Shown here in pieces: positions 1 to 45,170 of a stretch of 45,170 bases of DNA (position 1 is its first letter; every line of letters begins with the position of its first letter). The position numbers and the translations under genes are program-made. Below the pieces are notes generated by a model. The model was not told where the DNA came from and did no database searches. It saw only the letters and a list, made by a program, of their open reading frames with translations. The DNA lies in NCBI GenBank assembly GCA_019419725.1, contig DXZL01000001.1, forward strand, positions 1 to 45,170, in the 5' to 3' direction. The stretch is from Veillonella sp. GTDB taxonomy: Bacteria > Bacillota > Negativicutes > Veillonellales > Veillonellaceae.

Positions 1-659
1 GCACCATCAAATGTATCATCGTACATTAAACCGCCACCAATTGTTTGTTGGAAACGACCACCTTTAGCAGATACGCTATTACCAAATTTGTGATCTACAT
101 AAGCACGATCGATTGTCGCATCAGCACCTTTTGTGGAGTCACCGAATTCGTAATTACCTTTTACACGAACAACAGCTTCAGTTTTATCATTAACTTTACC
201 ATTGAATTGAACACGTGCACGTCCATCTGTTAAGGATTTGCTATTAGCTTTATAAACGCCTTTATCTTCAGAGCCTTGGTAACGGATACGAGCATCACCA
301 GTTACTTTTACATTACCTACGCGATCTTCCAAACGAGATACGCGTACGCCCAAACTGTTCAACTCATTGGAGAACTCATCTGCCAAGCGGTTAATCATGG
401 CTTGTTGTTCTGCATTAGCGCGATCTTGGTTAGCCATTGCTTTAGCTACCATTTGAGCCATTTCATAACGAGTGATATTGTTTTGGCCTTTGAAAGTACC
501 ATCTGGGTAACCATTAACGATACCAGATTGTGCTAATTGAGATACTGCTTGGTATGCCCAGCTATCTGGAGTTACATCGGAGAATGGGTTTGCAGCGAAT
601 GCTGTTGTTACACCTAATACTGCTGTTGCTGCAAAAATTGTTGCGAATTGTTTTTTCAT
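1..659 (-). CDS. ompM: OmpM: SLH-domain outer membrane porin / peptidoglycan tether (3' end runs off the window)
   Basis: Not in the ORF track; translated by hand from ATG at 659: MKKQFATIFAATAVLGVTTAFA-ANPFSDVTPDSWAYQAVSQLAQSGIVNGYPDGTFKGQNNITRYEMAQMVAKA (signal peptide + SLH domain), then coiled coil (LADEFSNELNSLGVRVSRLEDRV), then amphipathic beta strands (VKVTGDARIRYQ...). RBS AAGAAGGA. Open to the window edge. Confidence 0.95.
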   Translation of the reverse strand, partial: MKKQFATIFAATAVLGVTTAFAANPFSDVTPDSWAYQAVSQLAQSGIVNGYPDGTFKGQNNITRYEMAQMVAKAMANQDRANAEQQAMINRLADEFSNELNSLGVRVSRLEDRVGNVKVTGDARIRYQGSEDKGVYKANSKSLTDGRARVQFNGKVNDKTEAVVRVKGNYEFGDSTKGADATIDRAYVDHKFGNSVSAKGGRFQQTIGGGLMYDDTFDG

Positions 660-822
660 AATGAATTCCTTCTTTCTTATAAATAAGAATTTATAGTATC
701 AGAAGACATTCACTGTATAAGTGGTATAACTATGAAAGATATATTAGGAGTGTCCACGTTTCCTCGACTATATTATCTATCACAGCCTCACCTCTTTATT
801 AGTGGTGCCTTGCTGTGATTAG

Positions 823-851
823 AATATATCACCGTCCAAATTTTTTGTAAA
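823..851 (-). promoter_or_regulatory. SigA-type promoter of ompM
   Basis: Minus strand TTTACA-17 nt-TATATT, with TG at the extended -10 position. Confidence 0.7.
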
Positions 852-1085
852 GCATTTTATACAACTAAATTTGATGAAATTTCTTTCATGAATAAAAATG
901 AGCTTATAAACATAGATTTCATCTATATTTCTTGAAATTAAATTTTATACAATTTCATTTTATTTCTTAAAAATATGACAAAATCAGACACAAAATTCAT
1001 AATTTTTAATTACTATAATTAATATAAAGTGTATATATTAATACATATTTTTAATATATTGCTTTCAATACCTACTATTAAATAG

Positions 1086-1123
1086 AAAAAGCCTCCCTAT
1101 AGTAATACTATAGGAAGGCTTTT
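1086..1123 (-). terminator. Rho-independent terminator after the signal peptidase gene
   Basis: AAAAGCCTCCCTATAGT-AAT-ACTATAGGAAGGCTTTT inverted repeat; T-run on the minus strand. Confidence 0.85.
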
Positions 1124-1130
1124 ATAAGCA

Positions 1131-1703
1131 TTAAATTGCATAGGATACAAAACCTAATACGTGATCAACTGGAACAGGACCGATAAAACGACTATCGCTA
1201 GAGTGATTTCGATTGTCCCCCATCACAAATACATGCCCTTCTGGAACAGTAACCGGTGTAGAACGTGTATAATTCATTATTGTATCTTTAGTATATGGTT
1301 CTTGTAATTGTTCACCATTACGCCATACATGACCATCTTTAAACTCTAATACATCACCTGGACGACCAATAACACGCTTAACCCATACATCATTTGTTTG
1401 AGCAGCTTTATTAAAGACAGATGCATAGTTCATCAATGGTTCTTCTACATCATCTACCCAAGTACGTGCACGATTAACACGACTATCAATGATTACAATT
1501 TGTCCATAATTTGGCATTTCATTCATAATATGATGCCACTTCGTTACAATTAAATATTGACCATTATGTAGTGTATCCTCCATTGATTCACCAGATACCC
1601 GTGTTGGTTGAATCAAGAAGATATGGATTACCATAGCAATAACCAATGCTAATACAATGGCATAAATCCAATCTAATATTTCTTTTACTATTTTATTACT
1701 CAT
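1131..1703 (-). CDS. lepB: Signal peptidase I
   Basis: N-terminal TM helix; boxes VSGESMEDTL (catalytic Ser), WVKRVIGRPGD (catalytic Lys), GDNRNHSSDSR. Confidence 0.96.
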   Translation of the reverse strand: MSNKIVKEILDWIYAIVLALVIAMVIHIFLIQPTRVSGESMEDTLHNGQYLIVTKWHHIMNEMPNYGQIVIIDSRVNRARTWVDDVEEPLMNYASVFNKAAQTNDVWVKRVIGRPGDVLEFKDGHVWRNGEQLQEPYTKDTIMNYTRSTPVTVPEGHVFVMGDNRNHSSDSRFIGPVPVDHVLGFVSYAI

Positions 1704-1712
1704 ATTAACCCC

Positions 1713-2582
1713 TTAATGACCGTTTTTTGTAAATCTACCACCAAATACATCATGTACATCCTGAATCGTAATAAATGCCGATGAATCTACTTCATAAACA
1801 GTATTTTTTAACCTCATAATCTCAAGTCTTGTCACCACAGAATACAAAACATGTTTAGGTTGCTTTAAATAGCCCCCTTCACCATACATGATGGTAACAC
1901 CACGATTTAGGTTCGCATTTAATGCATCTGCAATCTTTTTAGAATTCTCTGCATCGGTAATAATCATGACCCCTTTAGATTCATCAAGGCCTGTAATTGT
2001 AATATCAATCATCTTATAGGCAATGAAGTATGCAATCAAGGAGTACATAGCACTATTCCAACTATATACAAAACCCGCTGCGCCGAGAATAATAAGATTC
2101 ATGGCCATTACGATTTCACCTACAGAGAAGGTTGAACGTTTATCAAATATAATGGCTACGATTTCAGAGCCGTCCAAAGAACCACCGTTACGTATAATGA
2201 GGCCAACCCCAATGCCTAAGATGATACCACCAAAGATAGATCCTAAAAATGGATCCGATGTAATCGGTGTGAAATCATGAGCAAAGGTTGAAAAAATAGC
2301 CATCCATACGATGGAGAACAGTGTAGAAAATGTAAAGTTTTTACCGTTAGCTCTATAGCCAAGATACAAAAAAGGCAAGTTCAAGAGTACAACGAAAATA
2401 CTGAAAGAAATTCCTGAAAGCTCTGCAGCCATCAAGGAAATACCAACTACACCACCATCGATGATGCTATTCGGTACTAAAAATAAATCTAAGCCTATGG
2501 TGTAAATTAAGGCCCCTAAAATCATCATTAAACAACGCATAATAAAGTTTGACCAGTTATGCGTTGAAGTTTCATTTGTCAT
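1713..2582 (-). CDS. YitT family membrane protein (UPF0750/DUF2179-type C-terminus)
   Basis: LFLVPNSIIDGGVVGIS, LNLPFL, GGSLDG and RGVT...G.GGY motifs, multiple TM helices. Start moved to ATG 2582 because of the AAAGGAG RBS. Confidence 0.88.
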   Translation of the reverse strand: MTNETSTHNWSNFIMRCLMMILGALIYTIGLDLFLVPNSIIDGGVVGISLMAAELSGISFSIFVVLLNLPFLYLGYRANGKNFTFSTLFSIVWMAIFSTFAHDFTPITSDPFLGSIFGGIILGIGVGLIIRNGGSLDGSEIVAIIFDKRSTFSVGEIVMAMNLIILGAAGFVYSWNSAMYSLIAYFIAYKMIDITITGLDESKGVMIITDAENSKKIADALNANLNRGVTIMYGEGGYLKQPKHVLYSVVTRLEIMRLKNTVYEVDSSAFITIQDVHDVFGGRFTKNGH

Positions 2583-3099
2583 GCACTTCTCCTTTACCGT
2601 ACAACTGCTCCATAGCATGTAATCTCTTTTCTTCTAACTCACTAGCGTCTATAATGTCCCCTTGCATATCATTAGCAGCTTGACGTAACTGTTTTGTATA
2701 CCGTAAGCCAATAACAAAGGCTGTTAAATCATCTACCGGCTCCGGCGGAAATTGCATAGACGTAGGGATAATCTTACGCCATCCTGTAGGAGGATTATAT
2801 TTCCAATATAATTTACGAGCCTCCTCTGTGCTATGCGATTCATCAATTAAGCTAGTAGTGATTCTGTGATTTCGTCCAATTTGTTGAAGAGATGGATATA
2901 AATATTTATGATTTGTACCATTTCCACATACGATATGAACAATGCCATAATATTCAGTTAATGTACGTTCAATTTCATCATTGAACTGTTTTGTCATAAT
3001 AATTTTACGACACACCATAGTACCAGACGGTGTTACAATTGCTACACCAGTTTTCTCATTGCCTGGATCTACAGCTAAAATGTATGTAGTATCAGTCAT
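2572..3099 (-). CDS. YqgF/RuvX-like RNase H-fold nuclease family protein
   Basis: ILAVDPGNEKTGVAIV first strand, IVCGNGT, IDESHSTEEAR and PVDD motifs. Confidence 0.82.
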   Translation of the reverse strand: MTDTTYILAVDPGNEKTGVAIVTPSGTMVCRKIIMTKQFNDEIERTLTEYYGIVHIVCGNGTNHKYLYPSLQQIGRNHRITTSLIDESHSTEEARKLYWKYNPPTGWRKIIPTSMQFPPEPVDDLTAFVIGLRYTKQLRQAANDMQGDIIDASELEEKRLHAMEQLYGKGEVHDK

Positions 3100-3131
3100 A
3101 TAACTATCCTCGCTTTAAATACAGCAGTTAT

Positions 3132-3142
3132 ATTTTAACACA
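3132..3142 (-). promoter_or_regulatory. Extended -10 promoter element for the YqgF-like/YitT/lepB unit
   Basis: Minus strand TGTG-t-TAAAAT (TRTG extended -10), about 30 nt upstream of the start and abutting the terminator hairpin. Confidence 0.5.
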
Positions 3143-3184
3143 AAATAAAGGTCTTATGTAAAAAATTACATAAGACCTTTATTT
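3143..3184 (-). terminator. Terminator ending the lpxI...lpt-DUF3084 transcript
   Basis: Perfect 19-bp inverted repeat AAATAAAGGTCTTATGTAA / TTACATAAGACCTTTATTT. Confidence 0.85.
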
Positions 3185-3214
3185 AAAGTATATAAAACCA
3201 AAATACTATTTCTA

Positions 3215-4429
3215 TTAATAAGCTGGCATTTTTGCCTTATCATTAAAGACAGGCATTTGAGTAATACGCAACTTAAGATGTACAGGACCAGATGAATATG
3301 TATCACCATCAACATATGCTTCTACATGAACCTTGCCATGTATAGTAGCAACACGTCTAATAGCAGTAAACAAATCATCTCCAGGTATAGTTCCAATATC
3401 ACCAGATAAGGAGTCTGGAATTATGCCTTTCGCTCTCGCCTTTTCATTTACTTGCTTCAAGAATTGAAGCATAGCTGATTGAGCATTAGGCCCACCATCC
3501 ATTACGGCAGAATGGATTACTTCTCCATTTTTATAAATAAATTGTTGTGGATATACTTGGATAACAGCCACTGCAGGTTCGCCAGCAATGATATTTCCAG
3601 CCGCTACAACTTGAACGACCATAGGTGTTTTTGCACTATTAAGCTTTTGTGTAGCCACCTCAATATTTTGACGTTCTACATATACAACAGCTTGCCCTTG
3701 ATCTTCGATACCAAGGCGGCGTAGAACCAATTTATTGGTATCATCAATAATATTTTTGATGGCTGCTTGGCTATCTTCTTCACTTAAACCAGGTCGAACA
3801 ACAGCTTGTGCCAATAATTGATCAACTTGGAAAAGAATTGTACCTTCACGCAAATGAATAATGCCATTTTGCAACTGTTCTTGCGTTGTCTGTAAATCCT
3901 TAATATGAGCTTCCATTTTGGCTCTTGTAGCCTCTAAATCAGCTAATTTTTTAGATACTTCATCATATGAAGCTTGAAGTGTAGCTAACTCAGCTTCAGT
4001 CGCATCTTTAGCCGCTTGTGCACTAGCCAACTCAGCCTTAGTTGCATCAACCTCTTTACGAATTTGCTCTATTTCAGCCATTCGTTCTGCTAATTCTTGC
4101 TTATTTTGCTCAAGCAATGCTTGTCCTCGAATAAGCTCTTGCGTCTTAGCAGCTACCTCATCATTAAGTTGCTTCATATCTGCTCGCAACTGATCCATCC
4201 CAAAAAGTGCTGTTCGTACACTTTGAGATGTAATAGTTAATACACCTACTGTAGCAGCTGCAACTAACAATCCCGTTACGATAGTAACAATAATCGATGT
4301 ATGCTTAGGCCTTAATCCAAAGAGGGACATGCGACGCTTACCAACTTTGGTGCCTAACTTATCCCCCATGTAGGCAATAAGTCCACCCATAAGGGCGATA
4401 ATAACTAATATTTTAACACCTACTAACAT
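3215..4429 (-). CDS. DUF3084 domain membrane protein with long coiled coil
   Basis: N-terminal GGLIAYMGDKLGTKVGKRRMSLFGLRPKHT signature, two TM helices, about 115-residue heptad-rich region, globular C-terminus. Confidence 0.85.
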   Translation of the reverse strand: MLVGVKILVIIALMGGLIAYMGDKLGTKVGKRRMSLFGLRPKHTSIIVTIVTGLLVAAATVGVLTITSQSVRTALFGMDQLRADMKQLNDEVAAKTQELIRGQALLEQNKQELAERMAEIEQIRKEVDATKAELASAQAAKDATEAELATLQASYDEVSKKLADLEATRAKMEAHIKDLQTTQEQLQNGIIHLREGTILFQVDQLLAQAVVRPGLSEEDSQAAIKNIIDDTNKLVLRRLGIEDQGQAVVYVERQNIEVATQKLNSAKTPMVVQVVAAGNIIAGEPAVAVIQVYPQQFIYKNGEVIHSAVMDGGPNAQSAMLQFLKQVNEKARAKGIIPDSLSGDIGTIPGDDLFTAIRRVATIHGKVHVEAYVDGDTYSSGPVHLKLRITQMPVFNDKAKMPAY

Positions 4430-4516
4430 CGAGTCCCTCCTTTCATAAGATTACACAATTATTGGATTCGAAAATATGTTATTTCGTAAATCAAATTTAT
4501 TTCTTTATATACTAGG

Positions 4517-5608
4517 TTACTTAGATACACGCCAATTCAAATATAGGCCAGCAATGATGCCTAATGTATCTGGAATTAATGCAGCAAATACGGTTGGCAA
4601 TGCACCACCTTTACCTAATGCACCAGCAAATGTCATCACCCCATAATAGATAAAGATGATTAAAATACTAATACCAAAGCCAATAGATGAGCTAGAACGT
4701 TGCTTTTGAAGACCTAATGGAGCACCTACAAGAGCAAATACAAAGCTAGCTAATGGAATTGTAAAACGTTGATACATTTCCATTTCTAGTTTATTGGCAT
4801 TCGTATAAGCCGCCTTATACGCTTTAATTTGATGACGTAATTCTTTGATTGTTAATTCTTCTGGTTTACGTTGATCTTGTTGAATATCCTTTGGTGCAGA
4901 CTTAATTGGCAAGGATTGCTCCTTGAACTTCATTGTTCGTTCTACACCATCACCAGCGGAAATATCATAAATAATGCCGTTTTGCATCACCCAATATTGG
5001 CCATTCCAAACAGCAGTATCCGCATTTTCAACTTGTTGTAACTTGCCACCTTCACCAAACTGTTGCACCGTAATCATGCTTAATTGTTTAGTCTCCGCAT
5101 TGTAGCTTTTAGCATACATTAATGTGCCTAAATCATTACCATTCATTGTTTTTAAAACGATATGATTTTGTGTTTGAGGTGATGCATTTTTCATAATCTG
5201 TTCACGCACAATTGTTTGATACATATTATTTGTACGTGGTACAACAAATTCATTAAATGCGACAGCCCCAATTGAGATGATAAGGGCAATAATGTATACA
5301 GGCATCGCTAAGCGTAAAAAGCTAAGACCACCGGCACGCATAACAACAATCTCACTAGTACTACTCAAGCGACTAAAGGTCATAAGTGAAGCCAATAGTA
5401 CTGACATTGGGAATGTTAAGATAACAATACTTGGTAATGCCAACACAAAAGCTTTCATAACGAGGACTAGCGGTGCCCCATATTCAGTAATATATTGAGC
5501 AATTCTAAACAATGTGCCTGTGCCAATAAAAATACTGGTAAAAGCAAATACCCCAAATAGGAACGGACCTACAAAGGCTTTTAATATATATTTATCTAAT
5601 AATCTCAT
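4517..5608 (-). CDS. lptF: LptF/LptG family LPS export ABC permease (single copy in the window)
   Basis: MRLLDKYIL start, RLSSTSEIVVMRAGGLS motif, 3 TM + periplasmic beta-jellyroll + 3 TM; adjacent to lptB. F versus G cannot be told apart by eye. Confidence 0.92.
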   Translation of the reverse strand: MRLLDKYILKAFVGPFLFGVFAFTSIFIGTGTLFRIAQYITEYGAPLVLVMKAFVLALPSIVILTFPMSVLLASLMTFSRLSSTSEIVVMRAGGLSFLRLAMPVYIIALIISIGAVAFNEFVVPRTNNMYQTIVREQIMKNASPQTQNHIVLKTMNGNDLGTLMYAKSYNAETKQLSMITVQQFGEGGKLQQVENADTAVWNGQYWVMQNGIIYDISAGDGVERTMKFKEQSLPIKSAPKDIQQDQRKPEELTIKELRHQIKAYKAAYTNANKLEMEMYQRFTIPLASFVFALVGAPLGLQKQRSSSSIGFGISILIIFIYYGVMTFAGALGKGGALPTVFAALIPDTLGIIAGLYLNWRVSK

Positions 5609-5617
5609 AGTCCCCTC

Positions 5618-6337
5618 CTATAATCTAAAGTTATCCCCTAAGTAATGCTCACGAGCGATTGGATCGTTTGCAATTTCTTCAGGGGTGCCTTCTAGGAGGA
5701 TCTTACCACTACTTAAAATATAAGCCTTATCTACAATCCCCAATGTTTCACGCACATTGTGATCTGTAATCAAGATACCAATACCGCGATTTTTTACATG
5801 CAAAATGATTTGTTGAATGTCAGCAACCGCGATAGGGTCGACACCAGCAAAAGGTTCATCGAGAAGAATAAAATTCGGTTCTAACGCAAGACAACGAGCG
5901 ATTTCTACACGACGGCGTTCACCACCAGATAGCTGCATCCCCATACGATCCCGAACATGACCAATATGAAATTCTTCAATGAGGGATTCCACTATAGCTT
6001 CAATTTCATCAGATTTCTTTGATGTTGTTTGTAACATAGCACGAATATTATCCTCAACAGTCATGGAGCGAAAAATTGATGCTTCTTGTGGAAGATACCC
6101 AATACCTTCAGCAGCTCGTTTATACATTGGAATATTCGTAATATCCTTGTCATCAACGGTAATGATACCAGAACTAGGTCGTTCAATGCCAACAATCATA
6201 TAGAATGATGTAGTTTTCCCTGCCCCATTAGGACCTAGGAGCCCAACGACTTGCCCCTTATCAACGCGTAAACTAACCCCGTCTACAACATTGCGACCGC
6301 TAAAGGTTTTGACTAAGTTTTTGGTTTCTATATACAT
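5618..6337 (-). CDS. lptB: LPS export ABC transporter ATPase LptB
   Basis: [52 protein letters not shown]-terminal YLGDNFRL. Confidence 0.97.
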
Positions 6338-6346
6338 ATTTAATCC

Positions 6347-7066
6347 TTATTGATTTGGAACAATGATAAGTGTACTACGACCACCCAATGTTTCAGCAGA
6401 ATCATCAGCTAAACGAATTTTAAGCTCTGGCGCATTAAGTACATTACCATTTTGAACAGCATGAGCAGATCCAGATAAAAGTACAACTCCATCATTTTGA
6501 TTAGGTGTTTGCGTATAGGTAGCACGCTCTGCAGAGCCAGATACGTTTCGTTCTGGATTAGAGAATGTCACATCCCCTTGTGCTACTGCACGAATTTCTT
6601 TTAGCCACCCTTCTACTTGATTACCTGTCAAAGTAGTGCCTTCTGCAATCAAACGAGCATTGCCAGATACAAGACCATACTCTGTATCTGTATTATATTC
6701 AACTTTATCACCGAAAATTTGACGATCGCTACGTTGTAAATGAACTCCGCCATTAGCAGTGAATTTATTATTATTGTAACTGTGCACTGATTCTGCAGAC
6801 ATAGCCATATCAGAACCAATCATAGATACGCCGCCATCTAGATTTGCTTCCTGAGTTTTTGTATTATACCATCCATTGGCACCAGTCATCGTTTTATCAG
6901 CTTGAGTAATTACCACATTACCGTTTGCATCAGCAATTCCCGTATTGCCATCATAAGATAATGTATCTGCGCTAATAGTCAAAGGATCATTTGCAGCCCA
7001 AGCTGTAACAGATGCTGTCATAAGCATAGCCAAAATAGCCATACCAATCTGTTTTTTCTTATTCAT
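6347..7066 (-). CDS. lptA: LptA/OstA family periplasmic LPS transport protein
   Basis: Signal peptide ending AWA, LTISADTLSYD...GNVVITQ beta-jellyroll pattern, position between lptC and lptB. Start moved to ATG 7066 (GAGG RBS). Confidence 0.85.
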   Translation of the reverse strand: MNKKKQIGMAILAMLMTASVTAWAANDPLTISADTLSYDGNTGIADANGNVVITQADKTMTGANGWYNTKTQEANLDGGVSMIGSDMAMSAESVHSYNNNKFTANGGVHLQRSDRQIFGDKVEYNTDTEYGLVSGNARLIAEGTTLTGNQVEGWLKEIRAVAQGDVTFSNPERNVSGSAERATYTQTPNQNDGVVLLSGSAHAVQNGNVLNAPELKIRLADDSAETLGGRSTLIIVPNQ

Positions 7067-7080
7067 TATATTTCCTCGCA

Positions 7081-7617
7081 TTACTTCTTCGTTAACTTTG
7101 CATTACCAATAGCTTTGATTTTCTTCAAGGACATATTGCCTTCAAGTTTATCACCAGTTAATGTTATATCTTTACCGTTATAGGTAAAGGCAGATTTAGA
7201 TGTCAACGTTTTCGTCTTATTATCAAAGTGAAGTGCATCAGTTTTAAACTCAGCTCCATCAGTATTTGTGGCTGTAACACCTTGATCAATATCAAGGGAG
7301 TTGCGATCACCGGTCAATACAGCATGAGGTGCTGTGATTGTTGTAGTTACATCATCTTGATAGAAAAGACCTTTTAAATTAGTCAGCACAATAGCTTTTG
7401 TACGTGGATCATATTCAATCTTTTCAGCTGATAATGCCCATACTAGCTTGCCATCTTTTTCCTCTTGTAAATCGGCTCCTTGGAAGTTAACCAGTTGTCC
7501 ATTCTGATTTTGAGTGGTACCAACATCACTAGAGTCTTTCATAATATATACGATAAGACCAATCAGAGCCAACACTATGGCGGCCACTATGGCAATTAAT
7601 TTTTTATTGTTTTTCAT
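7081..7617 (-). CDS. lptC: LPS export periplasmic protein LptC
   Basis: Single N-terminal TM, GKLVWALSAEK, then beta-jellyroll strands; lptC-lptA-lptB synteny. Confidence 0.87.
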   Translation of the reverse strand: MKNNKKLIAIVAAIVLALIGLIVYIMKDSSDVGTTQNQNGQLVNFQGADLQEEKDGKLVWALSAEKIEYDPRTKAIVLTNLKGLFYQDDVTTTITAPHAVLTGDRNSLDIDQGVTATNTDGAEFKTDALHFDNKTKTLTSKSAFTYNGKDITLTGDKLEGNMSLKKIKAIGNAKLTKK

Positions 7618-8536
7618 GTGCCCTCTCCCGTGCAGCTACCTTCTTATCATAATCAATAATTTGATCCATCTTAGTCATCCAGCGATGTTGGAACCATAGC
7701 CACTCATCTGGATGCTCACGAATAAAGTCTTCTGTAACACGTACACATTCCTCAGTTAGACGATACATATCTGCATCTTCATCACCTGTATCTATATAAT
7801 GTAAGGCTGGTAGAATGTGAACAATATGACCACCTTCTGGTTTTCGAGATGCAAAAATTGGAACTACTGGAGATCCAAATTTTCTTGCAAACGTAGCAGG
7901 ACCAATAACTGCCGAGGAATCTTGGCCTAAAAATGGAACCGGTAAACCATGTATATAGCCATCTTGGTCAGCTAAAAAACCAAGTAATTTTTTCTTTTTT
8001 AATGCTTTAGCAGCAGAAACGATTTCATTGCCACCACTAGCAAACACATCAAGGCCCACCATCTCACGATATTCATTCATAAGACGTGTAAATTGAGCAT
8101 TAGGCTGTTTCTTAACAATAGTAGTGGATGGATAACCATGAGCCGCCATAGCAGCCCCCATCCATTCCCAGTTGCCCACATGTCCAGTAAGAACAATTAC
8201 ACCTTTATCTTCAGCGATAGCTTTTTCTAAATGTTCTACGCCTCGCATTTCAATATGTTTATTGATAAAAGACTTTGTCAGGTTTGGCATATATAAGACT
8301 TCCATAACACTACGGCCAAGATTTTTGAACAACTTTTCAATTAATTGTTCTGCCTCTTGATCATTCATGTTCATGCCAATCTTTATGTTTTTTATACCTC
8401 TAAGTTTTTGCTTCTTCGCTATGAGACCATATACTGGTCCTAAACTAGCGCCTATGAGCAAAATGAGCTTATATGGCAGTCGGCAAACGAGCCAGCTAAT
8501 GCCTTTAACTAAATGGTATTGCCATTCGTTATTCAT
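7604..8536 (-). CDS. Lipid A late acyltransferase (LpxL/LpxM/LpxP family)
   Basis: LTGHVGNWE (H-x4-E), FLADQD, VPFLG, PDEWLWFQHRW. Start moved to ATG 8536 (AAGGAGGT RBS). Confidence 0.92.
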   Translation of the reverse strand: MNNEWQYHLVKGISWLVCRLPYKLILLIGASLGPVYGLIAKKQKLRGIKNIKIGMNMNDQEAEQLIEKLFKNLGRSVMEVLYMPNLTKSFINKHIEMRGVEHLEKAIAEDKGVIVLTGHVGNWEWMGAAMAAHGYPSTTIVKKQPNAQFTRLMNEYREMVGLDVFASGGNEIVSAAKALKKKKLLGFLADQDGYIHGLPVPFLGQDSSAVIGPATFARKFGSPVVPIFASRKPEGGHIVHILPALHYIDTGDEDADMYRLTEECVRVTEDFIREHPDEWLWFQHRWMTKMDQIIDYDKKVAARERAHEKQ

Positions 8537-8550
8537 TCTGCCCACCTCCT

Positions 8551-9072
8551 TTATTGTCCATGAGCATGGGCCTCTCGTGCATAGTCTGCTACAACAGTTT
8601 CCCATAGACCTTGATTTTTCAAGATATATTCTACAGCCTCTCTAACGGCACCATGGCCTCCATTGACAGTAGATATAAATTTAGCTAATTCTTTGACCTC
8701 TGGTACCGCATTGTTTGGTGCCATTGGTAAACCTACGATTTGGAGTGCCCCTAAATCATTTAGGTCATCCCCCATGTAAGCAATCTCTTCTAAATTGATT
8801 TGATGCTCTTTACAAAGGATTCTTAATGCTTCTGTCTTATTGGCATGCCCCATAAGCAATGCATCAAAATGAAGCTCCTTAGCACGTCGCTCAACCATAG
8901 GAGATATCCGTGCTGTAATGATGGCAAGCTTAAGTCCTACTTTTCGAGCTGCCGTTAATCCTAGGCCATCTTTTACAGAGAAAGACTTAAGCTCTTCTCC
9001 ACTTGATGTATAGATTAGAGTACCATCAGATAGCACGCCATCAACATCAAGAACAATCCATTGAATATTCAT
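8551..9072 (-). CDS. kdsC: KDO 8-phosphate phosphatase (HAD family)
   Basis: LDVDGVLSDG, FSVKDGLG, YMGDDLND, GGHGAVRE. Confidence 0.94.
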   Translation of the reverse strand: MNIQWIVLDVDGVLSDGTLIYTSSGEELKSFSVKDGLGLTAARKVGLKLAIITARISPMVERRAKELHFDALLMGHANKTEALRILCKEHQINLEEIAYMGDDLNDLGALQIVGLPMAPNNAVPEVKELAKFISTVNGGHGAVREAVEYILKNQGLWETVVADYAREAHAHGQ

Positions 9073-10043
9073 TATACAATGCCTCTACGCAATAAATCTG
9101 TAATATGAACAATGCCTAGACATTTATTATCTGTATCTACAACTGGTAACACCGTAATAGGGCGTGGTTGATTTTTCTCCATTAAATGAAGAGCTTCAGC
9201 CGCTAATTTGTCCTTTGTAATCGTACGAGGCATAGAGGTCATCATATCCTCTACAGGCCATTCTAAGAAATTACTGCCAGAATCTAATCCGCGGCGCACA
9301 TCACCATCGGTAACAAGGCCTAATAAGTGACCTTCTTCATCAATAACATTAGTAGCACCTAAACCTTTTTCGGTCATTACAAAGAGTGCATCTCGCACTG
9401 TTGCACCTTTAAATACCGTAGGATTATCTTCACCACCATGCATAATATTTTCTACAGTCAACAATAATTTGCGACCAAGAGAACCACCTGGATGGAATAC
9501 AGCAAAGTTTTCAGGTGTAAAGTGATGTCGTTCTAATAAGCATACTGCTAAGGCATCACCTAATGCTAAAGCAACAGTAGTACTTGTAGTTGGCGCTAAC
9601 CCCAATGGGCAAGCTTCACGTTCTACTTCAGCTAGCAATACAATATCAGAATTCTTAGCTAATGTAGATTCTGGTTTACCTACAACACAAATTAATTTTG
9701 CACCTATGCGACGTAAGGATGGTAAGATACTGATGATTTCGCCTGTTTCACCACTATTGGAAAAAGCTAATACTACATCATCTTCTGTAATCATACCAAG
9801 ATCGCCATGCACACCTTCACCAGGATGCATGAAAAGTGCCGGTGTACCAGTACTAGCCAAGGTAGCCGCAATTTTGCGACCAATATGACCAGATTTTCCC
9901 ATACCAGTACATACTACACGGCCCTTACAAGCCAAAATCATATTTACAGCATTTACAAAATTGTGATCCAAACGAGAACTTAATTCCTCAATAGCACGTG
10001 CTTCCTCATGAAGTACCTGTGCTGCTTGTTCTAAAATAGTCAC
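9072..10043 (-). CDS. kdsD: Arabinose-5-phosphate isomerase (KpsF/GutQ; SIS + 2 CBS domains)
   Basis: GMGKSGHIG, ASTGTP, HGDLG, SNSGET, APTTST, FHPGGSLG; GTG start. Confidence 0.96.
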   Translation of the reverse strand: MTILEQAAQVLHEEARAIEELSSRLDHNFVNAVNMILACKGRVVCTGMGKSGHIGRKIAATLASTGTPALFMHPGEGVHGDLGMITEDDVVLAFSNSGETGEIISILPSLRRIGAKLICVVGKPESTLAKNSDIVLLAEVEREACPLGLAPTTSTTVALALGDALAVCLLERHHFTPENFAVFHPGGSLGRKLLLTVENIMHGGEDNPTVFKGATVRDALFVMTEKGLGATNVIDEEGHLLGLVTDGDVRRGLDSGSNFLEWPVEDMMTSMPRTITKDKLAAEALHLMEKNQPRPITVLPVVDTDNKCLGIVHITDLLRRGIV

Positions 10044-10054
10044 AAATACCGCCC

Positions 10055-10873
10055 CTAACCTTTTACGATTTTATCAATAGCTACTAAATCTCGTAGCAAA
10101 GCTTCAAAATTATCTAAGTATAACATGTTTGGACCATCGGATAAGGCTTCCTCTGGATTATCATGTACTTCAAAGAATAGACCATCTACACCACTTGCAA
10201 CAGCGGCACGAGCCAAGTTTGGTACAAATTCGCGATTACCACTAGATTTAGTACCTGCGCCACCAGGTAATTGAACGCTATGTGTAGCATCGAATACTAC
10301 TGGATAATCGAAAGAGCGCATAATTGGGAAAGATCTCATATCTACAACGAGATTGTTATAGCCAAAGCTAAACCCACGTTCTGTGAGCATAAGATTTTCA
10401 TTACCTGTTTCTTTCATTTTATTTAAGACATTTTCCATATCTTTAGGCGCCATAAATTGACCTTTTTTCACATTTACGCATTTGCCAGTTTTAGCTGCAC
10501 CATATACAAGGTCTGTTTGACGACATAAGAAAGCTGGAATTTGTAAAACATCCAATACTTCTGCAGCCGGTTCGATTTGTTCAATGGAGTGAATATCACT
10601 TACAACTGGTACATTGAGTTCTTTTTTTATAGAAGCAAGGATTTTTAGACCTTCCTCAAGACCTGGTCCACGGAAAGAACCGTAGCTAGAACGGTTAGCC
10701 TTATCGAAAGAAGCTTTAAAGATATATGGAACTCCTAAGCGTTCACAAATTTCTTTTGCTCGTCTGCCAATAGCCAATGTACGGTCATAATCTTCAATAA
10801 CACAAGGTCCAGCAAGGACAAAAAGACCTTTACCGCCACCGACTGTAATATCTTTAATTTGAACTGTTTTCAT
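10055..10873 (-). CDS. kdsA: KDO 8-phosphate synthase
   Basis: [44 protein letters not shown]. Confidence 0.97.
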
Positions 10874-11605
10874 TTATTTCTCCTCTTGCTCGTAAATTGC
10901 ATTTACACGAGCTAAGTCTTCCGGTGTATCAACACCGATAAATCGTTTATCTGTAAGAATAACACGAATAGTATAGCCATTTTCAAGAGCGCGCAATTGC
11001 TCTAACGATTCGGTTTGCTCCGCTGGTGTTGGTTCCATCTTTGCATAGTTTAATAAGAAATCTCTACGATATGCATAGATGCCAATATGTTTTAACGGCG
11101 CACGTACAAAATCATAACGTGGATACGGAATTAAGGATCTAGAAAAATACATCGCATCATTGCGATTATTTAAAATAACCTTTACAGCTGATGGTTCATC
11201 GTATTCATCCTCCAATAAAGGAGTGGCTACAGTTGCCATTTGTAAGTTTGGATCTTCTTCAAAAAGTTGGGCCAATTCATCAATAAGTTTTGGCTCAATC
11301 ATAGGTTCATCACCTTGAACATTAATAATGACATCTAAGTCTGTATAATGATTAGCAACCTCGGCTAATCGATCAGTTCCTGTAGGGTGATTAGGGTCTG
11401 TCATCATAACAGAACCTCCAAAGTTTTGAACTGCAGAATATACACGTTCATCATCTGTAGCAACAATAGTACACTCAGTTTTTGTCGCTTGTGACACTCT
11501 TGCATAAACACGTTCAATCATTGGTTTACCTGCTATATCCGCTAATGGTTTTCCTGGTAATCTTGTAGAACCATAACGAGCAGGAATAACGCATCCAAAC
11601 TTCAC
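10874..11605 (-). CDS. kdsB: CMP-KDO synthetase
   Basis: IPARYGSTRLPGKPL, GTDR, NVQGDEP, HIGIYAY, ESLEQLRALENG; GTG start. Confidence 0.97.
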   Translation of the reverse strand: MKFGCVIPARYGSTRLPGKPLADIAGKPMIERVYARVSQATKTECTIVATDDERVYSAVQNFGGSVMMTDPNHPTGTDRLAEVANHYTDLDVIINVQGDEPMIEPKLIDELAQLFEEDPNLQMATVATPLLEDEYDEPSAVKVILNNRNDAMYFSRSLIPYPRYDFVRAPLKHIGIYAYRRDFLLNYAKMEPTPAEQTESLEQLRALENGYTIRVILTDKRFIGVDTPEDLARVNAIYEQEEK

Positions 11606-11649
11606 AATAATCCCCCATTTCTGTTATTCGTGTATCTAATTATTATACA

Positions 11650-12762
11650 CTAAATCTCTAAATTTTCTATGAATTCTTGTTTTTCAGAGATGAACTCAAT
11701 TCCAATAGATAGCACTAGAATCGGCATTTTTAAGTCTTCAATTGCATGCAATTGACTCAACTTCACCGCATCCTTCTCCGTGATACAAATAGCATCTGCT
11801 TGATGAGCAAATGCCTCTTTCCAAATATCTACAACATCATCATTTTCAAAATTATGATGATCACCAAATGGCATTGTATGGACCACATTATATCCGATAT
11901 CGGTCAATGTTTGTGTAAAGGATTGAGGGTTCCCAATACCACTAACCGCCATGATTCGATGCGTTTGATATGTATCGACGGGAGAACCATTTTCTCCGTT
12001 AGCCCATTCATCTAATGTATACATACATTGAGGCTTGTGGATTGTTTCATATACAGGTGTATTAGGTAACATATGCGCTAAACGCTTACGAATTCCGGAA
12101 ACAACACCAGGCGCCACTTGATCAACCTTTGTAAGAACAATAATATTAGCTCGCTCTAACCCACTAAGAGGCTCGCGCAATAAACCGCGAGGCAATACAT
12201 GGTCATAACCAAATGGATTAGATGCATCAATAAGAACGATATCAATATCTCGAGCTAATGCACGATGTTGAAAACCATCATCCATAACAAGACAGTCTGC
12301 ACCGAGTTCATTAATAGCAATTTCTGCAGATATAGCCCGTTCGCGGCCGATAATTACATTAGATTTTTGCAACACTTTAGCCAATAGCCATGCTTCATCA
12401 CCACTGATAGATGGCTCTACTAACATCGTACCGTCTTTGGAAATAATGATATTTTTCTTATTGTCCTCAGCTCGATAGCCACGGCTAAGCACGGTAGGAT
12501 GAAGTCCTTTTCGGGCGAGTACATCACATATAAATCTCACCATTGGCGTTTTGCCAGTACCACCGGCAGTAATATTACCAACACTGATAACAGGCACGGT
12601 AACTTTAGTAACACCTTTGCCCGCATCAAAGCGAGCATTTCGTATGGATACAGCCTTTTCGTAACCTTTACTTAGAAAGCCCAAGCTAGAACGAGCCATA
12701 TCACCTAATATGGATTGATTTTCACCACTAACAATGGATTTGAATAATGCTTCCCCGCTCAT
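11650..12762 (-). CDS. lpxK: Tetraacyldisaccharide 4'-kinase
   Basis: VISVGNITAGGTGKTP, LSRGY, GDEA, DDGFQH, LPRGLLREP, TEKDAVK. Confidence 0.97.
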   Translation of the reverse strand: MSGEALFKSIVSGENQSILGDMARSSLGFLSKGYEKAVSIRNARFDAGKGVTKVTVPVISVGNITAGGTGKTPMVRFICDVLARKGLHPTVLSRGYRAEDNKKNIIISKDGTMLVEPSISGDEAWLLAKVLQKSNVIIGRERAISAEIAINELGADCLVMDDGFQHRALARDIDIVLIDASNPFGYDHVLPRGLLREPLSGLERANIIVLTKVDQVAPGVVSGIRKRLAHMLPNTPVYETIHKPQCMYTLDEWANGENGSPVDTYQTHRIMAVSGIGNPQSFTQTLTDIGYNVVHTMPFGDHHNFENDDVVDIWKEAFAHQADAICITEKDAVKLSQLHAIEDLKMPILVLSIGIEFISEKQEFIENLEI

Positions 12763-12816
12763 AGGTGACTCCTCCTATTATGTAATCATAGATGAATATA
12801 ATAAATCATATCGATC

Positions 12817-14121
12817 TTATGGAACAATATGGTGTTTTTTAAAGAGTTGACGTAACTCTTGTGTATTACGTTGTGTTGCACCGCGATTTTCACGGATAAT
12901 ATCAAGACAATTTTGTCCCATTTCCGTTGCCAAATCTTTGTCTTTACATAAGCGCAATACCATAGCGGTTAACTCTTTGCCATTCTTAACTTGTTCACAA
13001 GCATGACGAGAGTTCAATAATGCGAAAATCTCTTTGAAATTAAACATATATGGCCCTACAAGAATTGGTTTACCATGTGCTGCCGGCTCGAGAATATTAT
13101 GGCCTCCAGTCTTCACAAGAGAGCCGCCTACAAAAATAATATCCCCTAAGCTATATAAACGACCTAGTTCACCAATAGTATCTAAAACAACTACTGGTAT
13201 CCCTTCATGAACTGGCTCTGTCATATCACTACGACAAATAGCATTCAATTCATAATGTTTCGCTAACGTTTGAACATCATGACCGCGATATATCTCACGA
13301 GGTGCAATTAACAAGCGAGCTTGAGGATATTCTTGTAAGACTTGTTTAAAGGTCTCAAAGATTGTTTCTTCCTCACCCTTATGTGTACTACCAGCAATGA
13401 TGATTGGATGATTATTACCAAAGCCAAACTCTTCAAGAAGTGATTGTTTTTCTTCAGCTGATACAGTAGCATACGTTTGGTCATATTTCATATTACCTGT
13501 TACGGTAATATCAGATGTTTGTGCACCTAATACTTCAATATGAGCTGCATCGAATTTTGATTGCATACAGAAACGCTCAATGGAACGCAACATTTCTTTC
13601 GTGAACGCACTAATATATTTATAGCGTTTCATACTACGATCAGAAATACGACCATTAACCATCATAACAGGAATATTTTCTGATTGAGCGATACGCAAGA
13701 AGTTAGGCCAAATTTCTGTTTCTACAAGCAAGATAGCAATCGGTTTAATAATATGCAAAATCTTACGCGTCAAATACGGTAAATCTAGAGGGAAGAAAAT
13801 AATTCCTTCTGCCTCTGGAATGATACGATGGGCCATTGCATGCCCTGTTGCAGTTACAACAGACACCACAACAACCGCTTCAGGAAATTCCTTTTTTACT
13901 TCCTTTACTAATGGACTAGTTGCTACAATTTCCCCTACAGAAGCAGCATGAATCCAAATAGCACGACGTCCTTCAATTTTCTTTAGTAGCGAGGCTGGCA
14001 TATAGCCTGCACTCTGTTTGATACGCTCATAAAATCCATCTTCAAAGGCAAGGCGGTATAGAATAACCGGAATCAAGCCAATCCAATAAAATATGAGCAA
14101 TACATTATATATCCAGTACAT
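12817..14121 (-). CDS. waaA: KDO transferase
   Basis: IWIHAASVGE, ETEIWPN, NGRISDRS, GSTHKGEE, DTIGEL, GGHNILEP. Confidence 0.96.
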   Translation of the reverse strand: MYWIYNVLLIFYWIGLIPVILYRLAFEDGFYERIKQSAGYMPASLLKKIEGRRAIWIHAASVGEIVATSPLVKEVKKEFPEAVVVVSVVTATGHAMAHRIIPEAEGIIFFPLDLPYLTRKILHIIKPIAILLVETEIWPNFLRIAQSENIPVMMVNGRISDRSMKRYKYISAFTKEMLRSIERFCMQSKFDAAHIEVLGAQTSDITVTGNMKYDQTYATVSAEEKQSLLEEFGFGNNHPIIIAGSTHKGEEETIFETFKQVLQEYPQARLLIAPREIYRGHDVQTLAKHYELNAICRSDMTEPVHEGIPVVVLDTIGELGRLYSLGDIIFVGGSLVKTGGHNILEPAAHGKPILVGPYMFNFKEIFALLNSRHACEQVKNGKELTAMVLRLCKDKDLATEMGQNCLDIIRENRGATQRNTQELRQLFKKHHIVP

Positions 14122-14123
14122 GA

Positions 14124-15854
14124 TTATCCTTTGTTGGAGAATTGAACGGAATAGAGATGATTGTACAATCCGCCATCAACAGCTAATAGCTCTTGGTGAG
14201 TCCCCTGCTCTACCAAGTGGCCTTGATTGAGTACAACAATTTGATGAGCATTTTGAACTGTGCTCAATCGATGGGCAATAACAAATGCAGTACGCCCTTT
14301 CATAAGACGATCTAACGCCTCTTGTACAAGCTTTTCACTCTCTGTATCTAATGCAGATGTCGCTTCATCTAGAATTAGAATACGAGGGTCTTTCAAAATA
14401 GCACGTGCGATAGCCACACGTTGACGTTGGCCGCCAGATAAGGAGCTTCCTCGCTCGCCCACTACTGTATCGAGACCATCAGGCATCTTTTCTACGAATT
14501 CAAGAACATTAGCAGCCTTAGCAGCTTCATATACTTCTTCATCAGTAGCATCTAATCGACCATACAAGATATTCTCTTTAATTGTGGCATTAAACAACAC
14601 AGTTTCTTGTGGTACAAGCCCGATTTGTTCACGTAACGATTTAAATGTAACATCTTTTACATCATAACCATCAATCGTGATAGCGCCCCCCGTTACATCG
14701 TAGAAGCGAGGTAACAAATTTGCTAGAGTCGTTTTACCAGCCCCAGATGGACCAACAAGAGCTACGCTTTCACCCGCCTTAACAGACAAAGTAAAGTTTT
14801 CGAGCGCTGTTTTTTCACCATCATAAGAGAATGAAACATCTTTAAATTCTACATTGCCATTAATAGATGGCAACGTAATAGCATCAGATTTTTCCACAAC
14901 GTCAGTTTTAGTATCCAAGATTTCAAATACACGATCAGCTGCAGCCAATGCTTTTTGAATATTGCCGTACACTTGGCTCAAGCGTTTAACTGGGTTTGAC
15001 AAGTTGATTGCATAAATTAAGAACGCAATCAAAGAACCTGCTGTAATAGTCCCTGTTACTACAGAATAGCCACCATACCAAAGGATGACTGCCACTGCAA
15101 TGGCCGCAGAAAACTCAACCATTGGACTTAACAAGCTAGTCAACTTAGTAGCTTTAATAACAGCTTTAAAGTTGCGATCATTTTCATCTTCAAAACGCTT
15201 CCGTTCAAAATCTTCACGAGCGAATGATTTTACTACTCGAATAGCGCTGATGACCTCTTGTAAAAGTGCTGTAATGTCAGCCACACGGCCTTGTACATCA
15301 TGACCTGCTACACGAAGCTTTTTACCGAATACATTAATAATGACTAGCACCACTGGAACTGTAATAAAGGTAACAAGTGTCAATTTCCAATCAATAAGTA
15401 GCATAGACACGAGAGAACCGATAAGTGTTACAGATTCTGTAATAAAGGAAATTAAGTTATCAACTACTGCAGACTGAAGTGCAGCAACGTCATTCGTAAG
15501 ATTACTCATGATAACGCCAGTCTTACGGCGATCAAAATAAGATAAGCTTAATTTTTGTAGATGATTAAAGATGGCCTCCCGTACATCGATGATGACACGC
15601 TGACCAATGTAAGACATATTATAGGTTTGACCATACGTAGCAAAACCACGAATTAAGAATATAAGAATGATAGACCCTACTATGAGGTTCAACATAAACA
15701 TATTCTTATCATCTAATACTTGGTCCACTACATTTTTAATAAGCCAAGGCACTACCAAGTATGCCGCAGCTGCGACGATCATGCAGAACACTGCAAAAAT
15801 CATGCGCTTATAATAAGGCTTTACAAAATATAAGAGCCTAGAATAACTATTCAT
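14124..15854 (-). CDS. msbA: Lipid A flippase MsbA (ABC half-transporter)
   Basis: 6-TM domain + NBD (GPSGAGKT, LSGGQRQR, LDEATSALD, AHRLST); sits between lpxB and waaA. Confidence 0.92.
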   Translation of the reverse strand: MNSYSRLLYFVKPYYKRMIFAVFCMIVAAAAYLVVPWLIKNVVDQVLDDKNMFMLNLIVGSIILIFLIRGFATYGQTYNMSYIGQRVIIDVREAIFNHLQKLSLSYFDRRKTGVIMSNLTNDVAALQSAVVDNLISFITESVTLIGSLVSMLLIDWKLTLVTFITVPVVLVIINVFGKKLRVAGHDVQGRVADITALLQEVISAIRVVKSFAREDFERKRFEDENDRNFKAVIKATKLTSLLSPMVEFSAAIAVAVILWYGGYSVVTGTITAGSLIAFLIYAINLSNPVKRLSQVYGNIQKALAAADRVFEILDTKTDVVEKSDAITLPSINGNVEFKDVSFSYDGEKTALENFTLSVKAGESVALVGPSGAGKTTLANLLPRFYDVTGGAITIDGYDVKDVTFKSLREQIGLVPQETVLFNATIKENILYGRLDATDEEVYEAAKAANVLEFVEKMPDGLDTVVGERGSSLSGGQRQRVAIARAILKDPRILILDEATSALDTESEKLVQEALDRLMKGRTAFVIAHRLSTVQNAHQIVVLNQGHLVEQGTHQELLAVDGGLYNHLYSVQFSNKG

Positions 15855-16989
15855 TACATTTCTCCTTACCGAGGTTATATACCAGTTCTGCTACGCGCTT
15901 TACAGCACCTGGTTCACCTAATTTATGATGTACTTCACGCAATTCGCTACGCATCGCTTCATTGCGTTCAACATCAGTCAGAAGAGGTTCTACAAGAGAT
16001 ACAATAGCCTCAGGTGTCACTGCATCTTGTAATAACTCAGGAATTACTTCTTTGCCAGCTACAATGTTCGGCAAACCTACATGCGTCACATTGACGACCA
16101 TCTTACCAATGCCATATGTAACTGGAGATACACGATACAATAAAATAGTTGGTAACTCCATCATAGCTGTTTCTAATGTAGCTGTACCTGATGCGGCGAG
16201 ACATACATCACAAATCTGCATCAAATCATATGTATGGTCTTCTGTAATCGTCACCGGCACTTTGTGAGCATCGATGAAAGTTTCTAATTCACTACGATCG
16301 ATGGTATGTGCGCGAGGCAAGAAGAATTGAATATCCTCATGGTTCGCCATCAATTGCTCGCCACTTTTTAACATCGTATCTAGCAAGGATAGTACCTCTT
16401 GCTTACGGCTACCTGGCATGAGCAATACTTTTTTAGCATCTTTACGAGCTCCAAAATATTCCTCAGCCGCTTCTTTGCTCATCGTAGGATGTACGATATC
16501 CAATAGTGGATGGCCTACAAAGTCTACATCGCATTTATATTTGCGATACGCTTCTGCTTCAAAGGGGAATATGGATGCCACCTTAGTGACATACTTACGA
16601 ATTGTATTGCCACGGCTACTATGCCATGCCCAAATCGTAGGAGCAATGTAATAGAGAACGGGAATTCCCAATTCATGAGCTACAGCTGCAAGTTTCATAT
16701 TAAAACCAGGGTAATCTACACAAACTAGAATATCTGGTTTTTCCTTCATCATGACACGTTTTAAGTAGGTGCGAAGTTTAAAGAATTTCGGTAGTGATTT
16801 TACAATCTCTACAATCCCAATAACGCCTAAATTTTTAATATCATATACGATGCGAACACCAGCGCGTTCCATCAAGGTACCGCCCATGCCAAACATATCA
16901 ACCGAAGGATCTATTTCTTTCAGTGCATTAGCAACACTGGCTGCATGAGTATCACCGGATGCTTCACCGGCGGAAAACATGACTTTCAT
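15847..16989 (-). CDS. lpxB: Lipid A disaccharide synthase
   Basis: SAGEASGD, VDYPGFN, PTIWAW, FVGHPL, MPGSR, SGTATLE, LPNI. Confidence 0.97.
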   Translation of the reverse strand: MKVMFSAGEASGDTHAASVANALKEIDPSVDMFGMGGTLMERAGVRIVYDIKNLGVIGIVEIVKSLPKFFKLRTYLKRVMMKEKPDILVCVDYPGFNMKLAAVAHELGIPVLYYIAPTIWAWHSSRGNTIRKYVTKVASIFPFEAEAYRKYKCDVDFVGHPLLDIVHPTMSKEAAEEYFGARKDAKKVLLMPGSRKQEVLSLLDTMLKSGEQLMANHEDIQFFLPRAHTIDRSELETFIDAHKVPVTITEDHTYDLMQICDVCLAASGTATLETAMMELPTILLYRVSPVTYGIGKMVVNVTHVGLPNIVAGKEVIPELLQDAVTPEAIVSLVEPLLTDVERNEAMRSELREVHHKLGEPGAVKRVAELVYNLGKEKCNE

Positions 16990-17825
16990 TATGCATCCTT
17001 TCTGGAATCTACAAACTCTTGGTCAACAGCACAGATAACAATACCATGACGGTTTGCCAAATCTAGTACATCTTGTTGTTGAACAAAAATAGTCTTTTCA
17101 GCCTCTACAGCAAGGACTTTACACCCACTATCAATCATGGACATTAATGTTTTTATCCCTACAGCAGGAACATCAAAACGAACATCTTGATTTGGCTTTT
17201 CCGTTTTAACCACAACCGCATCGCCACGACCTAATTCACCGCCACGCAAAATGCACTTATCAGTGCCCTCAATAGCTTCAATAGCCATAGCCGCTTTGTG
17301 TTTTACAACTACTGTTTGACCAATATCAAGCCCACCCATTTGCTTAGCTAGTTCAAAGCCAAAGCAAATATCTGCCCATTGTTCATCAGTAGGCTGTGTT
17401 TTTGAAAGCACCCCCACCTTTGGCATAAATGGTTTAAGGTATACAGTTTGATCTAACACTTTAAACCCTTCTCGTTCGATTTCATCTACGATGGCGAGCA
17501 TGATAGTATCATCTTTACGATTTTTAAGGCGTTTAAGAACACCTAAGGTTTTTAAATCAGGGAATGTAAGACCTTTGAAGAGAATTTCCTTAGTCACTTT
17601 ACCTAACATAGTTAATTCTTCAACGCCTTCTTTTTTCAAGGTTTTAAAAATCTTACCTAATTTGGCAACACCAATATCATAGAAAGCATCGGCCTCAGCC
17701 TTTAAAGCCGGGTCTACATCTGGAACTACACCGATAACCACTACCTCATGACCTAATACATGAGCAGCGCGCATGAATTCTACAGGCAAAACGCCTATGC
17801 CTGCAATCAATCCTACCTTTGCCAA
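16989..17825 (-). CDS. lpxI: UDP-2,3-diacylglucosamine diphosphatase LpxI (DUF1009)
   Basis: GLIAGIGVLP, LDIGQTVVV, IEAIEGTD, KPNQDVRFDVPAVG; TTG start with AGGAGGT RBS. Confidence 0.94.
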   Translation of the reverse strand: MAKVGLIAGIGVLPVEFMRAAHVLGHEVVVIGVVPDVDPALKAEADAFYDIGVAKLGKIFKTLKKEGVEELTMLGKVTKEILFKGLTFPDLKTLGVLKRLKNRKDDTIMLAIVDEIEREGFKVLDQTVYLKPFMPKVGVLSKTQPTDEQWADICFGFELAKQMGGLDIGQTVVVKHKAAMAIEAIEGTDKCILRGGELGRGDAVVVKTEKPNQDVRFDVPAVGIKTLMSMIDSGCKVLAVEAEKTIFVQQQDVLDLANRHGIVICAVDQEFVDSRKDA

Positions 17826-18129
17826 GACTATACCTCCTAGATGACCTACGGCCTATATATCAATGAGTGATTACAAATTTACAATACTTAATGCCTCAAA
17901 AAAGACATAATCATATACAATATATTGTACTATAAATAGGCACTTTTTACCATTAAAACACCATGTTTTATGCCTATTTCTTCAACATTTTAGTAGAATT
18001 TTTTCATTCCTCTTTTTACGTCTTATGAACGTAAAAAAACTTCAAATATTTTATCAAAATATTTTATATTTATGACCTAATGTTATAAATTTCACATCCT
18101 ATTAAAAGCATGATATTTATTAAGTACAT

Positions 18130-18161
18130 AAAAAGACCTCGTACATAGTACGAGGTCTTTT
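18130..18161 (-). terminator. Terminator after lpxA
   Basis: AAAAGACCTCGTAC-ATA-GTACGAGGTCTTTT perfect inverted repeat right after the stop codon. Confidence 0.88.
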
Positions 18162-18164
18162 GAA

Positions 18165-18977
18165 TTAGTCACGACGTGTACGCATAATACCACGATCGGC
18201 ATTGCGTAAGAAGCGTAATAAATTTTCAATTTCTACAGAAGAATCAAGTTGCATTTCCATTTCTTCAATAGCCTTAGATAAACTAAAGCCAGAACGATAA
18301 ATAATACGGAATGCTTGTTTTAAATCTCGGCGTACCTCTTCTGAAATGCCCGCACGAGACAATCCAACAGAGTTAAGGCCAATAACACGTGCTGGTTGAC
18401 CATCAGCAATGACATATGGTGGAATATCTTGAACCACCTTCGCCATACCGCCAACCATTGCATTACGACCAATTTTAACAAATTGATGGATACCTGCAAG
18501 GCCACCAATAACCACGCGATCTTCAACGATAGCGTGACCAGCAAGTCCTGCACAGTTACTCATAATTACATTATTGCCAACGATACAGTTATGAGCCACA
18601 TGTGTACATGCTTGAAGCAAGCAATTATTACCTACACGTGTTTCTTCACCTTCTCCAGTAGCGCGGCTAATAGTTACGAATTCACGGATAACCGTTTCAT
18701 CGCCAATATTACAATAGCTTTTTTCGCCTTTAAATTTTAAATCTTGCGGTTCCAACCCAATAGATGCGTTAGGATAAATCTCACAACGCTTACCAATGGT
18801 TGTCCAACCACCAATTACAACATGTGCACCGATTTGTGTGCCATCGCCAATCTCGACGTGTTCGCCGATTACGGCGCCAGGACCTACGATTACATCTTTG
18901 CCCAATTTAGCATTTGGATGGACTATGGCTGTACTATGGATGTTGGATTCTGCATTTTCCATGCCTACAACTATCAC
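18165..18977 (-). CDS. lpxA: UDP-N-acetylglucosamine acyltransferase
   Basis: Hexapeptide repeats, PQDLKF, IREFVTI, HVAHNC, LAGH, IHQF, GLNSVGL. GTG 18977 is best spaced from the GAGGAG RBS; ATG 18962 is the alternative. Confidence 0.96.
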   Translation of the reverse strand: MIVVGMENAESNIHSTAIVHPNAKLGKDVIVGPGAVIGEHVEIGDGTQIGAHVVIGGWTTIGKRCEIYPNASIGLEPQDLKFKGEKSYCNIGDETVIREFVTISRATGEGEETRVGNNCLLQACTHVAHNCIVGNNVIMSNCAGLAGHAIVEDRVVIGGLAGIHQFVKIGRNAMVGGMAKVVQDIPPYVIADGQPARVIGLNSVGLSRAGISEEVRRDLKQAFRIIYRSGFSLSKAIEEMEMQLDSSVEIENLLRFLRNADRGIMRTRRD

Positions 18978-18996
18978 TACAATCACTCCTCAATTA

Positions 18997-19422
18997 TTAT
19001 ACAAGGGCAAACATGTATTCACCGCTAGCGCACAATTTGTCGCCAACATAGGCACGGCCTTCAACCTTACCCATTTTACCTTTGATTTTAACAATATCCA
19101 CTTCCATGCGCACTTGATCACCAGGTTTTACAGGGTGACGGAAACGTACTTTATCAATACCTGTAAACATAGGTGTAAGACCGCGATTTTCTTCAGGATA
19201 TAGTAATGCAATACCACCAACTTGAGCAATAGCCTCAGTCAATAATACACCTGGCATTACTGGATTGCCTGGGAAGTGACCTTGGAAGAACAATTCGTTG
19301 AATGTAGCGTTTTTAATGCCCACAGCGCGTTTCATAGGTTCTAACTCAACGATGCGATCTACCAAAAGCATAGGATAACGATGAGGTAAAATTTCTAAAA
19401 TGTCTTCGTGATTAAGAATCAT
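18997..19422 (-). CDS. fabZ: 3-hydroxyacyl-ACP dehydratase
   Basis: LPHRYPMLLVDR, FFQGHFPGNPVMPGVLLTEAIAQ. Confidence 0.97.
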   Translation of the reverse strand: MILNHEDILEILPHRYPMLLVDRIVELEPMKRAVGIKNATFNELFFQGHFPGNPVMPGVLLTEAIAQVGGIALLYPEENRGLTPMFTGIDKVRFRHPVKPGDQVRMEVDIVKIKGKMGKVEGRAYVGDKLCASGEYMFALV

Positions 19423-20258
19423 GGCTGTGTCTCCCTTATTTCTTCCATTATACTACGAGCCAATCTTGAATTTAATTCATGACTCGATTTCAAAGCAATT
19501 ACATGACCTTCAATTGGTCCCAATAAGAATAAGTCGCCTATTACATCTAACGCCTTGTGACGAACTAATTCATCGTCAAAGCGAGGTACAGACAAACATT
19601 TCTCATCATCATAGACTAATGCATTATCTAGGTTACCACCTTTTGCAAGGCCCATAGCCTGTAATTGTTCTAATTCCTTCATAAATCCGATAGTTCTAGC
19701 AGCACTGATGTGTTCTTTAAAGTATTCTGGCGAAACTTCAAAATCACAATGTTGCGTACCAAGTAACGGATGGCTGTTAATCGATGTAAATGTAATGCGA
19801 TAGCCATCATATGGCAAAATAACTACAAAACGATCACCATCATATATAGCGTGAGAACGTGTCACTTTATATACTTGACGTGGTGCTGTTTGTTCTTGAA
19901 TGCCTGCCTCTTCTATGAGACCTATAAAAACTGCACTACTGCCATCACCTACAGGAGGTTCAGGAGAATCCATCTCGATATAACAGTTATCAATATTCAT
20001 AGCACTGAACGCAGCCATCACATGTTCTACAGTGAAAACCTTCGCTTCACCATTTTCCAATGTAGTAGCGCGCATAGTGTTCGTCACATTATCAATGTGT
20101 GCTCGCACAGAAGGATGACCTTCAATGTCCGTGCGGACAAACACAATTCCTGTATTTTCAGGTGCAGGTTTAAAAACCATATTTACTGGTTCACCGCTAT
20201 GAAGGCCAATCCCTTGATATGAAACAGCCTGTTTAATTGTTTGTTGTGGCTTACTCAT
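19419..20258 (-). CDS. lpxC: UDP-3-O-acyl-GlcNAc deacetylase
   Basis: GIGLHSG, TVEH, RHKALDVIGDL (HKxxD zinc motif), KSSH. Confidence 0.97.
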   Translation of the reverse strand: MSKPQQTIKQAVSYQGIGLHSGEPVNMVFKPAPENTGIVFVRTDIEGHPSVRAHIDNVTNTMRATTLENGEAKVFTVEHVMAAFSAMNIDNCYIEMDSPEPPVGDGSSAVFIGLIEEAGIQEQTAPRQVYKVTRSHAIYDGDRFVVILPYDGYRITFTSINSHPLLGTQHCDFEVSPEYFKEHISAARTIGFMKELEQLQAMGLAKGGNLDNALVYDDEKCLSVPRFDDELVRHKALDVIGDLFLLGPIEGHVIALKSSHELNSRLARSIMEEIRETQP

Positions 20259-20308
20259 AAGAAAGTCCTTTCATAATCTGAATTCACGTTTACTATACAC
20301 CAATATGT

Positions 20309-20337
20309 ATTATACCCTATTTGCATAGGTGATACAA
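20309..20337 (-). promoter_or_regulatory. SigA-type promoter of lpxC-fabZ-lpxA
   Basis: Minus strand TTGTAT-17 nt-TATAAT, about 50 nt upstream of the ATG. Confidence 0.72.
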
Positions 20338-20435
20338 GAAATTTACCATATATTCAGTGATTTTGAAAGCATTTTTCACATAATTAAATTTATATAAATT
20401 TAATTATAAATACTGTATTATGCACCATAAAAATA

Positions 20436-20509
20436 AAAGAGACTTTACGATGCTTAATTTATGCGGTATTTAAATCAATACCACATAAGTAGGCATGTAA
20501 AATCTCTTT
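20436..20509 (-). terminator. Long imperfect hairpin, probable terminator of the bamA...acyltransferase transcript
   Basis: AAAGAGA.TTTAC.ATGCTT..TTTATG.GGTATT / AATACC.CATAAG.AGGCAT GTAAA.TCTCTTT arms, followed by a T-rich tail on the minus strand. Confidence 0.6.
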
Positions 20510-20520
20510 ATATTTATTAA

Positions 20521-21423
20521 CTAGTGAAATACATCTGGAGGTGTTTCAATTTGTTCGCCATAGAAACGACGTGTCCACTTCCAACGATTGTGAAGCCAGA
20601 ACCAATCTTCAGGATATCGACGAATATAATCTTCAATAAACTCATTTAAAAGAGTTGTGGTAACCGCTATATCACGCTTTTTATCGTCTGTACGTTCCAC
20701 ATAAATTGGTGGATGTACCTCAATCTCATATTTTTCAGAAAACGGACTATAATGTATAGTCACAAAAATGATTGGTACGTCTTGCATACGAGCCAATACA
20801 GCTGGACCTGCTGCCGTTAAAGTTTCATAACCAAAGAATGGAACAAGTACACCATCATCACCAGGATCCTGATCCATAATAAGGCCTAAAAAAGCACCTT
20901 TTTTAAGTTCATTGATCATTTCTCGTACACCAGTTTTATAGGTTACATGTTGGTGCATGATACGACGATATTCATTGATAAACTTGTCCGCATCACCATT
21001 CTGTTTCATTGCCACAGAAATCAACGGATACCCTTCCGAAGCAAGAACACCGCCAAGGAGTTCCCAGTTACCACTGTGAACAGCGGCTAAGATTGCACCT
21101 CGACCATTTTCCAAGGCATCATCTAAGTACTCTCGATTAATAAACTCCACCATATCTTTGTATGCGCCATCCTTAATCTCTGGATAGCGTAATACATCAA
21201 TAATCATGCGACCAAAGCGTGTAGTACTAGCTTTCGCAATACGTCGAGCTTCTTTTGGATCATCTGTAATATTACAGAATAGAATTTGGCCGATTGCTAG
21301 GCGCTTGCGTTTAGGCGGCACCGCTAGCCACGCAATTTCACCAAGCAATGTACCAATAGCATATTGCAAACCTTTAGGTAATAAGCAAATAAAGGCACTA
21401 AAGATTTTCATAAACCTATACAT
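20521..21423 (-). CDS. Second lipid A late acyltransferase (LpxL/LpxM family)
   Basis: AVHSGNWE (H-x4-E), MDQD, VPFFG, PEDWFWLHNRWK. Confidence 0.92.
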   Translation of the reverse strand: MYRFMKIFSAFICLLPKGLQYAIGTLLGEIAWLAVPPKRKRLAIGQILFCNITDDPKEARRIAKASTTRFGRMIIDVLRYPEIKDGAYKDMVEFINREYLDDALENGRGAILAAVHSGNWELLGGVLASEGYPLISVAMKQNGDADKFINEYRRIMHQHVTYKTGVREMINELKKGAFLGLIMDQDPGDDGVLVPFFGYETLTAAGPAVLARMQDVPIIFVTIHYSPFSEKYEIEVHPPIYVERTDDKKRDIAVTTTLLNEFIEDYIRRYPEDWFWLHNRWKWTRRFYGEQIETPPDVFH

Positions 21424-21429
21424 GGATTA

Positions 21430-22461
21430 TTAGCTCTCCTTAAGCTGTGCTTTCAAAGCGTCAATTTCTTTTTGTAATTGTTTTACAGTTTTCACCATAT
21501 CTGGCAAACGATTTTCATAAGCAGCCAATTTTAACCATTCTTTATGAGGTCTCATTGGATAGCCTGCCATAATAGAGTTGGATGGTACATTACCTGTAAT
21601 ACCAGTTTTACCAGCAAATTGTACATTATCACCAATCGTAATATGACCAGTACAACCAGTTTGTCCAGCAAAGATAACATGATTACCACATTTAGTACTT
21701 CCGGCAATACCAACCTGAGCGATTAGGAAGCAATCTTCACCAATCTCAACATTGTGACCAAGATGAACAAGATTGTCAATCTTCGTACCACGACGTACTA
21801 AAGTAGAGCCCATTGTAGCATTGTCGATAGTTGTACAAGAACCAACTTCAACATCATCTTCAAGAATAACATTACCAACTTGTGGTATATGTGTATGTAC
21901 ACCATTTTCTGTAGCAAAACCGAAGCCTTCGCCACCAATTACTGCTTTAGCACGTAATACAACGCGTTTGCCTAAAATACAATTTTCATGAACAATAGCG
22001 CCAGCGTAAATATCAGAACCTTCACCAATACGCACATTGTGCCCAATATAAACATATGGACGAATTGTTACATCATCACCAATGACTGCATTATCATTAA
22101 TAACACAATAGGCACCAATAGCAACATTTTTGCCAATTGTTACATTGTTACCAATAATAGCTGTGCTATGCACTTCTCTAGGAACAACAACAGGTGGATG
22201 GAAGAGTTCTAATACTTGTGCAAATGCTGCTTTTGCATTATCGACTACGATTTGTGCCATCGGTGCATCTTTCACTTCAGATTCAACGATCACAGCACCC
22301 GCTTGGCATAACGCAATATGTTCAACATATTCACCTACTGCAAAAGTTATGGATTGTTTTACTGCTTGTTCAAAGCTACGTGTTTCAGTAATAACAATAG
22401 AGCCATCACCTACAACACGACCGCCTACTAATGTTGCGAGTTCCTGTAAAGTTTTTTCCAA
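21430..22461 (-). CDS. lpxD: UDP-3-O-(3-hydroxyacyl)glucosamine N-acyltransferase
   Basis: Hexapeptide repeats, IGGEGFGF, IPQVGNV, TKIDNLVHLGHN, IAQVGIAGS; TTG start with GGAGGAG RBS. Confidence 0.97.
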   Translation of the reverse strand: MEKTLQELATLVGGRVVGDGSIVITETRSFEQAVKQSITFAVGEYVEHIALCQAGAVIVESEVKDAPMAQIVVDNAKAAFAQVLELFHPPVVVPREVHSTAIIGNNVTIGKNVAIGAYCVINDNAVIGDDVTIRPYVYIGHNVRIGEGSDIYAGAIVHENCILGKRVVLRAKAVIGGEGFGFATENGVHTHIPQVGNVILEDDVEVGSCTTIDNATMGSTLVRRGTKIDNLVHLGHNVEIGEDCFLIAQVGIAGSTKCGNHVIFAGQTGCTGHITIGDNVQFAGKTGITGNVPSNSIMAGYPMRPHKEWLKLAAYENRLPDMVKTVKQLQKEIDALKAQLKES

Positions 22462-22492
22462 GGTAAACTCCTCCCCCTGTGATAATTCTTAA

Positions 22493-23023
22493 TTATTGTG
22501 CACTTTCTTCAGTATTAACTGCTGTAGCTTGACCAGATTGTTGAGCATTTTGTTGCGCATCTTGTTGTTCTTGCGCTTTAGCTGCATTTTCAGCTTCCTT
22601 AATTTGGTCATCAGAAGCTTTACCCATTTTAGCGATCAAGTCGTCAGTTACATCAGAACCGCCACCTACAACAGCACCTTTTTCAATAACTACATCAAGT
22701 TTTTTCTCTTTTACAAGTTCACCAACTTTTTGTTCTTGATATTGACGATATTCTTGAGCTTTTGCATTTGCAAAGGCATTTAATTCTTGATTAGCTTGGT
22801 TAAATACATTTTGTTTAGATGCTTCATCAGCAGCGGCGATTTTAGCATCTAGCTCAGCTTTTTTAGCGTTAATTTCTTTAGTAATTTCAATACCTTTTTC
22901 AGTACTATTTGCTACTTTCACGCTATCAACGTAACCAACATTATTAGAACCACAACCACCTAAAATAGCCATGGAAGCTACTAAAGATGCACCTAATACT
23001 AAAGATTTAATACGTTTATTCAT
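22493..23023 (-). CDS. OmpH/Skp family chaperone, predicted lipoprotein
   Basis: Lipobox LGGC, VGYVD N-terminal strand, LDVVIEKGAVVGGGSDVTDDLI C-terminal OmpH motif, Q/A-rich tail. Confidence 0.82.
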   Translation of the reverse strand: MNKRIKSLVLGASLVASMAILGGCGSNNVGYVDSVKVANSTEKGIEITKEINAKKAELDAKIAAADEASKQNVFNQANQELNAFANAKAQEYRQYQEQKVGELVKEKKLDVVIEKGAVVGGGSDVTDDLIAKMGKASDDQIKEAENAAKAQEQQDAQQNAQQSGQATAVNTEESAQ

Positions 23024-23034
23024 AATATAACTCC

Positions 23035-24006
23035 TTATTGAACTCGATAGGACGCCTTCACTGCATCAGTAATATCAAGCCCCTTAATATTACCACCATC
23101 ATCGATGATGACTAAATCCAAATGTTGTTCCTCTGCAATAATTGCTACGCGCATACGAACATCTTCTAAAATGGCTTCATGAAGTGCACTCACTTCAGCT
23201 TCTTTATCTGAAAGCTTTTTAGCCCAAGAATCATTCCAATCCTGTGCTACAGGTAAGTTATTATTAGCAATGATCGATTGTGCTTGTTGTTGAACCATAG
23301 TATCTCGTTTAGCCGCCAATTCCTTTTGTAAGGATGCAGCATATTGGTTAAGTTCTTCTTGACCTTTTTGTTGCATAGGCGCAAGTTCTGCCTGTACTTT
23401 AGCCTTAATAGAGTCTACATCAAGATTCGATGGTTTTCTCTTAGCTAATAATTCCTTTAATCGCTCCTCTTTCTTAGCCTTCTCTGCCATAGCTGCTTGC
23501 TTTTGTGCATCATCAATATACACACGAGCATCATAAGCATATAAATCTAATTGGAGATTAACGATTTCAAGATCATATTCATTGGAACTAACCTTTAATT
23601 CCGCCAAATATTTTTGAGTAAGTTCGTTTCGTTTTGCATTCAATTGCTGATTCAATTCATTTTCTTTTGTTGCAATACGAGTTTGCAATTCCACCGTAAG
23701 AGCATCTGACAAGGTTGAATCTAATGCAAGAGATTTCAACTGTTCCTCTTGTGTCTCTGACTTGGCATTTAAAGCTTGTTGTTCTAGTTCATATTGACGT
23801 TGCAAAAGATCCAATTCATTTTTAGCTTGTTTATAATCCTCATAAGAAGGATTAAATTCTAATACATCATCAATACGTACAACACCTATTGATACCCCAT
23901 CAGGACTCTGCTGACGATTTGTCACAAATCCATAGGCCCAAACCATAGCACATAATGCAACAACGAGAAATATAGCAAATCCGATATATCGTTTTTTCCC
24001 GTTCAT
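23035..24006 (-). CDS. Elongated OmpH/Skp-like protein with N-terminal TM segment
   Basis: IGVVRID N-terminal strand and LDLVI...GLDITDAV C-terminal motif flanking about 240 helical residues. Confidence 0.75.
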   Translation of the reverse strand: MNGKKRYIGFAIFLVVALCAMVWAYGFVTNRQQSPDGVSIGVVRIDDVLEFNPSYEDYKQAKNELDLLQRQYELEQQALNAKSETQEEQLKSLALDSTLSDALTVELQTRIATKENELNQQLNAKRNELTQKYLAELKVSSNEYDLEIVNLQLDLYAYDARVYIDDAQKQAAMAEKAKKEERLKELLAKRKPSNLDVDSIKAKVQAELAPMQQKGQEELNQYAASLQKELAAKRDTMVQQQAQSIIANNNLPVAQDWNDSWAKKLSDKEAEVSALHEAILEDVRMRVAIIAEEQHLDLVIIDDGGNIKGLDITDAVKASYRVQ

Positions 24007-24035
24007 TGTCGTTCTCCCTTACATAGAACTACAGT

Positions 24036-24524
24036 TTATTTTTTTGCATCAGTAGCTAGTTTTTTTAATACTTGATCTGTAATATCAACGCCACCGTATA
24101 GTACTGTGTCTTTAGTCATAACAACGCTAAGACCTTTAGCGTCGCCCACTGCTTTAGCAGCTTCCATAGCTTTATCTTGAACAGATTTAGCAATTTCTTG
24201 ATCTTTTTTTGCTAAGTTTTGACGTGCTTCTTCAGCGAGCTTTTGTTTAGTCGCATCATCTTGTGCTGCATCAATTTTAGCTTGTGTTTCTTGTTGTAAT
24301 TGGCTTTGATAGCTCATGTATTCTTGAGCTGCAGAAATATAAATTGGATTATCTTGAGACATCATACGAGATGTATCGATAACACCAATTGTACTATTAC
24401 CACTATTACCGCTTGGTGTAGCCATTTGTGTATACGCTAATGCGCCAATACCAATAATAAAAATAGCAGCAATGACGATGGAAAAGATTTTCACATTCGC
24501 CTTGTTGTTCATCATTCGCATCAT
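24036..24524 (-). CDS. OmpH/Skp family chaperone with N-terminal hydrophobic segment
   Basis: IGVID, helical middle, GLSVVMTKDTVLYGGVDITDQVLK; directly after bamA. Confidence 0.85.
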   Translation of the reverse strand: MMRMMNNKANVKIFSIVIAAIFIIGIGALAYTQMATPSGNSGNSTIGVIDTSRMMSQDNPIYISAAQEYMSYQSQLQQETQAKIDAAQDDATKQKLAEEARQNLAKKDQEIAKSVQDKAMEAAKAVGDAKGLSVVMTKDTVLYGGVDITDQVLKKLATDAKK

Positions 24525-24631
24525 AATAGAGTGCCCTCATTTCTTTAAATTACTGCATCAAAGGATGCCATATAGAGATATTGGTGAAAGCCTCTTTAGA
24601 AAAGAGGCCTCCACCATATACATTTACTATA

Positions 24632-26803
24632 TTAGAATTGTGTGCCGAAGCTGAAGTGGAATTTATTTTTATGTTTACCCACGCCATAATCAAGTTTAAC
24701 TGGGCCAATTGGTGTAGTAATACGAACACCAGCACCAACGCCATAGTTAAATGTTTTCTTGCTGTTGTACCAAGATACATTTGGTGCATCCCATGCATCA
24801 CCGATATCAGTGAACAATACACCACTAACCTTTTTAACGATTGGGAAGCGGAATTCCAATGTAGCATTGTACATATACTTGCCACGGAATTGATCATCTT
24901 CGTAACCACGTAAGGAGTCTGCACCACCCAATGTGAACAATTGGCTATAAGGAGCATCACCTTGGATAAAACCACCACGCGCGCGGAATGCCAATACATT
25001 CTTAGCACCTAGTTTTTTATACATACGTGCTTCAGCTGTGAATTTGTAGAAGTCGAAGTCACCGCCTAAGCCATGACCAGCCCATTGTGCTGTATAAGAA
25101 ATACGACGACCACGTGTAGGTTCATAAATATTATCACGGGAATCGTATACCTTTTGCCATGTAATGGAATTGATACGGCCAAAGTTTTTATCTACATATT
25201 TATCATTTGCAAAGTTGTAGGAACCATTATTCCAATTTTTACCTTTGCCCGCATTTTTATCATAACGGAAGCCGGAGCTGTCATCATCATCCCATTTATA
25301 AGAATCTTTACGGGATTCAAGAGTTAAGTAATCACGAGTATATTCCCCTGTTTGACGACCGAAGGAAATATTGAAACCACGAGATTTCTTGTTATATTCA
25401 GCTACTTCATTACCATCTTCGTTGTAATCAGTGTATTCATCTTCACGGTTGAAGAAGGAGAAGCCCAAGGATGTACCTTTGCTATCAATCCAAGGTTTCA
25501 AGTAAGAGATTTGGTAGTTTTTGTATTTTTTCTTACCACCGATTTCCCAGTGAACTTTGAATTTATCACCAGTACCGCGGAAGTTATCTTCACCAAATTC
25601 AATGATACCCATCAAACCATCAGATTTAGAGTAACCAGCACCTAATGTAATAGTACCTGTTTTATGTTCCAAAACATCGATTTCAATGATTACATTGTTA
25701 GGGTCTTGATCACCTGGCAACATGCGAACATTTACATCATCAAAGAAGCCTAGGTTGTATACGCGTTCTACAGAACGGCGTACCAAGAATTTATTGAAAG
25801 GTTTACCTTTCTTTTGAACGAATTCGCGAGTAATAACTTTATCGCGAGTTTTCTTGTTACCAGCAGGAACGATATCTTCAACAATACCTTCTACGATATG
25901 AACATGAAGCACGCCTTGGTCATCTACGCGAATACCATCAACGTGTGCCAACATGTAGCCATCACGAGCGTATGCTGCGTTGATACCTTGAACCTTTTGG
26001 CCTACGTATACAGAGTTAAGAACTTGACCTGGTTGAAGATCCATGAATTTAGTCAATACTTCAGAAGTATAAACTGTATTACCTTCGAATGCCACGCCAG
26101 TAGTAATCGGATTTACTGTAACAGCAAAGTCCAATTTAACGCCTTCAGGTACTGTTGTAAATACAGGGTTTACTTCAGAGAAGTAACCAGTATTACCAAG
26201 GTTAGTTACGTCTTTAAATACGCCATCAACAGATACAGCATCGCCGATTTTTTCTGTCAAGATAGGCAATAATTGTGCTTGTTGTTCAGCTGTTACACCA
26301 GAGATAGATAAACCAGTAATCAATTTACCTACATATGGATTAATAGACTCAGCATTAGCAGATGTAACATATTGAGCTTCTACAGTTGTAACAGCTTGAG
26401 TTTGGCCATTTTCAGCAGCCTTATCAAGGTCAGTACCACCAGTAGTTTTAGACACCATTTTTACTTGTTTGTCATCTGTTTTCAAAGCAGCATTATTGAC
26501 TGTAACAGTTCCGTCAGAACCTCTAACTACAGTACCATCGCTAGATACAGTTGTATCACCACGAGCTGCTAAGATAGCTGCATCAGTTTCATCTTGTGTT
26601 GTTGCAGGTGTAGCTGCATCAGCATTGTAAACAGCTTGTGTAGTAGTAGCATCATTAGTAGTTGCTGCACTAGTTGTTGTTGTGTTATTTAAATCTGGAG
26701 TATAGCCAGCTTGTACCTCTGCAGCAAATACACTGCCTGTCCCCATGACAGCAGTCAACACAGATGCTGCAAGCATACTTTTATAGGCTTTTGGTTTAAA
26801 CAT
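24632..26803 (-). CDS. bamA: Omp85/BamA outer membrane protein assembly factor
   Basis: Signal peptide, about three POTRA domains (GNTGYFS, FEGNT...GY, GNKKTRD...LGFFDDV), barrel from KTGTITLGAGYS, LGGADSLRGY, TPIGPVKLDYG, terminal FGTQF. Confidence 0.95.
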   Translation of the reverse strand: MFKPKAYKSMLAASVLTAVMGTGSVFAAEVQAGYTPDLNNTTTTSAATTNDATTTQAVYNADAATPATTQDETDAAILAARGDTTVSSDGTVVRGSDGTVTVNNAALKTDDKQVKMVSKTTGGTDLDKAAENGQTQAVTTVEAQYVTSANAESINPYVGKLITGLSISGVTAEQQAQLLPILTEKIGDAVSVDGVFKDVTNLGNTGYFSEVNPVFTTVPEGVKLDFAVTVNPITTGVAFEGNTVYTSEVLTKFMDLQPGQVLNSVYVGQKVQGINAAYARDGYMLAHVDGIRVDDQGVLHVHIVEGIVEDIVPAGNKKTRDKVITREFVQKKGKPFNKFLVRRSVERVYNLGFFDDVNVRMLPGDQDPNNVIIEIDVLEHKTGTITLGAGYSKSDGLMGIIEFGEDNFRGTGDKFKVHWEIGGKKKYKNYQISYLKPWIDSKGTSLGFSFFNREDEYTDYNEDGNEVAEYNKKSRGFNISFGRQTGEYTRDYLTLESRKDSYKWDDDDSSGFRYDKNAGKGKNWNNGSYNFANDKYVDKNFGRINSITWQKVYDSRDNIYEPTRGRRISYTAQWAGHGLGGDFDFYKFTAEARMYKKLGAKNVLAFRARGGFIQGDAPYSQLFTLGGADSLRGYEDDQFRGKYMYNATLEFRFPIVKKVSGVLFTDIGDAWDAPNVSWYNSKKTFNYGVGAGVRITTPIGPVKLDYGVGKHKNKFHFSFGTQF

Positions 26804-26873
26804 AAATTCCTCCTAGAACTCATCCCCATAAAAAGTTTACATCTTGTTTTATAAAGACTAATAAATCTTTATT

Positions 26874-26884
26874 ATTATAGCATA
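26874..26884 (-). promoter_or_regulatory. Extended -10 promoter of bamA
   Basis: Minus strand TATG-c-TATAAT (perfect TRTG + -10), about 70 nt upstream of the ATG; no clear -35. Confidence 0.65.
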
Positions 26885-26980
26885 AAATACTGGGAATGAG
26901 TACTATATTAAACAAATTTTATGAAATTAATATGACTAGAATGTGCATACCCATGGGATTTGCACACTCTAGCCATAAAC

Positions 26981-29900
26981 TTAGAAGCTTCTTGTCCAAC
27001 GACCACCTAAATAATTGTTTCCTTGCGATGTACGCCATGCAGTAAACTTGAGGTTTCGTTTTACAGAATACTCAACACCATATTTATTTTGTTTATTATT
27101 GATACCTTGAGAATAAGTAAGCATTACCTTTGGCACAATATACTTGCCAATTTCAATATTATAATTACCTGCCGTTTCCCTATTAGTTGGTTCATCAGGG
27201 TCAATGGAACCTGTCGTAATATTAATCCGATCTAAACCTAATGTATTTTGTAATGCATCTTGCACATAGCCAAAGGCAAACATTTGTAAGCCTGCTGTAG
27301 CAACAGCATTCACATCATCATTTGTCAATGTACTGCTATTTGAATCTGCCCCACGGCCAAAGGTCAACATAGAAATAATTTGTTTTCTAGACAAACTAGG
27401 ATTAGACGATAAAGTCAAATCCATGTGATCTACCGTGCCTTTTACGCCGAGCAGAATATTATAATTACTTACATTTGTTTCAGCCTCTAATTGTAAGTTT
27501 GGCAAATAGGAGCCACCCACGAAGTGTGCATTCCCCTTCGTAATATTAAATACATGACTTAAGTATTTGAACGTACCAGATTTAACATCGAACTGGCCAC
27601 TAGCAGTTGGGTTTTGTAATGTGCCACCGAAATGAACATCACCACCGATAAACATGTTATATAGAGTTCGATCATATAAGCGTACGCCCTTGCCAGCATG
27701 AATATTAACATCTACGCCCATGTTGGTGCTACTTTCACTAGACTGCAAGGAAAGAGGAATCTTAAATTGGATGTTTTCTAGGTCCAAATTCCCTATCAAG
27801 GTAGGTAATCCATCACGTTCCGCAATGTAAAGTTCACCATTTAATGGACCTCTCACATATTCACTACGAACATCGAGTCCATCAAGTTGAACGGCAGCCT
27901 TATAGTTGGTAAGCTCATGACCAGACCAATTTACCTTAGCAGCTAAACCAGCACTACCTTTCCCCATATTGATACGAGATTGGAAATCCCCTTGTTGTCC
28001 AGAGAAGATTAAGTCTCCGTCAATGCCTGTAATTTCATTATCTACATTGGCCAATTTCATAGTACCATTACGTACAGATACTGTGCCGTATGCCTCAGGT
28101 TGGTCTATAGTCCCCGTAAGCCTAATTGCACCCTTTAACGGCCCCGTTGCATCTTTAACCCTAGTAGTAACAAGAGGAATAACAGCCATATCAGCTTCGT
28201 TAAAGTCAATTGTTACATCCATAGATTTAGCATCACTAGCTTCTAAATAACCAGATGTATAAAGAGCCGCCAATGGAATTTTGCCATAAATACTAAGTTT
28301 ATAGCCACCCTTAGCACCTTGAATACGCTGAATTTGAATGACATGATCTTGCATTGTAGCTAACGCAAAGCCTTCATCAATGCCAATTCCATTGAACGAA
28401 CCGGACTCTACTGCTCCGGACAATTCAACCTTAGGATTTTTCGTTTCGCCAGTAACATTCACAACACCAGTTACCCAGCCTGTTGCCTGAATATCCTTAC
28501 CTATGAGTGGCAAGAACGGCACTATATCGACATCCTTCAAGGCTACTTGTAAATCAGTTTGCCCATCCAGATCCAAAGTACCACCCATTGCAATAAGTCC
28601 TTCATCAACAGGTAGTTTTAAAGTGGTAATTTTAAACTTTCGATTAGCTAGACTAGCATCAATCGTTGCATCACCAACAACCTTATCATCAATAGTAACG
28701 TCGCTAATTTTACCATTCACAGTAACACTTGGATTATCCTTTGATCCTCCAAGCTCAACAGAGCCATTTAACTGTCCATCAAGATGTTCATTAGCTCGAT
28801 CTAGTAATGCCAATAAATTCTTTACACTACCATTGGTAACATCTAAAACACCAAATAATTGTTTGCTATCGTCAAGCTTCATGCCACCTTTAGCAACATA
28901 ACGCCCACCATTTGATTCAGCAAAAGAGAAATCTTGTACATTTACAACGGATTTATCTGCATAAACATGACCATGAATATCCGTCAATAACTGTCCATTA
29001 ATGGATAAAGCATCAGATAAAATATAGCCATTGAACTGAGGGTTATCCATAGAGCCTGTTATAGTACCGCGGCCTGCTAATAAACCATCTACCTTATAAT
29101 CGGTATTGATGAGCAATCTACCCATATCGATTTTCTTACCTTCAAAATCAATATTAATAGCTTCTTTCGACACAGTGCCGCCACCAGTAATAGTCGCACC
29201 ATAACCTTCGATATCAAAACGATATAATTCTAATCTTTCATTTTTATAGTTATACTTTGCAAAAGCATTAGTTATAAGCTTTCCATATGCAGACCCATCC
29301 CATAAATGAGCTCGGCCTTCTACAATAGGATTGGCTACAGTCCCAGTTATATGGTTATCAGTTTCAAACCATCCTGTAATAGGAATATCGGTTACAGGAC
29401 GAATTAGATTTTCAATACGTACAGCACGAGCTTTAGCATTTAAATCTAGGGCGTCAGTATTGATATTATACCAACCGGTAATATCATAGCCACCACTACC
29501 GTCACCAATATGACCATTGGTAATTGTTAGAACATGATTGTCTAAAGTAATATCACTATGAATATCATTAAAATGAGCACCCTTATAGAGAACCTCTTGT
29601 CCCCATACAGTACCAGTCACATTAGGATTATCTAAGGCGCCTTTTACATTAATAGATGTGCTAACAGTACCAGCAACATCTTCACCTATGATTGAACTAA
29701 GTGATGTTAACGGTAACGCATTACCAGAAATTGTGGCATCCACTTGACCATTTTGAATAGAACCATATCCACTAAAGGATCCAGTTCCCATATTTCCAAC
29801 CATAGTTATATTGGTAAGATTGTCACTATGGGTTAGATCCGCTTTTACAGAATCCAACACTACACCACGGACCCCAATCTGATGGCCTTGAATAGCACCA

Positions 29901-31267
29901 ACCAGATCGGTAAGTTGATTATTCTTTCCCAAAACATGGACTTCTCCATCAACTGTCCCTGTAATAGGCATCGTCAAATCTTGTGTGAAAGTATCTAACG
30001 ATAAAGCATGAACATTAGCAATGGCGTCAAAATCACCTGTATCTACGACGTATTGACCTTTAACTTTAGCATTACCAGCGCCAATAGATAATTGAGCATC
30101 ATCGATGCGAACCAATCCATTATCGTATACTACATTTCCTTGTACGCGGTCCACACGGTACCCTTTATAAGAAATACCATCACTGCCTATAGTTGCATCT
30201 ACCCGCGGCGCTACAGTAGTGCCTCCAATATGAGCACGACCACCGACAATACCAGTAACCCCCACATCGGTAATGGCTTCTAGATTCACCTTATCCGCTA
30301 CAACATTAAGGTTGAGATATTCTTCGGCTTTCCCCAATGTAATAAGACCATTGAGCTTCGCTGCTTGATCATTGATACGCCAAGAGCTATGGCTAATAAC
30401 AATTTGGTCATGATTGAGCATAATACGACCTTCACCATCAGTGATGGTATACATCGTATTGCCCCGCTTATAAGTGCCTGTTAAACCTTTAAAGCCAACA
30501 TTGCCACTCATAATATATTGTCCATCTTCACTCTTAACATTGAGATGTAAATCTTGTAATTTCCCCTTCGTTACAACAAGATCTTCGCGCAGTGGAACAA
30601 AGCTCATAATACCAGCAGTATCAATTTCATCGGCTTGTACAAAGACATCAAAATTAGACACATCGTCCATATCTATTTTGCCATTTACAAGAACAGATGA
30701 ACCATCTACATCGGCAGTAAATGCCCCTTTGGACATACCACTCATATTAAGAGCAACGGTGCCATCAAGTTTTTCAATATCGCGTTTAACGCCATCTTTA
30801 GTGCGCAGCGCTACATGACCATTATTAATGGTAATATCACCATCAAAACTACCCGATTTATTCGGATCAGATGGTTTAACTAACTTTTCTATACTCCAAG
30901 ATCCATCGTTCAATTGCCATATGTGAAGATCAGGTGCATCCACGGTAACATTGGATATAGCTGTCGCCCCTGATGTGTTACCCCCAATTATACTTGGTAA
31001 TGCAGATAGTTTAACCCCAACAGCTACATCTTGTGCCGTCCCTACTAAGTGACCATCCCGATCTTTAATCACCACATCTGATAAAACTACATCACCATTC
31101 CAATTGATACGAAGAGAATCATAGTCCACAGATCCGTTTATGGTATTATTTACTTGTTCTTTAACCATAGGTTCTACATAGGTCTTAGCTATAGGGTTTA
31201 TACTAGCACCAACTGCAGATAATCCTAAAATTGCAGCCCCTATGAGACACCACTTTTTACGGGTCAT
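26981..31267 (-). CDS. tamB: TamB / AsmA-like (DUF490) trans-periplasmic protein
   Basis: 1428 aa, N-terminal TM, recurring G..(x)P.V.G beta-taco pattern, C-terminal LSSNPSLSRKQIISMLTFG and terminal beta strands ending in F; upstream of bamA. Confidence 0.92.
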   Translation of the reverse strand: MTRKKWCLIGAAILGLSAVGASINPIAKTYVEPMVKEQVNNTINGSVDYDSLRINWNGDVVLSDVVIKDRDGHLVGTAQDVAVGVKLSALPSIIGGNTSGATAISNVTVDAPDLHIWQLNDGSWSIEKLVKPSDPNKSGSFDGDITINNGHVALRTKDGVKRDIEKLDGTVALNMSGMSKGAFTADVDGSSVLVNGKIDMDDVSNFDVFVQADEIDTAGIMSFVPLREDLVVTKGKLQDLHLNVKSEDGQYIMSGNVGFKGLTGTYKRGNTMYTITDGEGRIMLNHDQIVISHSSWRINDQAAKLNGLITLGKAEEYLNLNVVADKVNLEAITDVGVTGIVGGRAHIGGTTVAPRVDATIGSDGISYKGYRVDRVQGNVVYDNGLVRIDDAQLSIGAGNAKVKGQYVVDTGDFDAIANVHALSLDTFTQDLTMPITGTVDGEVHVLGKNNQLTDLVGAIQGHQIGVRGVVLDSVKADLTHSDNLTNITMVGNMGTGSFSGYGSIQNGQVDATISGNALPLTSLSSIIGEDVAGTVSTSINVKGALDNPNVTGTVWGQEVLYKGAHFNDIHSDITLDNHVLTITNGHIGDGSGGYDITGWYNINTDALDLNAKARAVRIENLIRPVTDIPITGWFETDNHITGTVANPIVEGRAHLWDGSAYGKLITNAFAKYNYKNERLELYRFDIEGYGATITGGGTVSKEAINIDFEGKKIDMGRLLINTDYKVDGLLAGRGTITGSMDNPQFNGYILSDALSINGQLLTDIHGHVYADKSVVNVQDFSFAESNGGRYVAKGGMKLDDSKQLFGVLDVTNGSVKNLLALLDRANEHLDGQLNGSVELGGSKDNPSVTVNGKISDVTIDDKVVGDATIDASLANRKFKITTLKLPVDEGLIAMGGTLDLDGQTDLQVALKDVDIVPFLPLIGKDIQATGWVTGVVNVTGETKNPKVELSGAVESGSFNGIGIDEGFALATMQDHVIQIQRIQGAKGGYKLSIYGKIPLAALYTSGYLEASDAKSMDVTIDFNEADMAVIPLVTTRVKDATGPLKGAIRLTGTIDQPEAYGTVSVRNGTMKLANVDNEITGIDGDLIFSGQQGDFQSRINMGKGSAGLAAKVNWSGHELTNYKAAVQLDGLDVRSEYVRGPLNGELYIAERDGLPTLIGNLDLENIQFKIPLSLQSSESSTNMGVDVNIHAGKGVRLYDRTLYNMFIGGDVHFGGTLQNPTASGQFDVKSGTFKYLSHVFNITKGNAHFVGGSYLPNLQLEAETNVSNYNILLGVKGTVDHMDLTLSSNPSLSRKQIISMLTFGRGADSNSSTLTNDDVNAVATAGLQMFAFGYVQDALQNTLGLDRINITTGSIDPDEPTNRETAGNYNIEIGKYIVPKVMLTYSQGINNKQNKYGVEYSVKRNLKFTAWRTSQGNNYLGGRWTRSF

Positions 31268-31480
31268 AATGATCTCCCATACACATTATGAATAAAATAA
31301 ATATATATACTAATCTTACCACACACACAGTAATAACTATAGTATTTTAAGGGTAAATTTTATAAAACTAATATATTTTTTTACTAATCATTTTCTACAA
31401 TAACTACAGATAAAATTATTTAAACATTACCATAACATAAAAATGAAAATATACAATGAATCTACGCTCTATAAATCTAT

Positions 31481-31512
31481 AAAAAAAAAAGACGACCGAA
31501 GTCGTCTTTTTT
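31481..31512 (-). terminator. Terminator after tolC
   Basis: Minus strand GACGAC-TTCG-GTCGTC (cUUCGg tetraloop) followed by T10. Confidence 0.92.
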
Positions 31513-31521
31513 AGTATCCAA

Positions 31522-32982
31522 TTATTGATTACCACCAAGTTGTGCTAGTTGTTCAGCTGCACCACTGTTTGCAATAATTCCTGCGCCTTGTCCAACTGGA
31601 GTATTCAATGGAACACCTGTCAATTGTTCAAGAGCTGCAATGCTAATATTGTAATTATAAAGAGCTTGTACATAGTTATTACGAGCATCTGTTAATTTAG
31701 TTTCCGCATCGAGTACATCAAGGTTTGTACCAACACCAGCACGATAGCGAAGTGTAGCAATACGGAAGCTTTCTTGACCTTGAGCGACTGCAGTTTGAGT
31801 GCTTTGGATTGTTTGCTCTGCAGAACGCAAGTTCAAGTATGCTTTTTGTACGGCTAATAATACAGCATCAACAGTAGCTAAATTAGCTTCTTTCGCTTGT
31901 TCAAGTTGTGCATTGGCTTTTTTAATAGCATTTTGTGTAGCACCGCCGTCCCATAAACTCCAGGATGCAGTAGCACCTACACTCCAAGATTTTGTACTTG
32001 TTCCAAAGTAACCATCTGGATCAGCATAGCCACGACCTGCTTTTACTGCTACAGTTGGTAAATAACCAGATTTAGCAGATTTTACAGCTTCTTCTGCAGA
32101 TTTTACATCAAGGGCAGATTTTACAAGAGCAGAACGATGAAGCAAAGCATATGCTTTAGCTTGTTCCAATGTAATATTATAAGGTTTATATTGTAAATCA
32201 TGTTCTGCCGTATTAATAGCTGTTTGTACAGGATATGCAATGACTTGATTTAAACTTGCTTCTGCTAAATTTGCAGCATTTTGAGCTTTAACAAGGCTCG
32301 TTTCAGAGTCAGCAAGATTTGTTTTAGCAGCCAACACATCAGAACTAGCTACCAAGCCAACATTATATTGAGCTTGCACATTTGTTACATGACCTTGGTA
32401 ATCTTTAACAGCTTGTTGAGCTACATCAACAAGATTACGGTTCATGATCAATGTGTAATAGCCACTAATAGCATCGTATTTTGCTTGTTGCAATGCTTCT
32501 TCATAGCTAGCGCCAGTACCTTCACGGGTATAACGTGCAGAATCAATACTTGCATCAAGTTGAGGATTAAATACAGGAGCACTAATGGAGAAGTTATGGC
32601 TACCGGATTTACCACGTCCAGTATCACCGCCTGTTTTTTGAGCAGACCACCCATAGCTAACACTAGGGTTCTTAGCTGCTGCTACTTGACTAACTGCAGA
32701 TTTAGCAGCTTCATAACCCCATTTAGTTTGTTTTGCAGTACGGTTATTCGCCAATGCCAAATCTATAGTACGAGACTCATCGAGGTCCAATTTGCTCTCA
32801 TATGTTTTGCTATCTTGAACAGATTTTTCAGCTAATTGCTTTTGTGTTAATTGAATAGCTTCTTTTTGATATTTGCTTAATTGGTCTCCATTATTAACGG
32901 AAGTTGTAACTACATCAGCAGCCATTGCACCTGTAGTAGCTAAGGAGAGCATTACACCCAAGGATAAAACCTTTTTATTCAT
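31522..32982 (-). CDS. tolC: TolC family outer membrane channel
   Basis: Signal peptide and two OEP repeats (AQYNVGLVASSDVLAA; LRYRAGVGTNLDVLDA; YLPTV...WSLWDGG). Start moved to ATG 32982 (GGAGGT RBS). Confidence 0.93.
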   Translation of the reverse strand: MNKKVLSLGVMLSLATTGAMAADVVTTSVNNGDQLSKYQKEAIQLTQKQLAEKSVQDSKTYESKLDLDESRTIDLALANNRTAKQTKWGYEAAKSAVSQVAAAKNPSVSYGWSAQKTGGDTGRGKSGSHNFSISAPVFNPQLDASIDSARYTREGTGASYEEALQQAKYDAISGYYTLIMNRNLVDVAQQAVKDYQGHVTNVQAQYNVGLVASSDVLAAKTNLADSETSLVKAQNAANLAEASLNQVIAYPVQTAINTAEHDLQYKPYNITLEQAKAYALLHRSALVKSALDVKSAEEAVKSAKSGYLPTVAVKAGRGYADPDGYFGTSTKSWSVGATASWSLWDGGATQNAIKKANAQLEQAKEANLATVDAVLLAVQKAYLNLRSAEQTIQSTQTAVAQGQESFRIATLRYRAGVGTNLDVLDAETKLTDARNNYVQALYNYNISIAALEQLTGVPLNTPVGQGAGIIANSGAAEQLAQLGGNQ

Positions 32983-33024
32983 AATATGTACCTCCATACT
33001 CACCTAAAGTGAATGTATTAGTCT

Positions 33025-34284
33025 TTAAAATACTTGTTTGATACCAAAGTAGGTACCGCCATTCGTGGAACCGAACGGTCTGGTCATTTGAATAACCCCA
33101 TAAGTATCTTTATGTAAACGTATATCACTACGAATACGATATTTACGATGATTAAGATCATACATAGCAGCAGACAAGGATACAGGACCACGTAAATTAT
33201 AATCTACGCCCACACCCAATTCACTTTCAAAAATACCACCACGTACTAACCATTTCGGACTAACAAATTTTCCTGCATTTAAATCGAATTTTGTATCATC
33301 CCCAATATTGGATAGTCCAATTTCTGCCATACCTTTATCATTAAAAGCACGAACACGACCATTGATACGGAATTCATCATCTGTTGTGTTATATAGTAAA
33401 TCTACAGATGGCTCAACTTTAGTTGATGACTTTTTTTCAACATTATTCCCGTCTGCAACATTACCATTTACATCAGTTTGGTACGCTTTACCACCCATCA
33501 ATTTATTGATACGAGCAGAAATTTGTGCCGTATTATGTAATGTTTCCTTAATATTTTCTTGTGCTTTAGGATCTGTTACTGTAGATTCCATAGAACGAGC
33601 CATATTATCTACACGATCCGTAGTTTGTTTTAAATTAGTCAAAATAGCGCGCATATCATTGCCTGCATTACCATCTGCATTAAATTGTTGAGCAGCTTGA
33701 TTTAGCTGTGCAGTTACATCAGCCATATTTTGTGTAATCGCTACAGCATTATCAGCCATCGTTGCAGTAGATTGCAGGGAGTGCTTAAGTGCATTTTGCG
33801 TTGCTGGATCACCAATAATATTATTGATAGATTGCAACATTTTTTCGGTGCCATCCATTAGTTTTTGAGCGCTTTGCATCGCTTTATCCATAGCGTCTGC
33901 ACCTTCGCCCTTAACAGAGTCACCATCTTGTAAATATACTGTAGAATGACCAGGTGAAATTTGGATAAATTTATCGCCTAAGAAACCATCTGACCCTAAA
34001 GTAAATATAGAATCACTTGGGATTTGTGTTTTTTCATCAAGCTTCATTTTTACTACCACACCATGCGGTGTAATCTCTATATCAGAGACATTACCAATGG
34101 CCACACCTGAGTATTTAACTTGATTGCCATTTTTTAGACCATTAACTTGAGCAAAATCACCAGTAATTGTCATTTGCGGCTTAGCCCATATATCAATGCG
34201 GCCTACAAACAGTATGCCCGCAATAAATAATGCTATACCTATTATCGTGAAAGCCCCTACCTTGGCCTCCGTCGTCCACTTCAT
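33025..34284 (-). CDS. mlaD: MlaD/MCE protein with helical stalk and C-terminal beta-barrel
   Basis: EAKVGAF TM, MCE domain (VNGLKNGNQVKYSGVAIGNV, GFLGDKFIQISPG), about 135 helical residues, amphipathic strands ending YFGIKQVF. Confidence 0.93.
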   Translation of the reverse strand: MKWTTEAKVGAFTIIGIALFIAGILFVGRIDIWAKPQMTITGDFAQVNGLKNGNQVKYSGVAIGNVSDIEITPHGVVVKMKLDEKTQIPSDSIFTLGSDGFLGDKFIQISPGHSTVYLQDGDSVKGEGADAMDKAMQSAQKLMDGTEKMLQSINNIIGDPATQNALKHSLQSTATMADNAVAITQNMADVTAQLNQAAQQFNADGNAGNDMRAILTNLKQTTDRVDNMARSMESTVTDPKAQENIKETLHNTAQISARINKLMGGKAYQTDVNGNVADGNNVEKKSSTKVEPSVDLLYNTTDDEFRINGRVRAFNDKGMAEIGLSNIGDDTKFDLNAGKFVSPKWLVRGGIFESELGVGVDYNLRGPVSLSAAMYDLNHRKYRIRSDIRLHKDTYGVIQMTRPFGSTNGGTYFGIKQVF

Positions 34285-35042
34285 TATACCTCTCCCATCA
34301 CAGATACGTTAATTGGTTCTGCTTCACCATGAATAAACTGTTGTACCTTTTTATTTGTAGAATTCTTAAAGTCTATTGTATCAGAAATTTCCACAAATTT
34401 CCCCTTATCAAGTAAAGCTATGCGGTCTGCTACATAAAATGCAGATTGCATATCATGCGTTACAACGATAGAAGTACAACCGAGCCGTTGCTGCATTCCC
34501 TTAATCAACATACTAATCGTACCTGATGTAATAGGATCTAACCCGGATGAAGGTTCATCATAGAGAATTAAACTCGGATCTAACGCTATGGCACGAGCTA
34601 AGCTAACACGCTTCTTCATGCCTCCAGATAATTCGTTAGGCATATAGGATTCATACCCTTTTAAACCGACCCAATCGAGTCGCTCTGCTACAATGCGTTT
34701 TATTTCATCATCTCCTAAGTCCGTATGCTGACGTAAGCCAAAGGCTACATTTTCACCTACCGACATAGAGTCAAATAATGCAGAGTATTGGAATACCATC
34801 CCCATTTTTCTTCGTACTGTATTAAATTCATCTTCAGATAATGTTGTAATATCTGTGCCATCTACTATAATCTGTCCCGATGTAGGACGCTGCAAGCCAA
34901 TCAATAAGCGAAGTAGTGTACTTTTACCACTACCACTACCACCTAAAATGACTAACGTCTCCCCATCATCGATGGTGAGATTAATAGAGTCTAAAATCAC
35001 ACGCGACTCATAGGCAACTACAACATTGCGTAGTTCTATCAT
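34284..35042 (-). CDS. mlaF: MlaF ABC ATPase
   Basis: GGSGSGKS, FQYSALFDSM, LSGGMKKRVSLARA, YDEPSSGLDPI, VTHD. Confidence 0.95.
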   Translation of the reverse strand: MIELRNVVVAYESRVILDSINLTIDDGETLVILGGSGSGKSTLLRLLIGLQRPTSGQIIVDGTDITTLSEDEFNTVRRKMGMVFQYSALFDSMSVGENVAFGLRQHTDLGDDEIKRIVAERLDWVGLKGYESYMPNELSGGMKKRVSLARAIALDPSLILYDEPSSGLDPITSGTISMLIKGMQQRLGCTSIVVTHDMQSAFYVADRIALLDKGKFVEISDTIDFKNSTNKKVQQFIHGEAEPINVSVMGEV

Positions 35043-35062
35043 AAATCCCTCTAATGTATCTA

Positions 35063-35824
35063 CTAATATAACAAGGTAGATAAAAAGTAATTTAATACAA
35101 ATACTAAAATGATACTAGTTACTACAGAACTAGTTGTGGAGAAACCAACCGCTTCAGCGCCCATTTTAGTTTCCATCCCCTTGTAAGCACCTACCAATGC
35201 GATGACAGCACCAAATACGCTAGATTTCACAAGACCTAGTGTAAAGTCTGAAATGGTAGAAAACATTTGAATAGAATCTAAATAAGTACTTGGCGCCAGA
35301 CCTTTGATAGTAGTAGCTACAAAGTAACCACCTGCAATACCAATGACTACACCATAAAATGCCAAAATAGGCACCATAATCATACATGCTACTACACGAG
35401 GCACCACGAGATAACCAACAGGATCGACAGCCATAACACGTAGCGCATCAATTTGTTCAGTTACCTTCATTGTACCAATTTCAGCCGTGATAGCGGCGCC
35501 AACACGGCCGGCCAGTACAACCCCTACTAAAATAGGTCCTAACTCACGCCCCATAGCAACAGCCATAAGACCACCCACAGTGCTTTGAGCTCCATATGTA
35601 ATTAATACATCTGTAATCTGTAAAGTCATAACCGCCCCTGCAAATAGTAGCGTTAAGCTAATAATCGGCAATGAATCTACACCTAGGTGAGCCATCTGCT
35701 GGAATACATGCCACAGATTAATCATTTTCAGTTGTTTTATTGTTTGCCACACTAATAATGTAGCACTACCCATCTGTGATAGGCCGTGTATTACAACACG
35801 ACCTATCGATTCAAGCCAATTCAA
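35063..35824 (-). CDS. mlaE: MlaE ABC permease
   Basis: GVDSLPI, RELGP, AGRVGAAITAEIGTMKVTEQIDAL, GAEAVGFSTTSSVV; TTG start. Confidence 0.96.
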   Translation of the reverse strand: MNWLESIGRVVIHGLSQMGSATLLVWQTIKQLKMINLWHVFQQMAHLGVDSLPIISLTLLFAGAVMTLQITDVLITYGAQSTVGGLMAVAMGRELGPILVGVVLAGRVGAAITAEIGTMKVTEQIDALRVMAVDPVGYLVVPRVVACMIMVPILAFYGVVIGIAGGYFVATTIKGLAPSTYLDSIQMFSTISDFTLGLVKSSVFGAVIALVGAYKGMETKMGAEAVGFSTTSSVVTSIILVFVLNYFLSTLLY

Positions 35825-35855
35825 CAGTCTAGCCCTTTCCCCTTACATTTTCAGC

Positions 35856-37838
35856 TTATTCAGCTGCATTAGTATCATTTACTTTAGATTCATCCTTTTT
35901 ATCAGGTGTTTTTGTGTCTTGTTTATCAGACTTTTTCACATCTTTTTTACTGGATTTATCCTTTTTTGATTGGTCTTCCAACTCTAATTTATGTTCCATC
36001 TTGATTTGATTTTTAACTTCTTTTACGCGTTTAGCTAGTGCTTTATCACGATCAGCTGGCTTCATAACATGAATTGTAAATTGACCATCACCTTGAACGA
36101 TGTACTCTGTATCAATAGCAGTCTTTTCGATTTGATTGTCATCATCCTTATTGGAACCCAAATCTTCTTGACCAATTTTTTTCTTTACATCCCCTGGCAT
36201 AGGTTTTGATTCTACATCTTTAAGTTTCGCTTTTTTAACAGATTTGGAACCATCTTCATCAACAAGGCTAATGCCATCTTCTAAAAACTCTACAACGATT
36301 TGATTATTCGTATCAGTCTTTTGAATTTCATCATAAAGCTCATCAAAATCTTTATGAACTTTTAATCGACGTAAGATTTCATCAGTTAAATTGTATTTTT
36401 GTTTTTCTAATACATAAGGTAATGGGATTTCACCGCCCCCACGCACCTCTAAGGTATACTGACCAACAGCTTGATCTTCAGGAACTTTAAAGAAGATTTG
36501 TTTAACAACCTTCTCCCCGCGGAATGGCTCCAACGTTACATCTACAACGATTGTATCCCCAGGAGAAACAATGGTAGAAGATGCAGACGCATCAATAAGC
36601 TTTGCAGTTTTCTTATCTTGTGTCACCTCAGTTTCTACAGAGATATCAGAGATTTCATAATTAATGAAGCGGTTATTCATAAGAACATCGATAACATTAT
36701 AGAACTCATCAACAGCCTTCTCTGAGATAGAGTCAGAACTATAGAACATATTAGTTCGTGTTAACGGTTTATGTTCTTTACCTCTTGGAGTAATAGTATA
36801 AGAAATTGTAGCTGTACCAGCGCCACTACGATCTAATGTTTTATTCAACATATTATATAGAGATGTAGCCGCTAAAGTCGGTGTCATTTCACTATCTTCA
36901 ATGACCTTAACAGAGCTAGTTTTATCACGTCCCATATCAAGGTCTTTCAAATGGAATCGCATAGGGATCCCTGGAGAAATCACACCAGAAACACCTGCAA
37001 TACCAGCACCTCTATCTTCAGTTACAGAGCCAACTTCCTTGCCCATAGAGCCCAATTTGAAAGCAGCATCATAACTTTTAACTACTGTAAAGATGCTTGC
37101 ATTATGCATGAAGTAGTTTGAGGAGCCATGTTTTAAGAATGGATGACCAAAGGCAACAATCTTTTCCCCATCTACATAGGTAACAGTACCAATGGCACCA
37201 AGTTTTAGATCACCATCAACTAATAATGCGGCTACAGAGCCACCAGCCTCTAAAGGTTTTGCAGTTTCATCACCACTAGCACTAGCCGTATCATATGTTT
37301 CATATTTATATTGTGGCAACTTGGATTTGAAGTAATCCATGGATGCTGCATCAAAGCCATAAGCCATAAGTGGCGTGCCAAGAGGAATCAATTGTTTATC
37401 ATCCCATGGTCTAGATAGGTTCTTCTCATATGGAATATTCCATAATTTCACCATATCTTCAATAGGGGTAATCATCCCGATCGTACCGTCTGCAAACCCC
37501 CAACCATAGGCAACAGCACCAACGAGCTTGCCATTTATATATACAGGACTACCACTCATGCCATGAGCAATGCCTCCAGTTTTTTCCATAACAGGACCAG
37601 AGAACTTTGCCAAAATAAGATGACCAGATGGCCCCTTATCCTTCATGACACCCAGTACCTTTACATCAAAGGTTGAAATGGTATCTCCTACAATTACAGT
37701 TTTTGCAATACCTTCCATACCTGTAGTTACATCATTGACAGGCATGAAATCAACAGCCTGTGCAGCTGTAAGTGAAGTACAGAAGAAAAGCGCCAGTATC
37801 GCTTTTCTATACCGACGCCAAGAATGAGAAAACTTCAT
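35856..37838 (-). CDS. Secreted SpoIVB-like peptidase S55 domain protein
   Basis: Signal peptide ending AQA, TGGIAHGMSGSPVYINGKLVGAV, AIGTVTY...AFGHP; K/D-rich tail. Confidence 0.87.
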   Translation of the reverse strand: MKFSHSWRRYRKAILALFFCTSLTAAQAVDFMPVNDVTTGMEGIAKTVIVGDTISTFDVKVLGVMKDKGPSGHLILAKFSGPVMEKTGGIAHGMSGSPVYINGKLVGAVAYGWGFADGTIGMITPIEDMVKLWNIPYEKNLSRPWDDKQLIPLGTPLMAYGFDAASMDYFKSKLPQYKYETYDTASASGDETAKPLEAGGSVAALLVDGDLKLGAIGTVTYVDGEKIVAFGHPFLKHGSSNYFMHNASIFTVVKSYDAAFKLGSMGKEVGSVTEDRGAGIAGVSGVISPGIPMRFHLKDLDMGRDKTSSVKVIEDSEMTPTLAATSLYNMLNKTLDRSGAGTATISYTITPRGKEHKPLTRTNMFYSSDSISEKAVDEFYNVIDVLMNNRFINYEISDISVETEVTQDKKTAKLIDASASSTIVSPGDTIVVDVTLEPFRGEKVVKQIFFKVPEDQAVGQYTLEVRGGGEIPLPYVLEKQKYNLTDEILRRLKVHKDFDELYDEIQKTDTNNQIVVEFLEDGISLVDEDGSKSVKKAKLKDVESKPMPGDVKKKIGQEDLGSNKDDDNQIEKTAIDTEYIVQGDGQFTIHVMKPADRDKALAKRVKEVKNQIKMEHKLELEDQSKKDKSSKKDVKKSDKQDTKTPDKKDESKVNDTNAAE

Positions 37839-37850
37839 TCCTTCTCTCCT

Positions 37851-38135
37851 TTATTTACTTTCTACTGTGACAACGATTTGATCACGAGAAACGTCTGAAC
37901 CCACTGTAACATTAACCGCCGTTACAGTACCAGTTACAGTAGATTTAGCAGCAGCCATAGGACCAGCCAATGTCTCTACAGTCACCAATGTTTGGCCTTC
38001 TGTTACAGAAGTACCAACAGAAACTGTAGAAGCAACTTTACCTGTTAATACACTTTGGTATGATACAGGGGCCGCCATTACAGAGCTAACACTTAAAATG
38101 CCTAAAGCAGCTAAGGCCAACACTACTCTTTTCAT
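37851..38135 (-). CDS. Small secreted biotinyl/lipoyl-like (barrel-sandwich hybrid) protein
   Basis: Signal peptide ending VMA; two half-motifs GKV...VSVGTSVTEGQTLVTVE and GTVTAVNVTVGSDVSRDQIVVTVE; strong AAGGAGG RBS. Confidence 0.8.
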   Translation of the reverse strand: MKRVVLALAALGILSVSSVMAAPVSYQSVLTGKVASTVSVGTSVTEGQTLVTVETLAGPMAAAKSTVTGTVTAVNVTVGSDVSRDQIVVTVESK

Positions 38136-38173
38136 AACGATCCCTCCTTTTACAAAATTAGTTATGTATTTAT

Positions 38174-38202
38174 AGTATACTAAATTATTACTAATATTTC
38201 AA
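38174..38202 (-). promoter_or_regulatory. SigA-type promoter heading the lipoyl-like/S55/mlaEFD/tolC operon
   Basis: Minus strand TTGAAA-17 nt-TATACT, about 40 nt upstream of ATG 38135. Confidence 0.68.
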
Positions 38203-38223
38203 ACAAAATTGTATGCAACGAAT

Positions 38224-39567
38224 TCATTTTATAATTACAATATCCTCATAGGTCGTAGGATTTGAAGTCGCTTTATGAACGTATGTATCATTGACTACTA
38301 AATCAACACTACCTTGATTCGATAATTCAGCACCATCCACGACGCCTAGTTTGGATAATAGTTGAGCCCCTTCTTGTTGTGTAACCCCTACAGATTGAAG
38401 CCCAGCTTTATCAACAGTGAGCACCACCAAATTATGATCTTTAGTAGTTCCTATAAAACTACGAGCTTTATTATGGGTCCCATCAGCACCAACATAGTTA
38501 CCATTTTTCAAAACCATAGTACCTGCTTGTAAAGCTGCTCCACCAGTGGTATTCACTTGTGCCAACTCCGGTCTATTTTGAATCGTAATCGGTGTGCCCA
38601 CCTTTAATTTACGTAACGCATCCCTAGATTCTCCATGACCAGATAATACGTATTGGTTTTCTCCAATTTTAGAATTCCCTTTTTGACCACTAACCACCTT
38701 GCCATTAGCTACAGTCACTTCGTATCCAAAGTCATTAGTCTTTGTAGATGCCCCATACGCTGATGTATATAGAGTCAAAGCATTTTCTTTACGACTTGTA
38801 TTAACAGAGGTAATCAGGAATGTATCCTTCTGTGTTTTAGCCTGTAGTAAAGGTCTTTTTTCTTCAATAAAATATCCACGATTTGGTGTATATCGCAAGG
38901 TGCCACGATTAGAAATACGCTCTAAGTCAATCGTTCCATCACTAGCTACTGAATAAGGACGATCAAAACTACTACCTTTTACCTTTGCGCCAATTATGGC
39001 AGTATGCGATTGAACTACAGATGATAAGAGTTTACCTTCCGAAACATGAGCGACCAACATAGGTGAATCATTGTCCACAGATAATGCAAAGGCTTGGATT
39101 TTGCCTTCTGCTACAGTGTTATTAATCTTGCTATACGTAACAGATTTATTTACATCCTTTGTTGTTTGTTGAGCATAGCTAGAAAATAAATCCACAACAA
39201 TACGCGATGGCTTCTCCAATGTAAATTCATGATGTTGTACATCCTTGTTAGCCGTCAATGTTACTTGCAAAGATCCATTAACAGGTTGTAAGCCAATGCC
39301 TTTTAAAACACCTGTTTTTGTATTATTTTGCGCTATAGGACCCGTCAATCCATTTGTAGTACCACCAAGGTTAAGTGTAAGGGCATGTGTGGACTCATTA
39401 TAAGACTTAGTCCAAGATACAGGCATTTCAGATACATCCAATACGATTCGACTTGTACCTTCGTGATTAGAAACACGTACGCCGGTTAAATTTCCAGCTT
39501 CCGCATAAGGTATTGTGCTGCCTAGAAAGCCTAACACAGCAAAAGTCATATATAAATATCGTTTCAT
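38224..39567 (-). CDS. Secreted AMIN-domain + phosphodiester glycosidase (NAGPA)-like protein
   Basis: Signal peptide ending AEA; AMIN pattern (VRV...TSRIVLD...LEKPSRIVVDL); C-terminal ARSFIG...LTVD...GVT..E.AQLL..LG..DG pattern of the NAGPA family. Confidence 0.72.
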   Translation of the reverse strand: MKRYLYMTFAVLGFLGSTIPYAEAGNLTGVRVSNHEGTSRIVLDVSEMPVSWTKSYNESTHALTLNLGGTTNGLTGPIAQNNTKTGVLKGIGLQPVNGSLQVTLTANKDVQHHEFTLEKPSRIVVDLFSSYAQQTTKDVNKSVTYSKINNTVAEGKIQAFALSVDNDSPMLVAHVSEGKLLSSVVQSHTAIIGAKVKGSSFDRPYSVASDGTIDLERISNRGTLRYTPNRGYFIEEKRPLLQAKTQKDTFLITSVNTSRKENALTLYTSAYGASTKTNDFGYEVTVANGKVVSGQKGNSKIGENQYVLSGHGESRDALRKLKVGTPITIQNRPELAQVNTTGGAALQAGTMVLKNGNYVGADGTHNKARSFIGTTKDHNLVVLTVDKAGLQSVGVTQQEGAQLLSKLGVVDGAELSNQGSVDLVVNDTYVHKATSNPTTYEDIVIIK

Positions 39568-39646
39568 TTACAATTCCTCTATAGCGACAACTCATATTAA
39601 TAGATTTATATTCATACATCAATTTTATACAATATACTTTTACTAT

Positions 39647-39675
39647 AGTATACATCATATAGATGAAAATTACAA
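39647..39675 (-). promoter_or_regulatory. SigA-type promoter of the AMIN-domain gene
   Basis: Minus strand TTGTAA-17 nt-TATACT. Confidence 0.62.
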
Positions 39676-39686
39676 AAAGGATGCAC

Positions 39687-39751
39687 AAAAAAAGAAGTTA
39701 CTATCTACGGTCATTCCATTTTTCAATGGCCTATCTATAAATAGTAACTTC
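39687..39751 (-). terminator. Terminator after mreB
   Basis: GAAGTTACTAT / ATAGTAACTTC 11-bp arms with an inner partial stem, then T7 on the minus strand. Confidence 0.7.
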
Positions 39752-39782
39752 CTCAAATTTTACATTATTTCAATGAAATATT

Positions 39783-41177
39783 TTATTGTAATTCATCCAA
39801 TGTATCGCGCAATTGTGACATTTCATCAAGAGCTTTTGCAACCCCTTTGATAACAGCATATCGCGGAGACTCTACCAAATAAGATGCAATACCAACAGAA
39901 CGTGTAATAACACGATCTAAACCATCGATGAGAGCACCGCCACCTGTCAAAATGATACCATGATCATTAATGGCTGCTACAAGTTCTGGAGGTGTTTTTT
40001 CTAAAATCGATTTAATGCCTTCTAGAATATTCATCACTTGCGCCTCTAAGGCACGTTGAATTTCTAAGGAATTAACAGCAACCATCTTAGGTAGTCCAGA
40101 GCTAGCATCACGCCCTCTAACCTCTATAGTTCGTTCTTTAGCACGTCGATCTACGGTACCAACAGAAATCTTTATCTTTTCTGCTGTTAAAGGTCCAATA
40201 ACAAGTCGCTTCTTACGACGTATATAGCGAATAATAGATTCATTGAAGGAATCTCCCCCAATGCGAAGGGATTCACTCACAACAACGCCAGTATCACAAA
40301 GAACGGCAATATCAGTAGTACCGCCACCTACATCGACAACCATAGCTCCAACTTGGTCAGCATCATTGAGACCTGTACCCATAGCAGCTGCTAATGGTTC
40401 CTCTATAAGAACAGTCTTTTTAGCGCCTGTTCTAAGTAAAGCCTCTAAAATAGCACGTTTTTCAACAGGCGTAATTCCAGATGGCACACATACAATAATA
40501 CGCGTTTTCATCAATCTAGAAGCAGGCACAACGGAACGAATAAAGTATTTTAACATAAATTCGGTCATATCGTAATCTGCGATAACACCCGCTTGAACAG
40601 GACGAATAACAGATATGCCTTTAGGTGTACGCCCAACCATAGAACGTGCAGCTTCACCTAACGCGAGAATATCTCCGGTTTTATCATCACGCGCAATATA
40701 GGCAGGCTCATCTAAGACTAGCCCTTTCCCTTTAGCAAAGATAAGAATATTGGCAGTTCCCAAATCTATACCTAAGTCAAAATTCAATGAACGATTCAAT
40801 CGTCCCATTAAATCGCCTACTTGTTCAGGACGAACTAATCGCTTTAATGTCATAGCAGGTGTAGTTTTCGCTATGGCAACAGTCTCACGATTACGACGCT
40901 CAACACGGCGCATTTTGGTGACTTTAACCATTGCTTCCCGCATATTGGAAGCCAAATGGCTAGCTTGCTTAGCTACGCCCTCTGAAAGCTTCGTAGACTT
41001 GCGTTTCGTTCTTCGTAATGGTTTGCGATTAGAACTAGTTTTAGCATTTTCAACCTTTGCAGCACCTAAGTTTTGTTGCTCGTTGTATAAAGCCGGCCCT
41101 TTTGAGCGCCGGCTTCGTTTCTTTTTATTCTGTTTTGGCTCTGTACTTTTATTCGTCAACCCGAACAATATCAGCAC
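39783..41177 (-). CDS. mreB: MreB/Mbl family actin-like protein (start uncertain: 41177, 41159 or 40808)
   Basis: [53 protein letters not shown]. Confidence 0.93.
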
Positions 41178-42414
41178 CTAACCTTTGCAATTTACCTACG
41201 AAATCATCATAACCACGATCGATATGATGTAGACGACCTACTTCAGTTCTACCTTCTGCAGTCAACGCAGCACAAACAAGAGCCGCACCTGCACGCAAGT
41301 CTGTAGCATTAACTACAGCACCATGTAAGCGTGGCATACCTTCGACAATCGCCTGACGATTGTCGATATCGATATGGGCACCCATTTTGCGAAGCTCCGC
41401 AACGTGCATGAAGCGATTTTCAAATACAGTTTCTGTTACAGTACTTGTACCTTCAGCGATTGTAGTAAGCGCCATAAATTGAGCTTGCATATCTGTTGGG
41501 AAACCTGGGTATGGTAATGTTTTAATATCAACAGCTTTAATACCTTTGCCAGTACTGATAACGCGAATACCATCAATTTCTTCCTCTACAGTAACGCCAG
41601 CTTCTTTTAACTTAGCTACTACTGGTTTCAAATGTTCTGGCAATGCATTTTCTACAAATACGTCGCCACCAGCCATAGCAGCGGCAATCAAATATGTACC
41701 AGCTTCGATACGGTCAGGAATAACCGTATGAATTGCACCATGTAATTGAGGCACACCTTCAATGCGAATTACATTTGTACCAGCACCGCGAATATTAGCG
41801 CCCATTGCATTCAAGAATGTTGCTAAATCAACGATTTCAGGTTCTTCCGCAGCATTTTCGATAACAGTTTTACCTTCAGCCATGGAAGCTGCCATAATTA
41901 CGTTTTCTGTAGCCCCTACACTTGGGAAATCCAAGTAAATTTGAGTGCCTTTAAGACCTTCTGGAGCATGAGCATATACATAATCTTCAGTAATTTCAAT
42001 TTTAGCACCTAGTGCTTCGAATGCTTTTAGGTGAAGATCGATAGGACGTGCACCAATCGCACAACCACCTGGCATGGAGATTTTAGCCTCCCCTTTGCGC
42101 GCTAAAAGCGGCCCCATTACGAGGAAAGATGCACGCATTTTGCGTACAAGCTCATAAGGAGCTTCCGTAGCAGTCAATATAGACGCATCGAAGATAATTT
42201 CATCATCTGCTTTATTACGAGTAATTTTAACCCCCAAAGACTCGATAACTTGGCAAATTGTACCTACATCTTCCAAATTTGGAATTTCAAGTAATTTACT
42301 AGGTGTTGATGCTAGCAAAGTACCGGCAATAATAGGGAGTACCGCATTTTTAGCACTACTAACACGTACACGGCCTTCCAACCGGTTGCCACCTTGAATG
42401 ATTAGCTTTTCCAA
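41149..42414 (-). CDS. murA: UDP-N-acetylglucosamine 1-carboxyvinyltransferase
   Basis: [45 protein letters not shown] start with AGGAGG RBS. Confidence 0.97.
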
Positions 42415-42495
42415 CAGAATTCCTCCTACACTTTATATCGATCATCTTGTATGAACTACAAGACGTTGTATTTATAACGTCATATACTAAATGTT

Positions 42496-42525
42496 ATTAT
42501 ACTATTTTTCGATATATCTCATCAA
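42496..42525 (-). promoter_or_regulatory. SigA-type promoter of murA-mreB
   Basis: Minus strand TTGATG-18 nt-TATAAT. Confidence 0.55.
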
Positions 42526-42547
42526 GAGACTGTGAGAAAATACTGAG

Positions 42548-42573
42548 AAAAAAAGCCCCTCATTTTGAGGGGC
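42548..42573 (-). terminator. Terminator after glpX
   Basis: GCCCCTCA-3 nt-TGAGGGGC stem followed by T7 on the minus strand. Confidence 0.88.
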
Positions 42574-42580
42574 CTAATTA

Positions 42581-43543
42581 TTATTTTGCTTTTAAGGATT
42601 TTAGTTTCTCATCCATATGCACTGTATCTAAGAAACGAACAGTACCTGTTTTAGAACGCATTACGATAGTATGTGTACGCGCACCACCTGGGAAGTATTG
42701 AATAGCATTCAATAAGTTACCGCGAGTAATAGCAGTAGCTGCAAAGATAACATCATCTGTACGAACTAAATCATCCAATGTAAGCACTTGATTTACATCG
42801 GTAATGCCCATTTCATGACAACGACGAATTTCTTCTTCTGTTTCTGGTTTTAAGCGCGCTTGCATATCGCCACCTACGCATTTTAAAGCTGCTGCAGCCA
42901 ATACGCCTTCTGGTGCACCACCAGTACCAACAACCATGTGCACACCAGAACCTTCGATACAACATTCCATAGCTGGGTTAACATCGCCATCAGAAATTAA
43001 CATAATACGTGCGCCAAGATCACGCGCTTCTTTCATCAAACCATGATGACGCTCACGATCAAGCATTACAAGTGTAATTTCATCAACATTGCGATTCATT
43101 TTTGCAGCTACATTTTTAATATTTTCTGTTAAAGATTTTGTAATATCGATAGCACCTGCACCACGAGGACCAACACAAAGTTTTTCCATGTACATATCTG
43201 GCGCATGTAACAAGCCACCTTTTTCAGCAATAGCCATAACTGCAATCGCACCATTTTGGCCTTTTGCAATCAAGTTTGTGCCTTCAATAGGGTCAACTGC
43301 GATGTCTACTTCTGGGCCACCCGCACCTACATGTTCACCAATATAAAGCATAGGTGCTTCATCGATTTCGCCTTCACCAATAACTACTGTACCAGAAATA
43401 CGAACAGAGTCAAATGCTTGACGCATTGCGTCTACAGCAAGACCATCCGCTGCATCCTTTTGACCGCGACCAAGTAAACGACCACTGCGCAAAGCAGCCG
43501 CTTCAACGACACGAGCAAATTCCAAAGATAATGTACGATCCAT
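42581..43543 (-). CDS. glpX: Class II fructose-1,6-bisphosphatase
   Basis: VVIGEGEIDEAPML, AVDPIEGT, APDMYMEK, DGDV, GGAPEGV. Confidence 0.96.
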   Translation of the reverse strand: MDRTLSLEFARVVEAAALRSGRLLGRGQKDAADGLAVDAMRQAFDSVRISGTVVIGEGEIDEAPMLYIGEHVGAGGPEVDIAVDPIEGTNLIAKGQNGAIAVMAIAEKGGLLHAPDMYMEKLCVGPRGAGAIDITKSLTENIKNVAAKMNRNVDEITLVMLDRERHHGLMKEARDLGARIMLISDGDVNPAMECCIEGSGVHMVVGTGGAPEGVLAAAALKCVGGDMQARLKPETEEEIRRCHEMGITDVNQVLTLDDLVRTDDVIFAATAITRGNLLNAIQYFPGGARTHTIVMRSKTGTVRFLDTVHMDEKLKSLKAK

Positions 43544-43609
43544 AATAGGCCTCCTTATAAGTCCTGTGTGTATTGTAATATGACCCTTACATCGAGCCGA
43601 ATACTTAAC

Positions 43610-44254
43610 TTATTGATTAGCTTGTTTCCAATCTGCCATAAATTTTTCAAGCCCTGCATCTGTTAGTGGATGTTTCATAGCTTGCATAAGCACTTTAAAT
43701 GGCACAGTTGCAATATGAGCACCAGCTTTTGCACATTGAATGATATGCAATGGTGTTCTCACACTAGCCGCAATAATTTCAGTTTCAATGCCATGAATAG
43801 CAAATATATCTGCAATATCTTGAATCAATGTAAGACCATCCATACTGATATCATCAATACGGCCAACAAATGGGCTCACATAGGTAGCACCTGCACGAGC
43901 TGCTAATAAGGCTTGGTTGGCAGAGAAGATTAAGGTTACATTAGTTTTAATGCCTTCTTTGCTTAAAACTGCAACAGCTTTAAGACCTTCTGGAGTCATA
44001 GGCACTTTAATAACTACATTAGAGCCTAATTTTACAAGCTCATGAGCTTCCCCGATCATACCTTCTGCATCAGAAGCAATAACCTCTGCACTCACAGGGC
44101 CCTCTACCAAATTAGCGATTTCAGAAATAACTTGTTTTAAATCGCGTTTAGCTTTCACGATAAGGGATGGATTAGTAGTAACACCATCGATAAAACCAAA
44201 AGCATACGCCTCTTTAATCTCATCAAATTCTGCTGTATCAATAAAGAACTTCAT
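43610..44254 (-). CDS. Transaldolase / fructose-6-phosphate aldolase family (short type)
   Basis: [42 protein letters not shown]. The SPF motif favours transaldolase. Confidence 0.93.
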
Positions 44255-44267
44255 AGAATGCCCCCTC

Positions 44268-45170
<903 letters not shown>

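Follow-up and report, generated by a model that had tools for sequence, protein, structure and literature searches.

A small secreted lipoyl-fold protein (g1) and a secreted S55-like protein, encoded by the first two of six genes in one operon of a Veillonella species, may form a periplasmic protease module linked to outer-membrane (OM) biogenesis, which is co-transcribed with the Mla and TolC genes in a two-module operon and probably supplies no subunits to the Mla bridge; we give this reading about an even chance of being right. It draws, from this analysis, on operon anatomy, synteny, export signals and a partial S55 homology with conserved Ser, His and Asp, and, from published work, on Mla function, the abundance of the S55 protein in OM fractions and its co-purification with BamA. 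An initial annotation of the same DNA had seen in the six genes a candidate undescribed envelope system, whose exported proteins were either accessory parts of the Mla bridge or a linked proteolysis and quality-control module, and of these two alternatives the second is the better fit to the evidence.

The window, i.e., the whole stretch of 45,170 nucleotides that was analysed (contig DXZL01000001.1), holds 40-odd genes, all on one strand and in one supercluster; compared with a complete genome of its genus, the proteins of the window show 96-99% identity. These genes include LpxA/B/C/D/I/K, KdtA, KdsA/B/C/D-type, MsbA-type, LptA/B/C/FG, Skp, BamA, DUF3084 and TamB. Thus LPS, Lpt, BamA/TamB and Skp genes are co-localised on one strand here too, as in the OM-biogenesis gene cluster of diderm Firmicutes, which was reportedly described by Antunes et al. 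in 2016. The features of primary importance are the following.

38224 to 39567, minus strand: context, directly upstream, secreted protein with AMIN and NAGPA (DUF2233) domains (Pfam), equivalent to Vpar_0519
38174 to 38202, minus strand: promoter-like site of sigma-70 type upstream of g1 (TTGAAA, 17 nt, TATACT; 10/12 matches)
37851 to 38135, minus strand: g1, secreted, 94 aa, lipoyl fold (PF00364), equivalent to Vpar_0520
35856 to 37838, minus strand: S55-like secreted protein, 660 aa, partial Peptidase_S55 match, equivalent to Vpar_0521
35063 to 35824, minus strand: MlaE permease (PF02405, 257 bits)
34284 to 35042, minus strand: MlaF ABC ATPase (ABC_tran, 124 bits), its place between MlaE and MlaD conserved
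33025 to 34284, minus strand: long MlaD, 419 aa (PF02470, 69 bits)
31522 to 33003, minus strand: TolC-family OM channel (PF02321, 207 bits, two OEP stretches), equivalent to Vpar_0525
31485 to 31512, minus strand: intrinsic terminator after tolC (12-bp stem, UUCG loop, T-run)
26981 to 31267, minus strand: context, downstream past a 254-nt spacer, TamB, 1428 aa (PF04357, 162 bits)

The six open reading frames lie where the initial annotation had placed them, and its tight spacing was reproduced: from g1 to tolC the gaps are 12, 31 and 20 nt, a 1-nt overlap, and, between mlaD and tolC, 21 nt from the GTG at 33003 that opens the tolC frame or 42 nt from the ATG at 32982, which is the likelier start. 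The strong terminator was likewise confirmed, the hairpin (31512-31485) having a stability of -14.5 kcal/mol (z = -4.09; 0/200 shuffles as stable) and being unchanged across four closely related strains. Within the operon the sole hairpin called is weak (37243-37228, 6 pairs, poor T-tail), in agreement with the earlier statement that no internal terminator is visible. RNA-seq contigs from four studies, of a strain ~94% identical to the window, run unbroken from 31535 to at least 39560 in 4/4 runs and span all six genes; in 3/4 runs they break at the terminator in the tolC-tamB spacer (contig ends at 31185, 31266 or 31490, next contig starts at 31535, 31507 or 31532), and one run yields a single contig over the whole region. 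The six genes are a real operon, i.e., one transcription unit; the proposed RNA-seq check of co-transcription found continuity throughout, although contig continuity by itself is no proof of a single transcript.

The promoter, described earlier as clean, is conserved within the genus. Its -35 TTGAAA and its -10 core GTATA are invariant between variable flanks in an intergenic alignment of 4/4 Veillonella genomes (identity of their S55 proteins, 74-100%). The window contains 35 promoter-like sites versus 31.6 (sd 6.7) in shuffles, so that the match by itself is not evidence, and in 4/4 runs the RNA contigs cross the AMIN/NAGPA-g1 junction and continue over the proposed promoter unbroken; transcription may therefore read through from the AMIN/NAGPA gene upstream. 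Such read-through would suit a different explanation, in which g1 and the S55-like protein work with the upstream MurA, MreB-like and AMIN + NAGPA proteins in the remodelling of the cell wall and its OM tethers, the Mla genes being merely read through; the conserved Veillonella promoter between g1 and the upstream gene speaks against it.

The downstream module, mlaE-mlaF-mlaD-tolC, corresponds to the minimal trans-envelope phospholipid transporter Mla published for diderm Firmicutes, together with its constant TolC-family neighbour. Its MlaFED core is complete, with MlaE permease, ABC ATPase and MCE-domain MlaD encoded together (Pfam). MlaD has its MCE domain at residues 39-112, followed by a C-terminal extension of ~300 aa, and reaches 91.5 bits against TIGR04430, under the cut-off of 135; passages of PMC10665443 describe long MlaD as the trans-envelope barrel type with a C-terminal OM beta-barrel, to which the present protein is assigned by length and MCE position only. 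TolC shows two OEP repeats and 139 bits against TIGR01844, under the cut-off of 225. Neither the six genes nor their flanking genes gave an MFP/HlyD or RND/MacB-type match that could represent an adaptor or pump for TolC, and the only ABC transporter beside tolC is MlaEF. The order mlaEFD, tolC, tamB is itself published and, according to passages of the same paper, conserved in all Negativicutes (Grasekamp 2023, PMC10665443). Genes 3-6 match the V. parvula operon as presented there in order, in the long 419-aa MlaD and in tolC being followed by tamB. The part of that paper which draws the operon begins it at mlaE, leaving out the two upstream genes, which its Supplementary Fig. 1 may show, whereas in the present DNA g1 and S55 share one unit with mlaEFD-tolC, judging by promoter and RNA contigs. 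As a whole, the system can therefore not be called undescribed, given these passages and those of PMC5491611 that flagged the S55 protein in 2017; of the three exported proteins said to have no assigned role, two (g1 and S55) are indeed without a characterised function.

The upstream module encodes two Sec-exported proteins, one protease-like and one a small lipoyl-fold partner. Following its signal peptide, the S55-like protein comprises a Ser-bearing barrel of chymotrypsin/SpoIVB type (residues 28-136, GMSGSP, S95), a beta-rich region with D210, H232 (AFGHPF), K261 and D275-R276, further beta/alpha domains as far as about residue 520 and, towards the C-terminus, a long helix (594-636) with a Lys-rich tail after it (predicted structure, pLDDT 80.9, pTM 0.75). 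The Peptidase_S55 match in Pfam (44.2 bits, 3e-11) covers profile positions 109-209 of 210 only, hhalign joins the protein to SpoIVB over residues 32-134 only (probability 98.7%, E 1.6e-16, 40% identity over ~100 residues), and the SpoIVB equivalog of NCBIfam scores 43 bits versus a cut-off of 305; a full-length S55 domain with both barrels was not found by these three comparisons. In fold comparison, residues 28-136 reach Z ~10 against HtrA/Deg/SpoIVB, the top matches being HtrA/Deg family chains (Z 9.6-10.4). Residues 140-340 have no significant match to SpoIVB (hhalign probability 0.6%), the fold matches of the His-bearing region are weak (Z at most 5.3), and AFGHPF resembles the GALGH of SpoIVB at motif level only, in a non-significant HMMER stretch. 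The demonstrable homology amounts to half a protease domain only, so that a complete catalytic site is putative. The residues named above are invariant in 31 Negativicutes sequences, as are the equivalent columns in 51 distant homologues, and S95 in its GMSGSP motif (31/31 and 51/51) falls on the Ser378 motif when aligned to SpoIVB. The protein may be an active protease with a substrate in the envelope.

Published proteomics detected this protein in OM fractions, and co-purification links an orthologue to BamA. Passages of the V. parvula study singled out Vpar_0521 as conserved, present in the OM fraction and lacking an assigned role (Poppleton 2017, PMC5491611); the protein, of ~70 kDa, is abundant in OM preparations, and the supplement lists it for whole cells as well as for the OM and surface-exposed fractions, its iBAQ being 5.5e7 versus 7.3e7 for MlaD. 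In Acetonema longum, a cross-link co-immunoprecipitation with anti-BamA serum brought down just two proteins, a porin and F7NM31, which has an S55 domain; the result is based on 3 peptides, and in the authors' own conclusion the experiment had detected no accessory partner (PMC13018214). Judged from the order of accessions and locus tags, F7NM31 (600 aa) adjoins mlaE (MlaD F7NM28/ALO_RS14965, MlaE F7NM30/ALO_RS14975).

The partner, g1, has a predicted Sec signal peptide ending VMA|AP, followed by a lipoyl/barrel-sandwich-hybrid domain (Biotin_lipoyl, 27.5 bits versus a cut-off of 22.1), and a mature form of ~70 residues, roughly 7 kDa. Among the matches of its profile are the lipoyl domains of E2 and oxoglutarate dehydrogenase (E 1e-7 to 1e-4), and 265 relatives of similar length were collected; their source names read 'biotin/lipoyl-binding protein', in one case 'AcrA (membrane-fusion protein)'. 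In the g1 alignment (A2) the glycines are invariant, but no Lys is invariant or nearly so, hence no modifiable hairpin lysine is conserved. Unlike lipoyl or biotinyl carriers, g1 is exported and stands alone, outside a cytoplasmic enzyme context, and unlike periplasmic adaptor (membrane-fusion) proteins it has none of their other domains. Roles as a cofactor carrier or an efflux adaptor were therefore rejected for a protein that is exported, short and devoid of both features. V. parvula g1 (Vpar_0520) was not detected in the mass-spectrometry proteome (PMC5491611 supplement).

The S55 gene occurs in 117/121 genomes of the Negativicutes (98/99 of good quality), from which 31 loci covering 27/29 families were chosen for synteny. 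The neighbourhood conservation anticipated for this class was found, in the order AMIN/NAGPA-g1-S55-MlaEFD-TolC-TamB-BamA: g1 lies directly upstream of S55 in 29/31 loci with gaps of few bases, AMIN/NAGPA lies upstream of the pair in 25/31, and MlaE-F-D follows S55 in 27/31, once with a 3.3-kb insert; among these 27, TolC (between MlaD and TamB) and TamB are each present in 25. No g1 precedes S55 in L050, L059 and several Phascolarctobacterium loci. The remaining 4/31 loci (G034, G068, G076, G092) are split exactly between S55 and mlaE, where g1-S55 is separated from mlaEFD-tolC-tamB by 0.35-0.94 Mb or lies on another contig, mlaE and tamB still being together.

This gene order is what would be expected if g1, S55 and TolC were accessory parts of the trans-envelope MlaEFD bridge, acting in MlaD maturation or gating or in exit at the OM. 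The adjacency of S55 and MlaEFD, the TolC that nearly always follows MlaD and the similar abundance of S55 and MlaD in OM preparations point this way, and, since passages of PMC10665443 know no MlaA or MlaC in this lineage, partners yet to be assigned are plausible. The split loci weaken this explanation, as does the one physical association in print, which joins an S55 orthologue to BamA and not to MlaD (PMC13018214). Further evidence on both sides comes from 80 S55 loci outside the Negativicutes, where the conserved neighbourhood was recovered in part: S55 is followed by MlaEFD in four (Riflebacteria, GBS-1, Synergistaceae and L080), but by TamB(-BamA), with no Mla genes, in eight, including Armatimonadota (L095) and Limnochordia (L119), and by BamA in L093 and L107. 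Adjacency to MlaEFD in at least three other lineages could equally be read as a genuine Mla link; in the Riflebacteria, GBS-1 and Synergistaceae loci, however, MlaD is not followed by TolC. Taken together, g1-S55 is probably not part of the Mla lipid bridge, and the accessory role put forward for all three proteins, weakened on these counts, appears improbable to us.

The upstream side of the neighbourhood is also conserved. In two split loci (G068, G092) g1-S55 still adjoins an MreB-like gene, two Atribacterota loci have MurA-MreB-S55, and MreB-AMIN/NAGPA-S55 occurs in L073, L084 and L119, which, with the frequent AMIN/NAGPA neighbour in Negativicutes, favours the cell-wall explanation introduced above. 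Yet TamB/BamA or Mla genes follow S55 as constantly as these genes precede it, and the pair has no known biochemical tie to peptidoglycan; we regard this explanation as rather improbable.

A beta-propeller protein is the neighbour or fusion partner of the S55 family in phyla such as Planctomycetota, Acidobacteriota and Gemmatimonadota (Reg_prop neighbour in 17 loci), and no Mla or TamB gene was found within ~4 kb of these propeller-linked loci, hence the family is not tied to TamB/BamA everywhere. Such loci would agree with S55 being a general periplasmic housekeeping protease, or non-catalytic, which owes its place to co-orientation in a large envelope cluster and has nothing to do with g1. 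Adjacency is cheap in a supercluster of same-strand genes, and the poor SpoIVB match of the His-bearing region fits as well. Against this stand the close g1-S55 pairing, which recurs in Armatimonadota-type loci (both L083 and L095 carry a g1-like ORF ahead of S55 genes in tandem), the position of S55 relative to TamB/BamA/Mla, kept across phyla, and the Ser, His and Asp, invariant in more than 80 sequences, so that we hold this the least probable of the explanations considered.

The protease module linked to OM biogenesis, which we favour, invites comparison with known proteases. DegP/HtrA and BepA are periplasmic OM quality-control proteases of Proteobacteria and serve as functional analogues. 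The S55-like protein resembles them in being exported, in its chymotrypsin-type Ser barrel and in the reported BamA association (PMC13018214), and differs in lacking PDZ domains, in domain order and in its extra domains; the likeness would concern a proposed role and not family membership, with protease activity and an OMP substrate both putative. With SpoIVB (MEROPS/Pfam S55; structure 9lnf) it shares a homologous Ser barrel and GMSGSP motif (Z 10.0, rmsd 2.2, 104 residues) and export to a space between two membranes. Unlike SpoIVB, it has no PDZ domain (a Pfam scan with an E limit of 0.01 shows none, the Ser barrel starting at residue 28) and carries ~400 further residues with no SpoIVB counterpart; SpoIVB has its His236 barrel first (PMC12502668), whereas here the Ser barrel directly follows the signal peptide, and the organism is non-sporulating according to passages of PMC5491611. 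True SpoIVB is also present in 4/5 sporulating Negativicutes genomes searched, hence the two are distinct paralogues. A more far-reaching proposal, which we consider unlikely but worth stating, is that g1-S55 represents an ancestral BamA/TamB-associated protease module of diderm Terrabacteria with a BepA/DegP-like role, and that SpoIVB is its derived paralogue, recruited to the forespore intermembrane space as the topological equivalent of the periplasm; SpoIVB would have retained the Ser barrel, rearranged the His-bearing half and gained a PDZ domain.

In the favoured mechanism, the g1-S55 module would serve OM biogenesis or quality control around BamA/TamB, e.g., by processing or clearing envelope proteins, with g1 possibly acting as adaptor, chaperone or inhibitor of the S55-like protein. 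Its co-expression with Mla-TolC could be due to all of them belonging to one ancient OM-biogenesis supercluster. The MlaEFD-TolC-TamB order and the S55 protein as a conserved OM-fraction protein were already known; new are g1 directly upstream of S55 in nearly all Negativicutes loci, the conserved order from AMIN/NAGPA to BamA, the S55/mlaE breakpoint, the S55 neighbours beyond Negativicutes and the link to the A. longum BamA co-purification.

To our knowledge, diderm Firmicutes have no BamB-E, TamA, Lol pathway, MlaA or MlaC, so that few parts are known with which their OM is assembled and policed. Genetic work is feasible in V. parvula SKV38, for which mutants of mlaD and tamB with clear phenotypes are available; those of mlaD comprise sensitivity to SDS/EDTA and a roughly 17-fold hypervesiculation. 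The roles of S55, of g1 and of the orphan TolC are thus directly testable. The result argues against the expectation that g1, S55 and TolC are Mla subunits. It also draws attention to a very large family (with an E limit of 1e-3, its cluster representatives number 10,095), mostly unrelated to sporulation, whose genes sit between cell-wall genes and Mla/TamB/BamA genes across several phyla, and whose member in Negativicutes is near-universal, abundant in OM preparations and one of only two proteins co-purified with BamA.

The six genes form a real operon whose gene order is ancient, and this operon is a composite of two modules, a conserved pair of exported proteins (g1 and the S55-like protein) and the known Mla-TolC module encoded by genes three to six. 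The six tightly packed open reading frames lie exactly where the initial annotation had placed them:

37851-38135, minus strand, g1: 94 aa; Pfam Biotin_lipoyl, 27.5 bits (cut-off 22.1)
35856-37838, minus strand, S55-like protein: 660 aa; Pfam Peptidase_S55, 44 bits, covering profile positions 109-209 of 210 only
35063-35824, minus strand, MlaE: 253 aa; Pfam MlaE
34284-35042, minus strand, MlaF: 252 aa; Pfam ABC_tran
33025-34284, minus strand, MlaD: 419 aa; Pfam MlaD
31522-33003, minus strand, TolC family: 493 aa; Pfam OEP, two repeats

Between g1 and S55 lie 12 nt, between S55 and mlaE 31 nt, and between mlaE and mlaF 20 nt; mlaF and mlaD overlap by 1 nt, and mlaD is separated from tolC by 21 nt (42 nt if the likelier ATG is taken as the tolC start). 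Sec-type signal peptides open the sequences of g1, S55 and TolC, and SEC is predicted for the V. parvula equivalents of g1 and S55 in the V. parvula proteome paper (PMC5491611). The strong terminator proposed after tolC is borne out by a 12-bp stem with a T-run at 31512-31485, which folds at -14.5 kcal/mol (z -4.09) and is equalled by none of 200 shuffles. The proposed promoter at 38202-38174 stands as regards its conservation in the genus, with the -35 hexamer and the -10 core invariant in four of four Veillonella intergenic regions and varying bases around them, but not as regards its statistics: the window holds 35 promoter-like sites including this one, against 31.6 (sd 6.7) in shuffles, so that the call for g1 draws solely on conservation.

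Co-transcription was assessed by placing the RNA-seq contigs of four studies, which used a strain of about 94% identity, on 26900-39700. In all four runs a single contig underlies tolC through g1 and continues into the upstream AMIN/NAGPA gene, and in three of them contigs break inside the tolC-tamB spacer, at or beside the terminator, the fourth being one contig across everything. This pattern fits a unit ending after tolC and allows read-through into g1 from the AMIN/NAGPA gene; the coverage of the six genes is unbroken, but contigs cannot prove a single transcript. The spacer itself measures 254 nt and holds, besides the terminator, an AT-rich stretch ahead of tamB that is conserved; this arrangement (31268-31484) is found in the V. 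parvula group only. In the neighbouring genus (loci L032 and L105) the gap between tolC and tamB is no more than about 25-35 nt, and the end of the operon therefore differs between genera.

By Pfam and gene content, the whole window is the outer-membrane biogenesis cluster of diderm Firmicutes, in the order MurA-type, MreB-like, AMIN/NAGPA, g1, S55, MlaEFD, TolC, TamB, BamA, Skp, Lpx/Kds, MsbA-type, Lpt and DUF3084. Three reading frames matching no Pfam family at E<=1e-5, two on the minus strand between Skp and LpxD (22493-23023, 176 aa; 23035-24006, 323 aa) and one at 2572-3099 (175 aa), are further unassigned members. Grasekamp et al. (2023, PMC10665443) describe an mlaEFD operon with tolC and tamB directly behind it in all Negativicutes, and show that MlaEFD serves retrograde phospholipid traffic, that MlaD spans the envelope and that the mlaD phenotype is suppressed by loss of tamB; the accessible text of that paper makes no mention of the two genes upstream of mlaE. 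Poppleton et al. (2017, PMC5491611) drew attention to Vpar_0521, the S55 protein of V. parvula, as a protein of unknown role that diderm Firmicutes conserve and that occurs in outer-membrane fractions. In the supplement of that study, Vpar_0519 (AMIN/NAGPA) appears in all three V. parvula preparations, as does Vpar_0521, whose iBAQ value of 5.5e7 is close to the 7.3e7 of MlaD; Vpar_0520 (g1) is predicted there to be secreted and is absent from the detections. A literature search for peptidase S55 with the outer membrane, or for Vpar_0521, returned nothing beyond these two papers and PMC13018214.

Within the class, S55 is present in 117 of 121 genomes (98 of the 99 of good quality). Neighbourhoods of 18 kb were compared in a sample of 31 of the 117, picked to cover 27 of 29 families, and the expected linkage was recovered: g1 lies directly 5' of S55 in 29/31 loci (exceptions L050 and L059), MlaE-MlaF-MlaD follow S55 in 27/31 (one with a 3.3-kb insert between), and an AMIN/NAGPA gene lies upstream in 25/31. 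Among the 27 loci with Mla after S55, TolC and TamB are each found in 25. In the four exceptions (genomes G092, G068, G034 and G076), mlaE and tamB adjoin each other, 0.35-0.94 Mb away from S55 or on another contig, and in G092 and G068 the g1-S55 pair remains beside the MreB-like gene. The cluster thus breaks at the S55/mlaE junction, which marks the two modules. Conserved order among genes that all lie in one co-oriented supercluster counts for less as evidence than it would elsewhere. That g1 and S55 are mere neighbours of the surrounding genes is a reading to which we give a low probability, and a cell-wall-linked role for the pair appears similarly improbable.

The S55-like family is huge, a profile of the 31 proteins retrieving 10,095 cluster representatives at E<=1e-3 and 3,553 at E<=1e-30. 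Contexts beyond the class were sampled in 80 named loci, and three arrangements recur there. S55 followed by MlaEFD occurs in many Negativicutes and also in Riflebacteria (L078), L080, GBS-1 (L085) and Synergistaceae (L127). In eight loci, among them those of Armatimonadota (L095) and Limnochordia (L119), S55 directly precedes TamB(-BamA). In L093 and L107 it precedes BamA, and the order in Atribacterota is MurA-MreB-S55 (L062, L063). Tandem S55 genes after a g1-like reading frame, then TamB and BamA, are found in L083 (7881-11680) and L095 (7944-11665), one from an Armatimonadota MAG and the other from a 'Candidatus Fervidifonticultor' MAG. A second conserved pairing, likewise uncharacterised, links S55 to a following Reg_prop beta-propeller (+ Big) protein of about 700 aa in 17 loci (L097, L100, L108, L110, L113, L120, L122-L125, L132-L134, L136-L138, L140) from Planctomycetota, Acidobacteriota, Gemmatimonadota, Latescibacterota, Zixibacteria and others, and the two are fused in some proteins of about 1,400 aa (P0121, P0122, P0142).

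The AF2 model of S55 is predicted with confidence (pLDDT 80.9, pTM 0.75). Fold comparison and hhalign identify residues 28-136 as the barrel that carries the Ser in chymotrypsin-type proteases, with Z 10.4 to 9.6 against Deg/HtrA chains and Z 10.0 against SpoIVB (rmsd 2.2 over 104 residues); when hhalign is run with four true SpoIVB sequences, it aligns residues 32-134 only (probability 98.7%, E 1.6e-16). S95 (GMSGSP), D210, H232 (AFGHPF), K261 and D275-R276 are invariant in the 31 Negativicutes proteins, as are the equivalent columns in 51 distant homologues, and this conservation speaks for a functional active site. The His-bearing residues 140-340 have no significant similarity to the four SpoIVB sequences (hhalign probability 0.6%); modelled separately (AF2, pLDDT 84), this region gives a best Z of 5.3, mostly to trypsin-like chains and below the chance level of 7-8. 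Its GxGTxTY...AFGH resembles the ...GTLSFY...GALGH of SpoIVB at motif level, within an HMMER stretch that is not significant. The barrel order differs, SpoIVB having its His236 barrel ahead of its Ser378 barrel (PMC12502668) and S55 starting with the Ser barrel; a circularly permuted fold, with the His-bearing half after the Ser-bearing half, is a possible lead only. The full model has no Foldseek match in the PDB at E<=1e-3, the best being SpoIVB 9lnf at 1.9e-3, and an ESM Atlas look-up returned S55-named Bacillota clusters only. S55 is not SpoIVB itself: the PDZ domain is absent (Pfam), the score is 43 bits against an equivalog cut-off of 305 bits, and a true SpoIVB exists alongside the S55 gene in four of five Negativicutes genomes searched. 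Residues 594-660, which comprise a long C-terminal helix and a Lys-rich tail, are confined to Veillonella-like sequences of the alignment, and a 24-nt in-frame insertion at 35916, within this tail, in the RNA-seq strain (four of four runs) indicates that the tail varies among strains.

By Pfam, alignment and profile search, g1 has a lipoyl/barrel-sandwich fold with no conserved lysine. Its relatives of similar length number 265, and the organism-named records are Negativicutes or unclassified Firmicutes/Bacillota. Complex prediction for S55 residues 28-520 with mature g1 was not informative (scores 0.00 and 0.02; mark 0.32), and no fusion of the g1 domain to an S55-family protein occurs among the 150 best family representatives. 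One database protein from a single ENA contig (P0151, 759 aa) matches the whole of g1 at 98% identity and contains PF05580 as well. Its length is the one expected if translation ran in frame from g1 through the stop codon and the 12-nt spacer into S55 (window 37839-37853). The record may represent a natural fusion by stop-codon read-through, or else an error in sequencing. For TolC, a Pfam scan of the cluster genes and flanks found no adaptor or pump partner, and among the loci examined it accompanies MlaD in Negativicutes only. Upstream of g1, the secreted AMIN + NAGPA/DUF2233 protein (38224-39567, minus strand) is phosphodiester glycosidase-like, has no NCBIfam match, was detected in V. parvula outer-membrane fractions (as Vpar_0519), and is also encoded upstream of S55 in several loci outside Negativicutes (L073, L078, L080, L084, L119). 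The MreB-like protein (39783-41177, minus strand, 464 aa) has a basic N-terminal extension of about 130 residues before its MreB_Mbl domain (residues 134-456), and in other genera the alignment of the MreB-like gene at the same position starts no earlier than about residue 100-130.

A further lead comes from A. longum, in which a cross-linking anti-BamA co-immunoprecipitation recovered only a porin and the S55-domain protein F7NM31 (600 aa); the authors' own conclusion was that no accessory partner had been found (PMC13018214). Table S1 of that study lists MlaD as F7NM28/ALO_RS14965 and MlaE as F7NM30/ALO_RS14975, and since F7NM31 follows MlaE in this numbering, its gene lies next to mlaE and it is the orthologue of the S55 protein of the window. 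The initial annotation had suggested that g1, S55 and TolC may be accessory parts of the Mla bridge, or else a linked quality-control or proteolysis module. For g1 and S55 the first of these proposals is now disfavoured and we regard it as unlikely, because the pair is separate from Mla in 4/31 lineages, S55 directly precedes TamB-BamA elsewhere and S55 was co-precipitated with BamA in A. longum. We therefore do not read g1 and S55 as Mla subunits; our reading of the pair is a putative protease unit linked to outer-membrane biogenesis and associated with BamA/TamB.
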